Source of the DNA: Pirellulales bacterium
GTDB lineage: Bacteria > Planctomycetota > Planctomycetia > Pirellulales > JBGAPH01
Reading direction: 5' to 3'
NCBI GenBank assembly: GCA_046349955.1
Contig: JAXMBI010000030.1
Location: 17,302-81,301, forward strand
Length of the DNA: 64,000 nucleotides
Program-made: the position numbers and the translations under genes
Shown: in pieces, positions 1-64,000 of the stretch
Numbering within the stretch: position 1 is the stretch's first letter
Layout of the letters: each line of letters opens with the position of its first letter
The notes under the pieces: generated by a model
Seen by the model: the letters and a program-made list of their open reading frames with translations, nothing else
The model's database searches: none
Told to the model about the DNA's origin: nothing

Positions 1-273
1 CTGAGCAGTCGCCCGGTCGCCGAAGAATTCGAGCTGCCGGGCGAGCGCCGTTGCGAAGCCTGTGGGCAGGCAATCCCCGCGGAGCGCGTGGCGGCGCTCC
101 CTAAGGTCACGTTCTGCGCCAAGTGCGCGGGCGCCATGGAGCGCGGCGGGGCGCCGGGACCGGCCGAGTATTGCCCCCGCTGCGGTTCGCTCATGGAGTT
201 GCGCCCGAGCCGCGGCGCCGGCATCACGCGGTATGAATTGCGCTGCACGGCCGGTGCCCGCTGCGGACGCTGA
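1..273 (+). CDS. TraR/DksA-family C4 zinc-finger protein, C-terminal part (5' end outside window)
   Basis: Frame 1 is open from base 1. The translation ...GERRCEACGQAIPAERVAALPKVTFCAKCAG... gives CxxC-x17-CxxC, typical of TraR/DksA zinc fingers. A second Cys ribbon (CPRC ... CTAGARC) follows. The stop codon is at 271-273. Confidence 0.6.
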   Translation: MSSRPVAEEFELPGERRCEACGQAIPAERVAALPKVTFCAKCAGAMERGGAPGPAEYCPRCGSLMELRPSRGAGITRYELRCTAGARCGR

Positions 274-300
274 TTCCTTCGAGACGACAGGCAAGGCGCC

Positions 301-786
301 ATGGCGCGTGACAGCGAATCTCGCGAAGACCTGATGCGCGAGGCGACTGCGCTCGTGGTCCGCTGCGAACTCACGTTGCCGCACGAACCCGAGTCCATCG
401 TCGTCGGCTTTCGCGCCGATGGATGCGGCAGCGTCTACTGGGGCGAAGAGCCGGCCTATCACTTCAATACGCGCTGCGAGTTGCGCAGAGCCTATGTCAG
501 GGGCCTGCTGTTCAAGGCCGAAGGGGGACGGCTGGTGAGCTTGCGGCGCGAGCGGAGCGGGGGCCAGGTTTCGCTCGTGCGGCACGAGCTCGACGACTCG
601 GAACAGCAAACGCTGCTGGAGGCACTAGCGGCGCGGCAGGAGCGACTGCTGGCAGCTCTCCAAACGGGGCAGGCCGCGCTGGTTCGCCAGGTTCCGGAAG
701 CGGGCGAGGTGCGCGAGCGCGTGTGTCTCTGGCTCGCCTCGCTTCCGCGGCCAATCGGCGTTGCCATCGGGCCGCACGCTCGCTAA
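301..786 (+). CDS. hypothetical protein (161 aa)
   Basis: ATG-initiated ORF starting 28 nt after the preceding stop, with high GC3. The competing overlapping ORFs are Arg/Ala/Gly-rich shadows. I recognise no motif. Confidence 0.55.
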   Translation: MARDSESREDLMREATALVVRCELTLPHEPESIVVGFRADGCGSVYWGEEPAYHFNTRCELRRAYVRGLLFKAEGGRLVSLRRERSGGQVSLVRHELDDSEQQTLLEALAARQERLLAALQTGQAALVRQVPEAGEVRERVCLWLASLPRPIGVAIGPHAR

Positions 787-876
787 TCTCCCGCCCCGCG
801 AGGGCGCTCTGGGGACGCTGAGTTCGACCGGGGCGGCCCGTTCGCCCTGTTCGCGATAATTTTTTCGAAGCTGCTA

Positions 877-905
877 TTGACCGGTCCGGGGGGCCTCAGT
901 ATTTA
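877..905 (+). promoter_or_regulatory. candidate sigma70-like promoter upstream of the secretin gene
   Basis: TTGACC (877-882), a 17-nt spacer, then TATTTA (900-905), preceded by the AT-rich stretch GATAATTTTTTCGAAG. It sits about 215 nt upstream of the start codon. The promoter consensus for this phylum is poorly defined. Confidence 0.25.
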
Positions 906-1121
906 TCCGCCTCTCTTCTGCCGGATTCGAGACCGCTATCGGGGCCGGGATAGGGAAATCAAGAGTTACGCCTCGCCAAGATGCGCGAGCTGAGTGCTGC
1001 GCCGTCGGGCATGGTCCGCAAGTCGAGAGCCAGCGAGTTTGCTCAAGGACGAGCAAGCAGGTTCTAGGCAGCCGACCAAGAGCGCCCGGCGGGCACCGCC
1101 AGCCTCACAAGGAGAGCCGTT

Positions 1122-4100
1122 TTGAACATGATGTCCAAGCTGTTCACCGGTGGTGTTGCCGTTAGCGTGGCGCTGGCCGCCATCCCGGCCCCGGCCAGCC
1201 CCACACGTTTTGCGGCCTCCGTCGCGCTGGCGACGCAAGCCGTGGGACAGGCGAGCAAGGCCAAAGAGTACGAGCGCCGCAAGGAAGCCGAACGGCTGCT
1301 GAAGACGGCGCGCGAAGCCTTGGCCGAGGGCAACCTCGAAACGGCCGAGTCGTACGTCTCGCGCGCCGAGGCCCTAGGGCTCACCTACTCGAAGCTGTTC
1401 CTCTTCGGCGACACGCCGCAAAAGGCCCGCCGGGACCTCGAGAAGCGCAAAACCGCGCTCGGACGCAAGTCCTCGAGCGAGGAGCCGGCCGAGAAGGCCG
1501 CGGCCCCGCGCTCGCGCTCGGAGCGAACCACACGGACCGGCGCCAAGAACTCCGATCCGTTTGGCGACGCCGACAGCGCAGGGGACGACAGCGAAACTCC
1601 CCCGCCGGTGCGGCGGCGCCCCGAGCCGCTCTCGCTCGATGGCGGCGCCGAAGAACAATTCATGCCCAACGAGCGTCCGGTGCGGCCTGCCCGCACCCCG
1701 GCGGCCGACGCCAGCGCCGACGGGAGTTCGTCGGACGCCCACTTGATCGCCGCGCGACGCTTCCTGGCCGTGGGCGACGTGGCGCAGGCCCGCCAGCGCG
1801 TCGCGCAGGCCCGCCAACTCGGCCTCGAGTACGCCGCGGGCGACGACAATCCTGATCAAATCGAAACCGCGCTGCGCGACTTCGAGGATCTGCAAGCCCG
1901 CTCCAAGACCGAAGGCGGCTCCGACGCGATGCGGCGGATGCACGCCACGCTGCTCGTGGATCAAGCTCAAGCGCTGCTTCGCTGGAAGCAGTACGACGAG
2001 GCCGAGCGGTTGGCTGAAGACGCCGCTCGCCTGACCAGTCGCGCTCCCGAACTGCAGGCTCGCCCCAAGCAACTGCTGACCCGCATCGCCCATGAGCGGC
2101 GCGCGAATGGTCAGTCTTCCGAGATGGCGGGCAATTCGCCCCCCGCGGCCTCGCCGGCCGCGGCCAAGACACGCGCTCTGCGGTTGGCGGCCGAGGCTCG
2201 CCTGGCCTTGGGCCAGGGCGACCTGGACCGCGCCGAGGGGCTGGTTCGCCAGGCCGAAGCCTTGCGCGTGCCGGAAACGCAGTTTGGCCCCGGCGAGGAT
2301 CGCCCGTCGTCGATTGCCCGCGCCATTCGCACGCGTCGCGGTCTGGAATCGTCGACCCCGGCGGCCGTCAACGACGGCTTGGTGCTGCCGACGGCCGGAA
2401 CCCGCGCTGGCGGCGCCGATCGCAAGGTCGAGCAATTGCTGTTCGATCCCTCGAAGGACCAAACGCGCAACGCCGCGGCGCAGGCCGACGAAGTTGTGCC
2501 GGGCGACGCCGACCCGCTCGCGGACGATCCGTTTAGCGACACGGCCCCGGCCGAGCAGCCGCCGCTTTTTGGCCCGCCGGATCAGCCGGCGCAGCCCTTG
2601 CCGTCGCAACCGGAGCCGGGCCAAGCGCTCGCGCCCCCGGCCGACGCCCTGAGCAATCCGGCTGAGCCGCCGCCGGTCGACCTGCCGGCCACGGAGGCCC
2701 CGATTCAAACCGCGCCGCCGGTGCAATTGCCGGCTGCCGAGCCGCAGCCCACCGAAAGTTTGGGACTGCAACTGTTCCGCGAAGGCGAGAAGGCCCTCAA
2801 GGCCCGCAACATCGACGCGGCCCTGAAAAACTTCCGCCAGGCCAACGAGCATCGGGCCGATCTCGACCCGGCCACGCTCGAGCGGCTCGACGGCCATCTG
2901 CAAATCCTCTCGCCGCCGGTGGAGCCCACGCCGCCGCCGACGGCCAATTCGGGCGATCTGATTAGCGACGCGGCTAAGCGGCAGCAATTGCTCTTCAAGC
3001 AAGTGTCGGCCGACCTGGCTCGCCAGCAAACGGAAGCCCGCAACCTGCGGGAGAACGATCCGAAGAAGGCCCTGGAACTGCTGACGCAGGCTAAGGCCCA
3101 GGTGACGGCCTCGGGGCTCGAGCCCCAGTATCGCGATCAACTGTTGCGGCGGTTGGAGATCAGCGTTCGCGACACCGAGCAGTACATCGCGGCCAATCGG
3201 GCCGACATCGAGTTGGCCGAACAGAACCAGGCCGTGCTCAACGACGTCGAACGCCGGCAACAGGTGCGCGTCGAGGTCGACGCTCGCCTGGCCAAGCTGG
3301 TCAACGACTACAACGAGTTGATGGACGAGCACCGCTACGCCGAGGCCGAAACCTTGGCTAAGAAGGCCAACGAGCTCGCTCCCGACCATCCGGTGGTGAA
3401 ACAGCTCCTGCTGCAATCGAAGTTCGTTCGCCGGCTCCGCCGCAACGAGGGAATTCTCGATCGCAAGGAAGACTCGGTCGCCTCGACGCTCATGGACGTC
3501 GACCAGGCCAGCGAGTTGACCGTGGGCGACGCCACGCCGCTGGTGTTCGACAAGAACTGGGATTCGCTCACGACGAGCCCCTTCCGCCGGCAGCAGGAAC
3601 AACGCCGCCGCCGCACCGAAAAGGAAATTCAGATCGAGCGCAAGCTCTCGAGCGAGGTCTCGATCAACTTCCGCGACAAGCCGCTCGGCGAGGTGATCGA
3701 TCACCTGGCCAAGGTCACGGGCGTTCCGATCGTCCTCGACCAGCTTGCCTTACAAGAGGAGGGCGTGGAGAGCGACGCCTTGGTGACGATTCCGCTCGAC
3801 ACGCCGATCTCGCTCAAGAGCGCTCTGAATCTGATTCTCGAGCCGCTCAAGCTGAGCTACATCATCAAGGATGAGGTGCTCAAGGTCACGAGCGAGCAGA
3901 AGCGCGACGGCGACCTCTATCCGCGAACCTACAACGTCGCGGACCTGGTGATCCCGATCCCGAACTTCGCTCCCACCGGCCGCCTTGGCCTGGCCGCCGC
4001 CCTGCAAGCGGGCATGGCCGACGCCGCGGTCACCTGGAACGGCGGCGCCTACGGCAACCTGGGCACGGGTGGCAGCAATCTGGGGTTCGCCAGCCAAGGC

Positions 4101-5408
4101 GACCAGGCGCTCGGCGCCTCGGGTACGCTGGCCCAGCCGGCGCCCGGGCCGAGCGACCGGCCCTACATGCAGCAGCCCGCCGCGACTGGTCCGGGCGGCC
4201 TCTCCGGCGGCTCTCAGGCTGACTTCGACACGCTCATCGACTTGATCGTAACCACCATCGCTCCCGACTCGTGGGACGAGGTGGGCGGTCCCGGCTCGAT
4301 CAGCCCCTTCCCCACCAACCTCAGCCTGGTCATCAGCCAGACGCAAGACGTGCATGAGCAGATCGTGGATTTGCTCGAGCAGTTGCGGCGGCTGCAAGAC
4401 TTGCAAGTGACGATCGAAGTGCGGTTCATCACGCTCGACGACAACTTCTTCGAGCGGATCGGCGTCGACTTCGACTTCAACATCGGCCCGGCCGTCACTC
4501 AGGCCGTGTTGGGCCAGAACCAGAACGCCAACTTCCAGCCTAGCCAGTCAGCCACGGTCGGTCTCACCAACGGCGTGGGCACCGGGCCCCCGACCTTCAC
4601 CAGCGACCTCGACCTGCAGTTCCGTCAGGGGAGTTTCGGCTCCACGGTGCCGCAGTTCGGTGGGTTCGACGCCGCGACGGCCGCCACCTTCGGGTTTGCC
4701 ATCCTGAGCGACATCGAAACCTTCTTCTTCGTGCAGGCAGCCCAGGGCGACACGCGCACCAACGTGCTCCAGGCGCCCAAGGTGACGCTGTTCAACGGAC
4801 AGCAGGCCAGCGTGAACGACACCGCACAGCAACCGTTCGTGATCAGCGTGATCCCCGTGGTGGGCGACTTCGCCGCCGCCCAGCAGCCGGTGATCGTCGT
4901 GCTGCCCGAAGGCACGCACCTCACGGTGCAGGCCGTGGTGTCGCCCGACCGCCGCTTCGTGCGGATGACGCTGGTGCCGTTCTTCAGCAACATCGGCGAC
5001 GTGCAGGAGTTCACCTTTACGGGGAGCCAAACCTCGGCCGACTCCGAGAGCACGACGAAGAACAACACCGACAACACGACGACCAACAGCAAGAGCGCGA
5101 ACACCAACCGCAATGGCACCACGGTGCAGTTGCCCACGTTCGCCTCGATCAGCGTGAGCACGACGGTCAGCGTGCCTGACGGCGGCACGATTCTGCTGGG
5201 CGGCATCAAACGCCTGCGGGAAGGCCGCACCGAACGCGGCGTGCCGATCATGTCGAAGCTGCCGTACGTGAACCGGTTGTTCAAAAACGTCGGTATTGGT
5301 CGCGAAACGCAAAGCCTGATGATGATGGTCACGCCGCGCATCATCATTCAGGAAGAGGAAGAGGCGAAGCTGGGAGTAACGCCCCCGCCCACGCCGCCTA
5401 CGCCGTAG
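1122..5408 (+). CDS. giant secretin (GspD/PilQ-superfamily outer-membrane channel) with a long TPR-like and Pro-rich N-terminal extension
   Basis: The N-terminus looks like a signal peptide (MNMMSKLFTGGVAVSVALAAIPAPA). About 800 aa of repeated helical A-x-x-A-L-x-x-G-(N/D)-L-x-x-A-E motifs and a P/A/Q-rich linker follow. Next is an STN/secretin-N-like module (VSINFRDKPLGEVIDHLAKVTGVPIVLD). The C-terminal secretin domain reads VTIEVRFITLDDNFFERIGVDF ... QAPKVTLFNGQQASV ... GVPIMSKLPYVNRLFKNVG ... LMMMVTPRII. AAGGAG lies 7 nt upstream of TTG 1122; ATG 1128 is an alternative start. Confidence 0.9.
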   Translation: MNMMSKLFTGGVAVSVALAAIPAPASPTRFAASVALATQAVGQASKAKEYERRKEAERLLKTAREALAEGNLETAESYVSRAEALGLTYSKLFLFGDTPQKARRDLEKRKTALGRKSSSEEPAEKAAAPRSRSERTTRTGAKNSDPFGDADSAGDDSETPPPVRRRPEPLSLDGGAEEQFMPNERPVRPARTPAADASADGSSSDAHLIAARRFLAVGDVAQARQRVAQARQLGLEYAAGDDNPDQIETALRDFEDLQARSKTEGGSDAMRRMHATLLVDQAQALLRWKQYDEAERLAEDAARLTSRAPELQARPKQLLTRIAHERRANGQSSEMAGNSPPAASPAAAKTRALRLAAEARLALGQGDLDRAEGLVRQAEALRVPETQFGPGEDRPSSIARAIRTRRGLESSTPAAVNDGLVLPTAGTRAGGADRKVEQLLFDPSKDQTRNAAAQADEVVPGDADPLADDPFSDTAPAEQPPLFGPPDQPAQPLPSQPEPGQALAPPADALSNPAEPPPVDLPATEAPIQTAPPVQLPAAEPQPTESLGLQLFREGEKALKARNIDAALKNFRQANEHRADLDPATLERLDGHLQILSPPVEPTPPPTANSGDLISDAAKRQQLLFKQVSADLARQQTEARNLRENDPKKALELLTQAKAQVTASGLEPQYRDQLLRRLEISVRDTEQYIAANRADIELAEQNQAVLNDVERRQQVRVEVDARLAKLVNDYNELMDEHRYAEAETLAKKANELAPDHPVVKQLLLQSKFVRRLRRNEGILDRKEDSVASTLMDVDQASELTVGDATPLVFDKNWDSLTTSPFRRQQEQRRRRTEKEIQIERKLSSEVSINFRDKPLGEVIDHLAKVTGVPIVLDQLALQEEGVESDALVTIPLDTPISLKSALNLILEPLKLSYIIKDEVLKVTSEQKRDGDLYPRTYNVADLVIPIPNFAPTGRLGLAAALQAGMADAAVTWNGGAYGNLGTGGSNLGFASQGDQALGASGTLAQPAPGPSDRPYMQQPAATGPGGLSGGSQADFDTLIDLIVTTIAPDSWDEVGGPGSISPFPTNLSLVISQTQDVHEQIVDLLEQLRRLQDLQVTIEVRFITLDDNFFERIGVDFDFNIGPAVTQAVLGQNQNANFQPSQSATVGLTNGVGTGPPTFTSDLDLQFRQGSFGSTVPQFGGFDAATAATFGFAILSDIETFFFVQAAQGDTRTNVLQAPKVTLFNGQQASVNDTAQQPFVISVIPVVGDFAAAQQPVIVVLPEGTHLTVQAVVSPDRRFVRMTLVPFFSNIGDVQEFTFTGSQTSADSESTTKNNTDNTTTNSKSANTNRNGTTVQLPTFASISVSTTVSVPDGGTILLGGIKRLREGRTERGVPIMSKLPYVNRLFKNVGIGRETQSLMMMVTPRIIIQEEEEAKLGVTPPPTPPTP

Positions 5409-5447
5409 CCGGCTCGGGCCAACGGCCTCACGCAAAAATCTCGATAC

Positions 5448-5479
5448 GGCCTGGCAGCGCTGCCAGGCCGTTTTTCTTT
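5448..5479 (+). terminator. rho-independent terminator after the secretin gene
   Basis: Perfect 9-bp stem GGCCTGGCA / TGCCAGGCC with a GCGC loop, followed by GTTTTTCTTT. It lies 40 nt after the stop codon. Confidence 0.75.
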
Positions 5480-5858
5480 GCGCCGGCGAAAGGAAGGGAG
5501 GGGAGACGGCGGTCGGCACAGCGAGGGTCGACAATGATCCCGACAGCGCGCTCGGCATGCTATCATCCGATGCGGCTGGGCCGCACGTCAGCCGTCGCCC
5601 CTTGAAACGAGCCGAGCTCCTCGTGCTGCGTCACAGCTAGACGATGGGGTTGGCGAGTGGCGGGGTGTACCCCGCCGTGCCGCGCGCTGAGGAAATCGAG
5701 GCCTCCTGTACCGCGAGCCGTGATTGATTCGCTGCCAATTCCCACGACAAGTTGGCTGTGATCGTCGCTTCACTCGCTGAAGGAGTTTGTCGCCGCGGTA
5801 AGCCGGCGGCTCGCTGGGCCATTTGCTCCTCCGTCATGCGGACCCGAAAACGAGCGGT

Positions 5859-6406
5859 GACAAAAGCGCTAGTCGTTATGGTTCAGAAGCCCCCATTCGT
5901 AGTAAGTGTCGTCGATGCCGTAGTGAATCGACAACACAAAGGCGACCAATGTGGCGAGGCAAACCACCGCGCCCAGCCAGTCGGTCCAGGTCGGGCGCCA
6001 TTGCGACCGCACTCAAGGCGTGCGTCACAAGGTAGGCTAGAAACAACCCGCCGGCCAAGCGCTCGGCCTCCAGCCAGCCTGCGAGGCCCGCCGGAAAATA
6101 TAGCGCGGCAGGCAGCAGCCAAACCACCTCGCCAAAACCCAGCCGGCCGCGGCGGCCCCGCAGGTATTGCGCGCCGATGATCGCGGGGCCTGCAATCATG
6201 CCGTTGGCGAACCAGGCAGCACAATAGAACGACTGCCAACGCCCCCCTTCGCCGGCGAGCGTGCCAGCGCGAGCGATCGCCAATCCCGCCGCCGCCGCGC
6301 CGGTGAAAATCAGGGCATCCAGAATCGTCGGCCGACGAAACCGCCGGGCTGGCTCGTGTGCTTGAGTGGCTGGCTGATCGTTCATAGGCGGCTCCTGCGC
6401 AGTCAT
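5859..6406 (-). pseudogene. small integral membrane protein with an apparent frameshift (pseudogene or sequencing error)
   Basis: ORF 5876..6406 encodes TM-like segments and then, about 40 codons before its stop, turns into a low-GC3 Arg/His-rich tail. An adjacent frame from about 6012 to the stop at 5859-5861 has high GC3 and reads ...WTDWLGAVVCLATLVAFVLSIHYGIDDTYYEWGLLNHND, a clean TM helix. A TGA at 6013-6015 blocks that frame further upstream, so the frame switch must lie within about 5975-6012. Confidence 0.5.
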
Positions 6407-6439
6407 TGAGCTCGATCCAAGTCAGGGCGCACATCGCAG

Positions 6440-9010
6440 CTACTGTCCCGGCCCGGCAATCCGGCGCAGCCCTTCATGCGCGGCGTCTCGTGCTTCGGCG
6501 AACGCATCGTGCTCGAGTCGCTCGAGTTGCGGTTTGGCCACCTCGGCCTTTGGGCCCAAGTTGCCGAGGGTTCGAGCGGCCGACACGCGGACGGCCAGGT
6601 GGTCGTCGCTAAGCCGCGCGATGAGCGCCGAGACGGTCGCTGGCCGATCGTCGGACAAGCGACCGAGCGCCGTTGCAGCAGCGGCGCGCACGCGGAACGC
6701 GGGATCGGTCAAAGCCGTCGCCAGTTCATCGGCCGCAGGCAGGGCCGCGGCGCCGATGCCGCCAAGCGCGGTTGCGGCCCCCTCGCGCACGCGGCGGTTT
6801 TCGTCGTGCAGTCCTGCCCGCAAGCCTGGCACGGCGGGCTCGCCAATGGCCACTAAGGCCTTAACCGCGGCTTCGGCATCGCCAATACTTTGGCCTGCGT
6901 TCCCGAAGGCTTGAGTGACACAGTACCAGTCCTCCGAGCCGAGCATCTGGACCAGGCCGGGAACCGCGGGCGCGGCGGCAGGACCCAGCCGCGCGATAAC
7001 CTCGGCGACGCCCTGGGGCAGATCGTCCCGGCAAATCCGCGCGAGCGTCTGAATCACCGGCGGGCCGACCAAGCCCACTTCGACTAGCAGCTTGGCGCAA
7101 GCGAATTGCTCCGTCGCAGTTTCCTCTCTCCCTTTCCCCTCCGCCTGTTCCGAAAGTCCCGCGACCAGATCCTTTTCTGCGGCCTGAGCTTTTGGGCCGA
7201 GATTCCGCCAAGTCAAGGTCGCGTCGTCGTACTCGGGTGCATGCAACAGCATAGGGCCTGGACCGCGCAACGCCGCAGCCAGGCTGCGCACGGCAACCTG
7301 ATCGCCGGGATCGATCTTGACCAGAGCCGCCGCCCAGACGGCCTTATAGCTCGCGTGAAAGTGGCCGTTGAGCAGACGGCGCAACGTCGGCGAAATACTC
7401 GCTGCGCGAGTGCCCATGTCGCCCAGCGCCCTGACGAGCAATTCATCGACAGACTCGTCGGATTTCAACTCGAGTTCGAGAATCTCGAACAACCCCGGAT
7501 GATCAGGGTTGATCTTCGCGAGCGCGCACGCTGCCAAACGTCGCTTGGCCGGATCGGACACCAGGGGCTCGATCGCAGGAATTAGCTTCTTGCCTAGCGG
7601 CCCCAGCCTCCGGATCAATTCGAGCGCGGGACGCTCGATGCGGCGATCGATCACGATCTGCTCCAGCAGCGCCGCAGCGAGTTGATCTTGGGCCGGATTG
7701 AGCCGTTCGATCGCGTCGAGCGCCTGCTCGCCTGCTTCGTCGTTGAGCAGTCGCACCAACTGAGGGACCGCAGGCATCGCCGGCGGGCCCATTTGCCCCA
7801 AGCTATCGGCCGCGACGCCGCGCACAAAACTCTCCTGGTCGTTGAGCAGCGCAACGACCTCGGCAACAGCCGCAGCGTCGGCCTTCATGCGGCCAAGTTG
7901 TTGGACCGCGAGCGCGCGCACGATCCGATCTTTGTCATGCAACGCCCGCACGAGCGCTGGGCGCGCAGGTTCCCCGATCCTGCCCATGGCCGCGGCTGCA
8001 TGTTTGCCGACAATCCAGCCTCGATGAATGCCAGGCACAAAGTGCGACTGAGTGTCGCGAAGCGATCTCTCGAGAGGCTCCAGCGCGGTTGCCGCGCCCG
8101 CTCCCATGGCCCCCAAAGCGTCGGCCGCCGCGATTCGTTCGCCAAACACCGGACTGTCGAGCGCGCGGATCAACGCCGGAATCGCGACGGTTGCTTCTGG
8201 CCCGATCTTAGCCAATCGCTCGATGCCCGCATCGTGGTCATCGACGCTTGGGAATTCGCCGCTCGCGGGATTCGGAATAAAGATTTCGACGAGCGAAAGG
8301 AGCACCGGCACAAGTTTGTCGGCCGGCTCATCCAGTTCCCACAGCGACTCGGCGGCTGCTCCCTTCACGTCGGCAGACGCATCGCTGAGCAGAGATCGCA
8401 GCGCCTGGACAACGTCGTCGCGGCGAGCGGGCGTGACGGCGCCTAGAGCTTGCGCCGCCGCGGCCCGCACCTCCGCGGCTGGATCGCAGCAAGCGACCAA
8501 CAACGAGTCGATTGCAGATTTCGCTTTGAATCCCTGATCTTCGAGCAACTCCGCCGCCATTCTTTGCTGCTCGACGTCAGAAGCAGCGAGCGCCGCCGGC
8601 AGAGCCTCGATCGCCGCTTGATTCCCAGGCTCGCGATTGAGAATCGCTCGGGCGACCGTCACGCGAACGCCGGCGTTGGGGTATTCGAGAAGCACGCGGA
8701 GTTCGGCCGGAATCGTCTCGTTGCTCGGCGCAATGGTGGAGATGACGTCGAGCGCCACGCCTCGCGTTTCGGCGTCGGCGGTGGCAGCCAGATCGACCAC
8801 CAGCGGCAAGTGGTCGAGCGCGTCCTCGCGGCCTTCGTATAGATCGCTCAGACCCTCGAGCCGAACGTCGGGATCGGAACTATGGAGCTTTTCGAGCACC
8901 GAAGCCTGCGACTTTTCGACGGCGTCGTCCGGCTCATCGTCTTGCGTTTTGCCTACAGCGACCAGGCAGCCCGCAATTGCCAACGCCAAGAGAACGGCTC
9001 GGGGGTGCAT
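6440..9010 (-). CDS. HEAT-repeat (PBS-lyase-type) lipoprotein, 856 aa
   Basis: The N-terminus MHPRAVLLALAIAGC has a lipobox-like IAGC. There are more than 15 recurrences of the D-x-x-x-(V/R)R-x-x-A-A-x-(A/S)LG motif, for example DPAFRVRAAAATALGRL, DENRRVREGAATALGGIG, DHLAVRVSAARTLGNLG and ESFVRGVAADSLGQMG. Confidence 0.85.
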   Translation of the reverse strand: MHPRAVLLALAIAGCLVAVGKTQDDEPDDAVEKSQASVLEKLHSSDPDVRLEGLSDLYEGREDALDHLPLVVDLAATADAETRGVALDVISTIAPSNETIPAELRVLLEYPNAGVRVTVARAILNREPGNQAAIEALPAALAASDVEQQRMAAELLEDQGFKAKSAIDSLLVACCDPAAEVRAAAAQALGAVTPARRDDVVQALRSLLSDASADVKGAAAESLWELDEPADKLVPVLLSLVEIFIPNPASGEFPSVDDHDAGIERLAKIGPEATVAIPALIRALDSPVFGERIAAADALGAMGAGAATALEPLERSLRDTQSHFVPGIHRGWIVGKHAAAAMGRIGEPARPALVRALHDKDRIVRALAVQQLGRMKADAAAVAEVVALLNDQESFVRGVAADSLGQMGPPAMPAVPQLVRLLNDEAGEQALDAIERLNPAQDQLAAALLEQIVIDRRIERPALELIRRLGPLGKKLIPAIEPLVSDPAKRRLAACALAKINPDHPGLFEILELELKSDESVDELLVRALGDMGTRAASISPTLRRLLNGHFHASYKAVWAAALVKIDPGDQVAVRSLAAALRGPGPMLLHAPEYDDATLTWRNLGPKAQAAEKDLVAGLSEQAEGKGREETATEQFACAKLLVEVGLVGPPVIQTLARICRDDLPQGVAEVIARLGPAAAPAVPGLVQMLGSEDWYCVTQAFGNAGQSIGDAEAAVKALVAIGEPAVPGLRAGLHDENRRVREGAATALGGIGAAALPAADELATALTDPAFRVRAAAATALGRLSDDRPATVSALIARLSDDHLAVRVSAARTLGNLGPKAEVAKPQLERLEHDAFAEARDAAHEGLRRIAGPGQ

Positions 9011-9139
9011 ATTCGGCCTCGAGAAATCGGCGAGTCGGCGGAGAAGACCTCGACCCTCTCATTCTCATCCTGCCGCAGCGCCCGGGCAATCGCGGCCGGA
9101 TGAAGGATGTGCAAGGTCGCCCAGATTGCGCGCCAGCGT

Positions 9140-9538
9140 TCAACCTCCGACTCGGTTTGCATTCGACCGCTCGCCGGCAAGCACAACCCAACGGATCGCA
9201 AAAACGTACGGCGCGAGCATCGCCCAGGCCAGTAGCCGCGCTGCCTGGTCTGACAACATGCCCAGCAAGGACAGACCGCAAATCGCCGACACAAAGCACA
9301 GCACGCCAATGTTGCACGCTAGTACTCGCTTCCCCACCTCCGGCTCGCGGCGTCGCGGCAGGCCAGCCAAGTCCAAAAGGGCTAGCAAGGTGGCAAACGC
9401 AAGGGATAACCTGCCGAAGGCAGCGGTCTCTTGCCCCGGCCAAAGCGACGAGATCCATGCGATCGCCGCAAAGCAGGTCGTTAGACCGAACATGGTCAGA
9501 ATCGAAAACGCCCAAGGTCGCGCACCGCGTTCTCGCAT
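9140..9538 (-). CDS. hypothetical membrane protein (132 aa)
   Basis: Four hydrophobic helix-length segments (FSILTMFGLTTCFAAIAWI, LSLAFATLLALLDLAGL, IGVLCFVSAICGLSLLGML, LLAWAMLAPYVFAIRWVVL). GC3 is acceptable. I recognise no family motif. Confidence 0.55.
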   Translation of the reverse strand: MRERGARPWAFSILTMFGLTTCFAAIAWISSLWPGQETAAFGRLSLAFATLLALLDLAGLPRRREPEVGKRVLACNIGVLCFVSAICGLSLLGMLSDQAARLLAWAMLAPYVFAIRWVVLAGERSNANRVGG

Positions 9539-9628
9539 GGTGACTAACCCTCGAAACGGTCGATTCTAGTGGATCACTTCTCTCTTGGCTAATCCAGGTG
9601 CCGCCCTTCGAGCGACATAGAATCCAGT

Positions 9629-10633
9629 CTATGGGGAGTTGCTTGGAAGGTTAAAAGCCAATAAGTCTTCGAGCCGGTGGACCAAGGCGCTGATGAGCGC
9701 GAAAACAACGGACAGGTCACCGTCCGGCACCGTGACTACGATCGTCCCGGCACTTTCCTCCAGCTTCGCGCGAGGCGCATCACGGCTTTCAGACAATTCC
9801 GCAGGTCGCCAAATCCGCGTCGCGGCGGCCAGGCCATCTGGGATCGCCGGCCGGTAGACGACACGCAACTCAGGGCTCACGCGGTCCTTCGCGAAGAAAG
9901 TAGTGCGGGCTTCGGGCCGAATCGGTTCAGTCTTCGCAGGAAACGCGCGCACGCCCCACACCGCGGCCCAGGGCGCCACGTCACTCCAATCAAGCACCGA
10001 AGCAGGGACGGCGATTTTGCGATCGGCTTGCGCAACGCGCGCGAGGAGTTCCCGGAGATAGGTGTCGCTCGTAGCCACGATGAGCGCGTCGTTCGCCCAA
10101 GTGACGAACACCCCTTCCCAGGGTTTTTCCGGGTAGACCCCCTCTCGAACAAAGCTCGAGGGAAACTTGTAGACCGTAGCCTTCCCCTCGGACCCGATCG
10201 AACGCGCATTCTCGGCCAGCCAGCTCGTCAGGGCTTGACGATCCTCGGCCGTTAGCGATCCGAGACCGAAGATCGTGCAGCCTTCGTAGCGGAGCGACCC
10301 GAACGCACTCACCACCTCAGTCCCACGGTGCGCATGAATTGCCCACGCCGCTGATTTATTCTCTAACGCCGGCACGGCGAGCGCGTCCCCGAAGGCCATA
10401 AATTCTAGCAACGACATCCTGGGTCCTGTCTTTGGCCCCGGCGGCGCGGACGCAAATCGCAATTCGAGCGCCGTGGAAACGAACAGCGTATCGCAGTCGG
10501 CCGGCAACCAAGAGAGAGCATCCCGCGCCGGAGCTGGGAGTGACGCGAGCGACTTGAGCTGTGGGGCCCCTTCCTCGGCCAATGCTGCCGCTGCCAGTGC
10601 GAGAAACAGGCCGAGGAACGAAAGTCTGCGCAT
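9629..10633 (-). CDS. secreted hypothetical protein (334 aa)
   Basis: Classical signal peptide MRRLSFLGLFLALAAAALAEE. Coding-type GC3 holds throughout. I recognise no motif. Confidence 0.7.
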   Translation of the reverse strand: MRRLSFLGLFLALAAAALAEEGAPQLKSLASLPAPARDALSWLPADCDTLFVSTALELRFASAPPGPKTGPRMSLLEFMAFGDALAVPALENKSAAWAIHAHRGTEVVSAFGSLRYEGCTIFGLGSLTAEDRQALTSWLAENARSIGSEGKATVYKFPSSFVREGVYPEKPWEGVFVTWANDALIVATSDTYLRELLARVAQADRKIAVPASVLDWSDVAPWAAVWGVRAFPAKTEPIRPEARTTFFAKDRVSPELRVVYRPAIPDGLAAATRIWRPAELSESRDAPRAKLEESAGTIVVTVPDGDLSVVFALISALVHRLEDLLAFNLPSNSP

Positions 10634-10872
10634 GGCAATTCCCCTCCGGGCATAGCCCGTCTTTAAGGAACGCGGGCTGAACAGAGCAGAAAGCGAATCG
10701 TCGACATCGTGCAGATTCGCACCAAAATCAAGGGACCGATTCCGACAGCCGTTGACCCAGCGCGGCTTATTCTCTCACGGTGCGCTGCTCACGGCAACAG
10801 AGTTGCGGTGTGAGCGCATTCGTTCGCTCGAATAATTCGCGCGGCCGCATCGAGCGGTAGGAAGAAGGTTGC

Positions 10873-11907
10873 CTACCCCGCCCCGCGCCGCGACAGCAGC
10901 CCATTTGCCACCAGCGCCACCATCAGCACCGTGCCGAGCACGAGCGGCCGGGCGTGGTCTTCGATCTTCATTTGGTTGAGGCCGATGTCGAGCGTGGTGA
11001 AGGTGAGCACGCCCAGCAGCGTGCGCCCCATGCTGCCTTGACCGCCGAGCAAGCTCGTGCCTCCCAGGACGACGCAGGCGACCGCTTGCAGCAGTAGGTC
11101 GCGGTTTTGGTCGAGGCTCACGCTGCCGAGCCTGCCAGCGTTCACGAGTCCGGCCACGCCGCTGGCGAGCGCCGAGATCACCAAGCAGGCGACGACCACC
11201 TGGCCGCAGCGCACGCCCGAGAAGTAGGCCGCGCGGCGGTTGGCCCCCGTCATGTAGACCGAGCGGCCGAAGCGGGTGTGGACGAGGGCGTAGTGCCCCG
11301 CAGCCAAGATTGCCGCGGCCAATAGGGCGCTATAGGGAATCATTGCCCGCGGCGTGAGTTCGATGCCGCGGTTGCCCAGCGTGTCGAGCAACCGCGGCAC
11401 GTCGTGCTGCACGCTCCGCGTGAGATAACGAGCGAGGCCGTAGGCGATGTTCATCGTGGCCAGCGTAATGATGAAGCTCGGCAGCCGCGACCACACGACG
11501 ATCAGGCCTGAGAGAGCGCCTAGCAGCACGCTCGTGGCCAGCGGCACGAGCAGCGTTACCGCCACCGCCCAAGCGCCCGGCTGGCCGCTGCCTCCTGCGC
11601 CGGCGGCCCAGGGGCGCTCGTAGAGCCAGCCGCAGAAGCAGGCGGTCCAGAGGGCGATCATGCCGACCCCTAGGTCGATCTCGCCGCAGAGGATGACGAA
11701 CGTCAGCCCCGCCGAGGCGATCGCCAGCACCGAGCCCTGCTTGAGAATCTGCATCGCGGTGACGGGACGCAGAAAGCTTTCGCTCGCCAGCGCGAAGAAA
11801 CCTGCGATCAGCAGCAGCGAGACGAGCGGCGCCCAATCGCGGGCCTCCCAGCGGGTGAACCAAGAGCGGCCCACACGAGCGACCGGAGCGGACGACGGAG
11901 CGGACAT
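10873..11907 (-). CDS. sugar (ribose/xylose-type) ABC transporter permease, RbsC/AraH family
   Basis: Family signatures are present: CGEIDLGVGM, LPSFIITLATMNIAYGL, HTRFGRSVYMTGANRRAAYFSGV and VVLGGTSLLGGQGS. I place the start at ATG 11907 (MSAPSS...); the upstream extension to 12081 is Arg/Pro-rich and not membrane-like. Confidence 0.85.
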   Translation of the reverse strand: MSAPSSAPVARVGRSWFTRWEARDWAPLVSLLLIAGFFALASESFLRPVTAMQILKQGSVLAIASAGLTFVILCGEIDLGVGMIALWTACFCGWLYERPWAAGAGGSGQPGAWAVAVTLLVPLATSVLLGALSGLIVVWSRLPSFIITLATMNIAYGLARYLTRSVQHDVPRLLDTLGNRGIELTPRAMIPYSALLAAAILAAGHYALVHTRFGRSVYMTGANRRAAYFSGVRCGQVVVACLVISALASGVAGLVNAGRLGSVSLDQNRDLLLQAVACVVLGGTSLLGGQGSMGRTLLGVLTFTTLDIGLNQMKIEDHARPLVLGTVLMVALVANGLLSRRGAG

Positions 11908-12081
11908 GAGGAAGCGGCGAATGAGGGCGGGGTTTGCGGATTGCCCGCCAGTGTAGAAAGGGGGCGCACGCGACGCCACCTGCAGTGGCCGAAAGGCCAC
12001 ACGTGCGGTTTTCGCCACTGGAACGCTCGGGGTGCAGCGCCGCGGGTTTGACCGCGCGGCGGGGCGACCTAGCGTTGGCAC

Positions 12082-12180
12082 ATGGAATCGGCCGTGCTCG
12101 AACTGACGTTGCTCGTGCTGCTGGCCCTGTGGGGCATAGCGGCGATGGCCGGCTTCGGCTTTTGGCGGGTGCAGGGCTAA
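12082..12180 (+). CDS. possible 32-aa single-pass membrane peptide
   Basis: ATG ORF encoding MESAVLELTLLVLLALWGIAAMAGFGFWRVQG. About 28 of 32 codons end in G or C, which is coding-like. It lies in an otherwise unassigned 480-bp gap. I have no homology evidence. Confidence 0.3.
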   Translation: MESAVLELTLLVLLALWGIAAMAGFGFWRVQG

Positions 12181-12389
12181 CGGCGAGGAGAAAACGTCGC
12201 CCCCGGTCCAGCGAGCCGCCGGCCTTTACGCCGGCGGTCCCCGATGATCGCGGGCTTCGTGTGGAGCGTTGTCGCGCCGAACCGAGGAGGCCTTCATCCA
12301 CGATTGCCTCGAATGCCGATCGGCATGACGGTTTCAATTCTCGTCACGGGCGTCGGCGGGTCGCTAGAAGCGAGTTTCATCGATCCGCA

Positions 12390-15300
12390 CTACGGCCGGT
12401 CGTCGGCCGAATGACGGGCACGACGCTTGGCGGCCAGCAGACGCTCGGTGTAGCTCTCGGCCGCTGGTTGTTCGGCGGCGAGCTTGGGCGCAGCGCTAGC
12501 TACGGCGCGCACCGCGGGGGCCGGCTCGTCGGCCAGGGCCGCACTCAGATCGCCGCTGAAGGCCGCCGACGGCTCGAACCGCGCGGCCGTTCCTTCGAGC
12601 GATGCCCTCACCGCTTGCTTCGAGCTCTTGAGGCGATCGAGGTATTCCGGCTGCGCGATCGTGCGAGCGCCGCGCAGCCGCGTCCACGCGGCGGCGAGCC
12701 AGCCGTAGAGCCCCGTCGGGTCGACCATCACGCGGCGATTGAAGACGTCGCAGAAGAAGACCGTGGCGGCCAACAGGGCGCACAACGGCCAGGCCATGCG
12801 GCGGCTCTCGGCGAGTTGCAAGTCGCCGCGGAAGACGTCGGTCGCGAGCGCCTGGTCCAAAGTCCAAGCGCCGGCCGGCCCGCCGATGACCTTGCCGTCG
12901 CCGCCGCCGGTGGGCTGCACGCCCGCCAGGTCGGTGAGCAGACGATCGTTCGAGGCCCGCTCGTTGTACTCGGCCGAGTACGGTACGGTGATGCCGGCCC
13001 GCAGCGGCGCTCGCCCGGGGCCAGGCAGGATCGTGAGAAAGTAGGAGCCGGGGCTCGTGGCTTCGAACTCGCCTTGGTAGCGGCCGGGGGCTGTTTGCCG
13101 GATCGACACCGTCTTGGCCGTGAGATCGGGTTCGACCACGGTGGCCGTCATTGTGAGCGCGTTGAGGAAGCGGCTTTCCTCGTCGAGCGCGTTCAGCACC
13201 ACGGTGGCATGGCCATCGCGCTGATCGACGGCGAGCTGGAAGCGGCCGTCCTGATCGGAGGGGCGCAGCGCCCAACGCATCATCTGGGCGAAGAGCTTGT
13301 CGTAGCCGTTCCAATCGGGCCACTGCTTGGCCCAGCGGCGGCCGGCGTCGGTCGTCCAGGCCACGGCCCGCCCCGCGCCAAAGGTCCAGGCGGCGAGCAG
13401 CGTGTTCTCGCGCCCGGCAGGCACGGGAGACATCATGGCCAGCTCCACGAGCGGGCTCTCTTTGAGCGTGGTCATCACGAAGCCGGTCAGCGGCGGCAGC
13501 GCGTCTCCCAGGCCGCGGAGGATCTCTTGATCGCCTACGACCGACGGCGTGAAGCCCTTGTCGTTTTCGTACACCACGGGGCGGGCCACGCGGCGGGCCT
13601 CGTTCACAAAGATTCGCGGGATCGAGCGCGGATTGTCGACCGAGTAGAACTTGCCGCCCCCTTGCTGGGCAATGTTCAGCATCCGCGGCTTATCAGAGCC
13701 CTGCCCCACGGCCACCGTGCTGACCGTGATGTTGGCTGCCCGCATTTGCTTGACCAAAGTGGCGAAGTCGGCCTCGTTCGTCTGGCCGTCGGAGAGCACG
13801 ATCATGTGCTTTACCGAGGCCTCGGTCTGCGCGAGGGAGCGAAAGCCCTCGAGCATGCCGGGGTACATGTCGGTGCCGCCCCCCGGGGTGATCGTGTTGA
13901 TCTGGGCCGTCAGCCGCTCGGGGGACCGCACCGACTGCATGGGCACCACGCGGTAGGCGGCCGAATCGAACGCCACCACGCCCACGAAGTCCTTCGGGCT
14001 GAGCACTTTGACCGCCTCGCGGGCCGCGTTCTTGCTCAGCTCGAGTTTCTCGCCCGACATCGAGCCCGAGCGGTCGATCACGAGCATCAAGGCGCCGACA
14101 GGCACGACCTCGGCCCCTTTGATCTGAAAGTCGACCGGCATCGCCTTCTCGAGCTCGGTGCCTGACCAGCCGCCGGCGCCGAAGCTATTGGGGCCGCCCA
14201 GCATGACCAGGCCCGCGCCGAGCTCGCGCGTGTTGCGCACGAGGAGGGCGATTTGCTGGTCGTTGATCTCGGTGACGCGTTCCCCTTGGTCGTCGCCGGT
14301 GCGGGCTACGTTGGCCAGGATCACCAGATCGTAGCGCTGCAGATCGGCCAGGTTCTCGAAGAGTTCGTTGCTCTTGCGAATCTCGACTTCGAGTTCCTCC
14401 TGCCGCAAGCGGTCGGCCAGCACGTCGAACTCGCCGGGGCTCGTCCAGTCTTCCACCAGCAGAACCCGCCCCTTTCCGCGAACGTGCGTGAAGCTCGTGG
14501 CGCGGTTGTTCTGGGCGTAGCGATCTCCAGACGGCGAGTCGGGAACGAAGCGGGCTTCGTAGGTGTAGAAGTCGGCGGCGTCGATGCGGTCTTGAATCGA
14601 GAGCACGCGCTTGCCGGGGCCGAGCGTAACGTCTTCTTCGACCACAAGGTCCTCGTGCTCGCCGCTGCGGCGGACCACACGGAGCTTGCCATGGGCCGCC
14701 GGCGCCTGCTGTCCGGCCGGCGCTTGGTTGTGAAGCACCACGCGTAAGTCAAAGGGCGCTCCTTGGCGAATCTCCGGCGAGAGCGCGACCTTCTCGACGG
14801 CAACGTCGGGCTGCGGGGCCATGGAAACCGGCAACACGTCGATGCCGATGCCGGCCTCGGCCAGCGCGCGCGCCTGACGCAGCGACTGTCCCAGATTCTC
14901 GTTGCCGTCGCTGATGATGACGATCCGCTTGGCCGAGTCGGGCGGAAACGACGCCTGGGCCAGCTTGAGCGCGGCGGTGAGGTTGGTGTGCTCGCGGTCG
15001 ATAGGGGCTTCGAACGCGGTGAGCTCGAAGTCCCCTTCGATGGGCGGCACCTCGACCGCCGCCTCGCGGCCGAACACGATCACGCCGGCCCTGTCGGCGC
15101 GGAGGCCGCGGCGGTGGGCCCGAACCGACTCGGTGACGAACTTGCGGGCAGCGTCCGACTGGTCGGAGGGCACGCTGAGCGAACGGTCGAGCAGGTAGAA
15201 AACGGTGAGCCGCTCGTGGCGGCGAACCATTTCGGCCTCGGCCAGGGCCATCACGATCAGCACATAGACGGCCGTGCGCAGGGCGAAGGCCAGCCAGCGG

Positions 15301-15416
15301 CGAACCGGCGACATGGCGGTCAAGCTGCGGCGGCCGAGCCACCACACCAGTGGGAGCCCCAGCAGCAACAGCAGATACCAAGGCTCGCCGAAGCTGATTC
15401 GATTGCCGAGTTCCAC
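12390..15416 (-). CDS. BatA-like von Willebrand factor A domain membrane protein (1008 aa)
   Basis: The N-terminal double-TM segment is of aerotolerance BatA type (EPWYLLLLLGLPLVWWL ... RTAVYVLIVMALAEA). Two vWA modules carry DxSxS MIDAS motifs (LLDRSLSVP; LVIDRSGSMSGEKL). A C-terminal TM helix reads MAWPLCALLAATVFFCDVF. Confidence 0.9.
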   Translation of the reverse strand: MELGNRISFGEPWYLLLLLGLPLVWWLGRRSLTAMSPVRRWLAFALRTAVYVLIVMALAEAEMVRRHERLTVFYLLDRSLSVPSDQSDAARKFVTESVRAHRRGLRADRAGVIVFGREAAVEVPPIEGDFELTAFEAPIDREHTNLTAALKLAQASFPPDSAKRIVIISDGNENLGQSLRQARALAEAGIGIDVLPVSMAPQPDVAVEKVALSPEIRQGAPFDLRVVLHNQAPAGQQAPAAHGKLRVVRRSGEHEDLVVEEDVTLGPGKRVLSIQDRIDAADFYTYEARFVPDSPSGDRYAQNNRATSFTHVRGKGRVLLVEDWTSPGEFDVLADRLRQEELEVEIRKSNELFENLADLQRYDLVILANVARTGDDQGERVTEINDQQIALLVRNTRELGAGLVMLGGPNSFGAGGWSGTELEKAMPVDFQIKGAEVVPVGALMLVIDRSGSMSGEKLELSKNAAREAVKVLSPKDFVGVVAFDSAAYRVVPMQSVRSPERLTAQINTITPGGGTDMYPGMLEGFRSLAQTEASVKHMIVLSDGQTNEADFATLVKQMRAANITVSTVAVGQGSDKPRMLNIAQQGGGKFYSVDNPRSIPRIFVNEARRVARPVVYENDKGFTPSVVGDQEILRGLGDALPPLTGFVMTTLKESPLVELAMMSPVPAGRENTLLAAWTFGAGRAVAWTTDAGRRWAKQWPDWNGYDKLFAQMMRWALRPSDQDGRFQLAVDQRDGHATVVLNALDEESRFLNALTMTATVVEPDLTAKTVSIRQTAPGRYQGEFEATSPGSYFLTILPGPGRAPLRAGITVPYSAEYNERASNDRLLTDLAGVQPTGGGDGKVIGGPAGAWTLDQALATDVFRGDLQLAESRRMAWPLCALLAATVFFCDVFNRRVMVDPTGLYGWLAAAWTRLRGARTIAQPEYLDRLKSSKQAVRASLEGTAARFEPSAAFSGDLSAALADEPAPAVRAVASAAPKLAAEQPAAESYTERLLAAKRRARHSADDRP

Positions 15417-15849
15417 GCCGGCCGTCCTCTTATCCGGATCTCAGGTGCGAGCGTCTCATCGATTCTCACCCGTCCGCCCAAGGTTTGCCAGGGGCTGGTT
15501 TTGGGCGCCGGTTGCGCGGCGTACGGAAGGTTTAGCGGCCAGCCCCCGTCCGCCGGCCTGACTCAGGCCCCGAATTGGTGCGCAGGGCCGCTCGGATTTC
15601 CTTGAAACCCACCCTGGGGCCGCCTACACTGAGGGTTTGCCTGGCGGACAAGGGGCCTACGGGCCATCCCTGAACCGGGTGCACGCTGCGTGCGTAACTA
15701 TCGATACGCACGGCGGCTAGCGTCGGTCTGACGGGAGGTTCCGGAATTCCTGTCATCCCCTGAATCGAGCAGCAACACGCGCCCCGCATTTTCTTCTGGG
15801 CGCTTTTTCATCCGTACTTCTTCCCGTCTGAATCTCTCCCGAGGCACGC

Positions 15850-16782
15850 ATGAGCACTGCCGTGACGCGTGACCCACAGGCTTCCTCTCCGGCCACCAGC
15901 CGGGAAGCAGTGGTCGAAACCCGCAGCCTCTCCAAGGTTTATCGCGATTTCTGGGGCCGGCAAAAGGTCCGGGCGCTCAAGGCGCTCGACCTCGAGATCT
16001 ATCGCGGCGAGATCTTCGGTCTACTCGGGCCCAACGGCTCGGGCAAAACGACCACGATCAAGCTCATTTTGGGCCTGCTCTTTCCGACGACCGGCAAGGC
16101 GCTCGTCTTCGGCAAAGACGCCACCGACGTGCAGAAGAACGAGCAGATCGGCTACCTGCCGGAAGAATCCTACCTGTACAAGTTTCTGAACGCCGAGGAA
16201 ACGCTCGACTTCTACGGCCGGCTGTTCGACATGTCGGCCCAAGAGCGCCGCGAGCGGGCCGCCCGCCTGATCACCATGGTCAAGCTCGACTGGGCCAAGA
16301 AGCGGCAGTTGCGCGAGTACTCCAAGGGCATGACCCGCCGCATCGGCCTGGCCCAGGCGCTGATCAACGATCCCGAGCTGATCGTGCTCGACGAGCCGAC
16401 CACGGGCCTCGACCCGATCGGCACGCGCGAGATGAAGGACCTGATCCTGGACCTCAAGGCCCAGGGCAAGACAGTGCTCCTCTGCAGCCACTTGCTGGCC
16501 GACGTGCAGGACGTGTGCGACCGCATCGCGATCCTCTACCAGGGCGAGCTCAAGGAGTTGGGCCGCGTCGACAGCCTGCTCAAGGTCCGCGACGTGACGC
16601 AGATCCGCGCCTCAGGGCTGAACGATGCTTGCAAGGATGAGATCCGGGCGGCGATCGAGAAGCACCATGGCGACCTGATGCAGATGGACAACCCCACCAC
16701 CACGCTCGAGGAGCTGTTCCTCAGCATCGTCCGCGAGAGCGAGGCCCGGCCCGGACGCCGGGCCAAGGGAGACGGCGCTTAG
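15850..16782 (+). CDS. ABC transporter ATP-binding protein
   Basis: Walker [11 protein letters not shown]-loop GYLPEE, signature-like [13 protein letters not shown], Walker [14 protein letters not shown]-loop LLCSHLL. Confidence 0.95.
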
Positions 16783-16863
16783 CGCATCCGAGCAGCTTGC
16801 CGCTGCCGGTGACCTCTCCCTCCCAACTCGTTGCGAACGCGGTTTCTCGAGTGTGAGCCTTCC

Positions 16864-18693
16864 ATGACCGTTGAACAGGACATTCCCGCTTTTCTTCAGT
16901 GGCTGCCGCCGGCGCTGCTGGGTTTTGCGCTGGCGGCCGCAGCCGTGGCCTTTCTGGCGCTGGTGTTTGGCTACGTGATCGCCGCCGCCCGGCATGGACC
17001 GGTGGCCGCCGGCGACATCACCTACCGCGTGGTTTCGACCGGTGTCGCCGACCTCTTGCGCACCTCGCCGCGGCGCGTGTTCGCCATCGCCAAGCTGGCG
17101 GTGCAGGAGTCGATTCGGCGGCGCGTGATCGTCGTGTTCGCCGTGTTCCTGGCGATCTTGCTCTTCGCCGGCTGGTATCTCGATGACTCGGTGGCCGACC
17201 CGGGCAAGCTCTATCTGAGCTTCGTGCTCTCCTGGACGAGCTACCTGGTGTTGCTGCTGGCGCTGTTCCTCAGCGTGTTCAGCCTGCCCAACGACATCAA
17301 GAACCGCACGATCTACACGATCGTGACCAAGCCGGTGCGCCCCGGCGAGATCGTGCTCGGCCGCATTCTGGGCTTCACCTTCGTGGGCACGCTGCTGCTG
17401 GCCTGCATGGGCGTGGCCAGTTACGTGTTCGTGGTTCGAGCCGTGGACCATAGCCATGGCGTCGTCGAAGTCGACGCCGCCGACGCCGCGACCGCCGGGC
17501 TGAAGCTGCGCTCCACCACCGACCACAACCACCGGCACGACGTGTTGACCGACAAAGACGGCAACTACGTGACCGACTTCCGCGAAGGGCACTGGCACGA
17601 GATCGAATCGCAGACCAGCGGCGACAAGACGAGCTACACCGTGGGTCCGCCCCTGGGCGTGCTGGTGGCTCGCGAGCCGCTCTACGCGGCGAAGCTCTCG
17701 TTTCTCGACCGCAACGGCAAGCCCACCGACAAGGGCGTGAACACCGGCAACGAATGGATGTACCGGAGCTTCATCGAAGGAGGCTCGCAGGCGGCGGCGA
17801 TCTGGAGTTTCGAGGGCGTCACGCCGACGTTGTTCCCGCGCGATCGCTTTCCCGACGGCCTGCCGCTCGAGTTGACGATTCGCGTTTTCCGCACGCACAA
17901 GGGAAACATCGAAAAAGGCGTGGCGGGGGGCATCGTGCTGCGCAATCCGCAAACGGGCGTCTCGACCGAACAGCTCGTGTTCCTGGCGCGCGACTACCAC
18001 GTCGACACGAAGCTGCTCAAGTGGGAGCAGAAGGACTCCAAGGGAAAGCCGCTCGACCTGATGAAGGACCTCGTGAGCAGCGACGGCAAGCTCGAGGTGA
18101 TCCTGACCTGCATCGACCCGGCCCAGTACTTTGGCATGGCCAAGGCCGACGTCTATCTCAAGGCCCGCGACGCCTCGTTTACTTGGAACTTCATTAAGGG
18201 CTTCGCCGGAATCTGGAGCCAGATGGTGCTGGTGATCGGCTTCGGCGTGATGTACAGCACCTTCCTGAACGGCGCCGTGGCGATGATGGCCACGCTCGGC
18301 ACGATTGTGGTCGGCTTCTTCGCCAGCTTCATCGCCCGCGTGATCCAAGGCACCTACAAGGGCGCGGAGACCGTGCCGGACGCCGTGATGGGGGGCGGAC
18401 CGATCGAATCCTTGATTCGCATCGTAACACAAAAGAACGTGATGACGGCCCTCGAGGAGAGTCCGGGCACGACCGTGGCCAAGATGCTCGATCAGGGACT
18501 GCTGTTCATGATGAGCGCGGTGGGCCGCATCGCCCCGAACTTTGGGGCGCTCGACAACTCCGATTACGTGGCCTACGGCTATAACATTCCCGCCGACATG
18601 GTGGGCGAACATCTGGTGACCGTGCTCGGCTACCTGCTCGCCCTGTTCGTGGCCGGCTACTTCTTCCTGAAGACGCGCGAGGTGGCCAAGTGA
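16864..18693 (+). CDS. ABC-2/NosY-like transporter permease with a large extracytoplasmic loop
   Basis: It follows the ATPase gene after an 81-nt gap. It has N- and C-terminal TM clusters plus a loop of about 230 aa. ATG 16864 is preferred over TTG 16831. The stop overlaps the next gene's GTG start (GTGA). Confidence 0.85.
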   Translation: MTVEQDIPAFLQWLPPALLGFALAAAAVAFLALVFGYVIAAARHGPVAAGDITYRVVSTGVADLLRTSPRRVFAIAKLAVQESIRRRVIVVFAVFLAILLFAGWYLDDSVADPGKLYLSFVLSWTSYLVLLLALFLSVFSLPNDIKNRTIYTIVTKPVRPGEIVLGRILGFTFVGTLLLACMGVASYVFVVRAVDHSHGVVEVDAADAATAGLKLRSTTDHNHRHDVLTDKDGNYVTDFREGHWHEIESQTSGDKTSYTVGPPLGVLVAREPLYAAKLSFLDRNGKPTDKGVNTGNEWMYRSFIEGGSQAAAIWSFEGVTPTLFPRDRFPDGLPLELTIRVFRTHKGNIEKGVAGGIVLRNPQTGVSTEQLVFLARDYHVDTKLLKWEQKDSKGKPLDLMKDLVSSDGKLEVILTCIDPAQYFGMAKADVYLKARDASFTWNFIKGFAGIWSQMVLVIGFGVMYSTFLNGAVAMMATLGTIVVGFFASFIARVIQGTYKGAETVPDAVMGGGPIESLIRIVTQKNVMTALEESPGTTVAKMLDQGLLFMMSAVGRIAPNFGALDNSDYVAYGYNIPADMVGEHLVTVLGYLLALFVAGYFFLKTREVAK

Positions 18694-20249
18694 ACCGCTG
18701 GTCCCGCATCCGCAAATACGGCCTCTACGGCGGCCTCATCGTGCTTCTGCTCGTGCCCATGGCGTGGCTCAGCCAACCGGCCACCAGCAAGTCGGCCGGC
18801 GGCAAGCTGGCCACGCTGCGGGCTGACTACAAGCTCAGCCAGGCGAACCTGGGCGAGATCGATCCGGCGAGCGCCACCATGCGGTTGGCTTCGCTGGGCA
18901 TGGCCAACGTGGGGGCCAACCTGCTCTGGTCGCGGGCGAACCACTATAAAAAGGTCGAGGACTGGACGAACTTCCGCGCCACCCTCGACCAGATCATCAA
19001 GCTGCAGCCCAACTTCGTGGCCGTGTGGCGGTTCCAGGCCTGGAACCTGTCGTACAACGTTTCGGCCGAGTTCGACGACTACAAGGACCGCTACCACTGG
19101 GTGAAAGAAGGCATCAAGTACCTGTACCGGGGCAATGAGTTCAACGCCGACAGCCCGCGGCTGCAGTGGGACACGGGGTGGTTCATCTCGCACAAGATCG
19201 GCCGCTCCGACGAGCGCAAGCAATTCCGCCGCATGTTCCGCCACGATGAAGATCTCTTCGGCGAAGACGCCAAGACCAACGAATACGACAACTGGCTCGA
19301 AGGCAAGCGCTGGTTCGAGCGCGCCCACGACACCGTGCGGCGGATCAACAGCTATAAAGGCATGAACCCGTTGATCTTTCATGCCGATCCGGCGATGGCC
19401 CAGATCAACTCCTCGGACAACCTCAACGAGGACGGCGTCTACGGCGAGCGGGCCAAGCAGTCCTGGCAAAAGTCGCACGACGATTGGACCCGCTACGGCG
19501 ACACGATCCTCCCCACCACCTTCGGCTTCGACATCGCACTCAACGATCAAGAGCCGATGGAGAAGAAGGCCAAGGAGCTGCGCGCCAAGCTCGACGAGTT
19601 GGCGCCCGGCGCCCGCGAGCAGATTCGCGAGGAAAAGCGGGCCGCGCTCAAGCCCGAGGAGCGCGCCGCCCTCGACGTGCCTTACGAACAGCGCTCTCCC
19701 GACCAGCAGCAGTTGGCCGGTCCCGTGGAAGACAAAGTGCTCGTCTCGCACCTCGAAGTGGCGCAGCGAGCTCCTGAGGCCAAGCGGCTCGAGGCGCTGA
19801 ACGTGGCTGACGAACTGGCCCGGGCCGAAGAATATGCCCATGGCGTGGAGCGTTACCGCAGCGTCGTGAACTTCAACTACTGGCGGACCCGCTGCGAGAT
19901 GGAACGCACCGACGACGCCATTGCGGCGCACGAACTGGTCCATTCAGGCAAGGAAAAACGCGCCAAGGGCCATCTGCAGGAAGCGAAGGAAGATTTCCGG
20001 GCGGGGCTGGCGAGGTGGAAGGTCGTGATGGCGAAGTTCCCCGAGTTGCTCGATGACCGCACCACGGGCGAGGAGCTGGCTGGCGTGATCGAGGAGTATC
20101 GCACGACGCTCGAGCTGCTCGACGAATCGTTCCCGGAAGACAAGTTCTTCCAGGACGTGCTCAATCGCTACGGGAAACAGGCGGCTATGGCGCGAGAGGA
20201 AGTGCCCGACGAGCCGGCCGAGCCGGCCGCGGCCGAGCCGGCCAAATAA
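18690..20249 (+). CDS. membrane-anchored hypothetical protein (519 aa) translationally coupled to the ABC permease
   Basis: GTG start within GTGA overlaps the permease stop. It has an N-terminal TM segment (YGLYGGLIVLLLVPMAWL), a helical repeat-like body and a charged coiled segment (EKKAKELRAKLDELAPGAREQIREEKRAAL). GC3 is high throughout. Confidence 0.8.
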   Translation: MNRWSRIRKYGLYGGLIVLLLVPMAWLSQPATSKSAGGKLATLRADYKLSQANLGEIDPASATMRLASLGMANVGANLLWSRANHYKKVEDWTNFRATLDQIIKLQPNFVAVWRFQAWNLSYNVSAEFDDYKDRYHWVKEGIKYLYRGNEFNADSPRLQWDTGWFISHKIGRSDERKQFRRMFRHDEDLFGEDAKTNEYDNWLEGKRWFERAHDTVRRINSYKGMNPLIFHADPAMAQINSSDNLNEDGVYGERAKQSWQKSHDDWTRYGDTILPTTFGFDIALNDQEPMEKKAKELRAKLDELAPGAREQIREEKRAALKPEERAALDVPYEQRSPDQQQLAGPVEDKVLVSHLEVAQRAPEAKRLEALNVADELARAEEYAHGVERYRSVVNFNYWRTRCEMERTDDAIAAHELVHSGKEKRAKGHLQEAKEDFRAGLARWKVVMAKFPELLDDRTTGEELAGVIEEYRTTLELLDESFPEDKFFQDVLNRYGKQAAMAREEVPDEPAEPAAAEPAK

Positions 20250-20301
20250 AGGAGGGCAGCGCGGGCAGGGGACTGGTTGGAAGCCGAGGACGTCGTTTCA
20301 G

Positions 20302-21087
20302 ATGCAAGGGTTCGCCGACGTCCACTGTCATCTCTGCGCCGGCCTGGACGACGGTCCCCGCACTCCCGACGATGCGCTCGAAATGTGCCAAATCGCCTGG
20401 GGCGAAGGCACACGCATGGTCGCCGCCACGGCCCATCAGAATGAATCGTGGCCAGAAGTCACGCCGGCAAGAATTCGCGAATCGGCGGCGACGCTGGCGG
20501 CCCAGTTGGCTGAGCTCGAAGTGCCGCTCGAGATCTTTCCCACGGCCGAGGTCATGGTTTGGGCGGGGCTCGAGGAAGCGTGGGACCGCGGCGAACTGCT
20601 CAGCGTCGCCGACGGCGGCAAGTATCTGCTCATCGAGTTGCCGGGCGGGCTGTTTCTCGATTTGTCTTCGCTGATCGTGGCCTTGCGCGAACGCGGACTC
20701 ACGCCGATCCTCGCGCATCCTGAGCGCCATCCCGAACTGCTTCATTCTCCCGGCGTCATGCAGCGCTGGATTGAGCTGGGCTGCCTGGCCCAGGTGTCGT
20801 CGGGGAGCCTGACCGGCGAGATCGCTCCGCGCGACGTGAAAGTTCTGCGGCAATGGGCGGAGCGGGGGCACATCCACCTCATCGGCTCCGACGGCCACTC
20901 GGTGCGGCGTCGGCCGCCGAAACTGGCGGCGGCGCACCGCGTGCTGGCGGAGTGGATCGGCCCGGCGGCTGCCCGGCAGATTTGCGAGACCAATGGCGCC
21001 GCGGTGTTTCGCGGCGAGCCGATCGAGCCGGTCCGCCCAGCGCGTCCCGCTCCCCGCCGCGGCTGGCTCAGCCGCTTCTTCGAATAG
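20302..21087 (+). CDS. PHP-family protein-tyrosine phosphatase (CpsB/YwqE type)
   Basis: The N-terminus reads FADVHCHLCAGLDDGP, followed by TAHQ, ILAHPERH and IGSDGHS. These are the metal-binding motifs of CpsB-type PHP phosphatases. Confidence 0.85.
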   Translation: MQGFADVHCHLCAGLDDGPRTPDDALEMCQIAWGEGTRMVAATAHQNESWPEVTPARIRESAATLAAQLAELEVPLEIFPTAEVMVWAGLEEAWDRGELLSVADGGKYLLIELPGGLFLDLSSLIVALRERGLTPILAHPERHPELLHSPGVMQRWIELGCLAQVSSGSLTGEIAPRDVKVLRQWAERGHIHLIGSDGHSVRRRPPKLAAAHRVLAEWIGPAAARQICETNGAAVFRGEPIEPVRPARPAPRRGWLSRFFE

Positions 21088-21332
21088 CGCTGCGCGAGAA
21101 TCGGCTGGCGTGCGCCGTACGATCGGCAAGGCCGTTAGCCTCGGAACAAGAAATCTCGCACCCACGCCAAGTTGCAGCGATCGGCTGAAGTTTGCGTTGA
21201 CTCTCCCCTCAGAGGAAGTAGGTTTGCGGTGGACCGCGGCCAGATGCGGCGGTCCTCCTAAATGCTTTTCACGACCTCAAAACTCGGCCTTTTGTGGCCG
21301 CTAATCGCCCGATCCGTGGCAGGCAGGCTCCC

Positions 21333-21515
21333 ATGTTCAACGCAATCGCGCGATTCTGGCACGATGACGAAGGCACAACCTCGGTGGAGTACGCCGTGAT
21401 GCTGGCGCTGATTCTGGTCGCCATCATCGGCGCCATTGGCAGCGTGGGGGGCCGAACCGGCGGCATGTGGGGCGGCATCAACACCGACCTCACCTCGGCC
21501 GGCTTCGGCAGCTAG
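21333..21515 (+). CDS. flp: Flp-family type IVb pilin
   Basis: 60-aa product MFNAIARFWHDDEGTTSVEYAVMLALILVAIIGAIG... carries the Flp prepilin motif (G / TTSVEY plus a hydrophobic helix). ATG 21333 is preferred over the upstream alternative start at 21294. Confidence 0.85.
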   Translation: MFNAIARFWHDDEGTTSVEYAVMLALILVAIIGAIGSVGGRTGGMWGGINTDLTSAGFGS

Positions 21516-22600
21516 TCTGCGGGGCGGCGCCCGTCCCTCAGGCCCACGAATAGCCGCCGCCATTGTGCCCAGAGTTCCGCTGGGTTAGTCAGTTCGATTA
21601 CGCGATCTCGCCCTGCGCTGGCCAACCGCCCGCGCAGGGCGTTGTTTTGCGCGAGCCGGCCGATCAGCGCCGGTACGTCGGCCGGCTCCGCGGCCAAGAG
21701 GCCGTGTTGTTCCGGAACGAGCATCTCGCGCCACCCCCAGGCATGCTGCACAACCAAGGGTGTGCCGCTGGCCAGGGCCTCGAGGCCGACGCGCGGCCAA
21801 TTCTCCTGGGCGCCGCCATTCACTTGCGCCAAGCAGTGCACTGAGCGCAAGAACTGATCGGCCGGTTCCCCTCCAGGCGGCAACGCCTCGGCCCAACTCG
21901 GGGGCGGCCCCAGCTTCTCTTGCACCTGATCGCTCCAGCCGAGCACCCGCACCTTGAACGGCCGGTAGGGGACCGCCGCGAACAACTCCCAGGTGTCTGG
22001 GTGAAACTTCGAGGGATCGGCGCGCGAGATTCGGCCGACGATGAACTCCTCGCCTGCCGCGTGGGGCAAGGGCCGGAAGGCGAAGTCGGCAAGGTCGAGC
22101 GCTCCGTGGATCAAGTGGCACTGCGCGGGCGACACTCCATAGCGCGTGAGCGTCGGGAGCAGGTTCTCCCGCTGAAATCGCGACTGAAATACATGCGCGT
22201 CGAACGGACCGTACTGTTCGTAGTGCCGCTCTTCCTCGGTGAAGATCCAGGTCATGCAGTTCGCCCAGACGAGCCGGCAACCGAGCGCGCGGAGGTCCCC
22301 GGCCCGGCGGAGAAACTCGTCGTTGCAGAACGACACGACGATCGCGTCCGCCAGACCAGGGACCGAGGCCAGCTCTGCGGGCCCCTCGATCTCGCAGGTG
22401 CGCAACCCCAACGTGTCGCACCGCCGCCGCCACTCGGGCGGGGTGCGCCACGTGGGGATGAGCGTGACCTCGAGGCCGTGGCTGCGCCACAGTTTGAGGA
22501 CGTGCCAGAGCTCGGTGTCAGCGCCGCCCAGCGCACTGGGATAGCCCACGACGAAGATCGGGGGCAGCCCCTGTTCGGCCGCGGCAAACGATGCCGACAT
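21512..22600 (-). CDS. GT-B fold glycosyltransferase (GT4-like)
   Basis: 362 aa. The C-terminal half carries the sugar-donor pocket pattern ENWPRVGLEALASGTPLVV (E-x7-E-like). The stop shares the palindrome CTAG with the flp stop. Confidence 0.75.
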   Translation of the reverse strand: MSASFAAAEQGLPPIFVVGYPSALGGADTELWHVLKLWRSHGLEVTLIPTWRTPPEWRRRCDTLGLRTCEIEGPAELASVPGLADAIVVSFCNDEFLRRAGDLRALGCRLVWANCMTWIFTEEERHYEQYGPFDAHVFQSRFQRENLLPTLTRYGVSPAQCHLIHGALDLADFAFRPLPHAAGEEFIVGRISRADPSKFHPDTWELFAAVPYRPFKVRVLGWSDQVQEKLGPPPSWAEALPPGGEPADQFLRSVHCLAQVNGGAQENWPRVGLEALASGTPLVVQHAWGWREMLVPEQHGLLAAEPADVPALIGRLAQNNALRGRLASAGRDRVIELTNPAELWAQWRRLFVGLRDGRRPAD

Positions 22601-22640
22601 GCGCTTCCTCGTCTGCTGGCCGCGAACGCCAGGCGCTCGT

Positions 22641-23027
22641 TCAGCAAGTCACGCTGGCCTGGCACTTGCCGGTGAACGTCTTGCTGGCTAAGTCGTAGAT
22701 CACCGATCCCCCGGACGACGAAGACGTGGAAACGGGATACTCGGCCCAGACACAGATCTTGTTGTCAGGATAGGGCGCGTTCGGAGAGCACTGCGCCGTG
22801 CCCACCAGACCCAGACTGTAGTCGCCGTTGGCGTCGGGCGCTACATTCGCCGAACCGGCAGGCGGGCTCGCGCTGCACGTCCCGCTCGAGGAGATGATCT
22901 TCGCATAGACCTTGGTGGCTACGGTGCCCAGCTTGATCGCGCCGCCCCCCTTGACGCATACCAAGTTGCCGTTAGCGCAGTCGCAAGGGGTCTCCGCTCC
23001 GATCGGGCTGGTGATTGAGAGCGCCAT
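22641..23027 (-). CDS. Cys-rich small hypothetical protein (128 aa)
   Basis: ATG 23027 is preceded by GAAAGGAAG, which is SD-like, with a 4-nt spacer. GC3 is high, including the 56 nt that overlap the kinase 3' end. It has 8 Cys residues and Ser/Gly-rich stretches. There is no signal peptide and no recognisable family. Confidence 0.5.
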   Translation of the reverse strand: MALSITSPIGAETPCDCANGNLVCVKGGGAIKLGTVATKVYAKIISSSGTCSASPPAGSANVAPDANGDYSLGLVGTAQCSPNAPYPDNKICVWAEYPVSTSSSSGGSVIYDLASKTFTGKCQASVTC

Positions 23028-24960
23028 GCAGCTTCCTTTCGTTCCCTTGAAGCAACCAAAAACGGTGGAACCGCGTGGTTCCGATCCCGTTCAGGAGTCC
23101 GATGCCGCCTGGCCAATAGTGAGGACGATGCCGGTTGCCGTCGCGCACCAGCTTAGGGAGTTCCTGGCCGTCCCAGTAAACCTTGGTCAACCCGGTCTGA
23201 TCGATCGCGAGGTCAAGCGAGTGCCGTGTGCCAGGTTTCGGCATAGGCACGCTCTCAAAGGCGAATCCTTCGCTCCTGTGCCCCTCGCTCATCCCACTTT
23301 CGAAGGTGTACCAATACAGGCTGAGTTTTCGCTCTGGGTCGTCGGCCGCCCCCGGGCTCAGCAAGATGGCTTGATGGCTCCAGGAGGCTGGAAACTCCTG
23401 GCTGGGCACGGCGCCGAAGAAAATGCCGCTGTGGTGGAACCATTCCTCTTGAGACAACTCGAGATGCAAGGTGAAGGGGCCTTCGGGAGGCTCCTTCAAG
23501 GTCAGCCACCCCGCGCTCTGCACAGAGGTGGCAATATACCCGCCCTCATCCTGCGGATCGGGATCGAATTTGGCGCGCTCCGCAAAGGTTGCGTGATCCA
23601 AAAAGGGCGCAGGATACGCTGCAAGCAGATCCTTCACGATCAGCGGCTCGCGATACGACCGCACGATGCCTAAGAGCACGATCAATGCGAGCATGCCCAA
23701 GGCGACCACTTCGCCGCGCTTGAGCCGCCGAAGACGATTTCCGGCGGCCTCGCGCAGCAGTGTGGGCCGGACGGCAAAGGTGCTTCCCTGCACGTCGCTC
23801 TCGGTGCTAATTCCGCGCGCGAGGCGTCCCCGCACGAGCTCTCCCAGATTCGCGCCCTGGGCAAAGGGAGCGAGCCGCTCCGCCACCGCGCCCATCGAAG
23901 CGGTTCGCTCGCCCGGTGTCTTGGCCAGCATCTCTCTCAACAGCAACGCCAGGCCTTCAGGCACGTCGTCGCGGCGCGAACGGACATCGGGCGCCGCCGT
24001 TTCCAAGTGGGCTTTCATCCGCTCGAACGTGTCGCGCCCCTCCGCCTGAAACGGCGCTTGGCCGGTGAGCAGCTTGAAGAGCGTGCAGCCGAGCCCATAG
24101 ACGTCGGTCCGCGCGTCGACCGCCTCCGCCCGCCACTGCTCGGGGGCCATGTAGTCGGCCGTGCCTGAGCGATCGCCAGCTCCGCTGGCCAGGGAGGCGA
24201 GTCCCAGATCAAGCACTTTGACCTGCCCCGAATCGGAGACGAGCAAGTTCGAGGGCTTTACGTCGCGATGAACCACCTCGAGGCGATGGGCGGTTTCCAA
24301 ACCCGCCGCGGCCTGGCGGACGACCTCGCAAGCTTCGGCGATGGGCAGCGGCCCGCCGTCGAGCATCAGACGGCGCAAATCGACGCCGGCGACGTGCTCC
24401 ATGACCAGGTAGTGGTGCCCATCAGCTTCGCCCGCGTCGTGGGCCAAGATGACGTGCGGATCGGCGAACTTGCCGATCATTTCCATCTCGCGATGGAACC
24501 GCGCGATGGCCTCGGCGTCGGCCAGCCGCTGCGGGGCGAGGAATTTGATCACGACCCGCCGCTTGAGCCGCACGTGCTGGCCCAGGTAGACGCTGCCCAT
24601 GCCGCCCTGGCCGATAAAGTCGCCCAGCAGATAAGGGCCGAACTGCCGCGGGAAGGGCCGGGTTTCCACGGGCTCGCCCTGGCCCGGATCGCGCGCCTTG
24701 AGTTCGTGTCGGAGGAGGGACAGCTCCGCCGACTCGACAGGGGCGGTAGTCGCGTCGCCGCTGGTCTCGCCGCGAATGAGGCCGACAACCGAGTCGCTGG
24801 CGTCGTTATGGGCTTGGAGAAACTCCTGGCAGCGAGAGCACTGCCCCACATGGTGGGCCACCGCCACCAGGCGCTCTTCTTCGAGCTTGCCTACGCTCAG
24901 CGCGACGAGCTCATGGTTGGGCGGGCATCGGAGCGCTGGCTGATCCGCTGGCGTCTTCAT
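22972..24960 (-). CDS. transmembrane Hanks-type Ser/Thr protein kinase with an N-terminal ZAS-like anti-sigma motif and a C-terminal DUF1080/LamG-like sensor domain
   Basis: Kinase motifs are IGQGGMGSVYLG, VIKFL, HRDVKPSNLLV, DLGLA and GTADYMAPEQ. The TM helix is VVALGMLALIVLLGIV. N-terminal residues C12, H37, C41 and C44 form HxxxCxxC. The C-terminal ...GGIGLLNGIGTTRFHRFWLL resembles the end of DUF1080 domains; that assignment is tentative. Confidence 0.9.
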   Translation of the reverse strand: MKTPADQPALRCPPNHELVALSVGKLEEERLVAVAHHVGQCSRCQEFLQAHNDASDSVVGLIRGETSGDATTAPVESAELSLLRHELKARDPGQGEPVETRPFPRQFGPYLLGDFIGQGGMGSVYLGQHVRLKRRVVIKFLAPQRLADAEAIARFHREMEMIGKFADPHVILAHDAGEADGHHYLVMEHVAGVDLRRLMLDGGPLPIAEACEVVRQAAAGLETAHRLEVVHRDVKPSNLLVSDSGQVKVLDLGLASLASGAGDRSGTADYMAPEQWRAEAVDARTDVYGLGCTLFKLLTGQAPFQAEGRDTFERMKAHLETAAPDVRSRRDDVPEGLALLLREMLAKTPGERTASMGAVAERLAPFAQGANLGELVRGRLARGISTESDVQGSTFAVRPTLLREAAGNRLRRLKRGEVVALGMLALIVLLGIVRSYREPLIVKDLLAAYPAPFLDHATFAERAKFDPDPQDEGGYIATSVQSAGWLTLKEPPEGPFTLHLELSQEEWFHHSGIFFGAVPSQEFPASWSHQAILLSPGAADDPERKLSLYWYTFESGMSEGHRSEGFAFESVPMPKPGTRHSLDLAIDQTGLTKVYWDGQELPKLVRDGNRHRPHYWPGGIGLLNGIGTTRFHRFWLLQGNERKLHGALNHQPDRSGDPLRLR

Positions 24961-25564
24961 GATTCGTCGCCTGGCGATTCGCTCTTAAGTGACGGATAAC
25001 GCGCGATCTAATGACATAGACGGTTGCGAGCTTCAGGTCGTAGCGGGCCGCCAATTCGTGCGCGGTCGACGTGCCGTTCACCATTTCGCGGCAGATGATC
25101 CAATCGCGGTCGCTCACCTCGGCCCGCAGCCGGTCGATTTCTGCCTGACGCCAATCGAGGTCGTCCTCTTCTTCCCTGGGAGAAGGCAAACTGTGGAGCC
25201 GAACCAGGGCCTCGGAGCCGCCCTCGGCGACGCCTACGCGGCGTTTCCGCCGCCGTTCTTCGTCGAGCGCCTTTCTTGCCGTAATCTGCCGCAGCCAGCC
25301 GCGGAACGTGTCGGTGTCTCGATCATGGCGGTACTGTTCGAGATTTGCCATCACGGCGGACAGCGCCTCTTGGACGACGTCACGGGCGTCGTTCGGCGGC
25401 ACTCCGTATTTCAGGCACCACGAGTAGATCGTGTTCGCGTACTTGTCGACCAACTCATTCCACGCTGACGGGTCGGCGGCGACCGCCTTTCGCAGCAGCG
25501 AGGTCGAGGTCCCGCTCAAGCCATCGTGCGGCCCTCTACCATCATTAACGTTTGGACCTGTCAT
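24911..25564 (-). CDS. ECF-type RNA polymerase sigma-70 family factor
   Basis: Region 2 reads DARDVVQEALSAV ... FRGWLRQITARKALD. The region 4 helix-turn-helix reads AHELAARYDLKLATVYVIRSRVIRHLR. The 3' end overlaps the kinase start by 50 nt. Confidence 0.9.
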   Translation of the reverse strand: MTGPNVNDGRGPHDGLSGTSTSLLRKAVAADPSAWNELVDKYANTIYSWCLKYGVPPNDARDVVQEALSAVMANLEQYRHDRDTDTFRGWLRQITARKALDEERRRKRRVGVAEGGSEALVRLHSLPSPREEEDDLDWRQAEIDRLRAEVSDRDWIICREMVNGTSTAHELAARYDLKLATVYVIRSRVIRHLRANRQATNHEDASGSASAPMPAQP

Positions 25565-25965
25565 GATTTTTCCAAAACGGTTCCGAGGCAGATCCTTCTG
25601 ATGCTAACGACCGGGCTTTCTCCCGCAACAGGGGGGGTGTTTTCAAAATCGTGTTAGATCCGAACGTTAATAGTAGTAGGGAATGCCATTTCCCACCCCA
25701 CAGTTCATGTTTGCGAGGACCGGGCCTCCGTGGGCCGCCCCGCCTTGGGGCGGCCCACTTTTCGACTCTCGCGAGCGGCAAAACCGTTCGGAGGCGAATT
25801 GTTTTTGTGTAGTGTATGCGTGTTGCGTATCTTGGCTCTGCCGGAGGGAACTCGTTGCCGGGTATGGCGTACGAGCTCCCTTTTCCCGTCATCAGGTCGC
25901 GCGCTTGGTTCTACGTCTTGCCGGGTGCAACGATTTGATTGCGGCTTCAACCGCTTAGGCATACG

Positions 25966-27450
25966 ATGGCGCGGGCGGGCGCCATCGGAGCCAAGCGGAG
26001 GATCGTCGTGCGGGTTTCCCTAGGACTATCGATTCAACGAGCTTTCCTCGCCCTCGCCTGCCTTGTGGCGGTCGGCGGTTTCCCCGGCCCTCTTCTCGGA
26101 CAAGAGCTCTCGGTTGGAACCGCTCAGGTAGAAATCACGCCGCCGCGCGGCATGCGCATGTGCGGCTACTTCTTCGAACGGCTGAACACCGGCACGCATG
26201 ACCCCCTCTGGGCCAAGGCCCTCGTCTTCCAGCAGGGCGACGTGCGGGCAGCGCTGGTGTTCTGCGATCTGATCGGGTTGCCGCGCGCGGTCACGCAGCG
26301 GGCGCGCCGCGACGCCGCGATCAAGACGGGCATCCCGGCCGATAACATTCTGGTCGCCGCCACCCACAGCCACACCGGCCCGCTCTACTTTGACGCTCTT
26401 CGCGACTTCTACCACTCCCAGGCCGTGGGACATTTCGGGCAAGATGCGGCGGAGCCGGTCGACTACTCCGCCGTGCTAGCCGGCAAGATCGTCGCCGCGG
26501 TCGAGGCTGCCCACAAAGCCGCCAAGCCGGCAACGCTGGCGGCGGGCGTCGCGCAACAGCGTGGCCTGTCCTTCAACCGCCGCTTCCATCTCCGCGACGG
26601 TTCGGTGGTCTTCAATCCGGGCAAGCTCAACCCGAACATCGTTCGCCCAGCCGGTCCGATCGACCCGGATCTTGGGCTGGTAGCCGTGCGAGACGCCGCT
26701 GGCCAAACCGAGGCCGTGCTCGCCGTGTTTGCCCTTCATCTCGATACGGTCGGCGGCACAGACTATTCCGCGGACTACCCCTTCTACTTGGAGCGGGGGC
26801 TGCAAACGGCGTTGGGGCCGCGCGTGGTTTCTTTATTCGCGGCCGGAACCTGCGGCGACATCAACCACATCGACGTGACGCACGACCGCCCCCAAGGCGG
26901 TCAGGCGGAGGCCGAGCGGATCGGCAGCGCACTATCTGCCACAGCAACGAGCACGCTCGCCAATTTGCCTCCAATCGCAAACCCCTCGCTGGCGGTGCGG
27001 CGGGCGATCGTCGAAGCGCCGCTGCAGACTTATCCTCCAGAGCAGCTCGAAGCCGCCCGCCAACGGCTGCCGGAGGTCGGGCGCCGGCTGATGCCGTTCC
27101 TGGAGGAGGTCGAGACGGTCAAAATCGTGGACCTCGAGCGTCTTGGCGGGCAGCCCAACTACCCGCTCGAGACCCAGGTGTTTCGGTTCAGCGACGAGGT
27201 GGCGGTCGTGGGGCTGCCCGGGGAGGTCTTCGTCGAGTTGGGACTCGCCATCAAGGCCGCTTCGCCCTTCCCGACGACGCTTGTGATCGAGCTGGCCAAC
27301 GACGACCCGGCTTACATTCCCACGCGCAAGGCCTTCGCCGAAGGGAGCTACGAAACGGTCAACTCGCGGGTGCAGTCGGGGAGCGGCGAGCAACTCGTCG
27401 AGGCGGCGGTGCGGCTGCTCAAGGAGCTGGCGGTCCGGCCCGATAAATAG
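25966..27450 (+). CDS. neutral/alkaline ceramidase-like hydrolase (secreted)
   Basis: Signal-like segment AFLALACLVAVGG. The N-terminal domain pattern is GYFFERLNTGTHDPLWAKALVF ... LVFCDLIGL ... ATHSHTGP, which is characteristic of the non-lysosomal ceramidase N-terminal domain. This is a call from memory. Confidence 0.7.
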   Translation: MARAGAIGAKRRIVVRVSLGLSIQRAFLALACLVAVGGFPGPLLGQELSVGTAQVEITPPRGMRMCGYFFERLNTGTHDPLWAKALVFQQGDVRAALVFCDLIGLPRAVTQRARRDAAIKTGIPADNILVAATHSHTGPLYFDALRDFYHSQAVGHFGQDAAEPVDYSAVLAGKIVAAVEAAHKAAKPATLAAGVAQQRGLSFNRRFHLRDGSVVFNPGKLNPNIVRPAGPIDPDLGLVAVRDAAGQTEAVLAVFALHLDTVGGTDYSADYPFYLERGLQTALGPRVVSLFAAGTCGDINHIDVTHDRPQGGQAEAERIGSALSATATSTLANLPPIANPSLAVRRAIVEAPLQTYPPEQLEAARQRLPEVGRRLMPFLEEVETVKIVDLERLGGQPNYPLETQVFRFSDEVAVVGLPGEVFVELGLAIKAASPFPTTLVIELANDDPAYIPTRKAFAEGSYETVNSRVQSGSGEQLVEAAVRLLKELAVRPDK

Positions 27451-27644
27451 CCTGAAAAACGCACACACTAATCGTCCTATCCGATTGGTAAATAACGACT
27501 TGCGCTATGACATGCCGGCGGGTCGGCTGTTTGGGGAAGTTCTGTGTAACACTTTGCTCCGCTTCTCGCTGGTGCTGTTAGAGACGGCAAACAGCCCGCC
27601 ACGGTGGCCAGGGCCGCCGTGGCGAACGAAAGCGAGAGTGAGCA

Positions 27645-28889
27645 ATGAAAAGCCTCTGGACCAAGTTTTTGACGGGCATCGCGGTTGCGGGAACGTTGAT
27701 CGGCAGCACGGCTTCGGCCGCCGGCCATAAGGGGTTCAGCTTTGGGGGCGGCGGAGGCGGCGGCAACTCGATGCGGTCGCAGAGTTTCAGCGGCAACCTG
27801 GGGAACGCCCTGAAGATCAACTCGAACCTGAACCAGAACCAATTCAAGGCCCGCACGCTGGGCAACGTTTCCGGCAGCCAATTCCAGAGCCTCTCGAAGG
27901 GCCTGAAGGCGGGCAACCAGTCGTTCGGCCAGAAGTTCGGCTCGCAGATCGGGACCAACCAGAACCAGTTCAAGGGTCTGCAGCGCGTTGGCCAGCTCAA
28001 CGGCCAGAACGGCAAGTTGCTCAACCAAATGTTCCACGGCGCCCAGACCTTCCAAGGGAACAAAGGCCTGCAGAAGGTCAATGGCTTGCCAGGGCTCGTC
28101 GGCGGCCAGTTCGGCAAGCAGCAGTTCAACCCCGCAAAGTTCAACGGCCTGACCAAGCAGAACAACTTCTTCGGAAGCTTCGGCAATCACCCCAACAAGT
28201 CGAACAAGAGCTTCTGCTTCGGCAACAGCGGCTGGTGCGGCTGGAACAACTGGTACAACCCCTGGTGCTACCGCCCGTACTGCTACAACTACAACTCCTG
28301 CTACGGCTACCCGTACTACTGCGGCTACCCCGTCTACAACAGCTACCCTGTCTACAACAACACGGTGACCTATGTGACGCCGGCTCAGCCGGTGGCGACC
28401 GAGCCGGCCCCGCAGCTCCCCTTGGCCGACTTGCTGCTGACCGATCTGCGGTTGATGGATCCGGGCAACGGGACCGACCTGGGCCCGCGGTTCCTGCTGA
28501 CGATTGCCAACCAAGGTCCCTCGGTTTCGCCTCCCTTCCAAGCGGGGATCGCGGCCGCGGTCAGCCAGGAACAGCTCGGCTCAGCGGTGAAGGCCGCCGC
28601 CCAAGTGGGGCCGATCCAGACTGGCCAGACCACGACCGTGGAGATTCGGCTGCCGGTGCAGGTTCTTGGCCTGCCGAGCCCCAACGGCCCGACGCTGTTC
28701 GGAGTGCTTGGTGTTTCGCTGGATGAGCTGAACCAGGTGGACGAGCTCGACGAGCAGAACAACGGCGCCCTTGTGAGCCGCGACCAAATTCAGCCCCTGC
28801 AAGCCGCCCCGGCCCCGCAAGGCCCGACGGCCAACCTGGCCGCGAACGGCCCGAGCGTTCCGCCGATGCTGAGCCTGCCCCCACAGTAA
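27645..28889 (+). CDS. secreted low-complexity protein: Q/N/G/F/K-rich region, Cys/Tyr/Trp/Asn-rich segment and CARDB-like domain
   Basis: Signal peptide MKSLWTKFLTGIAVAGTLIGSTASA. Residues about 30-190 are rich in N, Q, G, F, K and S, with NQNQFK occurring twice. Residues 189-238 read SFCFGNSGWCGWNNWYNPWCYRPYCYNYNSCYGYPYYCGYPVYNSYPVY. Residues about 259-376 look like CARDB (DLLLTDLRLMDPGNG ... LLTIANQG ... VDELDEQNN). A strong terminator follows. Confidence 0.8.
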   Translation: MKSLWTKFLTGIAVAGTLIGSTASAAGHKGFSFGGGGGGGNSMRSQSFSGNLGNALKINSNLNQNQFKARTLGNVSGSQFQSLSKGLKAGNQSFGQKFGSQIGTNQNQFKGLQRVGQLNGQNGKLLNQMFHGAQTFQGNKGLQKVNGLPGLVGGQFGKQQFNPAKFNGLTKQNNFFGSFGNHPNKSNKSFCFGNSGWCGWNNWYNPWCYRPYCYNYNSCYGYPYYCGYPVYNSYPVYNNTVTYVTPAQPVATEPAPQLPLADLLLTDLRLMDPGNGTDLGPRFLLTIANQGPSVSPPFQAGIAAAVSQEQLGSAVKAAAQVGPIQTGQTTTVEIRLPVQVLGLPSPNGPTLFGVLGVSLDELNQVDELDEQNNGALVSRDQIQPLQAAPAPQGPTANLAANGPSVPPMLSLPPQ

Positions 28890-28918
28890 CCCTTGCCACG
28901 AACGCCTGCCCTTCTCCA

Positions 28919-28968
28919 CCGCGGCGATCCCCGAGCGAAAGCTTGGCGGGTCGCCGCGGTTTTTTTTG
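28919..28968 (+). terminator. rho-independent terminator
   Basis: 12-bp stem CCGCGGCGATCC / GGGTCGCCGCGG with one G-U pair, an inner mini-hairpin, then TTTTTTTTG. It lies 30 nt after the stop at 28889. Confidence 0.8.
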
Positions 28969-29044
28969 TTGGGAGATGGGGCGGGAGCGCCCGCGCGTTA
29001 GGATGAGATGCAAAAGGAACTCGGGTCACCGAGTTGCGTGCATC

Positions 29045-29881
29045 ATGCCTGAAGCAGACCGGTCGATCACCCGCGAAGACCGCATGAGCGACTTGCGATC
29101 ATCGATCGCCGGTCTGTACGCGGTTTTCGGCGCCTATGGCTGGATCCGCGGCCGGGAGCTGCGCGCGTTGCGAAGCGCGGGTGAGGAGCCTCCGACGGCC
29201 GTGTTCGAGAAGGATCTGCGCGAGGTCAGCGCCGAGGACCTGCGCTCGCATCGCAACTGGAGCATGGGCCGGTCCGGGTTAAGCGAGTGTCTCGATAGCT
29301 TGGAGCGAACCAAGTATCTGCTGCCGCGTGTCCTCGAGCTTTTCGGGCAGACTGCAGTCGCGGAGACCGCCGAATCCATTCCGGCCTACGAGATTACTTC
29401 CAAGCTGATCGAGTACGCTTGGTGGGACTGGCCGGATGCCGAGCATGCCAGCGTGCGGCGCTGGATGGACGCCGTCTATTTGCTTCTCTTCACCAGGACG
29501 CCGGCGGAGCGGTGGGCAGGATTGCCCACCCCGGACGACTGGCTCGATAAGGTCTTGGCATGTGATCGTGACGTATCTCGCTGTCTTGAAGCTTGGTGGA
29601 GCCTAGCGTGCCCGGCCGACGTAGTCGCTGCGTCTCGAACCTTTCTCCTCGCTTGTGACAACAGCCTAATCGGCACGGGGCCATTCCCGAGGCCGCTCGC
29701 AGCGCCCCCGGATCCTGAATGGCCGGCAATAAAACAAATCGCGGCCTTCTACTGCGAGCGGCGCATGCGAGATCGCTGGGAAGCCTTGTTCTTCGCGGAG
29801 ACGATTGATCCGAAGGACCGGCAAGACCTTGCCAGGGCAGTCGACGCCTGGGATCAATGCTATGCGCGCCCTGCCGCCTGA
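29045..29881 (+). CDS. hypothetical protein (about 278 aa)
   Basis: Long ORF with coding-type GC3. ATG 29045 is preferred; the extension to 28943 runs through the upstream terminator. It is Trp/Asp-rich (WWDWPDAEH, WWSLACPAD). I recognise no family. Confidence 0.6.
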   Translation: MPEADRSITREDRMSDLRSSIAGLYAVFGAYGWIRGRELRALRSAGEEPPTAVFEKDLREVSAEDLRSHRNWSMGRSGLSECLDSLERTKYLLPRVLELFGQTAVAETAESIPAYEITSKLIEYAWWDWPDAEHASVRRWMDAVYLLLFTRTPAERWAGLPTPDDWLDKVLACDRDVSRCLEAWWSLACPADVVAASRTFLLACDNSLIGTGPFPRPLAAPPDPEWPAIKQIAAFYCERRMRDRWEALFFAETIDPKDRQDLARAVDAWDQCYARPAA

Positions 29882-29908
29882 TACGCGAAGGCGTCGGCGC
29901 GGTCGCCG

Positions 29909-31018
29909 CTAAGGCCGCGCAACCAGGTTTCCGCTCAACCGCTTCACCAGCCGCCGCATCTCCAGAATGGAGAGCGTGCTCAGCACCTGGGGCGTCGTCA
30001 GTCCGCTCTTGGCGATCACCTGGTCGATCGTCAGCGGGTCGAGCGTAATCGTGCCCAGCACCTGTTGTTCGATTTCGTTGAGCAGCAGTTCCGCCGGATG
30101 GTGAATTGGCGGGCCTTCGTCGGCCCGCGGCGCGGCCTCCACGAGCGGGCCCAGTTCTTCGAGCACGTCGTCGGCCGATTCCACGAGCTTCGCGCCGTCG
30201 CGAATCAGCCGGTGGCAACCGTGCGACATGCGATTGTCGACCCGTCCCGGCACGGCGAACACCTCGCGCCCCTGCTCCGTGGCGTGGCGCGCCGTGATCA
30301 GAGCGCCGGAATGCACCGCGGCCTCTACTACAATTACGCCGAGGCTCATGCCGCTGATGATCCGATTACGTTGCGGGAACGAGCCGGCGACTGGCGCCGC
30401 CCGCACCGGCGTTTCGGTGAGCACGGCCCCCTGGGCGGCCACTTCGCCGGCCAGTTCTTTGTGTTCGGGCGGGTAGATGTCGACGAGCCCGCCCCCCAAC
30501 ACGGCCAAGGTGCGGCCGCCGGCGGCCAGGGCGCCGCGATGGGCCGCGGCGTCGATGCCGCGGGCGAGGCCGCTGATGATCGTGAGCCCAGCCCGCGCCA
30601 GGCTGGCCGCCAGCCGTTCGGCCTGGGCAAGGCCGTACTGCGTGGCATGCCGGGAGCCGACGATGGCGATTCCCAGGGCATCCTGCGGCGCGAGTTCGCC
30701 ACGCACGAAGAGCAGGCCCGGCGGATCGGGAATCTCGCGGAGCGACCGCGGATACGCGTCCGACTCGAGCGGCACGAGCGCGATGCCGTGCTGCCGGCAA
30801 ACGGCCAGTTCCTGATCGACATCGATTTCCTCGAGCGCCGCCGCGATCCGCAGGCTCAGCTTGCGGCCGATGCCGGGCACCTCGCCGAGTTGGGCTGGCG
30901 GCGCCCTCAAAATGGCCTCGGGCGAGCCAAACCGGGCGAGCAGTGCCTGCCGCAGCCGCGGGCCGACGCCTGAGACGAGGCTGAGCCGTAGGACCGATTC
31001 GAGATTGGGCTCGGCCAT
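29909..31018 (-). CDS. dprA: DNA-processing protein DprA (SMF family)
   Basis: N-terminal SAM/HhH-like segment (LSLVSGVGPRLRQALLARFGSPEAIL). Rossmann core GIAIVGSRHATQYG ... IISGLARGIDAAAHRGAL ... AVLGGGLD..YP. C-terminal winged helix. Start placed at ATG 31018. Confidence 0.9.
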   Translation of the reverse strand: MAEPNLESVLRLSLVSGVGPRLRQALLARFGSPEAILRAPPAQLGEVPGIGRKLSLRIAAALEEIDVDQELAVCRQHGIALVPLESDAYPRSLREIPDPPGLLFVRGELAPQDALGIAIVGSRHATQYGLAQAERLAASLARAGLTIISGLARGIDAAAHRGALAAGGRTLAVLGGGLVDIYPPEHKELAGEVAAQGAVLTETPVRAAPVAGSFPQRNRIISGMSLGVIVVEAAVHSGALITARHATEQGREVFAVPGRVDNRMSHGCHRLIRDGAKLVESADDVLEELGPLVEAAPRADEGPPIHHPAELLLNEIEQQVLGTITLDPLTIDQVIAKSGLTTPQVLSTLSILEMRRLVKRLSGNLVARP

Positions 31019-31337
31019 GCTCGTGCGTCTGACCCAAGGAATTCGACCCTGCCCGACGCCGCTTCGAGCCAGGCCCCCCAGAATCCCCCTGTGGCAGGGC
31101 TGAGTCAAGCGAAGGCGCGACGAAGCCTGCGTTGCCGGCACACGGTAAATCCGTCTCCAACCTTCGGCGCAGCGGACGGTGCCGGTTACTGCAAAAACCC
31201 GCTCCAAAGGGCATTGCCGCCCCGCGGGAAGGCCGCTAAACTATTGAGTTTTACGCCCCTTGGCCCCGGCAATTTCGCCGTGCGGGCCGGGCGCCCTTCC
31301 CGAGGAGACTCCGCGGCTGACGCGGTGGTGGTGAACG

Positions 31338-31781
31338 ATGTCCAAGACGACCTACATGGCCAAGCCCGGCGAACTGGAAGCCCAATGGTGGCTCGTGGAC
31401 GCGGCCGATCAGGTGGTAGGTCGCCTGGCCGCCGAAATCGCCACGGTGCTCATGGGCAAGCACCGCCCCACCTACACCCCGCACGTCGACACGGGCGACT
31501 TCGTGGTTGTGGTGAACGCCGAAAAGGTGGTCTTCACTGGCCAGAAGTGGCAGAAGAAGCAATACAAGTGGTTCACCGGTTACCGCGGTCTCCGCTCGGA
31601 GACTGCGGGCGACCGCCTGCAGCGCCGCCCCGAAGAGATTCTGCGTGAAGCGGTGCGCCGCATGCTGCCCAAGAACAAGCTGGCCAGCAAAATGCTCGAC
31701 AAGCTCAAGCTGTATGTGGGCGACCAACACCCGCACCAGGCCCAACTTCCCCAGCCGCTCGAACTGCCGGCCAAGGCCTAA
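31338..31781 (+). CDS. rplM: 50S ribosomal protein L13
   Basis: WWLVDAADQVVGRLAAEIATVLMGKHRPTYTPHVDTGDFVVVVNAEKV ... YVGDQHPHQAQ is the canonical L13 sequence pattern. Confidence 0.97.
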   Translation: MSKTTYMAKPGELEAQWWLVDAADQVVGRLAAEIATVLMGKHRPTYTPHVDTGDFVVVVNAEKVVFTGQKWQKKQYKWFTGYRGLRSETAGDRLQRRPEEILREAVRRMLPKNKLASKMLDKLKLYVGDQHPHQAQLPQPLELPAKA

Positions 31782-31835
31782 GGCGTTCGCCGCTCGGCTT
31801 CCCAACTCACTTCCTTCGGACCGCAGGCTGCAGTC

Positions 31836-32240
31836 ATGGTAGATACGAAGACCGCGAACGACATTCTGGGCACCGGCCGCCGCAAGACCTCGGTGGCGCG
31901 CGTGCGGCTTCGTCCGGGGTCGGGCGTGATCACCGTGAACGGCCGCCCGTTCGAGGAGTACTTTACGATCGATCAGGATCGCCGCAACGTGCTGGCCGCC
32001 CTCGACGGCACCGGCCGCCGCAACGACTTCGACGTACTGATCCGCGCCGACGGCGGTGGCAAGACAGGCCAATCGGGCGCTTGCCTGCTGGGCATCGCAC
32101 GGGCTCTAAAGAAGCTCGACCAGGACGCGGAAACGGTCCTTCGCCAGCAAGGCCTGCTCACCCGCGACGGCCGCATGAAGGAACGCAAGCACTACGGTCT
32201 CCGCGGCGCCCGCCGGGGAACGCAGTTCTCGAAGCGTTAA
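31836..32240 (+). CDS. rpsI: 30S ribosomal protein S9
   Basis: GTGRRKTSVARVRLRPGSGVITVNGR ... GGGKTGQSGA ... LTRDGRMKERKHYGLRGARRGTQFSKR is the canonical S9 sequence pattern. It lies immediately downstream of rplM. Confidence 0.97.
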   Translation: MVDTKTANDILGTGRRKTSVARVRLRPGSGVITVNGRPFEEYFTIDQDRRNVLAALDGTGRRNDFDVLIRADGGGKTGQSGACLLGIARALKKLDQDAETVLRQQGLLTRDGRMKERKHYGLRGARRGTQFSKR

Positions 32241-32265
32241 CGCCAGGCGGATTACGGCTTCTTAG

Positions 32266-32286
32266 CCCCCCGTCAATGACGGGGGG
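32266..32286 (+). terminator. GC hairpin between convergent rpsI and the methyltransferase gene (no U-tract)
   Basis: Perfect 9-bp stem CCCCCCGTC / GACGGGGGG with an AAT loop, 26 nt after the rpsI stop. There is no T-run on either strand, so intrinsic-terminator function is uncertain. Confidence 0.4.
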
Positions 32287-32378
32287 GAATCTACGCCGCA
32301 TTGCGCGAGTGCCGTTGGTTTATCGCGATCGGTTCGTCGCGATTCTCGTCCCCCGGCGGCTCGCCGGGGGCTAAGGGC

Positions 32379-33242
32379 CTATCGAGGCCGCGCTACGGCC
32401 ACCAGCAGACTGCCGCGCCCAAGCCATCCGGTAAGCCGGAAGGCCAAGCGCGCAGGGGCCGACAGTTCGCGCTGCACCTGGCCGAAGATGGGATGGCAAA
32501 CGTCGTAGGCGTTGCAGATCAAGACCTCGTAGCCCGCCGATTCCAGCAGGCCGTGCAGCACCGGCCGCGTGTAGGCCAGCATGTGATAGGGCGGCTGTAA
32601 GAAACCGTAGTGGGCGCCCCAGGGGTTCAGCTTTCGCAGCGTGGGGACCAGGCCGTTGTGGTTGGGTACGTCGAGGTGCAACAACCCCCCCGGCGTCAGT
32701 GTCTCGCGGGCCTTGGCCAGGTACTCGTGCGGATTCAGGCAGTGCTCGAGCACCTGGCTCGAGAAGATCACCTCGAATTGCCGCTCGACCGGACGCTGCG
32801 TGAAATCGCCCAACTCGATGGGCAGGCCGATCTCTTTCGTGAAGGCCGTGACCTCGGGGTTGATGTCGAGTCCGGCCCAATCGACGCCGAGCTCGCGAAA
32901 GGCGACGCAGAAGGCGCCGTCGCCGCAGCCCACGTCCAGCAGCGACTCGAGTGGGCGGCCGAGCGTGCGCTCGTAAAACTCCTTGCGGGCTCGCGCCAAC
33001 GGGCGAGCGCTTTCCGCCCGGCGCTGGTGCATCGCCAGCATGTTGCGAGTGTATTCATCCCAGGTGCGAATCGACTGGCTGCCGGCAACGGTGGGGTCGT
33101 CGTCTTCGACCAAGGGCTGCACGTAGGCCAGTCCGCACTTCCCACAGGCGCCAAACGTCAGCGGTCCGCGGCGCCGGGCGGGGCGAAAATCGGGCGATGC
33201 GCAGACAGGGCAAACTTCAACCCTGCGGGCCACGGAGCTCAT
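32379..33242 (-). CDS. class I SAM-dependent methyltransferase with an N-terminal zinc ribbon
   Basis: CPVC-x17-CGKC ribbon. SAM motif I is LLDVGCGDGAF, with acidic residue GLDIN. The Methyltransf_11/23-like core reads VIFSSQVLEHC ... LTPGGLLHLDVP. Start at ATG 33242. Confidence 0.85.
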   Translation of the reverse strand: MSSVARRVEVCPVCASPDFRPARRRGPLTFGACGKCGLAYVQPLVEDDDPTVAGSQSIRTWDEYTRNMLAMHQRRAESARPLARARKEFYERTLGRPLESLLDVGCGDGAFCVAFRELGVDWAGLDINPEVTAFTKEIGLPIELGDFTQRPVERQFEVIFSSQVLEHCLNPHEYLAKARETLTPGGLLHLDVPNHNGLVPTLRKLNPWGAHYGFLQPPYHMLAYTRPVLHGLLESAGYEVLICNAYDVCHPIFGQVQRELSAPARLAFRLTGWLGRGSLLVAVARPR

Positions 33243-33347
33243 GCAATAAATCCGCTTGGGAACAAGCTGAACGACCAGCCCCAACCTCTGCTGCTTAGAT
33301 TCTAGCCTGACGAATGCCGGTCTAACCCCGGATTTTGGCTCCGACCG

Positions 33348-34439
33348 TCAGGCGATTTGCTGGTTGGCCGGACGAGGCGGACTGCCGGTAAAGTCGACCC
33401 GGCAAACCGGCCCCAGCGTGTGCTCGGGCCACACGACCAGGGCGCTGGCCCAGGAGAGCCCCACGCCAAAGGCGCTGAGCACCACCCGCATGCCGGGGCG
33501 CAAGCGGCCGGCGAGCCAGGCGTCGGTGAGGGCGACGGCGACCGTTGAGCCGCCGGAGTTGCCGACGTCGTGCAGCTTGTAGTGCAGCTTCTCGCGAGGA
33601 ATCTTCAGCTTTTTGGCCGACGATTCGATGATCATTTCGCTGGCCTGGTGGAAGATGAAGAGATCTACGTCGTCGACCGTGAGCCCGGCCTTGGTCAGCA
33701 GATTGCCCACCGCCTTGGGCACCATCTTGAGCGTGAACATGAAGATGGCGGCGCCGTCCATGTACATGTCGTCGCCGCGGCGGACGCAGCCGTTCTTGTC
33801 GGTCGTCTCCTGAGCCGATTCCGGCGTGCGCGGATGACGTAGGCCGCTGGTGGGCCAGATCAAGTGCTCGTGCCCCGAGCCATCGGTGCCGAGTTCGAAC
33901 TGCACGAAGCCCTGCCCCTGGGGCGCCCGCTCAAGCAAGGTGGCGGTGCCGGCGTCGCCGAAGAGCGGCACCACCGCCCGGTCCTGCGGATGCAAGAGCC
34001 GCGTCGGCGTTTCCCCAGTGAGCACGAGCGCCCGCTTAGCCAGGCCCGCCATGAGCATGCTATGGGCCGTGGCCAGCGAGTACACGTACTGCGAGCAGCC
34101 GAGATTAATGTCGAACGCGGCACACGAGGTCGGCAGCCCCAGCCGCTGCTGCAGGATACAGGCGGTGGTCGGCAGCAGATAGTCGGGCGTCTGCGTGGCC
34201 ATCAGCAGGAGCTCGATCGACGCGGGATCGATCGCATGCGCCGACAACAGATCCTGCGCGGCGCGAAACGCGAGGTCTGACGCACAGGTCTCCGGCCCCG
34301 CCACGCGACGTTCGAAGATGCCGGAGCTCTCGGCGACCTTCTGCATCGCCTCGGCGCCGAACCGCTCGACGAGCTGCCCATGGGTGAGCCGGTTCTCCGG
34401 CACGTAGTAGCTGGTGGCCAGGATGGCGCTGGAAGTCAT
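33348..34439 (-). CDS. 3-oxoacyl-ACP synthase III (FabH-like KAS III)
   Basis: Catalytic triad contexts are FDINLGCSQYVY (Cys), FIFHQAS (His) and VGNSGGSTV (Asn). The length of about 363 aa is typical. Start at ATG 34439. Confidence 0.9.
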   Translation of the reverse strand: MTSSAILATSYYVPENRLTHGQLVERFGAEAMQKVAESSGIFERRVAGPETCASDLAFRAAQDLLSAHAIDPASIELLLMATQTPDYLLPTTACILQQRLGLPTSCAAFDINLGCSQYVYSLATAHSMLMAGLAKRALVLTGETPTRLLHPQDRAVVPLFGDAGTATLLERAPQGQGFVQFELGTDGSGHEHLIWPTSGLRHPRTPESAQETTDKNGCVRRGDDMYMDGAAIFMFTLKMVPKAVGNLLTKAGLTVDDVDLFIFHQASEMIIESSAKKLKIPREKLHYKLHDVGNSGGSTVAVALTDAWLAGRLRPGMRVVLSAFGVGLSWASALVVWPEHTLGPVCRVDFTGSPPRPANQQIA

Positions 34440-34465
34440 GGTTGCGTCGATCGAGGAGGGATTTG

Positions 34466-34567
34466 AACCACGAAGGCACGAAGACACAAAGCAGATCATT
34501 TCTCGCCAAGGCGCTGAGATCGCAAAGTAATGAACTCGAGCTTTGCGCCCTCTGCGTCTTTGCGAGA
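34466..34567. repeat. palindromic intergenic repeat element, copy A (purine-periodic module plus 27-bp-arm hairpin)
   Basis: AACCACGAAGGCACGAAGACACAAAG at 34466-34491. An imperfect palindrome lies at 34501-34527 / 34541-34567 (22 of 27 positions pair). Both modules recur at 37145-37336. Confidence 0.65.
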
Positions 34568-34578
34568 AATCTCGATTC

Positions 34579-37125
34579 CTAAAACGGTCCGCCTAACGAG
34601 ACCCAGCGGACGAAGCGCTCCATCGGGAAGAGGCCGTCCCAGGGGCTGTCGAAAAAGGTCATGCGGCCGAGGTCGGGAAAGCGCTCGGCGCCGTTGGCAG
34701 CCGCGCGGCGCGCAAACTCCAGCCGCCGCGGGCCGTCGAGCGCCAGCCCCACGGTTTGAATCCCATGGTGGGCAAAGTCGGCCGCGGCCAATACATCGTC
34801 GATCGCGCGCACCGTGATTACCCGCGAGTAGCAGGGCTCGGCCAGGCCGCGCACGCCGAGCTCGTCGTAGAGCACGGTCCACTCGGTGCCGGACGATCGC
34901 CACACGTCGCCCGTCAGCTCGTAACGAATGCGGGCACTCTCCACCTTGGCGGCGGTGCCGGAGTCGATCGGCGCTTTGGGAATGCGGATCGCGGCCTTCG
35001 CCATTTCTTCAGCCAGGCGTTCGGCGAAGCCGCGCGGATCGCACTCAGCACCGCCCCGCTCGACGAAGATCGTGTGCGGCGAGGCGCAGGCATATTGATC
35101 GAAGACCGACGAGTCGGTCGCAGCGCCCCGCGCGGTGCGCTTCACCAGCCGCGGGGTAGCCAGCCGCTCGCGGCCGATCACCATGAACGACAGCTTGGGG
35201 CCGAAGATGATGTCTTCCGAGCCGTAACGACGCGGTAGCGCCAGCACCGATTCAATCGCCTCGCGGCCGCCCCAGGCCAGCCGCACGTCGGCCAGTTGCG
35301 AAAGCTCCGCCGCCGACTCGTAGTCATCGCGCGGGTAGTAAATCACCGCCGTAGCGGCCAGCAGATCGTCTCCGCGCAGCACGCGGCCCGAGGGCGAGGC
35401 CACCTCGAGGCCGCGGAAGGTTTCTAGCAGCGCCGGCAACACACTCGAGAACGTGCTCGCGGCCTTCAGCAGGTTCGCGTTGCGGGTGACCATCGACTGG
35501 GCGAGAGCCAGCATGCCCAACAGCGGCACATTGCCAGCCAACCAGTGGCTCACCAAACCGCGCGGCTGCGCCATCAGCAGCCGGCGGTTGCTGCCGTCTT
35601 CGGGGCGGAATCCATCGAGAAAGCCCCGCGCGCCGCGGAGCGAGCGGTCGGCCGTGTTCCGCATCGAGGGCGCCTGGCACCAACTCGAGAGGAACTGTAG
35701 CCCCTGCTGTCGTAGTGGCCCCAGCGGCGAATCGGGCGCTGCCCAGCGACGGGCCGCTGCGCCGATCAGAGCGATGATCTCGTCGGTCGTGTAATAATCG
35801 AGCCGCGCGCGGGCCGCCTTGAGGCGATCCGCCAGCGCTGGCAAGTCTTCGACCTGCGGCAATGCCTTGAGGTCGATCGGCGTAAGGAAGTTCCGCGGCG
35901 TGTAGTTGGCTTGGCCGTCGAACAGCAGCCGCACGTCGGAGGGCGGCGCATCTTCGGTCGATTGCTGCGCGGCGGCGCGAGCGGCACGCGGCCGGGCCAC
36001 CTTCTCGCTCATGATGTCGCCGCAGCCGCGCACTTCGGCCTTCTTGGCGCGGCCGAGAATGCGGAAGTGCGTGCCTTGCCAGCCGTCAGGACCCGTGCCG
36101 CGCTGCACCACAACGCCCACGTCGTCGGTCAGCACGGCGAGGCCGGGATACGAATGCGGCAGCGGCGTGAGGAACTCGAGCAGCCCTTCCTGCCCATCAG
36201 GCACAGGCTCAAACGTCGTGGGATCGCGGACCACGACTTCAGCGAACGCCGGAGCGCACTTGAGCCCGGTCGGCGAATCGGGGTAGGTGACCCCCATCTG
36301 TTCGGTGAAGCCGTAGAAGTCGACCACCGACTCGGGCGGCACGCCCAGCGCCTGGTGCATATCGGCATTGAAGCGGTCGCGGGCCACGCCTTGGTCGACC
36401 AGCTTCTTCCAGCCGCCGATGTGAATGACCTGCGAGCCAGGCGGCAGCTTGAACGACTTGCCCTGCTCCAGCAGCGGCTTCACCGCGTTGATGTAGAGCA
36501 CAAACGTGAAGCCGAACACGCAGACCGGCTCGCCAGCGGCGCTGAACTCCTCGAGCGCGGCCAGGAAAGCCGGCTCATCGAGCGTGAGCCCGCCAGCGCC
36601 CTGCTGCATGAAGTAGCGGGCTTCGCGGGCGAGGTTCAAGAATCCGCGCACCGCCGCGCCGCGGGCGCCGAGCCCCGTTGGGCCAGCCTGGCGGGGATCG
36701 ACATCCAAAACCAGAAACGGCCGCCGCCGCTGGCCGAGCACTTCGCCGATCACCGACGCGAGAGCCCTCACTTGTCGCTTCGCGGTCAGCTTGTCGACGA
36801 GCACGGTGCTAGGCACGCCGCTCGTGGCTGACGACTGCAGCCGCGTCTTGATCTCGCTCGCATCGACACTGGCCAGCAGTTCGCCGTTTTCCTTGAAGGC
36901 TTGCACCGGCAAGTAGGGGAACTCGGCGTAGTCGGCGAAGGCGTGGTCGAGCGACAGGCCGCGCCGCTCGCAGTAGCGGCGATAGGCCGGGCAATGGGCG
37001 AAGTGATGTCGGTAGGCCTCGTGCAGGGCCTCCATCAGCCGCGCGCGCTTCTGCTCCTCCGGCAACCCATAGGGCGGCAGAGAGAAGAGCTCGTCGATCA
37101 CACTCGTCTGGGCTTCAACCGACAT
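34579..37125 (-). CDS. fused acyl-protein synthetase (LuxE-like) / acyl reductase (LuxC-like), 848 aa
   Basis: The N-terminal half reads ELFSLPPYGLPEEQKRARLMEALHEAYRHHFAHCPAYRRYCERRG ... and has the adenylate-forming core of the LuxE / coenzyme F390 synthetase type. The C-terminal half is LuxC/ALDH-like (LVSHWLAGNVPLLGMLALAQS ... FDQYACASPHTIFVE). The family assignment is from sequence pattern memory, not from a search. Confidence 0.8.
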   Translation of the reverse strand: MSVEAQTSVIDELFSLPPYGLPEEQKRARLMEALHEAYRHHFAHCPAYRRYCERRGLSLDHAFADYAEFPYLPVQAFKENGELLASVDASEIKTRLQSSATSGVPSTVLVDKLTAKRQVRALASVIGEVLGQRRRPFLVLDVDPRQAGPTGLGARGAAVRGFLNLAREARYFMQQGAGGLTLDEPAFLAALEEFSAAGEPVCVFGFTFVLYINAVKPLLEQGKSFKLPPGSQVIHIGGWKKLVDQGVARDRFNADMHQALGVPPESVVDFYGFTEQMGVTYPDSPTGLKCAPAFAEVVVRDPTTFEPVPDGQEGLLEFLTPLPHSYPGLAVLTDDVGVVVQRGTGPDGWQGTHFRILGRAKKAEVRGCGDIMSEKVARPRAARAAAQQSTEDAPPSDVRLLFDGQANYTPRNFLTPIDLKALPQVEDLPALADRLKAARARLDYYTTDEIIALIGAAARRWAAPDSPLGPLRQQGLQFLSSWCQAPSMRNTADRSLRGARGFLDGFRPEDGSNRRLLMAQPRGLVSHWLAGNVPLLGMLALAQSMVTRNANLLKAASTFSSVLPALLETFRGLEVASPSGRVLRGDDLLAATAVIYYPRDDYESAAELSQLADVRLAWGGREAIESVLALPRRYGSEDIIFGPKLSFMVIGRERLATPRLVKRTARGAATDSSVFDQYACASPHTIFVERGGAECDPRGFAERLAEEMAKAAIRIPKAPIDSGTAAKVESARIRYELTGDVWRSSGTEWTVLYDELGVRGLAEPCYSRVITVRAIDDVLAAADFAHHGIQTVGLALDGPRRLEFARRAAANGAERFPDLGRMTFFDSPWDGLFPMERFVRWVSLGGPF

Positions 37126-37144
37126 CGCTGCTCACGGCTGTTCT

Positions 37145-37336
37145 AACCACGGAGACACGGAGGCACGGAGAGAATCTCTTTCAACCACGAAGACACAAAG
37201 ACACGAAGAGAATGCAGATCAACATCTTTGTTTCTCGCAAAGGCGCAGAGCCCGCAAAGGAAAGTCATTCAAAACTTTGCGAGCTCTGCGCCTTGGCGAG
37301 AACTTTCTTTCTTTGTGTCTTCGGGCCTTTGTGGTT
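37145..37336. repeat. palindromic intergenic repeat element, copy B (composite)
   Basis: Two tandem purine-periodic modules lie at 37145-37173 and 37183-37211. A hairpin with 27-bp arms lies at 37233-37259 / 37275-37301. An inverted copy of the module lies at 37307-37336. The left hairpin arm is 23/27 identical to copy A. Confidence 0.7.
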
Positions 37337-37348
37337 AAGCAATTTGGT

Positions 37349-38503
37349 TTACAAGGCTCTTTGCAGGACTTCGTCGATCAGGGCTGGGTCGACGCGGCGG
37401 GGGTTGGCGCGGCAGCAGATGTCTTCGAGCGCGCCTTCGCGGATTGCTGCCCGCTCCGGCACGACGCGGTCGAGGCCGCCTTCGATCACCGTGCGCAAGC
37501 GGTCGTCGGCGTCGAGCGTTGCCCGCAACTCATCGATGCTGGCCACCAAGGCCCGTTCATCGGCCAAGCCGATTTTCTGCGCGAGGCGACGATACCCTGC
37601 CCGCGCTTTATCTTCCATTTGATTCACTTCGATCGACGGCACGAGCAGCGCACCACACGCCAGGCCGTGCGGCACATGGAAGCGGCCAAGCTGATGGGCG
37701 ACCGCGTGGCCGATCCCAGGCACCTTTTGGTTTTGCACCCAGCCGGCCAGCAAGGCGGCCTCCATCATTTCGAGCCGCGCGTCGAGATCGTCGGGATCGC
37801 GGAACGTGCGCGGCAGCGCCGCGAGAATCATTTCCGTCGCCTTCTCGGCCAGCGCGTCGGCCAGCGGATTGGCGAAGTTCGACACGTAGCTTTCGACCGC
37901 ATGGGCCAAGGCATCGAGCCCCGCCGCGGCGATCGCCGCCGGAGGCACGCCGACCGTGAGCGTCGGGTCGAGCACCGCCACGTCAGGCAATAAGTCATGC
38001 GATACGATGGGCCGCTTCCGCCCGGTTGTGGTGTCGGTGAAAACGGCCGCCGAGCTGACCTCGGAGCCGGTGCCGGCGGTCGTTGGCACGGCGACGAAGC
38101 GGGCTTTGCCACGCAGCTTCGGCAGGGCGAACGGCCGAGCAATCCGCTCGACCTCCGCCTCGGGCTGCTCGTAGAACACCCAGGCGAGCTTGGCCGCATC
38201 GAGCACGGAGCCGCCGCCGATGGCCACGATCCAATCGGGGCGTTGCTCAGCGAGCGCGGCCGCTACCGGCTGCAATGATTCGAGACTCGGCTCGCCGCGC
38301 GGGGCCGCCACCAGCCGCATATCGACAGCGCCGATCGCCTTTTCGATACGGGCAGTTAGCTCGGCGTTGGCCAAGATCGACGGCGAGATGATCACGGTTG
38401 CCCGCGCCGCTTCGAGCGACTTGAGCGCAGCCAGGCTGCCGCGGCCGACGAAGATCTCGCCAGCGCTCACAAATCTCGGCAGAGGCAATCGCAGTCGCAG
38501 CAT
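37349..38503 (-). CDS. iron-containing (group III) alcohol dehydrogenase
   Basis: IVAIGGGSVLDAAK nucleotide-binding motif. His-rich metal site contexts are LDALAHAVESY and HAVAHQLG. 384 aa. Confidence 0.9.
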   Translation of the reverse strand: MLRLRLPLPRFVSAGEIFVGRGSLAALKSLEAARATVIISPSILANAELTARIEKAIGAVDMRLVAAPRGEPSLESLQPVAAALAEQRPDWIVAIGGGSVLDAAKLAWVFYEQPEAEVERIARPFALPKLRGKARFVAVPTTAGTGSEVSSAAVFTDTTTGRKRPIVSHDLLPDVAVLDPTLTVGVPPAAIAAAGLDALAHAVESYVSNFANPLADALAEKATEMILAALPRTFRDPDDLDARLEMMEAALLAGWVQNQKVPGIGHAVAHQLGRFHVPHGLACGALLVPSIEVNQMEDKARAGYRRLAQKIGLADERALVASIDELRATLDADDRLRTVIEGGLDRVVPERAAIREGALEDICCRANPRRVDPALIDEVLQRAL

Positions 38504-38675
38504 GATTAGTAGCCAGCACTCTCCGAGTGCTGAATGCTTGGGAAGATCGTTGGTTACTCAATCCGCGTTGTGTCTCGATCTCGCTTCCCGCGAGCGGCGG
38601 GGTTTACCCCCGCCGTCCGGAAACCGCGAAGGGCTTTCTTCGGCTCGTCATCACTCGAGCGTGATCCCGCTTCAG

Positions 38676-40250
38676 TTACGGCACACGGAGTGTGCCTACT
38701 ACTTCGGCCAACCGCTTGGCCAGCTCTTGGCGTTTGGTCTTGCCGGTATCGCTGCGGGGAACCTGCTCGATCAACGCAAAGTGCCCCGGCACCTTGAACT
38801 TCTCGAGCGACGCCAGGCAGTGTTTTTCGAGGGCCACCAGGTCGACGCTCGCGCCTGCGGCCGCCACGATGCCGGCGACGACGGTTTCGCCGGTGAAGCC
38901 GTCGAGCCCTTCGACCCCCGCCACGCCGACGCTCTCGACCCCCGGGAAGCCAGCAATGGCTTGCTCAACTTCCGTGGGATTCACCTTGTAGCCGCCGACG
39001 TTGATGAAGTCCTTGATCCGCCCCGTGATGCTCAGGTTGCCGTCTTCATCGAAGCGGCCGAGATCGCCGGTGTGCAGCCAACCGTCTTGAAACACGGCCT
39101 GCGTCGCTTCGTCGTCTTCCCAGTAACCGCTCGTGACCGTGGGGCCCGAGATCAGCACCTCGCCGCTGCCGTCGGCGATCTCGCGATCAACAGGACGCAG
39201 CTTGATCTGCACGCCGCGCATCGGGCGGCCGACCGAGCGGTATTTTGCCGGCCCCAATTGCGTAAGCGAGGCGAAGCACGAGCGGCTAGCCTCGGTGAGG
39301 CCGTAGTAAACCATGATGTCAAGGGTCGGCAGCAACTCTTGAAGCTGCACGGTGCGCTCCGGCGGCAGGGGCGCCGAGTTGATCACCGTGAATCGCAGCT
39401 TCCGACAACGCTGGGCAAGCACCGGGCCGAACTTGTCGATGAGCATGCCGAAGCCCAGCGGCGTGCCGGGGAAGCCGGTCGCGCCCCATTCGTCGATCGT
39501 CTTGAGCACGCGGCCCACGCGCGTCAGGCCGTTTTCGGTGTACACCGCGCCGCCGGAAAGCAGATTGCAGTAGACGTGCCCTAGGCCGAAGTTGTGCGAC
39601 AGCGGCAGGATCACCACCTCGCGGTCGTCGGGCGTATAGCCGACGAACTCGCAGATGTTTCGCAGGGCGGTCAGCGCGTTGCGATGCGTGAGCTTGACGC
39701 CCTTGGGCCGGCCGGTGGTGCCGGTCGTGTACATGAGGGCGGCCAAGTCGTCGGGCGAGCGGCCGACCGGCGCCGCAAGCGGTTTGGTCGCCATCAATTC
39801 TTCCGCACTGTGGACCGCCGCGCCGTCAGCAGCGCCGTCGGTAGCCTTGCCAAACAGCACCACGCGCTCAACCGTCGATCCAACGACCGCCAGCGACAGT
39901 CGCTCAAGCGAGGCCGAATCGGTCACGAGCACGCGCGGCCGGCAGCTTCCGGCAATCGCCGCGTAGCCGCTCGCGGTGATTTGCGCATCGCAGGGAACAC
40001 TGACCGCGCCCGCCGCGAGCGCTGCAAAGTGCCCCCGCAGCAGGTTCACGCTGTTGGGAAGCACGAGCGAAACGCGGTCGCCCGGCGCCACGCCGAGTTG
40101 CGTGAAACCGCGCGCGAGACGCAAGAGTTGATCGGCCAGCTCGGCGTAGTTGACCGCCTCATTCGGATCGGCCAGCGCAGGGCGATCGTTCCACCGCGCC
40201 GCGCCGGTGGTGACGATCTCGGACAGCAGCGTTACGCCGGGGAATGCCAC
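38676..40250 (-). CDS. AMP-dependent synthetase/ligase (acyl-carrier-protein or CoA ligase)
   Basis: AMP-binding motif MYTTGTTGRPKGV, core YGLTE, and TGDLGRFDEDGNLSITGRIKD. GTG 40250 is the likely start, 8 nt after the upstream ACP stop; the extension to 40409 is Arg/Gly-rich and overlaps the ACP gene. Confidence 0.9.
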   Translation of the reverse strand: MAFPGVTLLSEIVTTGAARWNDRPALADPNEAVNYAELADQLLRLARGFTQLGVAPGDRVSLVLPNSVNLLRGHFAALAAGAVSVPCDAQITASGYAAIAGSCRPRVLVTDSASLERLSLAVVGSTVERVVLFGKATDGAADGAAVHSAEELMATKPLAAPVGRSPDDLAALMYTTGTTGRPKGVKLTHRNALTALRNICEFVGYTPDDREVVILPLSHNFGLGHVYCNLLSGGAVYTENGLTRVGRVLKTIDEWGATGFPGTPLGFGMLIDKFGPVLAQRCRKLRFTVINSAPLPPERTVQLQELLPTLDIMVYYGLTEASRSCFASLTQLGPAKYRSVGRPMRGVQIKLRPVDREIADGSGEVLISGPTVTSGYWEDDEATQAVFQDGWLHTGDLGRFDEDGNLSITGRIKDFINVGGYKVNPTEVEQAIAGFPGVESVGVAGVEGLDGFTGETVVAGIVAAAGASVDLVALEKHCLASLEKFKVPGHFALIEQVPRSDTGKTKRQELAKRLAEVVGTLRVP

Positions 40251-40258
40251 GAGAGTGC

Positions 40259-40525
40259 TCAGGCCGCTCCACGCTGCGCGAGATACCGCTTGAGCAAGTC
40301 CTGCAGGTCGCCAATCGACTCCACGTCGATCGCGTCGGCCACGTCGAAGGCCACATCGAACTCCTTCTCCACGGCCATCAGCAGGTTGACGTGCCCGATC
40401 GAGTCCCACTCCGGCAGGTCGCCGGCCGCCAGGTCTTCGTCATACTGCGAGGGGTCGATCTTGAGGACGTCGAGCACCACTTGCTTCAGCTTCTCTTCCA
40501 CTTGGCCAGCCTCGTTCACTTGCAT
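40259..40525 (-). CDS. acyl carrier protein (88 aa)
   Basis: Phosphopantetheine-attachment context DLPEWDSIGHVNLLMAVEKEF. Acidic four-helix-type sequence. The start overlaps the SDR stop by 10 nt. Confidence 0.85.
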   Translation of the reverse strand: MQVNEAGQVEEKLKQVVLDVLKIDPSQYDEDLAAGDLPEWDSIGHVNLLMAVEKEFDVAFDVADAIDVESIGDLQDLLKRYLAQRGAA

Positions 40526-41262
40526 GTCAGCCCTCCATCCACGATCAATTCGGTTCCGGTGATCCAGCGGGCATCGCTCGAGGCCAGGAAGGCGATCGCC
40601 GCGGCGACGTCTTCCGGCTCGCCCAGCCCCAGCGGGTGCGCGGCCGCGATCGCCTGCGCTTGCTCAGGCGGCAACCCGCCGAGAAAGGCGTCGCTCATCG
40701 GAGTCTTCACGACGCCAGGAACTACGTTGTTCACCCGCACCTTGCGCGGCGCCAGTTCCACCGCCAAGCTGCGGCCCAGCGACAACAGCGCTCCCTTGGC
40801 CGCCGAATAGGCCGATACGGCCGAGCCGCCGCGAATGGCCGCACCCGAGGAGACCAGCACGATGCTGGCGGCTTCTTTGTCGGCCACCTTGACGAAGGCC
40901 CTTACGGCGGCGACCGCGCTGATCACGTTGGCGCGGAACATTTCTTCGTAGTTGGCCGACTGCGACACGGCGAGCGGCCGCGTTTGATGAGCGCCGGCGC
41001 ACAGCACGGCCGCGTGAAACGGGCCAAGCTCCTCGCGGAGCGGCTTGAGCGCCGCGGCGAGCGCCTTCTCATCGACCGCGTCGCAGGCGATCGTGCGGTG
41101 TCCTTCGCCGGACAGTTGGGCAACCGCGGCCGCGAGCTTGTCTTCCGAGCGGGCGACCAGCACCACGCGGGCGCCTTCGTCGGCCAGCCGCTTGGCGGCG
41201 GCCAGGCCGATGCCGGAGGAGCCGCCGGTGATCAGGGCCAGTTTGTTGGCAAAGCGCTGCAT
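40516..41262 (-). CDS. SDR-family oxidoreductase (FabG-like ketoreductase)
   Basis: TGGSSGIG cofactor motif, NVISA, and catalytic YSAAKGAL (Y-x3-K). 248 aa. Confidence 0.9.
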   Translation of the reverse strand: MQRFANKLALITGGSSGIGLAAAKRLADEGARVVLVARSEDKLAAAVAQLSGEGHRTIACDAVDEKALAAALKPLREELGPFHAAVLCAGAHQTRPLAVSQSANYEEMFRANVISAVAAVRAFVKVADKEAASIVLVSSGAAIRGGSAVSAYSAAKGALLSLGRSLAVELAPRKVRVNNVVPGVVKTPMSDAFLGGLPPEQAQAIAAAHPLGLGEPEDVAAAIAFLASSDARWITGTELIVDGGLTCK

Positions 41263-41315
41263 GCCAGAGTTCCTGGGGAGAGCGAGCAGCGACTTCTCGA
41301 GGTGGAGCGCAACCG

Positions 41316-41534
41316 CTAGGCCGCGTAGCCCAAGATGTCGCCAAAGGTGCGGAGGTCGGCGATCTTGTTGCGCGGCACCTCGACCCCCAACTCATCGAGC
41401 ACCACGATCAGGCTCAAGAGCTGTACGGAGTCGAAGTTAGGCAGATCGGCGAGGTTGGTTTGCGGCTGCAAGTCGTTCGGCGTCACTTCGAGCAGATCGG
41501 CCACCGCTTCGCGAATTTCCTGTTCCGACGGCAT
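41316..41534 (-). CDS. acyl carrier protein (72 aa)
   Basis: Attachment context LADLPNFDSVQLLSLIVVLDE. Small acidic protein. Confidence 0.8.
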   Translation of the reverse strand: MPSEQEIREAVADLLEVTPNDLQPQTNLADLPNFDSVQLLSLIVVLDELGVEVPRNKIADLRTFGDILGYAA

Positions 41535-41663
41535 CGTTCGCCCACATAGGTCCGGTAGTCAGGGGTGTCGCCACAACGGCCCGAATCGGTGCGGCGGCTG
41601 CGACCGGCGCGCAACACCACACCCTTGATTCTAGGCCAGTCCCGCCCAAGAAATCGCTTGGGC

Positions 41664-42347
41664 TTAAGCAGTCGACCCGTCGGTGGCGGGTTTGCTGATA
41701 ATCCGGGCTGGAACCCCCATCACGGTGACATGAGGCTCCACGCTGCGAATTACATAAGAGCTCGACCCTACGGTCGCGCCTTCCCCCACGCGCTTGTAGG
41801 GGTGAATAACTGCATTTGATCCTACAAAGGCCAAGCGGTCAAGGATGCAGCCGCCGTTGAGCTTAGCCCCCGGGCAAAGCTGCGCGAAATCACCCGTAAC
41901 ACTGTGATGACCGACGCCCACCTGGGTGTTGATCAGCACGTGGCGGCCGATCACGGCCTGCGGGGCGATGACGGTGAGGGCGCCCACATAGGTCCCTTCG
42001 CCAATGCTGGCGTCGGGTCCGATCACCACGCTCGAATGCACGAGGGTGGCCGGCCGCAGCCCGCGCGACTCGAGAAAGATGGCGACCTTCTGACGCTGCC
42101 GGTTGGCGCCGATGGCGCCGTGGAACCACGTGCCGGCTCCAAGATCGCGGGCGACCTCTTCGGTTGTGCCGAGGATCGGCAGGTCTTCGTAGGTTTCGCC
42201 CTTGCGGTTGGGGTTATCGTCGGCGAAGCCAAGCACGTTCCAACGGAATTCCTGGGTGCCCGTCTCGTTCATGTCGTGGGCGACCCACAGCACTTCGCTG
42301 CCAAATCCGCCGGCGCCAACGATTACCAGGTTGCGTGTTTCGGACAT
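41664..42347 (-). CDS. NeuD/PglD/VioB-family hexapeptide-repeat N-acyltransferase
   Basis: The N-terminal Rossmann-like LVIVGAGGFGSEV is followed by left-handed beta-helix hexapeptide repeats (VHSSVVIGPDASIGEGTYVGALTVIAPQAVIGRHVLINTQVGVGHHSVTGDFAQLCPGAKLNG). Confidence 0.9.
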   Translation of the reverse strand: MSETRNLVIVGAGGFGSEVLWVAHDMNETGTQEFRWNVLGFADDNPNRKGETYEDLPILGTTEEVARDLGAGTWFHGAIGANRQRQKVAIFLESRGLRPATLVHSSVVIGPDASIGEGTYVGALTVIAPQAVIGRHVLINTQVGVGHHSVTGDFAQLCPGAKLNGGCILDRLAFVGSNAVIHPYKRVGEGATVGSSSYVIRSVEPHVTVMGVPARIISKPATDGSTA

Positions 42348-42916
42348 GGTCGGGTTGGGGCTCGAGCGAGGTGGGTTGGGAATGCGCGTGGCGTGGCGGC
42401 TCCTTCATGTTTAGCACATTTGCCGGCTCGAGAAACCGCTGGTCCGGCGGTGGTAAGGATCGTAGCGAGCCTGCCCAATGCGCTGGCAGCGCTTGCCATG
42501 CGGCTATGCAAGAACTGGGGGGCTGGTGGGTTGGGTGACACGCCGCTGCGGAAGTCTTGTTCTACGCAACCAGTTGCATGAATTGCAGTTGTGCTGCGAT
42601 TGCTCTCGCTGGCCCAGTGGGCAGTCGCGCTCATGGCACTTTGGTTGCTTTGCGGTGCGGGCGGCGATGGGTCTTGCGCTGGCAAGACTTGGCGGATTCT
42701 CGAACCCTCAGGCCGGGCCTCTTCACCGTGCGGGGGCAAAGGGGCCGGCGATTCTTCGCGACCGACGATCGGAACAGACACGAGTGCGCGGCGGCCGGCG
42801 GGTGTGTGGCTCGCCGCCGGCCTCAACGGTTGGGACCCTCTGCCGACTGCCATGGAGGGGACACGGCAGTGGCGATAATTCTGGCTCCGCCTGGCCAGAA
42901 GGAAGCCCCACGGCTT

Positions 42917-42940
42917 GGATAGGGGCCTCGGCCCCTATCC
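42917..42940 (+). other. perfect 10-bp GC-rich hairpin in a long non-coding gap
   Basis: GGATAGGGGC-CTCG-GCCCCTATCC, with GGGGGTTTTG 6 nt downstream. It lies 39 nt after the stop of a weak 95-aa ORF (42591-42878). Confidence 0.4.
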
Positions 42941-43142
42941 AGGTCGGGGGTTTTGCGGCGCCGTGCGCGCCCTACGACCCACAAGCGCGTCAAGATCCGG
43001 CGTTTCTCGTTTTTCTCCTTGGCCGGCGTGCTACGCTCGCATGTGCGCAGAATCCGCAAGGCTATGTGTGAAAGGCAGTTAGGTGTCGCGCACGGTCGAC
43101 GATCTCGTCGTGGCCCCCAAGCGGTCGCTACAATCAGGCCCC

Positions 43143-45104
43143 ATGAACAACGCTCCCCCCGCCCCGGCGGCGCACGAGCACCATCAGAGCTACTGGCTTT
43201 GGGTGATGTGCCTGACCGGGGTCGATTACTTTAGCACCCTCGGTTACCAACCTTCGATCGCTGTGGAAGCCGCCGGCGCCCTTGCGCCGCTGGCGACCGT
43301 CGTTCTCGTGCTCGTCACGTTGCTCGGCGCCCTGCCGGTCTATTCGCACGTGGCCTCCCAATCGCCGCACGGCCAAGGCTCGATCGCCATGCTCGAGCGG
43401 CTCGTCCGCGGCTGGTCGGGCAAGATCCTGGTGCTCGTGCTGCTCGGCTTCGCGGCCACCGACTTCGTGATCACGAAGACGCTCTCGGCCGCAGACGCCG
43501 CCGAGCACATCCAGCACAACCCGCTCTGGGCTCAGCATGCGCCCGGCTGGCTGCACTCCTTTGGCGAGGACCGCCAGCGCGTGGTGCTCACCATGGGCCT
43601 CCTCGTCGCCCTGGGGGCCAGTTTCATGCGAGGGTTTCGCGAAGTCATTGGCATGGCCGTGGCCATCGTGGGGGTCTATCTGATCCTCAACTTGCTGGTC
43701 GTCGGCTTCGGGCTGGCCTTCTTGCTGCAACACCCCAGCCACTTTCAGGAATGGTGGGGCCGGGTTTCGACCGGAGACTGGCACTTGGCGCATGCGCCGC
43801 TCGAAGGGCACGGCCTGGGCGTGATGATCGCGGTGAGCCTGCTCGTGTTTCCCAAACTGGCGCTGGGGCTCAGCGGCTTCGAGACGGGCGTGGCCGTGAT
43901 GCCGCTCATCCGCGGCAATCCCGACGACGATCCGGCCAAGCCGCGAGGCCGCATACGCAACGCGCGGAAGCTGCTGGTCACGGCGGCCGCGATCATGTCG
44001 TTTTTCTTGCTCGGCTCGGCGATCGTCACCGCCACGCTGATTCCCCCCTCCGACATTCACACCGAAGGCAAAGCCCGCAACCGCGCACTCGCCTATTTGG
44101 CGCACGGCGAGGCCCCCGAGCAAATCGCCCCCTTCTTCGGCGAGATCTTCGGCACCGCCTACGACATCAGTACGGTGCTGATCCTGGCCTTCGCCGGCGC
44201 AAGCGCCATGGCGGGCCTCTTGAACTTGATGCCGCGCTACCTGCCGCGCTACGGCATGGCGCCCGAGTGGGCTCGGGCCGTCCGGCCGCTCGTGCTCTTG
44301 TTCACGATCATCAACTTGTTCGTCACGTGGTGGTTCAACGCCGACGTCATCGCCCAAGGGGGCGCCTACGCCACCGGCGTGCTCGTGCTCATTTCGAGCG
44401 CCTGCCTGGCGACGGTGATCGACCTGTTCCGCACCCGCGAAGGCACGTTCTGGCAGCGGGCGCCCAAGCGCTATCTGCTGATCACCGCGGCGTTCCTCTA
44501 CACCACGGCCGCCAACATGATCGAGCGGCCCGACGGCCTGAAGATCGCGAGCTGCTTCATTCTGGGGATCATCGTGTCGTCGATCGTGTCGCGGGTGCAG
44601 CGGAGCACCGAGCTGCGGCTGCACGGCTTCGAGTTCGCCGACGCCGAGAGCAAGTTCCTCTGGGACAGCGTGAAGCACCTGGAGTTTCCGGTGCTCGTGC
44701 CCCACCGCCCCGGCAACCGCATGCTTACGGAAAAGGAGCGGATCATCCGCGACCGGCATCGGCTCTCGGAGGAAGTGCCGATCGTATTCCTCGAGGCCAG
44801 CCTGGAGGATCCCAGCGAATTCGAGCAGGTGCCGCTCGTGCGGGTGTTCGAGCAGGAGGGCAAGTTCGTGATCAAGATCACCCGCTGCGCCTCGATCGCC
44901 CACGTGATCGCCGCCGTGGCGCTCGAACTCTCGCAGGCCGGCAAGCCGCCGGAAGTCCACTTCGGCTGGTCCGATGAAAGCCCGGTGGCGGCCAGCGTGG
45001 GCTTCCTATTGCTGGGCGAAGGGAACGTGCCTTGGATGGTGCGGAAGCTGATCTGTGAAGCGCAGCCCGATCCGGAGCGGCAGCCGCAGGTAATTATTGG
45101 GTGA
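43143..45104 (+). CDS. APC-superfamily-like membrane transporter with a C-terminal cytoplasmic domain
   Basis: About 12 hydrophobic helices over 450 aa ([24 protein letters not shown] ...), followed by a soluble tail of about 200 aa. ATG 43143 is preferred. The family assignment is tentative. Confidence 0.75.
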
Positions 45105-45387
45105 AGCGGACTACTCTTGCCGAACTGCGGTTTTCGGCGAAGCGGTCGTTTGCGTGGAGGATTGCACAGCTCGCGGGGCAAACACCGCATATTGCCCGCC
45201 CAGCGGCAGGCGGCGACAGCGCTCCTCCCAACAACCCAGTCCGTAGCAGCGCTCCGGGACGAGCAAGAAGTAGCCCAGGTCAGTCTGCCGAAACTCGCTG
45301 TCCGCCAGCAAGGTAAGCGCGGCGCTCGGTCAGCCGCTCGTCGGCAGCTTCGCAGGCATCGCTGCCCGCGTCGGCACGGCGCCGGGT

Positions 45388-45681
45388 GTGGCGGACGACC
45401 CGGCCTATCAGTTCAGCTTTCACCAACCGGGCATCGTCGCGGGGCAGGCGGGAGACATCGTGGCCCTGCCGGAGCCGGGTGGCATGACGCTGGCCATGGC
45501 CGGGCTTGTCTTGCTCGTCGTCGCACGACGACCGTCACGTGAACGTGGGTTGCGGCAAGCGCGCCCCCGGCGAGCGGCCGGCGTCAGCCGGCTGACCGTG
45601 CGTGGCGAGCCCCAACAACCGCGATCGGCCCGCCAACTTACGTTGGGCCGCTCGTCGGTGCGGCGCTCAGTGCGCTGTTGA
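45388..45681 (+). pseudogene. PEP-CTERM sorting-signal remnant (no signal peptide, no body)
   Basis: The translation contains ...IVALPEPGGMTLAMAGLVLLVVARRPSR, which is a PEP motif plus TM helix plus Arg cluster. The reading frame is closed by TAG at 45271, leaving no N-terminal signal peptide or ATG. The surrounding 600 bp has no convincing CDS. Confidence 0.35.
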
Positions 45682-45704
45682 AACGCCGGAAAAGTGCAGA
45701 ATCC

Positions 45705-46226
45705 CTAACCCGCGACCTGCGGCATTCGTCGCTTGATTTCCGCAAGAAACTCTTGCGCCTGCTGAGGCGACTTGAACGCGCGGAGCGGAACGCCAACCAC
45801 GCCGATTGGTCCGCGGATTGCTATCCGGTCAGTGTCTTCCTCGATGGCCTTCAGACCCTTCCATCGCAACAAAATTTCCAAATCACCCTGGTCGACAAGG
45901 ACACCGTCGTCTTCGAGTTCAATCACGACACGCGTCGACGAACGATCAGCGAGCGCATGTTCGGCAAGGCGCCGCTCGAGGTTTTGCTGCATGCCTGACT
46001 GCATCTTGAACGCAAGCGGCAAACCCACGATAACGCCAAACGCGGCGAAGACCAGCTTGACCGTTGGCGTATCAGGGATCAGGAGATAGAGCAGCAAGCC
46101 GCCCAAGGCGGCTCCGCCCACGGCATTGAGCTGTTGCATACGACGAATTGGCGGCGCCGTCTGCGACCTGGCAAGTCGCTGGAGTGCTACGAGGTCATCG
46201 ACCGTGGTTTCGTATTCGACCCGCAC
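45705..46226 (-). CDS. YcxB-like membrane protein (173 aa)
   Basis: The topology (N-terminal soluble segment, two adjacent TM helices AVGGAALGGLLLYLLI and VKLVFAAFGVIVGLPLAF, then a C-terminal beta-rich domain) matches the YcxB family layout. The call is tentative. Confidence 0.55.
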   Translation of the reverse strand: MRVEYETTVDDLVALQRLARSQTAPPIRRMQQLNAVGGAALGGLLLYLLIPDTPTVKLVFAAFGVIVGLPLAFKMQSGMQQNLERRLAEHALADRSSTRVVIELEDDGVLVDQGDLEILLRWKGLKAIEEDTDRIAIRGPIGVVGVPLRAFKSPQQAQEFLAEIKRRMPQVAG

Positions 46227-46253
46227 AGCGCAAGCCCTGCGTTTAAGTGCAAC

Positions 46254-49200
46254 TCAGCGTCGCGCCATCGCCGGCGCGCCGTTCCCGCGGCGTTGCGGGG
46301 GCGGGGGCGCCGCCTTGGGCGGCGCCGCTAGCGGTTTCAAATTGCCGGGGCCGAGCAAATCGTCGACGCGCGCCCGCAACTCCGCGCCAATCTCGATCCG
46401 TAGGTTTTCGCACGCCATCATCATCCGGGCACCGTCGCTAAAGGAGACGACGAGTTGCAGCTCCGAGGAACCGGGATAGCCGCGGACGATCTCGCGGAGT
46501 TGGTCGATGTGTCGCTCGGTGTGCTGACCTTCCACGATCCGCACCATCAGGCCGCGGGTATAACGGCGGGCCAGCTCGTCGAGCGGGATCAACTCGTTGA
46601 CCACGAGGTTGGCCTCTTCGCTGCCAGGGCGACGGTCGACGACGCCTCGGACCGCGAGGATTGCGTCGGCGACCACCAGGTGGCCGAAGTCGCGGAACTG
46701 GTCGGGCCAGAGGATGCAGCGGACGATGCCGTCCATGTCCTCGAGGTCGAACATCACGTACTTCGTGTCGCCGCCAGGCTGGCGGGCGCTCTTGGTGTGC
46801 GAGAACTTGAGCGACGCGAGCATCCCGCCGAGCAGGATCTCGGAGCGATGCTGCAACTCGCCCATGCTGCTCGAGCTGTGGGTGCAGAAAGTCTTGAGCG
46901 TGGCCTCATGTTCCGCCAGCGGATGGCTCGTGATGTAGAAGCCGAGCACCTCCTTTTCGTTCGACAGCCGCTGTCGCTCCTCCCACTCTGGCACGTCGGG
47001 GAGGGAGCTACTGGCGGCCCCCGCAGCGGCTGGCTCGTCGTCGTCGGCGTCGAACAGGCCTTTCTGGCCAGCGCGGCGATCGGCCACGGCCGCTGCGCCC
47101 GATTGCACGGCCCGATCGACCACGGCTGCAAGCTGCGCGCGGCGAGCGCCCAGCGAATCGAAAGCTCCGGCTTTGACCAGCGTTTCGAGGGTCGCGCGGT
47201 TGGCCACCAAGGGATCAACGCGCTCGCAGAAATCGAACAGACTCCGAAACGGACCGTTGGCCTGCCGCTCGGCGACGATCGCGGCGCTGGCGGGGCCGCC
47301 GCAGCCCTTGATCGCCTTGAGGCCAAACACGATCTTGCCTTCGGAAACGATGAAGTCGCCTTCCGAACGGTTCACGTCGGGGGGCACGATCTCGATGTTC
47401 ATGCGCCGGCAGTCTTCGAGATGCTCGACGAGCGCGTCCTTCTTCTTGAAGTTGCGCCCCGGGATGTCGCCCGAGAGGAGCGCGGCCATGAACTCGATCG
47501 GATAGTGGGCCTTGAGGTAGGCCGTGATATAGGCGATCGCCGCGTAGGCCGTGCTGTGGCTCTTGTTGAAGCCGTAGCCGGCGAACTTTTCGATCATGCC
47601 GAACAGATCGATCGCTTCCTGCTTCGGCAGCCCCTTGGAGACCGCCCCTTCCACAAACTCCTCGCGGAACTTGGCGATCATCGAGAGCTTTTTCTTGCTG
47701 ATCGCTTTGATGCAGGTATACGCACTGGAGAGCTCGATGCCCCCCAGGCGATTGAGAATCCGCATCACCTGCTCCTGGTAGACCATGACCCCGTGGGTCT
47801 CTTCCAGGACGTCCTTCATCACCGGGTGCTTATATTCGGCCGGCTTGCGGCCGTGCTTCACCTGCACGTAGTCGTCGACCATGCCCCCTTCGAGCGGGCC
47901 GGGACGATACAGCGCGTTCGTGGCAATGATGTCGCGGAAGTGGTCGGGCTTCATCTTCTGCAGCAGATCGCGGATGCCGCCGCTTTCGAGCTGGAAGACG
48001 CCCTTGGTTTCACCGCGGCACAGCAGGGCAAATGTCGGCTTGTCGTCGAGCGGGAACTTGTAGGGGTCGACCCGCTTGCCGGTGGTCTGCTCGATCAGGT
48101 CGACCGCCTTCGACAGAATCGTGAGGTTGCGCAGTCCCAAGAAGTCCATCTTCAAGAGGCCGGCCGCCTCGACGTCGCCCATCGCCCACTGGGTGATGAC
48201 GTCTTCCTTCCCTTGCACGCAACCCAGCGGCACGTATTCGGTGAGCGGCCGGTCGGCGATCACCACGGCCGCGGCATGCGTGCCGACGTTGCGCGCCAGG
48301 CCTTCGATCTTGCGCGCGAGGTCGAGCAGCTCGCGGGCTTCGTGGTCTTGCTCGTAGGCCCGCTTGAGATCGGCGCTCTGCTCGATCGCCTCGTCGAGCG
48401 TGATGCCGAGTTCCTCGGGCACCATGGCCACGACCGAGTCGACGCGGGGGATGGGCCAGCCGAGGGCGCGGCCCACGTCGCGGATCGCTGCCCGCGCAGC
48501 GAGGGTGCCGAAGGTGCCGATCTGGGCCACGTTGTCGGCGCCGTACTTCTGCTTGACGTAGTCGATGACTTCGCCGCGGCGCTCCTTGCAAAAGTCGATG
48601 TCGATATCGGGCGCCTCGAGCCGGTTCTCGTCGAGGAACCGCTCGAAGATCAAGTCGTAGGCCAGCGGGCACACATGGCTCAGGTAGAGCGCATAGCAAA
48701 CAAGCGCGCCCACGCCTGATCCGCGGGCCGTGGCCGGAATGCCTTGCTCGCGGGCATAGCGCACGAAGTCCCAGACGATGAGAAAGTAGTTGGGGAAGCC
48801 GAGCACGTTGATCACGTGGAGCTCGCGATCGAGCCGGTCGATCACTTCCTTCGAGAGCTCGCCGTTCTCCCAGCGATCGGGGCGGTCGGCATAGCGTTCC
48901 TTGAGGCCTTGCAGGCACAACTCGCGCAGATACTCGGTCGGAGTCTGTTCGTTGGGCGGCGAGAAGTTCGGAAAGTGCCGCTTGCCGAGTTCGAGCTCGA
49001 TGTCGACGCGGTCGGCGATCTCCTGGCTGCGGCCCACGGCTTCTTCGAGGCCCGGGAAGGCCGCGTACATATCCTCCGGCGCGCGAAGGTAGAACTGGTC
49101 CCCCTCCATCCGCATCCGGTTGGTGTCGGTGCGAAACTTGCCGGTGTTGATGCAGAGCAGAACGTCTTGGGCCTCGGCGTCGGTCTGATCGACGTAGTGG

Positions 49201-49841
49201 GCGTCGCTCGTGGCGACGAGCGGAAAGCCGTGGCTGCGGGCGAAGTCGACGGCCGCCTCGAGCTGCTGCCGCTGAATGTCGACGCCGTTGTTCTGGATCT
49301 CGATGAAGTAGCGGTCGCCGAAGACTTTTTGGAACCAGCCGGCGATGTCGAGGGCACTGGCCAGATCGCTCGAGTCGGCCTGCCCGCGCAGCAGCGCGCG
49401 GCTGAACTCGCTCGACACGCAGCCGCTCAGGCAGATGATGCCTTCGCTATGGGCGGCCAGCAGTTCCTTGTCGATGCGGGGCTTGAAGTAGAAGCCTTCG
49501 AGGAACGCGGCCGAGGCCAGCTTCGTCAAGTTTTTGAAGCCCGTGCGGTTGGCGGCCAGGAGCGTCAGGTGGTAGGCGTTTTCCTTGAGGCTGCCGCCGT
49601 CGCGCTGAAAGCGGCTGCCGGGGGCGATGTAGGCCTCGTAGCCCAGGATCGGCTTGATGCCGGCGCCCTTGGCCTTCTTGTAGAACTCGAGGGCGCCGTA
49701 GAGGTTGCCGTGATCGGTGAGCGCCAGCGCGTTCATCCCGTGCTGCTTGGCCCGCTCGACCAGCCCGCCGATGGGGCTCGCGCCGTCGAGCAGGCTGTAG
49801 TGGCTGTGGCAGTGAAGGTGGACGAACGGTCTGCCTGACAT
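46254..49841 (-). CDS. dnaE: DNA polymerase III subunit alpha
   Basis: N-terminal PHP domain FVHLHCHSHYSLLDGA. Palm and fingers motifs are present (DIDIDF, GLLKMDFLGLRNLT, FNKSHSTAYA), along with a C-terminal OB fold. 1195 aa. Confidence 0.97.
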   Translation of the reverse strand: MSGRPFVHLHCHSHYSLLDGASPIGGLVERAKQHGMNALALTDHGNLYGALEFYKKAKGAGIKPILGYEAYIAPGSRFQRDGGSLKENAYHLTLLAANRTGFKNLTKLASAAFLEGFYFKPRIDKELLAAHSEGIICLSGCVSSEFSRALLRGQADSSDLASALDIAGWFQKVFGDRYFIEIQNNGVDIQRQQLEAAVDFARSHGFPLVATSDAHYVDQTDAEAQDVLLCINTGKFRTDTNRMRMEGDQFYLRAPEDMYAAFPGLEEAVGRSQEIADRVDIELELGKRHFPNFSPPNEQTPTEYLRELCLQGLKERYADRPDRWENGELSKEVIDRLDRELHVINVLGFPNYFLIVWDFVRYAREQGIPATARGSGVGALVCYALYLSHVCPLAYDLIFERFLDENRLEAPDIDIDFCKERRGEVIDYVKQKYGADNVAQIGTFGTLAARAAIRDVGRALGWPIPRVDSVVAMVPEELGITLDEAIEQSADLKRAYEQDHEARELLDLARKIEGLARNVGTHAAAVVIADRPLTEYVPLGCVQGKEDVITQWAMGDVEAAGLLKMDFLGLRNLTILSKAVDLIEQTTGKRVDPYKFPLDDKPTFALLCRGETKGVFQLESGGIRDLLQKMKPDHFRDIIATNALYRPGPLEGGMVDDYVQVKHGRKPAEYKHPVMKDVLEETHGVMVYQEQVMRILNRLGGIELSSAYTCIKAISKKKLSMIAKFREEFVEGAVSKGLPKQEAIDLFGMIEKFAGYGFNKSHSTAYAAIAYITAYLKAHYPIEFMAALLSGDIPGRNFKKKDALVEHLEDCRRMNIEIVPPDVNRSEGDFIVSEGKIVFGLKAIKGCGGPASAAIVAERQANGPFRSLFDFCERVDPLVANRATLETLVKAGAFDSLGARRAQLAAVVDRAVQSGAAAVADRRAGQKGLFDADDDEPAAAGAASSSLPDVPEWEERQRLSNEKEVLGFYITSHPLAEHEATLKTFCTHSSSSMGELQHRSEILLGGMLASLKFSHTKSARQPGGDTKYVMFDLEDMDGIVRCILWPDQFRDFGHLVVADAILAVRGVVDRRPGSEEANLVVNELIPLDELARRYTRGLMVRIVEGQHTERHIDQLREIVRGYPGSSELQLVVSFSDGARMMMACENLRIEIGAELRARVDDLLGPGNLKPLAAPPKAAPPPPQRRGNGAPAMARR

Positions 49842-50147
49842 CGAGAAGGCGCCTCCCTTGCGAACTGCGTACGGCCGGCCGCTAGCGCCCCAGACAGGCT
49901 GCTAGCGGCCGAAAACCCGATTCTACCAGGGGCCGGGAGGCGGGCAACCAAGGCCGAGCGTTTGGTGTGAGTCGTGTCCGAGATTCGACTTAGAGCTTCG
50001 TTCCATGCGAGCGCCTTTCCGTCGCCGGCGCGGTTCCGCACGGCTTCGACGGGCCTTCAACGTGCCTTCGGTTGCCATCAATGCTTCAAACGTCCTACGA
50101 TCGCAGCGGTTCCGGTTGCTGCGGGCTCGCATTGGATCGACCGAGGT

Positions 50148-51221
50148 ATGATTAGGCTCTTCACGCCCGAGTATGCGACCGCCCGCCAGCGCTTCCTAGC
50201 TGTCGGCGCGGCTACTGGCGGACAGGCCGAGGCCGTGGAATTCGCTGCCCGGGGGCCGGCGGGCGAGCCTCTGTTTTTGGACTGCCTGCGGTTAGGAGAC
50301 CAGGGTGCCCGCCGCGTCCTGCTGCTCTCGAGCGGCCTGCACGGCGTCGAAGGCTTCTTTGGCTCGGCCGTGCAATGCCGGCTGCTCGAGAGCGGGGCCT
50401 TGGCGCCGCCGGCCGGCGCCGCCGTCGTGCTGCTCCACGCGCTCAATCCGTTTGGCTTCGCCTGGCTGCGGCGGACGAACGAGCAGAACATCGACTGCAA
50501 CCGCAACTTCCTGCTCGCCAGCCAGCAATACAGCGGGGCTGCGCCCGAGTACGCCGCCCTCGATGCGCTGCTGAATCCACGCTGCGCTCCACGGCCCGAC
50601 ACGTTCCTGCTACGGGCAGCCTGGAAGATCCTGCGACTTGGCATGCCGGCGTTCAAGCAGGCGGTCGCTGCGGGGCAATACGAGTTCCCGCGCGGCCTAT
50701 TCTTCGGCGGGCATGGGCCCAGCGAAACGCTGCGCGTGCTCGACGAGCGGCTGCCAAGCTGGCTTGGTCCGGCCGAGCGAGTGCTGCATCTGGACTACCA
50801 CACGGGGCTCGGCCCATGGGGCGACTACCAGCTCTATCTCGAGCAGGACTTGCCCGACGAAGCCCGCGCGAGGCTGGAACAATTGGGGCCTGGCAAGCTG
50901 CGGGCAACTCGCCGCGGGGATCTGCCCTATGTCACCAAGGGGAGCATCCAACCTTGGCTCGCCCAGCGGCTCGCCGGGCGCGACTACGTCGGCCTGTGCG
51001 CCGAGTTCGGCACGTATGCGCCGCTGCGAGTGCTCGCGGCACTGCGGGCGGAGAACCAGGCCTTTCACTATGCCGAGCGCGGGCAGCCGACGGCGACGCG
51101 GGCACGGCAGCGTTTGCTCGAGGTCTTCTGCCCTGCGGACGCCGGCTGGCGGGAAACGGTCGTCGAGCGTGGCTGCGCACTCGCCCACCGCGCGCTCGAG
51201 CAGGTTCGGGAAGCCGGATGA
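50148..51221 (+). CDS. M14-family zinc carboxypeptidase-like protein (DUF2817 type)
   Basis: LLLSSGLHGVEG (H-x-x-E zinc motif) and LHALNPFGFAWLRRTNEQNIDCNRNF. ATG 50148 (MIRLF...) is preferred over the 49974 extension. Confidence 0.8.
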   Translation: MIRLFTPEYATARQRFLAVGAATGGQAEAVEFAARGPAGEPLFLDCLRLGDQGARRVLLLSSGLHGVEGFFGSAVQCRLLESGALAPPAGAAVVLLHALNPFGFAWLRRTNEQNIDCNRNFLLASQQYSGAAPEYAALDALLNPRCAPRPDTFLLRAAWKILRLGMPAFKQAVAAGQYEFPRGLFFGGHGPSETLRVLDERLPSWLGPAERVLHLDYHTGLGPWGDYQLYLEQDLPDEARARLEQLGPGKLRATRRGDLPYVTKGSIQPWLAQRLAGRDYVGLCAEFGTYAPLRVLAALRAENQAFHYAERGQPTATRARQRLLEVFCPADAGWRETVVERGCALAHRALEQVREAG

Positions 51222-51484
51222 ATTCGGCGGCTAGCTAGCTTGTGCTTTGTCACAGGTGAAGGTTCAGATTGGCGAGCGGTGATTTGGCAAATCGGCGTGA
51301 AGGTCAGCCAGCTCACGCTGCCGCTCGCCGGAACCGGCGGCCAAAACCACCGCCCAGGCGAGCGGCCCGGCGTAAGCCGGCCGATTCCGCGCGATCTGGC
51401 AATTCGGCCGCGAAGTCAGCCAGCCCACCCCGGGAGCTCGATGGATCGTTTGCTCCGACCCGGAACCTAGGCTTCGACAAAGCG

Positions 51485-51844
51485 CTACGAACGGCGTCGC
51501 CAGGGAATCTGTCCCTTGGTGTTCAAAGCCGCCGGATCGATGGCCAGGTCGTCGAGCACTCGGCCGCCGACCACCGTTTCGTCGAGAATCCGCGGCACGT
51601 CGGCCGCCGTCACGTTGCCATACCAGATGCCCTGGGGGTAGATCACCACCGTGGGGCCGTACTCGCACTGCTCCAGGCAGCCTGCCGAGTTTGCGCGCAC
51701 CAGCGGCCCCAGCTTGCGCCGTTTGAGTTCCGCCTTGAAGCACTCGCGCAGGGCTTCGGTTCCTTCGGGATCGCAGCAGCCGCGCGGATGCCCCGGCTCG
51801 CGCTGGTTGCAGCAGACGAAGATATGGCTCGTGAACGGAGGCAT
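51485..51844 (-). CDS. thioredoxin-like [2Fe-2S] ferredoxin
   Basis: HIFVCCNQREPGHPRGCC ... ANSAGCLEQCEYGPTVVIYPQGIWYG is the Cys ligand pattern of the (2Fe-2S) ferredoxin/thioredoxin-like family. The ATG directly abuts the upstream stop (TAGATG). Confidence 0.85.
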   Translation of the reverse strand: MPPFTSHIFVCCNQREPGHPRGCCDPEGTEALRECFKAELKRRKLGPLVRANSAGCLEQCEYGPTVVIYPQGIWYGNVTAADVPRILDETVVGGRVLDDLAIDPAALNTKGQIPWRRRS

Positions 51845-52240
51845 CTAGCGGTTGCCGGAGCGGTGGAAATGAACATGCCGCCAGCCGCCGCCGATCTTTT
51901 GCCAGACGCGGGTCTCCTCGCAGCAATCGGTGGTGAACGCGCCGTCGGCGGTTTGCCGCTGAATGAGCCGCACGTAGCTAACGACCGCGGCGTCGTTGCC
52001 GAGCAGCCGGACGTGGGGCGAGGTGATCGTGTTCAGCTTGCGGACCGGAGATCCGCCGCCGTTCCCTTGAAAGTAGAAGCGGTGGAAGTCGAGCCCTTCC
52101 ACCAGGTGGCCGCGGGCTTCGGCTTCGAAGGCGCTGAGGGTGGGGTCGCAAAGCTGCTCATAGGTCGACCAGTCGCCGGCAGCGATGCTGTCGAGCAGCT
52201 GCTGGCTGAGCACCAGCAGTTCTTGTTCGCGAGAATTCAT
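51845..52240 (-). CDS. CaMKII association (hub) domain-like protein, SnoaL/NTF2 fold (131 aa)
   Basis: LCDPTLSAFEAEARGHLVEGLDFHRFYF ... PHVRLLGNDAAVVSYVRL ... EETRVWQKIGGGWRHVHFHRSG. Several blocks are identical to the eukaryotic CaMKII hub as I recall it (LVEGLDFHRFYF, EETRVW, VHFHRSG). Start at ATG 52240; the extension to 52549 is a shadow of the upstream gene's tail. Confidence 0.85.
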   Translation of the reverse strand: MNSREQELLVLSQQLLDSIAAGDWSTYEQLCDPTLSAFEAEARGHLVEGLDFHRFYFQGNGGGSPVRKLNTITSPHVRLLGNDAAVVSYVRLIQRQTADGAFTTDCCEETRVWQKIGGGWRHVHFHRSGNR

Positions 52241-52352
52241 GGGCGTGGGGCGAAGGAATCGGGGCGCGGACCGCGCAGCCACCGAACGGGAGACCGCCGG
52301 CGACGCGCACGAATGCCCGATCGTAGCCCAAGACCCGCGAGGGTGGTAGCCG

Positions 52353-55300
52353 TTAGCGGCCGCCAAATCCCCCGCCGCCAAATCCCCCGCCGCCAAAGCC
52401 GCCACGTTGGCCGCCGAAACCGCCGCCCTGCTGGCCGAATCGCTGTTGGCCGCCGCCGTTCCGCGTGCCGCCCCCGCCTTGGCCCCGCGCGTTGGCGGCC
52501 GTGGGAGTGGCGCCGGCTTGTTGACCGAGGACGCGAGCGAGCACCTCACGCATGCTCGCGCCGTCGACGCTCCGTCCCAGCGGCACCACGGCGACGTTCC
52601 GCTCCGACGCGGCGCGGTCCACCTGCTTCACGAGCGCCAGGACTTCGCGAATCACGAACTCAGGCGCCGAGATGATGAGCTGGTTCGAGACTTCATCGAT
52701 CCCCAGCGAAAGCTGGCCTTTGTATTGCGGCCTCTTGGTGCTGGTCAGCTCGCCGCCGAGATAGACCACGCGGCGCTGTTCGCCCCCGCGGCCGCCCCCC
52801 TGCTGTTGGCCCTGCGCGAGGGCCTTGTCGTTCTCGCTCAGTAGGTCGCGGAAGACCTCTTTCACCACCTCGGCCACTTGCGTGGCCTTGGAGTGCTGGA
52901 TCTGCACCAGCTCGGTGCGGCGGGCTGACTGCGAGTCTTCAGGCTCGGGTTGATCGTAGAATTCGATCAGCTCCTCGATCGTGCGCAACTGCTCCGGTGA
53001 GGCGTGCTGCACGAGGATCGTGTTCGAGTCGAGGTCGGAAATGAGCTTGAGGGGCAGTCGGCGCGAGAGCCGCTGTTGCGGCGTCGCGCTCGTTCCCAGC
53101 GGGCGGCCGAAGCCCCGTTCCCCTTGCCGCTCGCCAAACCCGCCGCCGGTGAAGCCACCACTGTTGCCGCCACGCTGACCGGCAAAGCCGCGATTCGCCG
53201 CGCTCGCGGCGGCCGCGCTCGCCGGCGTCACGCCGAACACCTCTTCCAAGTTCATCCGCACCGTCGGCGCCCAGGCATGGCGCAGGCGAAAGAGGCGGAA
53301 GTCCTGCTCCGGTGGCGACAGCTCTTGCAGCAGCCGCTCCACGCGGTCGAGCGCCTCGGGATCAGGCGAGGTGACGATCACCTGGCCAGCGGGGCCTTCG
53401 GTGACGCGGACCGGCGAGCCGGCTTGGGTCGCCGCTTGCGCCGGCTCGTCAGCTTCGTCCGCTCCCTGGGCGTCGCTCGCAGCGGCCGGTGCATCCGATG
53501 GCTTTGCCACGGCATCGGCCGCCTTTTCCGCCTCAGCGGCCGGGGAGACGGGATTCATCGCCAGTAGGACCGGCGTTTGGGGGCGGGTCAGATCGGCCGA
53601 ACGGCGCCGTACGTCGTCCGGCGCCTCGGCAGCCGGCTCGGGCTTGTCGGCGGCGGGGGCGGTTTCGGTTCGCTGGCTGCCCATGCGGAGCGGCACTTCT
53701 TTGAGCGGCGGGCTCGCGCGCTGGCTGCGGCGCTCCCCTTCGGCCCCCTTGCGTTTGGCCTCGCGCGGTACGACCTCGAGCTTGTTGTCTCCCACGGTCG
53801 GCCAGAGCCGTTCGAGCTGGCGCAGCAACTCGTCGGTGTCGCCCGGCGTGCGAATGACGCGGACGTTGGAGTCGGTCGCGGGGCCGGTGCGGGCATCGAG
53901 CTTGGCCAGCAGCGTCTTTACTTCGTTCAGCTCGGCCTCGGTGGCCCACAGCAAGAGTTGGTTGCGCTCCACGTCGGCCTCGACGCGGAACTGGTCCTGC
54001 GGCGGTTGCCGCTCTTCGCCGCGGCGGCGCCAGTTGCGGCTCTCAGCAGCCTCGGCCGGCGCCGGGGCGCCGAGCATGTACTCGACGGTGCCGGCCACTT
54101 CGACGACGTCGAGATTCGCCAGCGGAATCACCTCGAAGCGTCGTCCCGCGGCGTCAAGCTGCGAGATGATGGCGCCAATCAGCATTTGATCGGTCGGGGC
54201 GGCGTAGGCGATCAGCGCGCCGTTGTTGTTGTCGGCCTCGAGTCGCGTGCCGGCGTCGAGGTCGCCACTGGTGCGCAGGTTGGTGAGAAGATCGACCACG
54301 CGCTCCGGATCGAGCCCGGGAAGCCGATACACGCGCATCCGCGTGGCGGCCTGCAAAGGCGAACGGGCGTTCTGCGGCGGCGCATCGAGCGCCTCGAGCG
54401 CCTGACGAATGAGCGCCATCTTGTCCGGCGGAGCATTCACCAGGATGCTGTTCTCTTGCTCATTGACCGCCATATACACTTCCGGCTGCTGCCGGTTCAT
54501 GCCCGGAGCGTCTTTGCCGAGCTGTTTGACCATCTCGGCCTTCATCCGCGTTTCTTCCATCGCCATCCGCATCTGCCCGAACGAGTTCGGATCGCGTGGC
54601 TTCTCCATACCGAGAAGCGCGCGGAGTTTGTCGCTGGCGTCGACGGCGCGGGCATGGCGGAGCTTGAATTCCTCGACCAACCGCTCCTGAGCGACCCCCG
54701 ATTGCTCGCGCTCGAGCAAGGCCTTGAGTTCGCGCAGGTTCACGACGGCGTCAACGGCTTCGAGCCGATTGGTGGCCTTCATCGGCGCGAGTTTGCCGAA
54801 TGGGCTGAGCAGGGGCTTGAGTTCCTGAGCGGCCGACTCGGCGACCAGCCACTCGAGCTTGAACGTGGTCCGCACGAACTCGTGGGCGTCGCGCTTGGCC
54901 AGTTGCTCGGGCTCGACATACGGAACCAAGCTCGCGTTGAGCTTGTCGAGTTTGACGACCGAGAGCACTTCGCCCCGTTTGAGCATAGTGAAGCCGCGGG
55001 CAAGCAGGTGCATGTTGATCAGGTCACGGGCTTCGTCGAGCGTATAGTCGCGCTGAGTTTCGAGGTTCAGGAAGTCGCCCGGCACCTCTTGCCAGTCAAG
55101 GCTCATGCCCGAGATTTCGGCTAACCAATCGAGAATCGAAGGCCACGACTCACCGCGGAAATTGAAGCGAATGCGGCCGTTTTCGCCGGGGGCGACTTCG
55201 AGCCGAGGGCCCGTGGGAGGACCGACCTGGTCGCGCGTCACCACCGGCGGACCCGGCGGCGTTGCGGGCTTCGCCTCTTCTTTCTTGACCTCTTCGGGTG

Positions 55301-55541
55301 CGGCGACGTCCGCCGGCTTCTCGTCGCCTGATTCGCCCCCCTCGCCGCGCGGACCTTCGCCTTCTCCGGCCGGGCGGCCGGGACCTCGGTCGCCCCCGCC
55401 CCGTTCGCCGGCGCCGCTTCGAAACCGCTCCCCACCCCCGCGCCGACGACCACCCTGCGCTTCGGCCTCGGAGGTCAGCGGCGAAAGCGTTTGCGACCAG
55501 GCAACGGCAGCAATGAGCACATACAGGCAAGGTCGAAGCAC
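52353..55541 (-). CDS. secretin-N (GspD N-domain) multi-repeat protein lacking a secretin barrel, with Gly/Arg/Phe-rich segments
   Basis: Signal peptide MLRPCLYVLIAAVAWSQTLSPLTSEA. At least 8 NolW/secretin-N-like alpha/beta modules are present, for example IRFNFRGESWPSILDWLAEISGMSL, LKLISDLDSNTILVQHASPEQLRTIEELI and LSLGIDEVSNQLIISAPEFVIREVLALVKQVD. The GVPxLxxxPxxGxLF secretin motif seen in the 1122-5408 protein is absent. The C-terminus reads GGQQRFGQQGGGFGGQRGGFGGGGFGGGGFGGR. Confidence 0.85.
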   Translation of the reverse strand: MLRPCLYVLIAAVAWSQTLSPLTSEAEAQGGRRRGGGERFRSGAGERGGGDRGPGRPAGEGEGPRGEGGESGDEKPADVAAPEEVKKEEAKPATPPGPPVVTRDQVGPPTGPRLEVAPGENGRIRFNFRGESWPSILDWLAEISGMSLDWQEVPGDFLNLETQRDYTLDEARDLINMHLLARGFTMLKRGEVLSVVKLDKLNASLVPYVEPEQLAKRDAHEFVRTTFKLEWLVAESAAQELKPLLSPFGKLAPMKATNRLEAVDAVVNLRELKALLEREQSGVAQERLVEEFKLRHARAVDASDKLRALLGMEKPRDPNSFGQMRMAMEETRMKAEMVKQLGKDAPGMNRQQPEVYMAVNEQENSILVNAPPDKMALIRQALEALDAPPQNARSPLQAATRMRVYRLPGLDPERVVDLLTNLRTSGDLDAGTRLEADNNNGALIAYAAPTDQMLIGAIISQLDAAGRRFEVIPLANLDVVEVAGTVEYMLGAPAPAEAAESRNWRRRGEERQPPQDQFRVEADVERNQLLLWATEAELNEVKTLLAKLDARTGPATDSNVRVIRTPGDTDELLRQLERLWPTVGDNKLEVVPREAKRKGAEGERRSQRASPPLKEVPLRMGSQRTETAPAADKPEPAAEAPDDVRRRSADLTRPQTPVLLAMNPVSPAAEAEKAADAVAKPSDAPAAASDAQGADEADEPAQAATQAGSPVRVTEGPAGQVIVTSPDPEALDRVERLLQELSPPEQDFRLFRLRHAWAPTVRMNLEEVFGVTPASAAAASAANRGFAGQRGGNSGGFTGGGFGERQGERGFGRPLGTSATPQQRLSRRLPLKLISDLDSNTILVQHASPEQLRTIEELIEFYDQPEPEDSQSARRTELVQIQHSKATQVAEVVKEVFRDLLSENDKALAQGQQQGGGRGGEQRRVVYLGGELTSTKRPQYKGQLSLGIDEVSNQLIISAPEFVIREVLALVKQVDRAASERNVAVVPLGRSVDGASMREVLARVLGQQAGATPTAANARGQGGGGTRNGGGQQRFGQQGGGFGGQRGGFGGGGFGGGGFGGR
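52359..52403. repeat. 15-nt tandem repeat (3 units) encoding the GGFGG tail
   Basis: GCCGCCAAATCCCCC occurs twice perfectly, followed by the degenerate unit GCCGCCAAAGCCGCC. It lies inside the 3' end of the 52353-55541 CDS. Confidence 0.8.
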
Positions 55542-55748
55542 GATGAAGCAACTCCTCTCGAGGGCCGCTCCCCCCTCAAGAGGGGACGCGTGCCGGCTGG
55601 ATCCGCAAGATCGAGAAAGTTTGTGGGTTGGCGGGGGACATCAGGCGGGCCTGCCCCTGTCGAAACCCCGCAACCTTGAACCCGAAGAGGGTCCCAAGGT
55701 TCCGCCCTGCAGGACGAAGTCGGACTCGCGCGAAAGAGGGCTTGTCAA

Positions 55749-55785
55749 CAAAAAAACGCGGCGGTCCCTGGGGGACCGCCGCGTT
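55749..55785 (-). terminator. rho-independent terminator after the PEP-CTERM gene
   Basis: 13-bp stem ACGCGGCGGTCCC / GGGACCGCCGCGT with a 3-nt loop. On the minus strand it is followed by TTTTTTTG. It lies about 40 nt downstream of the stop at 55826. Confidence 0.75.
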
Positions 55786-55825
55786 TGCGAAAACAATCAA
55801 GCGAGGTCGAACTCGCGAGCGTAGC

Positions 55826-56482
55826 CTAGCTGCGCCGACGCAGGGCCAAGCCCAGGCCGAGCGCGCCGCAGGCTGCCAGCACCAGGGTCGAGGGCTCCGG
55901 CACGGCGGGTCCGTAGGACTTCGCCTGGGTCACGCCGCCATCGATCACCGAGGCCAGCACATCGCCGTAGGCCGCGGCATTGGTCTGCAGGACCAACAGG
56001 CGGCTGCCGGTGCCCGGCGCCAGGAAGGCGGTCAGCGGATCGGCCGGGGTGGGGAGGAAGTTGAAGCCCACCACTTCGCCCGAGGGCTGACGATCGATCG
56101 AGCCGGGCACCACGCCCACGCTCGTCGACTGGTAGCTGGCGTCGACCGTCCAACCCGTGTAATCGGGCACCGACAGGCGGCCGATCGAGTTGGGGCCGGA
56201 GACGCCGTCGTTGGTGATCTCGTAGGTAAACGTCAAGCCGCCCAGGGCGTTCGACGGATCACCGCTGATCACTTTGGAGGTCAACACGCCACTGAACGCG
56301 CCAGCAGCGCTAAAAGGCACCGATTGCGAGGCGATCACCGCCCCGCCCGTGGGGTCCGCTTCGCCCGGCGACGGTACGAGCACCGTGCCGGACGGGAGCG
56401 CGGCGGCCGAAGCCGACCCCGCGAACGCAAGGCCGCACAGGGCGACCAAGCAAAAAAACAACGAAAACTTGCCCTTATTCAC
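55826..56482 (-). CDS. PEP-CTERM-anchored secreted protein
   Basis: The C-terminus GPAVPEPSTLVLAACGALGLGLALRRRS is a PEP-CTERM sorting signal. With GTG start 56482 the N-terminus is a classical signal peptide (MNKGKFSLFFCLVALCGLAFAGSASA). ATG 56524 is the alternative start. Confidence 0.85.
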   Translation of the reverse strand: MNKGKFSLFFCLVALCGLAFAGSASAAALPSGTVLVPSPGEADPTGGAVIASQSVPFSAAGAFSGVLTSKVISGDPSNALGGLTFTYEITNDGVSGPNSIGRLSVPDYTGWTVDASYQSTSVGVVPGSIDRQPSGEVVGFNFLPTPADPLTAFLAPGTGSRLLVLQTNAAAYGDVLASVIDGGVTQAKSYGPAVPEPSTLVLAACGALGLGLALRRRS

Positions 56483-56689
56483 AGATGTAGTCTCATCGAT
56501 TGAGGTAAGGGATAGGCCGGTCACATGGAGTCTAAGGTACTCCCCCCAGGTGGAATGTCAACCGATTCTTCCTGGTTTTCCAAATCGATCACTTATGCGG
56601 GCACCCGGCCAAGACTCACCCGAGTGCAGTCGCAAAGCCAATCCGAAAAAACACTTACGACTTCGAACGACCCCATAGTCCAGCAGGTT

Positions 56690-56718
56690 TTGGCAGTCTG
56701 GCGACGACGGGATAGAAT
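56690..56718 (+). promoter_or_regulatory. candidate sigma70-like promoter
   Basis: TTGGCA (56690-56695), a 17-nt spacer, then TAGAAT (56713-56718). It lies about 40 nt upstream of the TTG start at 56757. Confidence 0.3.
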
Positions 56719-56756
56719 GAGGACCTTATTCGCCACGCCCTTCCCGAGTCCCCACT

Positions 56757-57347
56757 TTGGCCCCCAAGAAATACTCGCGAAAGCGCCCCGCTTCCACAAA
56801 GCCCGCGAAGGCCGCTGCCCCCGGCCGTTCCGCAAGCGAGGTCCGCGCGCGATGGCTGGAAGCCGAGCAAGCCTGGGAGTTGGTCCATCCGCGCTGTGCT
56901 CTCGAGCGCGCCGAGGACCTCGAAGAAGTCGACCAAATGGTCGAGATGGGCGAAACCGAAATCGCCGTCGATGAACTGCGCTGGCTGCTTGGCGGTTGCA
57001 GCGACTTCATTGCGGCTCATTCCCGGCTGGGAGAACTGGCAATGGCCGACAACGATCTGCCGCTCGCCCGCGGACATTTTGGCCAGGCCTATCGAGCGGG
57101 CGAGCAAGCCATGCGGCGCGCCGGCAGCGGCGGGCCGCTCCCTTTTCGGTTGCCGGCGAATCAGGAATTCCATTCGGCGGGCAAGGGGCTCGTGGCCTGC
57201 CTGCTGGCGGTGGACAAGCGGGAGATGGCAGAACAGGTGGTCGAACAGCTGCTGCGACTCGACCCAAGCGACCCCTTGTTCGTGCGCGGATTGCTCGATC
57301 GTTCCGCGCCCGGCGACGCCCCCCAGTGCGCCCTGCCGCCGCAGTGA
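56757..57347 (+). CDS. hypothetical protein with a basic N-terminus and TPR-like helical body (196 aa)
   Basis: TTG start (MAPKKYSRKRPASTKPAK...), so the start is uncertain. GC3 is high. The body is a helical repeat (IAVDELRWLLGGCSDFIAAHSRLGELAMADNDLPLARGHFGQAY). I recognise no family. Confidence 0.6.
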   Translation: MAPKKYSRKRPASTKPAKAAAPGRSASEVRARWLEAEQAWELVHPRCALERAEDLEEVDQMVEMGETEIAVDELRWLLGGCSDFIAAHSRLGELAMADNDLPLARGHFGQAYRAGEQAMRRAGSGGPLPFRLPANQEFHSAGKGLVACLLAVDKREMAEQVVEQLLRLDPSDPLFVRGLLDRSAPGDAPQCALPPQ

Positions 57348-57372
57348 GGCTGCCGCGCTCGCGCAGCAATAA

Positions 57373-57400
57373 AGCGAGCGGGAATTGCTTCCCGCTCGCT
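57373..57400 (-). terminator. hairpin terminator downstream of rpoC (shared with the convergent gene)
   Basis: Perfect 12-bp stem AGCGAGCGGGAA / TTCCCGCTCGCT with a 4-nt loop. On the minus strand it is followed by TTATTGCTG. It lies 35 nt after the rpoC stop. Confidence 0.55.
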
Positions 57401-57434
57401 CGTAAGTTGCCGCTCGACGGAGATCCTGCTCGGC

Positions 57435-60400
57435 TTACTCGGACTTGCCTGCCGGGCCGCCGCCCAGCAGGGCCTCGAGGGTGCCGGCAGTGCTCGGGCG
57501 CTTCTGGCCGGCGCCGTTCTCGTCCTCCACCGAATCCAACAGCGGGAACGACTTCGACAGCGCCCGGTCCTTCTCGGCCTGGAGGGCTTCGAGCGCCTCG
57601 GGCCGGATGCGGACTTCCGACTCCTGGAAGGTGCGGAAACCGGTGCCCGCCGGAATCAAGTGGCCCAGGATCACGTTTTCCTTGAGGCCCACCAGGTTGT
57701 CGACCTTGCCGGCCAGAGCGGCCTCGGTGAGCACCTTGGTGGTTTCCTGGAAGCTGGCCGCGGAGATGAAGCTCGAGCTTTGCACGCTCGCCTTGGTGAT
57801 GCCCAAGAGTTGCGTGCTGGCCGTGGCGGGCTTGGGCCGCGTCCCCTTGGCGATCTCGCCGCCGAGGGCCTCGATCTGAGCATTCACGGCTTCGAGCGCG
57901 TCCTTCGGCACGACCGACGTCGGAGCGAATTCCGAATCGCCCTTCTCCGTGATCTTCAGGCAGCCGCTCAAGCTCTGGTTCACTTTGCGGAACTCGAACT
58001 TGTCCATCACGCTGCCGGGGAGCAGGGTCGTATCGCCCGGCGACTCGATGCGGACCTTGCGGAGCATCTGAGCCACGATGATCTCGACGTGCTTGTCGTC
58101 GATTTCCACGCGCTGGCTGCGGTAGACATTCTGGATTTCGCGCACCAGGTACTGCTGCACCGCTTCTTCGCCCGAGATCCGCAAGATGTCGTGCGGCACG
58201 AGCGGTCCATCGACAAGCGCCTCGCCCGCCCGCACGAAGTCGCTGGCATGCACCCGCAAGTGCTTGCCGTGCGACACCAGGTGCTCGCGCTCGATGCCCG
58301 ACTCGCTGCGGACGATGATCGTCCGCTTGCCGCGGCGTTTCTCACCCAGCAGTTCGACCTGGCCGTCGATTTCGGCGATGACCGCCGGGTCCTTGGGCTT
58401 GCGGGCCTCGAAGATTTCCGTCACGCGGGGCAGACCGCCGGTGATGTCCTGCGTTCCCGACACCTCGCGGGGGGTCTTGGCGAGCAGGGTGCCCGGGCTG
58501 ATCTGCTGGCCTTCGTTGACTTCGATGTGGGCCTTTTCCGGCATGTAGTAGAAGTCGAGAATCTTGCCGCTGGCGTCTTCGAGCACCACCTGCGGGTGCA
58601 GGTCGCCCTTGTGCTCCATGATGAGCCGGCGTTCGTGGCCGCTGGGATCCTTTTCGATCCGCATCGTGTGGCCTTCGATCACGTCTTCGTAGCGGACCTT
58701 GCCGCCGACCTCAGCCAGAATGGGGATCGAGTGCGGGTCCCACTGGCAGATGATCGCGCCCACGGCGATCTGGGCGCCTTCTTCGACCATGAGGCTGGCG
58801 CCGGCTGGAATCTCGTATTTTTCGAGCTCGCGGCCCTTGGGGTCGAGCACCGTGACTTCGCCGTTGCGGGTGAGCACGATGTTCTGGCCGTCGTCGTTGC
58901 GCACCACCTTGAGGCGGGTGAACTGCACTTGGCCGGCCTTCTTGGCGCGGATCTCGCTTTCCTCCACGGCGCGGGCGGCGGTGCCGCCGATGTGGAAGGT
59001 CCGCATCGTGAGCTGGGTGCCCGGCTCGCCGATGCTCTGGGCGGCGATGATGCCCACGGCCATGCCCTCTTCGACCTTGGCGCCGGTCGACAGGTCCATG
59101 CCGTAGCAGCAGCGACAGACACCGAGGGCCGCCTCGCAGGTCATGGGGCTGCGGACCTGGATCTTCTCCAGGCCGAGCTCTTCGATCCGGCGGGCGATCG
59201 TGGGCGTGATCATTTCGCTTTCGCGAACGATCACTTCGTCGGTGATCGGGTTGACGATGTTGGTTCGGCTCACGCGGCCGCGAATGCTGTCGGCCAGCCG
59301 CACTTCGACCTTTTCGCCGCGGTAGATCACCCCCTTGGTGATGCCCTGCGTAGTGCCGCAGTCCTCCATGGTGATCACCACGTTCTGCGCCACGTCGGCC
59401 AGCTTACGAGTCAGGTAACCCGAGTCGGCCGTCTTGAGGGCGGTGTCGGCCAGGCCCTTACGGGCGCCGTGCGTGGAGCTGAAGTACTCGAGCACCGACA
59501 GGCCTTCGCGGAAGTTCGCCTTGATCGGCGTTTCGATGATCTTGCCCGACGGCTTGGCCATCAAACCGCGCATGCCGGCCAACTGACGAATCTGTTCGAC
59601 GCCGCCGCGGGCGCCGGAGTGAGCCATGAGGTGGATTGGGTTCACATAGCCTGGGAAGCGATGGTCGTTCTCGAGTTCCTGCATCATTTCCGAGGTGATC
59701 CGCTCGCGGGCGTGGGTCCAGGCGTCGAGCACCTGGTTGTAACGCTCGCCCTCGGTAATGATGCCGCGCTGGTAGAGCTTGTGGATCTTGAGGACGTTCT
59801 TTTCGGCCTCGGTGATGATCTTGCCCTTGCTGGGCGGGGTCACCAGGTCGTCGGTGGCGAACGAGAGGCCGCTGTTGGTGGCTTGGCGGAAGCCGAGCCG
59901 ATTCATGCCGTCGAGCAGATCGATCGTGGCGCGGCGTCCGAGCAGCTGATAGCTGTCGGAGATCACCTTGGCCAGCTCGCTCGACCGCATGGGAATGTTG
60001 TAGAAGGGCATTCCCTTGGGCAGGATGTGATTGAAGATCACGCGGCCGACCGTGGTGTCGATCAGCTTGCCGAGCGCGTTCTTGCTCTCGTCTCCCTTGA
60101 GCTTGCGGTCCTTGGGCAGCCGCACGCGGATGGTGGCGTGCGTGTGCGCCACGCCCAGCGAATGCGCCAGCAACACCTCCTCGAGCGAGGAGAACTTCAT
60201 GCCGTCGCCCTTGCGGTCGTTGACGGCCATGGTGGTGTAGTAGCAACCCATCACCACGTCCTGCGACGGACTGATAATGGGCGCGCCGTTGGCAGGGCTG
60301 AAGATGTTGTTGGTCGACATCATCAGCGTGTGGGCTTCCACCTGGGCCTCGATCGACAGCGGCAGGTGGACCGCCATCTGGTCGCCGTCGAAGTCAGCGT

Positions 60401-61796
60401 TGAAGCCCTTGCACACGAGCGGGTGCAGCTTGATGGCGTTGCCCTCGACGAGCACCGGCTCGAAGGCCTGAATGCCCATGCGGTGCAGCGTGGGAGCGCG
60501 ATTGAGCAACACGGGATGGTTGCGGATCACCTCCTCGAGGATATCCCAGACCTCGTCGTCCTTGCGCTCGAGCATCTTCTTCGCGCTCTTGATGGTGTCG
60601 GCGTGGCCGAGCTCCTTCAGGCGGCGAATGATGAACGGCTGGAACAGTTCGAGGGCGATCTTCTTGGGCAGGCCGCACTGGTGCAGCCGCAGGCTGGGAC
60701 CGACCACGATCACGCTGCGGGCCGAGTAGTCGACGCGTTTGCCGAGCAGGTTTTCGCGGAAGCGGCCCTGCTTGCCCTTGATCATGTCGGTGAGCGACTT
60801 GAGCGGGCGGTTGCTCGACCCGAGCACGGGGCGCTTGCAGCGGTTGTTGTCGAACAACGCGTCGACCGACTGCTGCAGCATCCGCTTTTCGTTGCGGATG
60901 ATCACCTCGGGCGCGTTCAGGTCGACCAGCTTCTTGAGCCGGTTGTTGCGGTTGATGATCCGGCGGTAGAGGTCGTTCAGGTCGCTCGTGGCGAAGTTGC
61001 CCGAATCCAAGAGCACCAGCGGCCGCAGATCCGGCGGGATGACCGGGATGACGTCGAGGACCATCCACTCGGGCTTGTTGTCGCTGTCGCGGATCGACTC
61101 GACGATCTTCAGCCGATTGATCAGGTCCTTCTTCTTTTGCTTGGAGTTGGTCTCGGCCAAGTCCTGCCGGAGCGTCTTGGAGAGCTGCACCAAGTCCAGG
61201 TCCATGAGCAGCTTGCGGACCGCCTCGGCCCCCATGTCGGCTTCGAAGGCCTCGCCATATTGCTCGCGGGCGCCGCGATACTCTTCTTCCGTGAGCAACT
61301 GCTGCTTCTTGAGCGGCGTGTCGCCCGGATTCGTCACCACGTAGTCCTGGAAGTAGATCACCTTCTCCAGGCTCGAGGTCTTCATGTCGAGCAGGTTGCC
61401 CAAGCGGCTGGGCATGGCCTTGAAGAACCAGATATGCACCGTGGGCGCGGCCAGTTCGATGTGGCCCATCCGCTTGCGGCGCACGCGGCTGTGCGTCACT
61501 TTCACGCCGCAGCGATCGCAGATCATGCCCTTGTACTTCATGCCGCGGTACTTGCCGCAGGCGCACTCCCAGTCCTTTTCGGGGCCGAAGATGCGCTCGC
61601 AGAAGAGACCGTCCTTTTCCGGGCGGTAGGTGCGGTAGTTGATCGTTTCGGGCTTCTTCACTTCGCCGAAGGACCAACTGCGAATGTCGTGCGGCCGCGC
61701 CAGGCTGATCTTCACCGAGGCGTAGTCGTTGATCCGGTCGTAAGAGGTTTCGCCGATGCTCACGGTTGTGCTCCTAATCGGGAAACTCACCGGCAA
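57435..61796 (-). CDS. rpoC: DNA-directed RNA polymerase subunit beta'
   Basis: Zinc-binding [21 protein letters not shown], the catalytic [12 protein letters not shown] motif, and bridge-helix and trigger-loop regions are all present. 1453 aa. It lies directly downstream of rpoB. Confidence 0.98.
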
Positions 61797-61843
61797 GGTG
61801 AGCGGTCTTGTGCGGGGAACAGGGGAAACGCCGGGTCAAGCGG

Positions 61844-64000
61844 TCACGCGTTGCGCTTCTCCAGTTGCATGTTCAGAGCCAGCCCGCGGATTTCGTTGGT
61901 CAGCACGTCGAAGCTGGCGGGCGTGCCGGCTTCGAGCGTGTTTTCTCCCTTGACCATCGACTCGTAAATCTTGGTGCGGCCTTCCACGTCGTCGCTCTTC
62001 ACCGTCAGCAACTCCTGCAGAATGTAGGCGGCCCCGTAGGCTTCCAGCGCCCAGACTTCCATTTCCCCGAACCGCTGACCGCCGAACCGCGCCTTGCCGC
62101 CCAGCGGCTGCTGAGTAATGAGCGAGTAGGGCCCGGTCGAGCGGGCATGCACCTTGTCGTCGACCAGGTGGTGCAGCTTGAGCATGTAGATGTAGCCCAC
62201 GGTCGTCTGCTGCTCGAACGGCTCGCCCGTGCGGCCATCGAAGAGTTGACTCTTGCCGGTGGTCGGCAAGCCGGCCGCCTTCAGGCACTCGTGGATGTCG
62301 CCCTCGGTCGCCCCGTCGAACACGGGGGTCACCGCCTGGAAGCCCAGCTTGGCGCCGGCCCAACCCAGGTGCGTTTCCAGAATCTGGCCCACATTCATAC
62401 GGCTGGGCACGCCCAGCGGGTTGAGCATGATTTGCAGCGAGGTGCCATCGGCCAAAAAGGGCATGTCTTCCTCGGGCAGGATCTTGGCGATCACGCCCTT
62501 GTTGCCGTGACGACCGGCCATCTTGTCGCCGACCGAGATCACGCGCTTGGCCGAGATGTAGACCTTGACCATTTGCAACACGCCGGAGCGGAGCTCGTCG
62601 CCGCGCTTCATCGAGTTGAGCTTGCGGTCGCGCTCGTCGATGGCCAATTCCACGGCCGGCCACTGCGTCTTGTGGATTTTTTCGACGTCGGCTTTGCGCT
62701 GCGGGCTGCGAATGTCGAGGTTGTCGAGCTTGAAGAGCAACGCCCGCTCGGCCACGAACTTGTGTTCCTGGTCGCGCACCAGAGGGTTGCCGTCTTCATC
62801 GGTCAAGGGGCGTTGGAGCACCTCCTCGATCTCGGCCACCATGGCGCCGAAGGCGGCCGAGATCGCCGCGTTGCCCTCGGCCTCAGCCTCCTTGAGGGCT
62901 TTCTCGAAGGCCTTGCGCTCATCTTCCGACAAGCTCATCCGCCGCGAGAACTTCTGCGTGTCGATCACGATTCCTTCGATGCCCGAGGGAACTTCGAGCG
63001 AATCGTTCTTCACGTCTTCGCCGGCCCGGCCGAAGATGGCGTGCAGCAGTTTTTCTTCGGGCGTGAGCTCCGTCTTCGACTTGGGCGAGACCTTGCCGAC
63101 GAGGATGTCGCCGGGCCGCACGAACGTGCCCACCCGAACGATGCCCCCTTCGTCGAGATTGCGGAGGGCCCGCTCGCTGACGTTGGGAATGTCGCGGGTG
63201 AATTCCTCGCGGCCGAGCTTCGTCTCGCGAATCTCGATGTCGAACTCTTCGATGTGGATCGAGGTGTACGTGTCGTCCTTCACCAGCTCTTCGCTGATGA
63301 TGATGGCGTCTTCGAAGTTGAAGCCGTCCCAGGCCATGAAACCCACGAGCACGTTGCGGCCCAAGGCCAACTCGCCCTGGAAGGTGGCGGCGCCGTCGGC
63401 GATCACCTGGCCCTTTTCGACCTTCTGACCGAGCTGAATGATCGGCTTCTGGTTCTGGCAGGTGCGCTCGTTCAGGCCGACGAACTTCCGCAACTTGTAG
63501 ACGTCGCCGCCGATCTCGATGCGGTCGGCATCGACATAGGTCACCGTGCCCTTGCGGCGGGCCCGCACGAGCATGCCCGAGTTGCGGGCAACGTCGCGCT
63601 CCATGCCGGTGGCCACGATCGGCGGCTCGGCCACGAGCAGGGGCACCGCTTGCCGCTGCATGTTGGAGCCCATGAGCGCGCGGTTGGCGTCGTCGTGTTC
63701 GAGGAACGGAATCAAGCCGGCCGATACGCCCACCATTTGGCTGGGCGCCACGTCGATATACTGCACCTTGTCGAGCGGCACCATCTCGAAGTCGGCCCGG
63801 TAGCGGGCGACGATGTTCTCGCCCACCAGCTTGCCCTTGTCGTCGATCGCGGCGTCGGCCGGGGCGAGGTAGGCTTCGTTTTCTTGATCGGCCCGCAGCC
63901 AGGTGATCTCTTCGGCCACCTTGCCCTTGGTCACTTTGCGGTAGGGGGTGACCAGGAAGCCGTATTCGTCGACTGCCGAGTAGATCGCCAAACTCGAGAT
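61844..64000 (-). CDS. rpoB: DNA-directed RNA polymerase subunit beta (3' portion; 5' end beyond window)
   Basis: The frame stays open to base 64000 (...[23 protein letters not shown]...). Conserved blocks include [26 protein letters not shown] and [20 protein letters not shown]. The stop is at 61844. Confidence 0.98.

Follow-up and report, generated by a model that had tools for sequence, protein, structure and literature searches.

Homology to class I zinc anti-sigma domains in the N-terminal module of a receptor kinase encoded beside an ECF62-type sigma factor

Several groups of ECF sigma factors are linked to Hanks-type Ser/Thr kinases. In group ECF43, all members lack the acidic DAED of sigma region 2.2 and have uncharged Ser/Thr residues instead; these sigma factors are inactive before, and require, phosphorylation at the DAED site, which reads STTA in EcfP (PMC8999054). 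PknS, the kinase partner of the ECF43 sigma factor EcfK, has a conserved segment of 83 amino acids of unknown role ahead of its kinase domain (PMC13147305). In M. tuberculosis, PknB phosphorylates the ZAS anti-sigma factor RshA, upon which SigH is released, and SigH is also phosphorylated in the linker between sigma2 and sigma4 (PMC8999054; PMC13147305). A further group, ECF62, previously called ECFSTK (Jogler et al., 2012), is described as occurring only in Planctomycetes, with a kinase at position +1 that has one transmembrane helix and an N-terminal zinc finger (Casas-Pastor et al., 2021, text and Table S2 of the supplement). The reference classification puts kinase-linked ECF groups down as being without anti-sigma factors (PMC7826278).

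The gene pair and the ECF group of the sigma factor

The window, a 64,000-nucleotide stretch of DNA from a Pirellulales bacterium, contains an ECF sigma factor gene directly followed by the gene of a receptor Hanks kinase (Table 1). From the N- to the C-terminus, the kinase is composed of an anti-sigma-like domain, a linker, the kinase domain, one transmembrane helix and an extracytoplasmic jelly-roll domain, and its ATG is the first start codon past the upstream in-frame stop. The ORF list confirms the span and the overlap given by an earlier reading of this DNA, the first-pass annotation, and the C-terminal string quoted there (GGIGLLNGIGTTRFHRFWLL) is present in the kinase. The overlap suggests translational coupling of sigma factor and kinase. 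It is again 50 nt long in the orthologous locus L081 (sigma gene at 4394-5050, kinase gene at 5001-6959), where the protein is only 53% identical, and the two genes overlap or are adjacent at three more loci (L001, L002 and L083).

Table 1. Coordinates of the features at the sigma-kinase locus, in positions of the window
Feature	Position	Strand	Basis
ECF sigma factor gene, 217 aa	24911..25564	(-)	ORF list; Pfam and NCBIfam matches, family alignment
Receptor Hanks Ser/Thr kinase gene, 662 aa	22972..24960	(-)	ORF, Pfam, orthologue alignment
Overlap of sigma 3' end and kinase 5' end, exactly 50 nt, different frames	24911..24960	(-)	ORF coordinates
Predicted zinc anti-sigma module (class I ASD, ZAS-type), kinase residues 12-67	24760..24927	(-)	Profile search, alignment, AF2
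ASD-kinase linker, residues 68-107	24640..24759	(-)	Sequence; AF2 secondary structure
Hanks-type kinase catalytic domain, residues 108-370	23851..24639	(-)	Pfam Pkinase, orthologue alignment
Single transmembrane helix, residues 418-433, VVALGMLALIVLLGIV	23662..23709	(-)	Hydropathy maximum
Predicted extracytoplasmic all-beta sensor domain, residues about 434-640, ConA-like jelly roll	23041..23661	(-)	AF2, Foldseek
Small Cys-rich ORF, 128 aa (MALSITSP...CDC...CVWAEYP...)	22641..23027	(-)	tblastn homologues in place
Conserved blocks in sigma upstream region	25597..25758	(-)	8- to 14-mers shared with L081
GC-rich hairpin GTGGGCCGCC...GGCGGCCCAC	25730-25758	(-)	Shared with L081
Upstream block GGCCCGGTCCTCGC	25713-25726	(-)	Shared with L081
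Upstream block TAACGTTC	25662-25669	(-)	Shared with L081
Upstream block GTTAGCATCAGA	25597-25608	(-)	Shared with L081

The sigma factor matches Pfam Sigma70_r2 (E = 1.5e-12) and NCBIfam sigma70-ECF (54.5 bits, cut-off 42.9); the planctomycete sigma subfamilies TIGR02984 and TIGR02989 of NCBIfam gave no match above their cut-offs. Its region 2.2 (N-D-A-R-D-V-V-Q-E) keeps the acidic DxxD core-binding motif, as do about 83% of the 137 members of the sigma family. The linker between sigma2 and sigma4 holds G115-G116-S117-E118-A119, and 124 of 131 family members have GG[ST] there.

The pair has the ECF43 trait of an adjacent Hanks Ser/Thr kinase, and the first-pass annotation had assigned it to that group. 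We rejected ECF43, since the sigma factor and most of its family retain DxxD (here D-A-R-D), whereas ECF43 members lack DAED. The published description of ECF62, rather than a group HMM, provides the assignment that fits: every feature it lists (Planctomycetes, +1 kinase, one transmembrane helix, N-terminal zinc finger) is found here. The architecture had been presented as if it were new, but the ECF62 supplement already records a +1 kinase with these N-terminal and membrane elements. It is common and catalogued, and the locus in the window is an ordinary member of the group.

Two flanking elements accompany the pair. The Cys-rich ORF of 128 amino acids overlaps the 3' end of the kinase gene by 56 nt. 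In L081/L082 and L083, the sequence immediately 3' of the kinase gene encodes homologues with a conserved start (MALSIT/MPPSIT), which tblastn finds at 53-55% identity (E = 1e-28 to 1e-35). It was absent from the other loci fetched and matches no Pfam family, and is probably a third operon gene in this sub-clade. Upstream of the sigma gene, the conserved blocks keep the same order as those 5' of the orthologous sigma gene in L081; they have no Rfam match and are candidate promoter or leader elements.

Domains of the receptor kinase

The kinase N-terminus reads MKTPADQPALRC12PPNHELVALSVGKLEEERLVAVAHH37VGQC41SRC44Q, with C12, H37, C41 and C44 (H-x3-C-x2-C) as written in the first-pass annotation; these four residues are the putative zinc ligands of the module. 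AF2 predicts four helices (residues 15-22, 28-40, 42-51 and 57-67; pLDDT 92-94), the last of which bears a conserved D-S-V-V-x-L-I-R motif. An N-terminal HxxxCxxC is present in 86 of the best 120 kinase homologues. In an alignment of 85 relatives, chosen with HxxxCxxC as the sole selection criterion and 17-55% identical to the copy in the window, all four ligands are invariant (85/85) with a fixed spacing from Cys to His, and Pro13 and Leu18 are more than 90% conserved. The Cys/His positions singled out earlier are thus conserved among relatives.

The profile of these 85 modules matches the PDB entries of ChrR (1.8e-6), DdvA (2.5e-6), RslA (2.4e-5) and RsiW (0.012), along with a CHAT-domain protein that has an N-terminal ZAS (8.9e-5); beyond class I anti-sigma domains, this search of the PDB returned no other meaningful match. 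In the profile alignment, H37, C41 and C44 correspond to H31, C35 and C38 of ChrR, and ungapped extrapolation places C12 on residue 6, which we take to be the first zinc ligand of ChrR. The Pfam family zf-HC2 (PF13490) is matched at E<0.01 by 52 of the 85 relatives. Anti-sigma signal therefore comes from the family profile and from these relatives, but not from the window's own module, which scores 14.9 bits against zf-HC2 (E = 0.03; gathering score 22.2); the kinase likewise stays far below the cut-offs of the NCBIfam models for ChrR (E = 0.0014) and RsrA (E = 0.009). Judged by sequence, the module is truly homologous to the zinc anti-sigma domains of class I, as the earlier ZAS pattern had indicated. 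Standard annotation overlooks it because most copies score just under the zf-HC2 cut-off of Pfam, and only 3 of the best 120 kinase homologues carry a precomputed zf-HC2 annotation.

Some proteins, with or without a kinase, contain three to five tandem copies of the module. A ZAS motif alone does not imply redox sensing.

The linker that follows the module has many Ser, Thr and acidic residues (ETSGDATTAPVESAELS) and includes a fifth predicted helix (residues 70-89; the AF2 pLDDT of the linker is lower, 51-81). It may be a region of autophosphorylation, for which we consider it a candidate. The kinase domain matches Pfam Pkinase at residues 113-358 (E = 1e-46) and has the G-loop GQGGMG, K139, HRDVKPSN (231-238), DLG (251-253), T267 in the activation loop and APE (273-274). 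No substitution occurs at K139, D233, N238, D251 or E274 among 33 orthologues, and the active site looks intact and catalytically competent from its sequence. The one strongly hydrophobic segment of the protein, at a position conserved in the orthologue alignment, forms the transmembrane helix, and is preceded on the cytoplasmic side by the basic stretch RLRRLKRGE. A competent-looking kinase, a single helix and a beta-rich outer domain had all been recognized in the first reading, and each is borne out.

The AF2 model of the outer domain (pLDDT 87.9, pTM 0.86) has a concanavalin-A-like beta jelly-roll fold. Its top match in a Foldseek search of the PDB is the CBM66 structure 4b1m (E = 4e-6, TM 0.71 on the target); calreticulin lectin domains, GH16 enzymes and the Hc domains of botulinum toxin rank next. 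The former label 'DUF1080/LamG-like' thus holds at the level of the fold, but not of the sequence: the window's outer domain has no Pfam match at E<=1, PF06439 included, and no match in a sequence search of the PDB. PF06439 is matched by only 1 of 29 orthologues (E = 2.6e-4), and hhalign against the true PF06439 domain that a related kinase (P0111) carries at the same position gave a probability of 0.2%.

Coupling to the sigma gene, proposed mechanism and rival readings

Module and sigma factor are strongly linked in their occurrence, in line with the pairing proposed at the outset. Among the kinases at 80 genome loci, a sigma gene of the same family (E = 1e-37 to 1e-74) adjoins 16 of the 22 that bear the module and none of the 58 that lack it (Fisher p = 2.8e-12). 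The sigma gene lies upstream on the same strand in 12 of these 16 pairs and is divergent in four; the remaining six module-bearing kinases have no sigma gene within 4 kb. Viewed from the sigma side, a kinase is found at +1 in 4/4 informative loci, with the module in 3/3 of those with DNA; at one locus (L088), a second kinase, downstream of the sigma gene beyond the +1 kinase, has no module. One protein (P0056) is a natural single ORF of sigma factor, ASD and kinase, with a junction of ~35 residues, about the length of the window's sigma tail and kinase N-terminus together. No further sigma-kinase fusion was found among the best 120 matches of the sigma-side search, and P0056 could therefore be an artefact of assembly or gene calling. 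By distance-matrix correlation, the ASD does not track the sigma factor more closely (r = 0.58) than the kinase domain does (r = 0.68).

We propose that the receptor kinase is probably the anti-sigma factor of its sigma factor, which it would tether through its N-terminal domain and release on signalling. The first ~70 residues would form a class I anti-sigma domain, stabilized by zinc, that binds the co-translated sigma factor and keeps it at the membrane. With its DxxD retained, the sigma factor would be able to bind RNA polymerase by itself, and would therefore need sequestration rather than an activating phosphorylation at DxxD. The ConA-like outer domain would sense a signal, possibly a glycan, and activate the Hanks kinase across the single transmembrane helix. 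Phosphorylation would then release the sigma factor, the target being the ASD or the Ser/Thr-rich linker in cis, and/or S117 in the sigma linker. The whole scheme would be a one-polypeptide counterpart of the PknB-RshA-SigH circuit of M. tuberculosis. An AF2 model of the sigma factor concatenated with kinase residues 1-112 has a pTM of only 0.52, although the ASD helices have pLDDT values of 92-94. At this pTM, the predicted arrangement of sigma2 and sigma4 is nearer to sigma factors in anti-sigma complexes (rmsd ~9-10 Å) than to those in holoenzymes (~24 Å), with Foldseek TM-scores to the complexed sigma chains of only about 0.5.

Three other readings have to be weighed against sequestration. 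That the Cys/His pattern arose by chance and has no function is barely conceivable: the E value of 0.03 of the window's copy alone would leave room for it, but it is refuted by the invariance of four ligands and their spacing across 85 divergent sequences, and 38,493 representative proteins match the family profile at E<=1e-3, as do anti-sigma structures at about 1e-6. A more serious contender, albeit an unlikely one, is that the kinase activates the sigma factor by phosphorylation only, for instance at the GG[S/T] residue of its linker, with the zinc module as a docking or scaffold domain that does not inhibit. [quoted passage not shown] Since the sigma factor retains DxxD, there is no evident inherent fault that phosphorylation would have to correct. 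To our knowledge, sigma binding occludes the core-binding surfaces in every solved class I complex (RseA, ChrR, RslA).

It is also conceivable, but improbable, that the module controls the kinase itself, by redox- or metal-sensitive autoinhibition or by dimerization, and makes no contact with the sigma factor; the adjacency of the genes would then reflect only phosphorylation of sigma by the kinase or shared regulation. Thiol-redox switching is known for some ZAS domains, such as that of RsrA, and both the six module-bearing kinases without a neighbouring sigma gene and the tandem modules, which are hard to reconcile with one-to-one sigma binding, speak for such a role. Against it, the module almost perfectly predicts an adjacent sigma factor of one specific family and its absence predicts none, the coupling outlasts gene rearrangement (the four divergent pairs), and the significant PDB matches of the module profile are all sigma-binding domains.

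Sequestration by the receptor kinase may extend beyond this locus. We tentatively consider it possible that the thousands of planctomycetal ECF62-type sigma factors with DxxD are each held by a receptor kinase that is a class I zinc anti-sigma factor and whose own kinase triggers release. Such an ECF62-wide, cis-fused switch of the PknB-RshA type may also involve phosphorylation of the GG[S/T] sigma linker. The analysis shows that the 'zinc finger' of ECF62 kinases shares homology with anti-sigma domains of known structure and that the cognate sigma factor's presence can be predicted from the module; together, homology and coupling give a concrete and cheaply testable answer to how such sigma factors are controlled. 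As the first-pass annotation had supposed, the searchable literature yielded no experimental study of any member of the module-kinase family. If the proposal is true, ECF62-type kinases represent a distinct mode of ECF control; its confirmation would add sequestration combined with a kinase to the ways in which sigma factors are known to be regulated, and much of the signal transduction in Planctomycetota would have to be classified anew.

Comparison with known regulated sigma systems

The published ECF62 text does not call the zinc finger of the kinase an anti-sigma domain, and the largest ECF62 subgroups have WD40 repeats in the outer part, where the kinase in the window has a ConA-like domain. 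The model of that domain superposes best on CBM66 (TM 0.71), but it belongs by sequence neither to CBM66 nor to DUF1080 (3-keto-disaccharide hydrolase, PF06439), and a glycan ligand is only putative.

With the class I zinc anti-sigma factors (ChrR, RslA, RsiW, RsrA, DdvA), the module shares HxxxCxxC, a further Cys/His ligand at equal distance ahead of it, homology at the profile level and, by prediction, four helices; the gene, too, lies directly downstream of, and overlaps, that of the cognate ECF sigma factor. RslA, RsiW and DdvA are, like the window's kinase, membrane-anchored with an extracytoplasmic sensor. In contrast to all of these, a complete and apparently active Hanks kinase is inserted between ASD and transmembrane helix, and the window's copy stays below the zf-HC2 threshold. 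The known class I factors let go of their sigma factors through proteolysis, oxidation or conformational change; none that we know of uses a kinase domain of its own.

The ECF43 pairs EcfP/PknT (Vibrio parahaemolyticus) and EcfK/PknS (Xanthomonas citri) also have a sigma gene beside that of a Hanks kinase with one transmembrane helix, and the 83-residue segment of PknS precedes the kinase domain much as the extra N-terminal part does here. However, their sigma factors lack DAED (STTA in EcfP), whereas that of the window has DARD, and a ZAS motif is reported for neither PknT nor PknS. In PknB/RshA/SigH, and in PknB/RseA/SigE, a Hanks receptor kinase acts on a ZAS anti-sigma factor and thereby frees an ECF sigma factor, as we propose here. 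There, kinase and anti-sigma factor are distinct proteins from genes at different loci, whereas in the window both would be combined in a single polypeptide, encoded beside the sigma gene.

The N-terminal module of the window kinase

In the ORF table, the window sigma and kinase genes share one strand, with an overlap of exactly 50 nt, as the first-pass annotation had it, and the sequence features that it listed for the two proteins are present. The sigma matches Pfam Sigma70_r2 (E = 1.5e-12) and scores above the cut-off of the NCBIfam sigma70-ECF superfamily. The kinase starts with MKTPADQPALRCPPNHELVALSVGKLEEERLVAVAHHVGQCSRCQ, which contains C12, H37, C41 and C44, the ligand pattern of a zinc-type (ZAS) anti-sigma-like domain. 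This module is followed by an apparently competent Hanks kinase domain (Pfam Pkinase, residues 113-358, E = 1e-46) and one hydrophobic segment (residues 418-433), the single transmembrane helix. An identical kinase, P0001, is found in a Pirellulales MAG.

Features of the sigma-kinase locus and its flanks, in window coordinates
Feature	Coordinates	Strand	Remarks
CpsB/CapC-type capsule-synthesis protein	20302-21087	+	
Group-1 glycosyltransferase	21512-22600	-	
Cys-rich ORF, 128 aa (MALSITSP...CDC...CVWAEYP...SSSS...C)	22641-23027	-	unannotated, conserved; overlaps kinase 3' end by 56 nt
Kinase ORF, 662 aa	22972-24960	-	ORF table; ATG is the first start codon past the upstream in-frame stop
Sigma ORF, 217 aa	24911-25564	-	ORF table
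Sigma S117 codon	25214-25216		sigma2-sigma4 linker
Block GTTAGCATCAGA	25597-25608		sigma upstream; shared with L081
Block TAACGTTC	25662-25669		sigma upstream; shared with L081
Block GGCCCGGTCCTCGC	25713-25726		sigma upstream; shared with L081
GC-rich hairpin GTGGGCCGCC..GGCGGCCCAC	25730-25758		sigma upstream; shared with L081
Neutral/alkaline ceramidase-like protein	25939-27450	+	
Q/N/G-rich protein	27645-28889	+	weak CARDB match

HxxxCxxC precedes the kinase domain in 86 of the 120 best kinase homologues, and we aligned 85 of these N-termini, with the motif as the sole selection criterion. The upstream Cys is invariant in this alignment, the next residue is Pro and position 18 is Leu in more than 90% of the modules each, and Cys and His are always separated by 24 residues (Cys-x24-His); a lack of conservation of the Cys and His positions, which would have spoken against the domain, is thus not the case. 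A second motif, D-x-[LIV]-[VI]-x-x-L-R, lies ~12 residues past CxxC.

Taken alone, the first 60 residues of the window kinase match zf-HC2 below the Pfam cut-off (E = 0.03, 14.9 bits against 22.2), and the NCBIfam signals are weak (ChrR-type, 0.0014; RsrA-type, 0.009). The profile of the 85 modules, searched against all PDB sequences, retrieved class I anti-sigma factors only: ChrR (2q1z_B, 1.8e-6), DdvA (8rlz_A, 2.5e-6), RslA (3hug_B, 2.4e-5), a CHAT-domain protein with an N-terminal ZAS (8rot_B, 8.9e-5) and RsiW (5wuq_C, 0.012). The proposed profile test of this region therefore gives a weak signal, below the Pfam cut-off, for the window's own copy and a positive result for the family. The alignment with ChrR places module residues H37, C41 and C44 onto ChrR H31, C35 and C38, and its ungapped extension places C12 onto ChrR residue 6, which, from the ChrR structure, we take to be the first zinc ligand. 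When the modules are compared with zf-HC2 one by one, 52 of the 85 match at E<0.01. Full-length relatives typically score slightly below the Pfam cut-off (for example, P0111 with 21.7 bits and P0056 with 17.3 bits), which accounts for the low number of precomputed PF13490 matches, 3 among the 120 best kinase homologues. Judged by sequence, the module is a homologue of class I anti-sigma domains, for which the family profile is unambiguous, and the ZAS-like domain seen in the first-pass annotation is upheld as homology.

Against 1.84 billion representative proteins, the module profile gave 38,493 matches at E<=1e-3 and 2,614 at E<=1e-10. A Hanks kinase domain directly follows the module in 30 of the 42 best new matches of at least 350 aa. 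Some matching proteins (P0138-P0154 and others) contain 3-5 tandem HxxxCxxC copies that repeat about every 52 or 70 aa, which is an unusual arrangement of anti-sigma modules. The copies precede a Hanks kinase in P0141 (five copies) and in P0142, P0145, P0147 and P0154 (three copies); P0138-P0140, P0143 and P0150 have no kinase.

Genomic context of the module

All ORFs of 80 genome loci with kinase relatives were scanned with an HMM of the window sigma family. A window-family sigma (E = 1e-37 to 1e-74) directly adjoins 16 of the 22 module-bearing kinases, upstream on the same strand in 12 cases and divergent in 4, and none of the 58 module-less kinases, three of which have only weak or unrelated ECF matches nearby (Fisher's exact test over the 80 loci, p = 2.8e-12). 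The other six module-bearing kinases have no sigma within 4 kb. P0002, the closest orthologue of the window kinase (53% identity), shows the same 50-nt overlap with its sigma (locus L081), with a CARDB-like gene upstream, divergent from the sigma, and, as in the window, a glycosyltransferase downstream of the kinase.

The start of the apparent orphan paralogue P0005 is overlapped by an uncalled ORF that matches the sigma HMM (6e-58; L083 4225-5070), and which appears in the public annotation only as a 59-aa call. After P0002, the small Cys-rich gene (L081 6916-7311) is missing from the public annotation, where a 60-aa call on the other strand takes its place. Genes at such overlapping junctions thus escape public gene calling, and context-based surveys will therefore under-count these pairs.

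The sigma-family profile matched 3,047 proteins at E<=1e-10. Among five loci looked up from the sigma side, one lies at a contig end, and a kinase occupies +1 in each of the remaining four; the three +1 kinases with DNA all begin with CP...HxxxCxxC...D-x-[LVF]-[VI]. At locus L088, a second kinase, farther downstream of the sigma than the +1 kinase, has no module. Coevolution was uninformative: in a mirror-tree analysis of 20 sigma/kinase pairs, the correlation of the sigma was 0.58 with the module and 0.68 with the kinase domain (partial r for the module given the kinase domain, 0.31), since all three are co-inherited.

The 914-aa protein P0056 (JGI metagenome) combines a window-family sigma, a ZAS module and a kinase in a single ORF. 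Its junction holds a typical kinase start, M-D-S-L-D-N-L-P-G-G-A-L-C-P, that continues the sigma reading frame. Either loss of a stop codon truly fused the two genes, or P0056 is an artefact of sequencing or gene calling; because the best 120 of the 3,047 sigma-profile matches include no further fusion, it stays a single, unverified example.

Homologues of the Cys-rich ORF (53-55% identity) occupy the same position after P0002 (L081/L082, uncalled) and P0005 (L083), and are absent from the other loci fetched. The ORF matches no Pfam family, has no obvious signal peptide, and may be a third operon member. The blocks upstream of the sigma (25597-25758) are conserved in order with L081, despite a protein identity of only 53%; the region matches nothing in Rfam, and no ECF-type -35/-10 promoter could be assigned with confidence in the conserved blocks. 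The window neighbours (18690-22600 and 25939-28889) suggest a cell-envelope or polysaccharide context.

Sigma family and predicted structures

The acidic DAED motif of region 2.2 is missing from every ECF43 member (EcfP has STTA instead), and their core binding is restored by phosphorylation at this region, while other kinase-linked ECF groups retain a DAED-like motif and may be controlled in another way (PMC8999054; PMC8103513). Region 2.2 of the window sigma reads N-D-A-R-D-V-V-Q-E, and DxxD, mostly DAAD, occurs in about 83% of 137 family members. The DAED criterion thus rules out the ECF43 assignment, and the first-pass label was wrong. With DxxD kept, the window sigma should not need phosphorylation to bind the core enzyme, which would fit its control by sequestration.

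A Ser or Thr follows Gly-Gly in the sigma2-sigma4 linker of 124 of 131 family members (S117 in the window sigma); one member (L002) has Glu at this position. Phosphosites in the linker are important in EcfK (T106) and also present in SigH (PMC13147305). By analogy with EcfK T106 and SigH T106/T110, S117 is a candidate phospho-acceptor and second control point.

We modelled the window sigma concatenated with kinase residues 1-112, using an unpaired alignment and the natural tails as a ~33-aa linker, similar to the P0056 junction (mean pLDDT 80, pTM 0.52). The module is predicted to form four helices (kinase residues 15-22, 28-40, 42-51 and 57-67; pLDDT 92-94), with a fifth, weaker helix at residues 70-89. 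In Foldseek comparisons, the sigma part matched sigmas from anti-sigma complexes (1or7_A, 6in7_B, 5wur_A and 4nqw_A) with an rmsd of 9-10 Å and a TM score of only about 0.5, versus about 24 Å for holoenzyme-bound chains, which is a loose preference only.

The model of the outer (extracytoplasmic) domain, which follows the transmembrane helix, is all beta (pLDDT 87.9, pTM 0.86). Its best Foldseek match is the ConA-like jelly roll CBM66 (4b1m, TM 0.71 on target), and calreticulin lectin domains, GH16 enzymes and botulinum toxin Hc domains come next. The earlier DUF1080 label is therefore apt for the fold, and membership at the sequence level is ruled out by sequence comparisons. Related kinases have varied outer domains (WD40, LRR, FGE-sulfatase, PA14 and true DUF1080), as expected for a receptor family.

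Proposed control of the sigma factor

The best-supported reading is that the window kinase also acts as a class I anti-sigma factor, bound to the membrane. The module, presumably with zinc, would bind and inhibit the co-translated sigma; a ligand or other signal at the outer domain would activate the kinase, and phosphorylation, either of the module or its Ser/Thr-rich linker in cis or of the sigma linker, would release the sigma.

In the main rival explanation, phosphorylation of the sigma itself is the activating step, and the module is reduced to a docking site; the candidate acceptor S117 would suit this scheme, and the retained acidic motif would suit sequestration. The two are not exclusive, and both together amount to the 'dual mode' of the first-pass annotation. 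That the module has a function independent of the sigma receives low-level support from the orphan kinases and from proteins with tandem modules, but is unlikely given the coupling statistics.

What makes the locus valuable is that it offers a testable mechanism for a large class of sigma regulators. Every descriptive feature of ECF62, a group exclusive to Planctomycetes (supplementary text, bioRxiv version, file 4; Table S2 agrees), is matched by the window pair, in a comparison by published description and not by group HMM. The module-kinase architecture is common among planctomycetal ECF62-type pairs and has already been catalogued in the ECF62 publication, where the module is not read as an anti-sigma domain. 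Literature searches for zf-HC2 or anti-sigma domains with Pkinase or in Planctomycetes gave nothing besides the ECF classification papers, and we found no experimental study of any family member. With the kinase acting as anti-sigma factor, the window system would, by analogy, be a fused version of PknB-RshA-SigH.

Follow-up and report, generated by a model that had tools for sequence, protein, structure and literature searches.

The envelopes of planctomycetes are unusual, and in the literature consulted few of their proteins have been identified, the Cys-rich YTV proteins being one example (PMC8567305, PMC12673574). ECF sigma factors that are linked to a kinase and have no anti-sigma factor form an established class; ECF43 (EcfP/PknT, EcfK/PknS) and the planctomycetal ECF59-62 and ECF217 are kinase-linked in this way (PMC7826278, PMC8999054). 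CARDB domains are known from proteins such as Methanosarcina acetivorans MA_4588 (2L0D) and Pyrococcus furiosus PF1109 (3IDU). Here, a gene from a Pirellulales MAG is described, which was analysed in a stretch of 64,000 nucleotides (the window).

Like the YTV proteins of Planctomycetia, the target protein is a planctomycete-restricted, exported, Cys/Pro/Tyr-containing envelope candidate. The YTV Pfam domain is absent from it, CARDB being the sole Pfam match at E<=10, and in contrast to the Cys-rich YTV proteins, Cys is not conserved in the target family. To the known CARDB proteins the target domain is alike in profile and fold, and the terminal D..N.V.E.DE.NN motif is common to both. It differs from them in that the acidic CARDB domain is single, lies at the extreme C-terminus and is preceded by a long cationic arm that is predicted to be disordered, and in the conserved MLSLPPQ tail, an addition of its subfamily. 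The known multi-domain layout was found only in P0019 among the top 150 representatives of the family, with about a dozen tandem CARDB copies. Analogous to the kinase-linked ECF systems, the sigma and kinase genes of the window overlap, an anti-sigma gene was not seen, and the neighbouring gene carries an AAC-N16-CG promoter-like motif. At the position of STTA in ECF43 the window sigma factor carries DARD, which rules out an ECF43-type identity. As far as our searches show, no link between kinase-ECF sigma systems and the family with a CARDB domain and arm has been described in the literature.

The target gene and its product

The ORF (27645..28889, + strand) lies exactly where the first-pass annotation had placed it and encodes 414 aa (NCBI MFO0900424.1, annotated there as a 'hypothetical protein'). 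The planctomycete origin assumed in that annotation agrees with the Pirellulales MAG, and its outline of the protein, with a G/N/Q/F/K/S-rich region and then a Cys/Tyr/Trp/Asn block between the signal peptide and the C-terminal domain, was recovered here (Table 1). The odd composition had further been ascribed to protein-level selection in a native gene that uses GC-ending codons. Indeed, the codon usage of the target gene is AAC 38/40, CAG 28/38, AAG 16/18 and TTC 20/22, with a GC3 of 0.87 as compared with 0.83–0.84 for rplM and rpsI in the same window. Identity to orthologs is 49%–94%, and comparison with the 94% ortholog gives a dN/dS of 0.11 both for the gene as a whole and for the low-complexity region, and of 0.05 for the CARDB domain. 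Codon usage and substitution pattern both indicate a real, native gene under selection. The downstream gene (28943-29881) is not conserved beside target orthologs and was therefore not counted in the target unit, and the terminator-like hairpin after the target implies that this unit is monocistronic.

Table 1. Features of the target gene and its neighbourhood (window positions)
Feature	Position	Strand	Description
Transmembrane Hanks-type Ser/Thr kinase gene	22972..24960	-	Pkinase E 1e-46; synteny
ECF sigma factor gene	24911..25564	-	Sigma70_r2 and TIGR02937 matches; divergent from target
ECF-type promoter-like motif	27546..27570	+	GTAACA-N14-TCGCT (AAC-N16-CGC); both boxes invariant in 7 loci
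5' leader hairpin	27598..27623	+	GCCACGGUGGCC-AGGG-CCGCCGUGGC, within conserved leader ~27578-27644
Signal peptide	27645..27722	+	residues 1-26, MKSLWTKFLTGIAVAGTLIGSTASAA; Sec/SPase I type, no lipobox Cys
Polycationic polar low-complexity arm	27723..28214	+	residues 27-190; composition, charge, predicted disorder
Aromatic/Asn/Cys block	28215..28364	+	residues 191-240; Y 26%, N 18%, C 12%, W 8%
Pro/Val/Thr/Ala linker	28365..28418	+	residues 241-258; composition, ortholog alignment
Acidic CARDB beta-sandwich domain	28419..28778	+	residues 259-378, ending in LDELNQVDELDEQNN
Pro/Ala/Gln-rich C-terminal tail and stop codon	28779..28889	+	residues 379-414, ends in (V)P.MLSLP.Q
Intrinsic-terminator-like hairpin, then T run	28944..28966	+	read from the sequence

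The signal peptide that had been noticed earlier, read directly as MKSLWTK-FLTGIAVAGTLIG-STASA/AG, has n, h and c regions and an A-x-A motif and is kept in all orthologs. These features are of the Sec type and indicate that the protein is Sec-exported. The mature protein of ~41 kDa has three parts: a cationic arm, an aromatic block and an acidic CARDB domain.

The arm is composed of G (20%), N (14%), Q (13%), F (10%), K (9%), S (9%) and L (9%), and contains no D or E. The motifs GFSFGGGG and FNPAKFNG occur in it, as do two copies each of NQNQFK (residues 63 and 105) and GxQF (residues 77 and 153), in keeping with the first description of a region dominated by N, Q, G, F, K and S in which the latter two motifs recur. 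All 18 charged residues among the 164 are K/R (11%, up to 10 per 80 residues), and the pI of the wider N-region (residues 27-253) is 9.8. Spacing of K/R is more even than in shuffled sequences (CV 0.51 vs 0.87, p 0.006), the aromatic residues follow the same trend (p 0.04–0.1), and Lys/Arg and aromatic residues recur every ~9–10 residues along the arm. In the AlphaFold model, calculated from a 5-sequence alignment, the arm has a pLDDT <50 and is without secondary structure, no beta-solenoid or other structure being predicted for residues 1-259; the arm is predicted to be intrinsically disordered. Conservation of the low-complexity region among orthologs, a test that the original proposal had set itself, was found to hold, with 53%–66% identity position by position and the dN/dS of 0.11. 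The GFSFG motif is invariant in the aligned orthologs, and the arm has an IDPGFGNG-like motif in common with distant family members. Searches of Pfam and NCBIfam with the arm gave nothing but a noise match to a RiPP repeat (E 1.2), and a PDB sequence search gave no match at E<=10.

The aromatic block contains the 6 Cys that had been reported. The share of aromatic residues plus Asn, put at about 60 percent, is slightly lower, with F+W+Y+N making up 53% of the 49-residue string quoted at the time. The only tandem repeats detected were an 18-bp (SYPVYN) unit inside the block (28303-28358), whose copy number differs in L005, and a 9-bp unit in 2 copies. In other long orthologs the block consists of a His/Asp-rich run, such as HHHDHHDHGHHDHHDDHHHGHHHHH, and then a conserved WWGWNDPWCY..YP.YGSYPYYN stretch. 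The six Cys are lineage-specific, a His/Asp-rich block replacing them in these orthologs; since neither the Cys nor the His content is conserved, any single cross-linking chemistry would be lineage-specific as well.

The C-terminal domain had been described as a CARDB-like beta-sandwich, with an HMM search proposed as a check. The gathering score of Pfam CARDB (PF07705), 22.7 bits, was missed with the whole protein (20.9 bits) and exceeded with the isolated domain (23.6 bits, E 6.1e-5); 28 of 30 diverse relatives matched, with a best E of 1.5e-12. A PDB profile search with the domain retrieved 2L0D (E 5e-5). The AlphaFold model of the domain has a pLDDT of 91.8, and Foldseek aligned it with the CARDB structures 3IDU and 2L0D (TMt 0.58–0.71) and also with GH3 Fn3-like domains. 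Taken together, the Pfam score, the profile match and the model identify the domain as a true CARDB domain with an Ig/Fn3-like beta-sandwich fold. Its charge is opposite to that of the arm, with 4 K/R against 12 D/E and a pI of ~4.1 for the CARDB part. The tail ending is subfamily-invariant at P406, L409, S410, L411 and P412 in the alignment of the close subfamily, and the tail is missing from distant family members.

A planctomycetal family with opposite charges at its two ends

The family has 412 representatives at E<1e-3, and the domain occupies the extreme C-terminus in 114 of 149 representatives. About 400 representatives have one architecture in common, a cationic polar arm, a His/Cys/aromatic/Pro block and a terminal acidic CARDB domain. 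In six close relatives the pI of the N-region is 9.5–10.6 and that of the C-region 4.1–4.4. The domain is acidic in all of 121 representatives (121/121), the arm is net positive in 93, and a block rich in His, Cys, aromatic residues or Pro directly precedes the domain in 70. These comparisons indicate that the charge dipole of basic arm and acidic domain is conserved, and that the combination defines a large unnamed planctomycetal family, of at least ~400 representative clusters, with a simple and testable architecture. Word-indexed searches for named or cultured relatives of the CARDB domain retrieved only metagenomic fragments, which bore the names 'hypothetical', 'CARDB' or, mistakenly, 'subtilase', and none from a cultured organism.

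The sigma factor, the kinase and the target leader

The kinase gene overlaps the ECF sigma gene by 50 nt. The window, L001, L003/L004 and L008 have the same order of glycosyltransferase, kinase, ECF sigma factor and divergent target, and the position of the sigma gene relative to the target is repeated in L001, L003, L004 and L008. In L027 a distant family member lies between an ECF sigma gene, unrelated to that of the window, and a kinase gene, and in L026 an ECF sigma gene lies near another. Across the family, ECF adjacency was observed in no more than 3 of the 9 independent contexts examined. The divergent ECF sigma factor is a candidate regulator of the target, and we infer its pairing with the promoter-like motif from adjacency only.

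ECF regulons are recognised by promoters of the AAC-N16/17-CG(T) type, and the target has such a motif, GTAACA-N14-TCGCT, in 7 loci. Its spacing is fixed and the spacer sequence varies, and each locus has a single copy, exclusively upstream of the family gene. No copy was detected ahead of the ECF sigma gene itself, and autoregulation through the motif is therefore unsupported. No sigma-70-like promoter was found in 27400-29100. The segment around the leader (27545-27660) folds with a dG of -52.3 kcal/mol (z -4.09), and in the paralog lineage one AU pair of the consensus hairpin is replaced by GC through a compensatory change and there are two GU wobbles. Motif and leader are kept together in the 7 loci, which include an unlinked short paralog of the same MAG. 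An Rfam search of 25400-29100 gave chance-level matches only and none in the leader. A metagenome scan with the leader pattern returned 16 stretches, of which 15 were chance matches and one was real, the L003 contig, so that no loci were added beyond the known L003. For one subfamily, the kinase-linked ECF sigma factor, together with the conserved promoter-like motif and the leader hairpin, makes up a candidate regulatory circuit.

Possible functions of the exported protein

A self-associating extracellular component, serving in a matrix or as an adhesive, is a plausible reading of these features and the one that we favour. The fuller proposal, that the target is an inducible envelope-matrix or adhesive protein under the control of the kinase and the ECF sigma factor, is for the most part what we infer and is put forward tentatively, at somewhat less than an even chance. 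The kinase would sense an envelope or surface cue and activate the sigma factor, which in turn would drive strong expression of the target and of the short paralog that is unlinked to it. Once exported, the protein could use its CARDB domain as a folded anchoring or oligomerising module, perhaps in a cation-dependent manner, while the polycationic arm would bind anionic polymers of the envelope or the extracellular space, or else the acidic CARDB domains of adjacent molecules. Cohesive contacts would come from the aromatic block, which would engage in pi-pi and cation-pi stacking and might be cross-linked by disulfides in the window protein and by His-metal bridges in the orthologs. Together these would yield a cohesive layer, of envelope matrix or adhesive, in which, by analogy with mussel foot proteins and phase-separating low-complexity domains, cohesion would be of the sticker-and-spacer kind and not that of a templating prion.

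When compared with mussel foot proteins, hnRNPA1/FUS-type domains and GLFG nucleoporin domains, the target appears similar in its G/N/Q/S spacers, its regularly placed aromatic and basic residues, its predicted disorder and its Tyr/Trp/Asn/Gly-rich block; the predicted extracellular setting would be that of the mussel proteins. It differs in that there is no homology, Lys is the main charge and FG motifs are not conserved, and nothing indicates DOPA or phase separation. If the matrix or adhesive reading is true, bacteria would possess sticker-and-spacer cohesive proteins outside the cell, and a kinase-controlled ECF sigma factor would have a concrete target gene; if it is wrong, a 'hypothetical protein' is still better annotated than before.

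The resemblance to prion- or amyloid-forming domains suggested by the first-pass annotation was not sustained. A functional amyloid or prion-like assembly, in which the Q/N/G-rich arm would form extracellular cross-beta fibrils like those of curli, Fap or a yeast prion domain, is unlikely. The target shares with curli CsgA, Fap and the yeast Q/N-rich prion domains its (predicted) export to the periplasm or beyond and its Q/N/G/S-rich composition (Q+N 27% and G+S 29% in the arm), its aromatic residues are regularly spaced, and its long orthologs, at 27–29, come near the classic criterion of at least 30 Q+N per 80-residue window. However, the maximum in the window protein is 26 (residues 49-128) and the short paralogs reach 14–16, and a prion or Q/N-rich label was rejected on this count. 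Prion-like domains have few charges, whereas the arm is high in Lys and its 11% K/R are evenly distributed. Imperfect repeats of 19–23 residues are absent, the tandem repeat of note being the SYPVYN unit; no curlin or Fap family was matched in Pfam even at E<=10, and neither a PDB match nor a solenoid in the AlphaFold model (5-sequence alignment) was obtained. The repeat architecture of the known systems is thus missing, and so are dedicated amyloid-secretion genes in the conserved neighbourhood.

An improbable alternative is a periplasmic or surface protein for binding or buffering metals, in which the His/Asp or Cys block together with the acidic CARDB motif would chelate divalent ions. The His/Asp runs of the orthologs speak for it, as do a His content of at least 10% in 14 and a Cys content of at least 5% in 32 of the 121 representatives, the di-metal ions deposited with the CARDB structure 3IDU and a CzcB-like gene that adjoins the ortholog in L001. 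Yet this metal-efflux neighbour is not conserved, the arm of the window protein contains only 3 His, the short paralogs have neither His run nor Cys, and the Cys of an exported protein are likely to be oxidised. Metal binding would also leave the long conserved cationic arm unexplained.

The neighbourhood raises the question of whether the target acts instead in extracytoplasmic signalling, as a secreted ligand of the transmembrane Ser/Thr kinase or as its co-sensor; with the ECF sigma factor under the control of that kinase, the three would form one module. Within the close subfamily the target and the sigma gene remain divergent neighbours, and in L027 the sigma factor, family gene and kinase follow each other on one strand, that sigma factor being unrelated to the one in the window. 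We regard such a role as quite unlikely. The paralog that carries the same promoter-like motif is not linked to these genes, 6 of the 9 contexts have no sigma factor or kinase, and both the tandem arrays of family genes in L028 and L031 and the strong codon bias are more easily reconciled with an abundant structural product than with a sensor.

A selective phase like that of FG nucleoporins, with cohesive FG repeats forming a sieve-like hydrogel in a pore of the planctomycetal envelope, is very improbable: FG dipeptides exceed expectation in the window protein (7 vs 3.2, p 0.024) in an N/Q/G/S-rich context with the invariant GFSFG, but the counts across the family are 7, 6, 3, 1, 3 and 3, falling to 3 and 1 in long orthologs, the density is merely ~1 FG per 30 residues and the arm is highly basic, so that the FG-repeat reading was discarded and with it the earlier comparison to FG-type cohesive domains.

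An extension of the matrix or adhesive reading would assign the dipolar proteins to the attachment or fibre matrix of planctomycetes, as a coacervate-like adhesive that is hardened by disulfides or metal and switched on by the ECF sigma factor and Ser/Thr kinase at surface contact or envelope stress; this is speculative and has a small chance of being correct. The matrix component would in that case be holdfast or crateriform-associated material, a bacterial analogue of the mussel foot proteins.

Architecture of the target protein

The open reading frame described in the first-pass annotation is present, and its 414-residue translation, as described there, is identical to NCBI MFO0900424.1, a "hypothetical protein" from a Pirellulales MAG. 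A second Pirellulales MAG (locus L005) encodes an ortholog with 94% identity, and orthologs with 49%–55% identity were found in four other assemblies. Between the target and the L005 ortholog, dN/dS is 0.11 for the whole gene and likewise 0.11 for the low-complexity arm (residues 27–190), and it is 0.05 for the C-terminal domain. The only indels between them are a different length of a poly-Gly run, a different copy number of an 18-bp tandem repeat (28303-28358; SYPVYN, encoding (G/S)YP(V/Y)YN), and two residues inserted in the tail. Given this conservation and dN/dS, a spurious ORF was ruled out. The reported preference for GC-ending codons is real (AAC 38/40, CAG 28/38, AAG 16/18, and TTC 20/22), and GC3 is 0.87, compared with 0.83–0.84 for two ribosomal-protein genes of the window, rplM and rpsI; the odd composition is thus written in the preferred codons of the host.

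The target is an exported protein of three parts: an arm that is cationic and predicted to be disordered, a block rich in aromatic residues and Cys, and a CARDB domain, which is acidic. The proposed signal peptide, residues 1–26, is typical of the Sec type (MKSLWTK / FLTGIAVAGTLIG / STASA, followed by AG), with no lipobox cysteine. The arm consists largely of G (20%), N (14%), Q (13%), F (10%), K (9%), S (9%), and L (9%), and contains two copies each of the recurrent units noted earlier, NQNQFK (starting at residues 63 and 105) and GxQF. It carries 18 K/R (∼11%) and no acidic residue; the basic residues are spaced more evenly than in shuffled sequences (CV 0.51 versus 0.87, p 0.006), and the aromatic residues show the same trend. 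In an AlphaFold model from a shallow alignment, residues 1–259 have pLDDT below 50 and lack secondary structure, and the arm had no match in Pfam or among PDB sequences at E ≤ 10. Conservation of the low-complexity region among orthologs, a check named in the first-pass annotation, was observed: at aligned positions, the arm is 53%–66% identical among the long orthologs, compared with 71%–74% for the folded domain, and the motifs KGFSFGGGG, LNQNQFK, NLSKxLK, NSNQFK, GGQFG..FNPAKFNG, and SNKSFFFG are kept. With identity near that of the folded domain and with these motifs kept, the arm is under constraint in its sequence, beyond composition alone.

Residues 191–240 are rich in Y (26%), N (18%), C (12%), and W (8%). 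The six cysteines claimed for this stretch are present; the aromatic plus Asn content of "about 60 percent" was too high, as the quoted string contains 53% F+W+Y+N. All six cysteines are kept in L005, and the other long orthologs have three, one, and one. In these, the Cys block is replaced by a His/Asp run, long in two (e.g., HHHDHHDHGHHDHHDDHHHGHHHHH) and shorter in the third, and the flank WWGWNDPWCY..YP.YGSYPYYN is kept among the long orthologs.

The CARDB-like assignment of the C-terminal domain is established. The Pfam CARDB model gives 20.9 bits for the full-length protein, under the gathering score of 22.7, and 23.6 bits for the isolated domain; it matches 28 of 30 diverse relatives (best E 1.5e-12), and a domain profile finds the solved CARDB domain 2L0D (E 5e-5). 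AlphaFold, with a 30-sequence alignment, predicts a beta-sandwich with a mean pLDDT of 91.8, for which Foldseek returned two CARDB structures, 3IDU and 2L0D (target-normalised TM 0.58–0.71), and also Fn3-like domains of GH3 enzymes. The domain is acidic (12 D/E versus 4 K/R), and the charge split is kept in all six close relatives (N-region pI 9.5–10.6, C-region pI 4.1–4.4). The tail (28779-28886) has an invariant (V)P.MLSLP.Q end, seen in the long orthologs and the short paralogs only, which could be a recognition or sorting motif.

A large planctomycetal family

The target is one member of a large planctomycetal family, which has the same charge layout. When the family profile was run in full with HMMER against 1.84 billion representative proteins, 412 were matched at E < 1e-3, of which 109 also passed E < 1e-10; past the closest relatives, most resemble the target in the C-terminal domain alone. 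In 114 of 149 representatives, no more than five residues separate the CARDB domain from the C terminus, and 30 have one extra domain of about 70–90 residues after it. Upstream regions are polar and low in complexity (median 69% disorder-promoting residues) and net positive in 93/121 (median +10); the CARDB domain is net negative in 121/121 (median −7). The 90 residues preceding the domain are His-, Cys-, aromatic-, or Pro-rich in 70/121, and in 12 representatives a short IDPGFGNG-like motif lies ahead of that block (FNPAKFNG, residues 161–168, in the target). One distant member has genes typical of planctomycetes (PSCyt2, PSD1, and DUF1501) as its neighbors. The members searched bear no informative names, and no cultured strain was identified as the source of any of them. 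In a distant subfamily, CARDB-terminal genes form tandem arrays of two to four (L028 4147-10690; L031 5001-7095), some apparently split by frameshifts in these long-read assemblies. The CARDB domain itself is known; no description of the architecture, the family size, or the ECF/kinase link was found in the literature searched.

Gene neighborhood and promoter-like element

The target adjoins a kinase-linked ECF sigma factor. The order of glycosyltransferase, kinase, sigma factor, and divergent target is repeated in L001, L003/L004, and L008; the ceramidase-like gene occurs in the window and L008 only and is missing there in L001, L003, and L004. The 127-aa ORF is 50% identical to its positional counterpart in L008 (1304-1705, −) and is therefore probably a real gene of the conserved block. 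Flp_Fap genes occupy the position of the pilin-like ORF in L001, L003, and L004, which hints at a surface or adhesion theme for this neighborhood.

Features of the window and conserved regions 5′ of family genes
Feature	Coordinates	Strand	Remarks
Flp/Fap-type pilin-like ORF	21294-21515	+	adjoins GT1 glycosyltransferase; contains …EGTTSVEYAVMLALILVAIIGAIG…
GT1 glycosyltransferase	21512-22600	-	
127-aa ORF	22641-23027	-	several Cys; no Pfam match; between glycosyltransferase and kinase
Transmembrane Hanks-type Ser/Thr kinase	22972-24960	-	
ECF sigma factor	24911-25564	-	50-nt overlap with kinase gene
Ceramidase-like exported protein	25939-27450	+	Ceramidase_alk N-terminal match, E 5.6e-9; between sigma gene and target
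Target	27645-28889	+	divergent from sigma gene
Presumed DprA-like ORF, then rplM- and rpsI-like ORFs	29909-32240	-, then +	housekeeping genes downstream of the locus; named by reading translations
Conserved 5′ region, window	27546-27644		
Conserved 5′ region, L001	7902-8000		
Conserved 5′ region, L003	7902-8000		
Conserved 5′ region, L002	284-385		
Conserved 5′ region, L005	5902-6000		
Conserved 5′ region, L006	5688-5787		
Conserved 5′ region, L008	6228-6326		

No anti-sigma gene was seen near the sigma/kinase pair; ECF sigma factors that are linked to a kinase and have no anti-sigma factor form an established class (PMC7826278, PMC8999054). The window sigma factor is not ECF43-type, because DARD replaces the STTA of ECF43 members at the sigma-2.2 position. 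In the wider family, an ECF sigma factor lies within a few genes in three of nine independent contexts. With roughly 40 ECF sigma factors per planctomycetal genome (PMC7826278), the estimated chance of one within three genes is about 4%, so adjacency is enriched, yet no rule. The L027 order is sigma, family gene, kinase, with a sigma factor unrelated to that of the window and a family gene split by a frameshift (1.9x-coverage contig).

A dedicated promoter-like element and leader precede the target and are shared with a paralog. Conservation at the DNA level extends over about 100 nt 5′ of the start codon in seven loci and includes GTAACA, a 14-nt variable spacer, and TCGCT, equivalent to AAC-N16-CGC, which has the general form of an ECF promoter. 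There is one copy per locus, upstream of the family gene only, and no sigma-70-like promoter was found at the target. The conserved leader contains a 10-bp hairpin (z −4.09 for the fold of 27545-27660; one compensatory change and two wobbles), has no Rfam family, and could be mRNA-stabilising or regulatory. A hairpin and T-run follow the stop codon. GTAACA-N14-TCGCT and the leader hairpin also precede a short paralog (321–325 aa), apparently present in each genome examined, the window's MAG included (P0005, MFO0899163.1); in MAG JBGAPH01 it and the long gene are on separate contigs. A motif common to the long gene and an unlinked paralog argues for co-regulation. Most of the N/Q region is missing from the short paralog, as is the His/Cys block; the Gly run, basic arm, CARDB domain, and MLSLP tail are kept. 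In L006, it (5788-6753) lies a few kilobases from a TssK-like gene and adjoins a sigma-54-type activator.

Possible function

The anatomy of the target and its regulatory lead are clear; as to function, we tentatively infer an inducible envelope matrix or adhesive. The sigma/kinase pair would turn the gene on, the CARDB domain may be the anchoring or oligomerising part, and the arm could bind anionic polymers or acidic CARDB domains. Cohesion would come from the aromatic block, perhaps aided by disulfides in the target or His-metal bridges in orthologs.

The prion-like and FG-type labels of the first-pass annotation were not borne out. That the protein is a true amyloid or prion is improbable: the classic Q/N-rich criterion is 30 Q+N per 80 residues, and the maximum is 26 in the target, 27–29 in the long orthologs, and 14–16 in the short paralogs. 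A metal-binding or buffering role is similarly improbable, and a ligand or co-sensor of the kinase slightly more so. An FG-type selective phase is very unlikely, as FG dipeptides, mildly enriched in the target (7 versus 3.2 expected, p 0.024), number 7, 6, 3, 1, 3, and 3 across the relatives and thus are not a conserved feature.

Follow-up and report, generated by a model that had tools for sequence, protein, structure and literature searches.

The analyzed window, a 64-kb stretch of a Pirellulales genome, contains nine genes between positions 32,379 and 42,347, all on the minus strand (Table 1). The original prediction counted ten genes, but its own list also comprised nine; all of its family assignments were borne out by Pfam and NCBIfam profile searches. 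In transcription order, the genes are spaced by 129, 53, −10, 8, 172, 223, 139, and 102 bp. The earlier description of short gaps or overlaps thus holds only in part: the ACP2 and SDR genes share 10 bp and the ligase gene follows ACP2 after 8 bp, but gaps of 102 to 223 bp are also present, and two of the eight gaps contain strong hairpin repeats. One flank carries rplM-rpsI and the DprA gene, and the other a gene for a membrane protein (roughly 10–11 helices, no assignable family), followed by DnaE.

Table 1. Features of the acylation cassette in the Pirellulales window, in transcription order
Feature	Coordinates	Strand	Size	Profile match or other evidence
NeuD/PglD/VioB-family N-acyltransferase (cassette gene 1)	41664..42347	-	227 aa	PglD_N 9.7e-12; Hexapep 3e-14
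ACP1, accessory-module carrier protein, FDS motif	41316..41534	-	72 aa	PP-binding 5.7e-9
SDR, FabG-like ketoreductase	40516..41262	-	248 aa	adh_short_C2 4.7e-54; KR 9.6e-18
ACP2, core-module carrier protein, WDS motif	40259..40525	-	88 aa	PP-binding 2.1e-6
AMP-forming ligase	38676..40250	-	524 aa	AMP-binding 5e-73, plus C-terminal domain
Iron-containing alcohol dehydrogenase (Fe-ADH)	37349..38503	-	384 aa	Fe-ADH 4e-37; ADH_Fe_C 2.5e-34
Palindromic REP-like hairpin, Fe-ADH/LuxE::LuxC gap	37231..37303	.		Inverted 20-mers
LuxE::LuxC fusion, acyl-protein synthetase and acyl-thioester reductase	34579..37125	-	848 aa	LuxE 1.8e-96; LuxC 8.1e-82
Second, weaker copy of the REP-like hairpin, LuxE::LuxC/KAS III gap	34499..34569	.		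z = -1.9
KAS III, FabH-like condensing enzyme	33348..34439	-	363 aa	Pfam 1.3e-27, 3.5e-20
Zinc-ribbon class I SAM methyltransferase (strain-variable add-on)	32379..33242	-	287 aa	Methyltransf_23 4e-20

The NeuD-like transferase scored 186.6 bits with the NCBIfam model TIGR03570 (cutoff 160.8). Its closest solved structure is VioB (7txp, 9e-29), followed by WeeI, PglB-ATD, PerB, and PglD, all of them NDP-4-amino-sugar N-acetyltransferases. The His of its GVGHHS motif corresponds in the alignment to a PerB position occupied by His in the wild type (4ea7) and by Asn in a mutant entry (4eaa). Catalytic residues are likewise retained in KAS III, LuxE, and LuxC. KAS III exceeded the cutoff of NF006829 (265.5 versus 249 bits, NCBIfam), and the contexts of its Cys (NLGCS), His (FHQAS), and Asn (VGNSG) align with those of its best solved relative, 3gwa (1e-75); in locus L003, this gene is present only as pseudogene fragments. 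The translated SDR contains TGGSSGIG and YSAAK motifs and scored 141–156 bits with the NCBIfam FabG models, under their cutoffs.

For the AMP-ligase, a GTG start was chosen because the gene call in the sister strain agrees. The best solved relatives of this enzyme are oxalate-CoA ligase 5ie0 (6e-60), 6qjz, and malonyl-CoA synthetase 4fuq (1e-49), with non-ribosomal adenylation domains scoring nearly equal to these dicarboxylate ligases. The nearest solved relatives of Fe-ADH are the ADH domains of AdhE, lactaldehyde reductase, and 1,3-propanediol dehydrogenase, all acting on short-chain substrates; for both enzymes, such substrate hints come from modest similarity. In the fusion protein, LuxE occupies residues 8–376 and LuxC residues 446–841 of a single open reading frame. 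Alignment with the LuxE and LuxC chains of 7xc6 revealed that both the RGC and the ACxS cysteines are retained, which we take to be the LuxE acylation Cys and the LuxC catalytic Cys, respectively.

The cassette consists of two known modules sharing one transferase, plus the methyltransferase as an add-on. The core module comprises NeuD, ACP2, AMP-ligase, Fe-ADH, and LuxE::LuxC, while the accessory module includes ACP1, SDR, and KAS III. The three accessory genes are missing together from core-only cassettes (L004, L010, L011, and L015), ACP1 being present only along with SDR and KAS III, and the lone ACP of these cassettes resembles ACP2 (56%–64% identity) rather than ACP1. The core without the accessory module occurs in Vibrio cholerae and Cerasicoccus. 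Synteny of the cassette extends over several phyla, which puts the arrangement far outside what chance would give.

The predicted collinearity with the V. cholerae O1 rfb genes was supported by a comparison with the sizes and annotations of VC0249-0252: the core module has the content and the L-M-N order of VC0249-VC0251. The tetronate genes of this organism are VC0248-0252 (PMC3441752), VC0252 being an acetyltransferase (PMC3441752, PMC9915646, PMC9201469); evidence for the tetronate pathway comes from homology and mutant phenotypes rather than enzymology (PMC3441752). KAS III, SDR, and the second ACP, originally regarded as unexplained extras, form a module that can be separated from the core and that matches in gene content the acp/vioR/vioS set of the Pseudomonas syringae viosamine island. 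This set has been validated genetically, and MS was used to check vioR and vioM mutants of the vioB/vioS/vioR/acp/vioM system (PMC3927599). It is already known that flagellin glycosylation islands often contain modules of ACP, FabG, ligase, LuxE, and LuxC (PMC7874193, PMC4875605).

Among 13 related loci examined, all outside this Pirellulales lineage, the cassette is located among polysaccharide genes in 12. Most of them contain Bac_transf (PglC-like), DegT, and PglF-like Polysacc_synt_2 genes, and many add GT1/GT4, Wzy_C, or EpsI. In the relatives, the cassette is thus tied to amino-sugar and polysaccharide genes, rather than to the wax-ester or lipid A context that the original prediction had named as refuting it. 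Since the same cassette occurs within ordinary polysaccharide loci of many Verrucomicrobiota, it is not a new system. In the Pirellulales window itself, tblastn searches with eight polysaccharide-locus proteins of a relative (DegT aminotransferase, PglF-like dehydratase, PglC-like transferase, EpsI, Wzy_C, two glycosyltransferases, and an Asn synthase-like protein) gave no match across the 64 kb, in line with the earlier statement that no dehydratase, aminotransferase, or glycosyltransferase is nearby. Sugar-related genes in the window are limited to a weak GT1-like gene and a CpsB/CapC-like one, at a distance of about 10 kb.

The acyl group built is most likely short and hydroxylated, and its target an amino sugar within a glycan of the cell surface. 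We consider it likely that the cassette makes a hydroxyacyl-ACP donor and N-acylates an amino sugar. The analysis directly shows the protein families, the intact catalytic residues, the modular make-up, the glycan setting in relatives, and purifying selection; the substrate, the order of steps, the cooperation of the modules, and the acceptor used by this organism are inferred, as is the chemistry of extension, reduction, and methylation put forward in the original prediction. The starting acid would be small and polar, most likely a C3–C4 dicarboxylic or hydroxy-dicarboxylic acid. One of its carboxylates could be activated by the LuxE domain, converted to an aldehyde by the LuxC domain and then to a primary alcohol by Fe-ADH, while the AMP-ligase could put the other carboxylate onto ACP2; this scheme for the core module follows the tetronate proposal made for V. 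cholerae O1. In the preferred reading, KAS III would extend the ACP2-bound primer with a C2 unit from malonyl-ACP1, and SDR would then reduce the 3-keto group, yielding 3,omega-dihydroxyacyl-ACP1. The acceptor was originally considered unknown but most likely an amino sugar; the glycan context of the relatives supports the amino sugar and limits the candidates to an NDP-4-amino-4,6-dideoxyhexose, whose 4-amino group would be N-acylated by the NeuD/VioB-type enzyme, with the sugar genes located elsewhere in the genome. The lack of aminotransferase, dehydratase, glycosyltransferase, and PglC-like genes in the window weakens this assignment for the present organism.

The action of both modules on one acyl chain is a tentative preference that we would not yet call probable. 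In other systems, either module works without its partner, the core in V. cholerae, Cerasicoccus, and the core-only loci and the accessory set in P. syringae (PMC3927599), and cooperation is therefore not required. Possibly, although this appears rather unlikely, ACP1 and ACP2 carry separate products as parallel donors. In this case, ACP1, KAS III, and SDR would turn acetyl-CoA and malonyl-ACP into 3-hydroxybutanoyl-ACP1, following the example of the viosamine island, while ACP2, the ligase, LuxE::LuxC, and Fe-ADH would yield an omega-hydroxyacyl-ACP2 along the lines of the tetronate proposal. The two acyls could be directed to different amines or different sugars, or one could be placed onto the other, which would call for either a promiscuous NeuD or an additional transferase gene outside the cassette. 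In L014, the same eight genes are accompanied by three NeuD-like copies, which is easier to reconcile with multiple independent acyl transfers than with a single one, and in L013 KAS III and SDR are split onto the opposite strand, adjoining another hexapeptide transferase. On the contrary, only one NeuD is present in the window, L002, L008, L009, and L018, and the single DegT called in the 22-kb loci of L008 and L009 implies one free amine, which favors one acyl product. In addition, the genes of the two modules are intermixed in a single string and inherited as an eight-gene block across phyla.

A non-sugar acceptor, with the cassette making a fatty alcohol or aldehyde or N-acylating a lipid head group, polyamine, or amino acid, is improbable. 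It would agree with the window devoid of sugar genes in the tblastn search, with the classical role of LuxC and LuxE as fatty-acid reductase parts, and with a second orphan cassette, L015, which has psd and a CDP-alcohol phosphatidyltransferase gene at a distance of about 3 kb. However, the transferase exceeds the sugar-specific TIGR03570 cutoff and has the nucleotide-sugar-binding PglD_N domain, the lux equivalogs of LuxE and LuxC in NCBIfam score far under cutoff (106 versus 550 and 85 versus 750 bits), the ligase and Fe-ADH relatives use short polar substrates, and glycan loci make up 12 of the 13 examined outside the lineage. Since planctomycetes are known to have the genes of a pathway dispersed over the genome, missing linkage to sugar genes is weak evidence. 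Even less credible is a decaying remnant of horizontal transfer left with no acceptor in the host. The cassette was probably acquired horizontally: its closest labelled relatives outside Pirellulales are nearly all Verrucomicrobiota (59%–69% identity for LuxE::LuxC, 71%–73% for KAS III), the insertion-site ends differ between strains, and L006 contains an IS-like insert. But all nine open reading frames are full length, the eight-gene block is retained at one shared chromosomal site in three strains, and the Pirellulales cassette is under purifying selection. Relative to the sister strain, at about 8%–9% nucleotide divergence, dN/dS is 0–0.24 for all nine genes (0.24 for the NeuD-like transferase, 0.036 for LuxE::LuxC), similar to the flanking housekeeping genes rpsI, rplM, and DprA (0.03–0.06).

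The methyltransferase, whose N-terminal CxxC...CxxC ribbon is visible in the translation, was previously placed in the pathway, but it lies outside the conserved eight-gene block. It is located in a stretch of about 980 bp missing from the third Pirellulales strain (L016) and is absent from five Verrucomicrobiota-type loci with the identical eight genes in identical order; L006 has a second paralogue at the opposite end of the cassette. The analogous VioM of P. syringae methylates the sugar and not the acyl group. The enzyme of the cassette may provide an optional strain-specific decoration, on the sugar or on an acyl hydroxyl.

The inverted 20-mers of the REP-like hairpin between the Fe-ADH and LuxE::LuxC genes have four matches in the window versus 0.01 expected, and its folding energy is -53 kcal/mol (z = -7.9). 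An Rfam match to mir-2072 at this hairpin (42 bits versus a gathering score of 100) was dismissed as a chance match. The weaker copy recurs at the equivalent position in L001, L006, and L007.

Nine co-oriented genes on the minus strand made up the cassette at 32379-42347, one fewer than counted in the original prediction, and Pfam and NCBIfam profile searches confirmed each of the families assigned to them from the sequence (see table). Gene starts were refined by comparison with the sister strain, which placed the ligase start at a GTG codon at 40250 and the KAS III and methyltransferase starts at 34439 and 33242. Because the intergenic distances were 129, 53, -10, 8, 172, 223, 139, and 102 bp, the predicted "short gaps or overlaps" held only in part. 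A promoter and terminator scan was uninformative, with 0 promoters and 8 terminator-like sites, against 8.7 expected. The GC content of the cluster was 0.657 and that of the window 0.655, so base composition gave no foreign signal. An identical-sequence look-up found no exact match on record for the LuxE::LuxC protein.

Genes of the cassette in transcription order, followed by the extra regions of the sister-strain locus L006
Feature	Position	Strand	Family evidence or correspondence
NeuD/PglD-type hexapeptide transferase	41664-42347	-	TIGR03570, 186.6 bits (curated cutoff 160.8); PglD_N, 9.7e-12
Two carrier proteins (ACP1, ACP2; ACP2 follows the SDR)		-	PP-binding
SDR		-	FabG-like
AMP-binding ligase	38676-40250	-	
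Iron alcohol dehydrogenase (Fe-ADH)		-	
LuxE::LuxC, 848 aa		-	full LuxE, 1.8e-96, then full LuxC, 8.1e-82
KAS III		-	NF006829, 265.5 bits (cutoff 249)
Methyltransferase		-	Methyltransf_23; four-cysteine ribbon at N-terminus
Extra regions of L006	2196-4685, 14876-16648		versus window 42306-42835, 32375-32388

Judged by alignment, the catalytic residues are intact. The transferase histidine in the GVGHHS motif aligned with the PerB residue that is histidine in the wild-type entry and asparagine in the 4eaa mutant entry, and the Cys, His, and Asn contexts of the KAS III aligned with 3gwa. The cysteines of the RGC and ACxS motifs, which we take to be the acylation cysteine of LuxE and the catalytic cysteine of LuxC, aligned with the LuxE and LuxC chains of 7xc6. 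The transferase belongs to the NDP-4-amino-sugar N-acyltransferase family: it scores above the cutoff for TIGR03570 (NeuD/PglB/VioB), has a left-handed beta-helix and the nucleotide-sugar domain PglD_N, and keeps the catalytic histidine. Its best solved relative was VioB, followed by WeeI, PglB-ATD, PerB, and PglD. Oxalate-CoA ligase and malonyl-CoA synthetase were the best solved relatives of the ligase, and adenylation domains scored nearly as high; against the "exosortase A-associated acyl-CoA ligase" model, the ligase scored 261 bits, below the cutoff of 592. The nearest solved relatives of the Fe-ADH were short-chain aldehyde reductases. The cassette shares only Pfam domain families with the LuxC and LuxE of bioluminescence: the NCBIfam equivalog scores were 106 bits for LuxE (cutoff 550) and 85 bits for LuxC (cutoff 750), and no LuxD or luciferase family match was found among the larger window ORFs, to which the scan was confined. 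The LuxE::LuxC family is broad, with 381 clusters (50% identity) at E <= 1e-30, including fused and stand-alone LuxE and LuxC forms. In a tblastn search of plasmids, the matches covered just part of the LuxE domain, at 27-37% identity.

The cluster combines two modules that have been described before in loci for O-antigens and flagellin glycans. All five components of the RfbK-O type (ACP, AMP-ligase, Fe-ADH, LuxE::LuxC, and hexapeptide acyltransferase) were present in the window by Pfam and NCBIfam profiles. The comparison with Vibrio cholerae O1 was based on published annotations and gene order. VC0248-VC0252 and the window have in common genes for a ligase and an Fe-ADH, for an acyl-protein synthetase fused to an acyl-CoA reductase (~825-848 aa), and for a transferase of the acetyltransferase type. 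Of the claimed collinearity with rfbK-L-M-N, the order ligase, Fe-ADH, LuxE::LuxC (VC0249, VC0250, VC0251) stood; its first member, RfbK (VC0248), is presumably an ACP. The acyltransferase gene follows the reductase gene in V. cholerae (VC0252 after VC0251), whereas the transferase stands at the head of the window cassette, which in addition contains a second ACP, KAS III, a ketoreductase, and the optional methyltransferase. The V. cholerae genes are embedded with those for a 4-amino-sugar acceptor, but neither perosamine nor other sugar genes adjoin the cassette in the window. VC0249 (RfbL/WbeL, 471 aa) is required for the O1 antigen, VC0250 is an iron alcohol dehydrogenase (1125 nt), and VC0252 is an acetyltransferase (PMC3441752, PMC9915646, PMC9201469). 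The assignment of VC0248-VC0252 to 3-deoxy-L-glycero-tetronate synthesis was made by homology only, and their role in N-acylating 4-amino-4,6-dideoxyhexose was assigned by homology and mutant phenotype (PMC3441752). The window product is probably not tetronate itself. Vibrio was absent from the best 120 LuxE::LuxC homologues listed and from the names of ten fused 50%-cluster representatives.

The other module is of the viosamine type, and the window contained a KAS III with the Cys-His-Asn residues, a FabG-like ketoreductase, a dedicated ACP, and the NeuD/VioB transferase. The viosamine island of Pseudomonas syringae pv. tabaci (vioA, vioM, vioT, vioS, vioB, vioR, and acp) directs the synthesis of N-(3-hydroxybutanoyl)-2-O-methyl-viosamine, and MS was used to check mutants in vioR and vioM (PMC3927599). 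There, vioS encodes the KAS III, vioR the reductase, vioB the transferase, and vioM a methyltransferase acting on the sugar (PMC3927599). This island, like its homologous counterpart within the glycosylation island of P. aeruginosa PAK, shares with the window the NeuD/VioB transferase, KAS III, 3-oxoacyl-ACP reductase, small ACP, and methyltransferase. Unlike the viosamine island, the window encodes the ligase, Fe-ADH, LuxE::LuxC, and a second ACP, lacks the vioA aminotransferase and the vioT glycosyltransferase, and has no flagellar genes nearby; the methyltransferase is strain-variable in the window lineage and thus not a constant member as in the viosamine-type module. Flagellin glycosylation islands of Aeromonas group II and of Enterobacteriaceae carry ACP, 3-oxoacyl-ACP reductase, AMP-dependent synthetase, LuxE, and LuxC beside glycan genes, and such "fatty-acid-synthesis-like" modules are widespread and biochemically uncharacterised (PMC7874193, PMC4875605). 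Their LuxE and LuxC are encoded separately, as in the gammaproteobacterial locus L005, whereas those of the window are fused. No Fe-ADH or KAS III is reported for these modules, which are linked to pseudaminic acid and flagellin genes, while the window cassette is flanked by rplM/rpsI, DprA, DnaE, and other housekeeping genes.

Cassettes combining the two modules in this way are common in Verrucomicrobiota and are therefore not a new kind of system. Among the matches listed, the closest LuxE::LuxC homologues (59-69% identity) were nearly all from Verrucomicrobiota where the source was labelled, the exceptions being one Pseudomonadota MAG and one Rhizorhapis isolate. Thirteen loci outside the Pirellulales lineage were examined, and the cassette lay beside glycan genes in 12 of them. 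The same eight genes, from NeuD to KAS III, were tightly packed in the same order in L002, L008, L009, L014, and L018, with 52-73% protein identity; their neighbours encoded glycosyltransferases (GT1/GT4), an Asn synthase-like amidotransferase, EpsI, the aminotransferase DegT, an initiating transferase (Bac_transf, PglC-like), a dehydratase (Polysacc_synt_2, PglF/CapD-like), and Wzy_C. Compared with this uncharacterised Verrucomicrobiota eight-gene cassette, that of the window has longer gaps, an added methyltransferase, and housekeeping flanks. L013 had the same gene content, rearranged, with glycan genes adjoining. Only NeuD, ACP, ligase, Fe-ADH, and LuxE::LuxC were found in L004 and L010 (Cerasicoccus frondis), again adjoined by glycan genes, and the myxococcotal locus L011 contained the set from ACP to LuxE::LuxC beside glycan genes, with no NeuD-like gene detected. 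L003 resembled L004 and L010 but retained a KAS III pseudogene. More distant versions, beside sugar genes, were present in L005 and in L012 (Magnetococcales). The Pseudomonadota MAG locus L015 was the only one of the 13 to resemble the window in having the core cassette among housekeeping genes. Linkage of the relatives is thus to amino-sugar and polysaccharide biosynthesis and not to wax-ester, fatty-alcohol, or lipid A loci.

In the window and in all 10 examined non-V. cholerae cassettes having a NeuD-like gene, this gene came first in the string. The single ACP of the core-only cassettes matched ACP2, not ACP1, and the genes for ACP1, SDR, and KAS III were either all present or all absent. 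Therefore, the cassette consists of a five-gene core (NeuD-like, ACP2, ligase, Fe-ADH, and LuxE::LuxC), a three-gene accessory module, and an optional methyltransferase; the last was absent from L016, a strain of the window lineage, and from the Verrucomicrobiota cassettes.

Several features of individual loci were observed. The KAS III of L003 (12668-13174) remained as three short fragments, and ACP1 and SDR were also lost, which is consistent with joint decay of the accessory module. The orphan core cassette of L015 (3746-14749) lay among Lon, HU, SpoU, rpsB, and tsf. A divergent KAS III-like gene was ~1.6 kb away, and psd and a gene for a CDP-alcohol phosphatidyltransferase were ~3 kb away. 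L014 contained three NeuD-like copies (2762-4093, 5306-5938) beside one eight-gene cassette; two were fused in an 810-aa ORF, and of the third, which may contain a frameshift, the gene call covered only a fragment of 97 aa. Immediately upstream of three core-only cassettes from three phyla was a small Glyoxalase_4 gene (VOC/methylmalonyl-CoA-epimerase-like; L010 6035-6469, L011 6397-6816, L015 3746-4207), which directly preceded the NeuD-like gene in L010 and L015. The gene was absent from the eight-gene cassettes, a distribution hinting that core-only cassettes act on a 2-substituted acyl thioester that has to be epimerised. In five of six Verrucomicrobiota-type loci compared (L002, L004, L008, L009, L010, and L014), the exosortase-associated EpsI gene was located just after the cassette; in L014, it was one gene further.

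In the relatives, the neighbouring genes provide a route of the PglF/DegT/PglC type, leading to an acceptor that resembles UDP-4-amino-4,6-dideoxy-HexNAc. Solved relatives of the ligase suggest that it would take a small dicarboxylic or hydroxy acid. One carboxylate could be reduced to a primary alcohol by LuxE::LuxC and Fe-ADH, while the other would be held on ACP2. KAS III and the SDR could add a C2 unit and a 3-hydroxyl on ACP1, and the NeuD-like enzyme would move the product onto a sugar amine. We tentatively prefer this cooperative, single-chain version because in both L008 and L009 the stretch of locus analysed contained a single NeuD and a single called aminotransferase, implying one amine and one acyl group. 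The main rival, which we regard as rather doubtful, is that the cassette makes two parallel donors, 3-hydroxybutanoyl-ACP1 and omega-hydroxyacyl-ACP2. The self-sufficiency of each module elsewhere and the multiplied NeuD-like genes of L014 speak for parallel donors. In a further and improbable scenario, the cassette has been uncoupled from glycan loci in the Pirellulales lineage and, independently, in L015. It would then transfer an acyl group with dihydroxy or methoxy substitution to an acceptor on which groups of this kind are not yet known; candidates are a polyamine, the head group of an aminolipid, and an amino sugar of the planctomycete envelope. The two ACPs would belong to a miniature dedicated type II synthase, in which KAS III and the ketoreductase extend an omega-hydroxy primer derived from a dicarboxylate. 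The methyltransferase is not an obligatory pathway step, since it varies between strains. Its target may be a sugar or acyl hydroxyl; the analogous P. syringae enzyme methylates the sugar. The interpretation in the original prediction was right in outline and is strengthened by the comparative context of the relatives.

The antigenicity of O-antigens and flagellins, as well as recognition by phages, is shaped by unusual N-acyl substituents of amino sugars, such as tetronate and 3-hydroxybutanoyl. We found no report of in vitro reconstitution of the ACP/ligase/Fe-ADH/LuxE::LuxC route, V. cholerae O1 included, and no paper mentioning Planctomycetes emerged when the literature was searched for N-acyl amino sugars of planctomycetes. 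For enzymology, the results provide a compact modular definition (a five-gene core with a three-gene extension), an acceptor hypothesis from the contexts of the relatives (PglF/PglE-type UDP-4-amino-4,6-dideoxy-HexNAc), and cultured carriers of the core cassette in Cerasicoccus species. The cassette is valuable mainly because its compactness suits it to a first biochemical reconstitution of such acyl-tailoring pathways. In Planctomycetota, it points to a decoration of surface glycans that was acquired horizontally, with methylation genes differing between strains.

The window was compared with a MAG contig labelled Pirellulales (L001/L006), with ~91-97% nucleotide identity over the aligned blocks, and with a third strain of the same lineage (L016), reached through the NeuD protein. 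The cassette occupied one site in all three strains, between the membrane-protein gene and rpsI, and its ends differed. L016 had eight genes only, from NeuD to KAS III. The tail methyltransferase of the window lies in a ~980-bp stretch missing from L016, where 19166-19205 corresponds to window 32374-33355. Besides the tail methyltransferase, L006 contained a second Methyltransf_23 gene and, at the head, a 511-aa protein, and its tail carried an IS-like insert; the 511-aa protein, the second methyltransferase, and the insert were absent from the window and L016. The eight-gene block is constant, and variation is concentrated at both of its ends, which behave like a hotspot. The 511-aa protein, encoded upstream of NeuD with the second Methyltransf_23, combines MBL-fold, SCP2 (Rv3818-like), and Rieske domains. 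A 590-aa "gene" following the L006 methyltransferase was rejected as a pathway member: it is a low-complexity translation with a weak DDE_Tnp_1_4 transposase match and is probably an IS remnant.

In the databases searched, the cassette was found in a single Pirellulales lineage. This restriction, together with the high identity to Verrucomicrobiota homologues (66-69% for LuxE::LuxC and 71-73% for KAS III) and the fixed site with variable ends and an IS-like element, suggests that the eight-gene block was acquired horizontally without sugar neighbours. The dN/dS values between the window and L006 were 0.00-0.24 for the nine genes (NeuD, 0.24; ligase, 0.12; others, <= 0.06) and 0.03-0.06 for the flanking housekeeping genes; therefore, the cassette is maintained by selection. 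The transferase and the ligase, which would be expected to determine the specificity for acceptor and acid, evolve several-fold faster than the other cassette genes.

The cassette is flanked on one side by rplM, rpsI, and DprA and on the other by a membrane-protein gene of divergent orientation, beyond which lie DnaE and a DUF2817 protein. No family match was found for this 673-aa membrane protein with ~10-11 predicted helices, which makes the "transporter" of the original prediction a putative label. The predicted absence of neighbouring sugar genes proved correct for the window, since tblastn of the 64-kb sequence with DegT, PglF-like, PglC-like, EpsI, Wzy_C, GT1, GT4, and AsnB-like proteins of a relative gave no match. 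The only sugar-related window genes were a weak GT1-like ORF (21512-22648) and a CpsB/CapC-like ORF (20089-21087), ~10 kb from the cassette. The latter encodes a CpsB/CapC-like PHP phosphatase (3e-37), and a Ser/Thr kinase and other genes lay between the two ORFs and the cassette. A PEP-CTERM protein gene was located at 55826-56557, ~13 kb from the cassette, and two very large secretin-family proteins were encoded at 1068-5408 (1446 aa) and 52353-55640 (1095 aa). The ~930 bp at 28979-29907, with a 312-aa ORF lacking a family match, had no counterpart in L006 between the CARDB-domain gene and DprA.

Two intergenic gaps of the cassette contained copies of a palindromic ~70-nt element (37231-37303 and 34499-34569) with arms like TTTCTCGCAAAGGCGCAGAG. 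Only four matches to a 20-mer of this type were found in the 64-kb window, all within the two copies. The hairpin at 37231-37303 lacks a U-tract and has a folding energy of -53 kcal/mol (z = -7.9); that at 34499-34569 is kept in the sister strain. The only Rfam match in the cluster, to mir-2072, was rejected as a chance match on a hairpin. These hairpins could be REP/MITE-like elements or sites of mRNA processing or stability.
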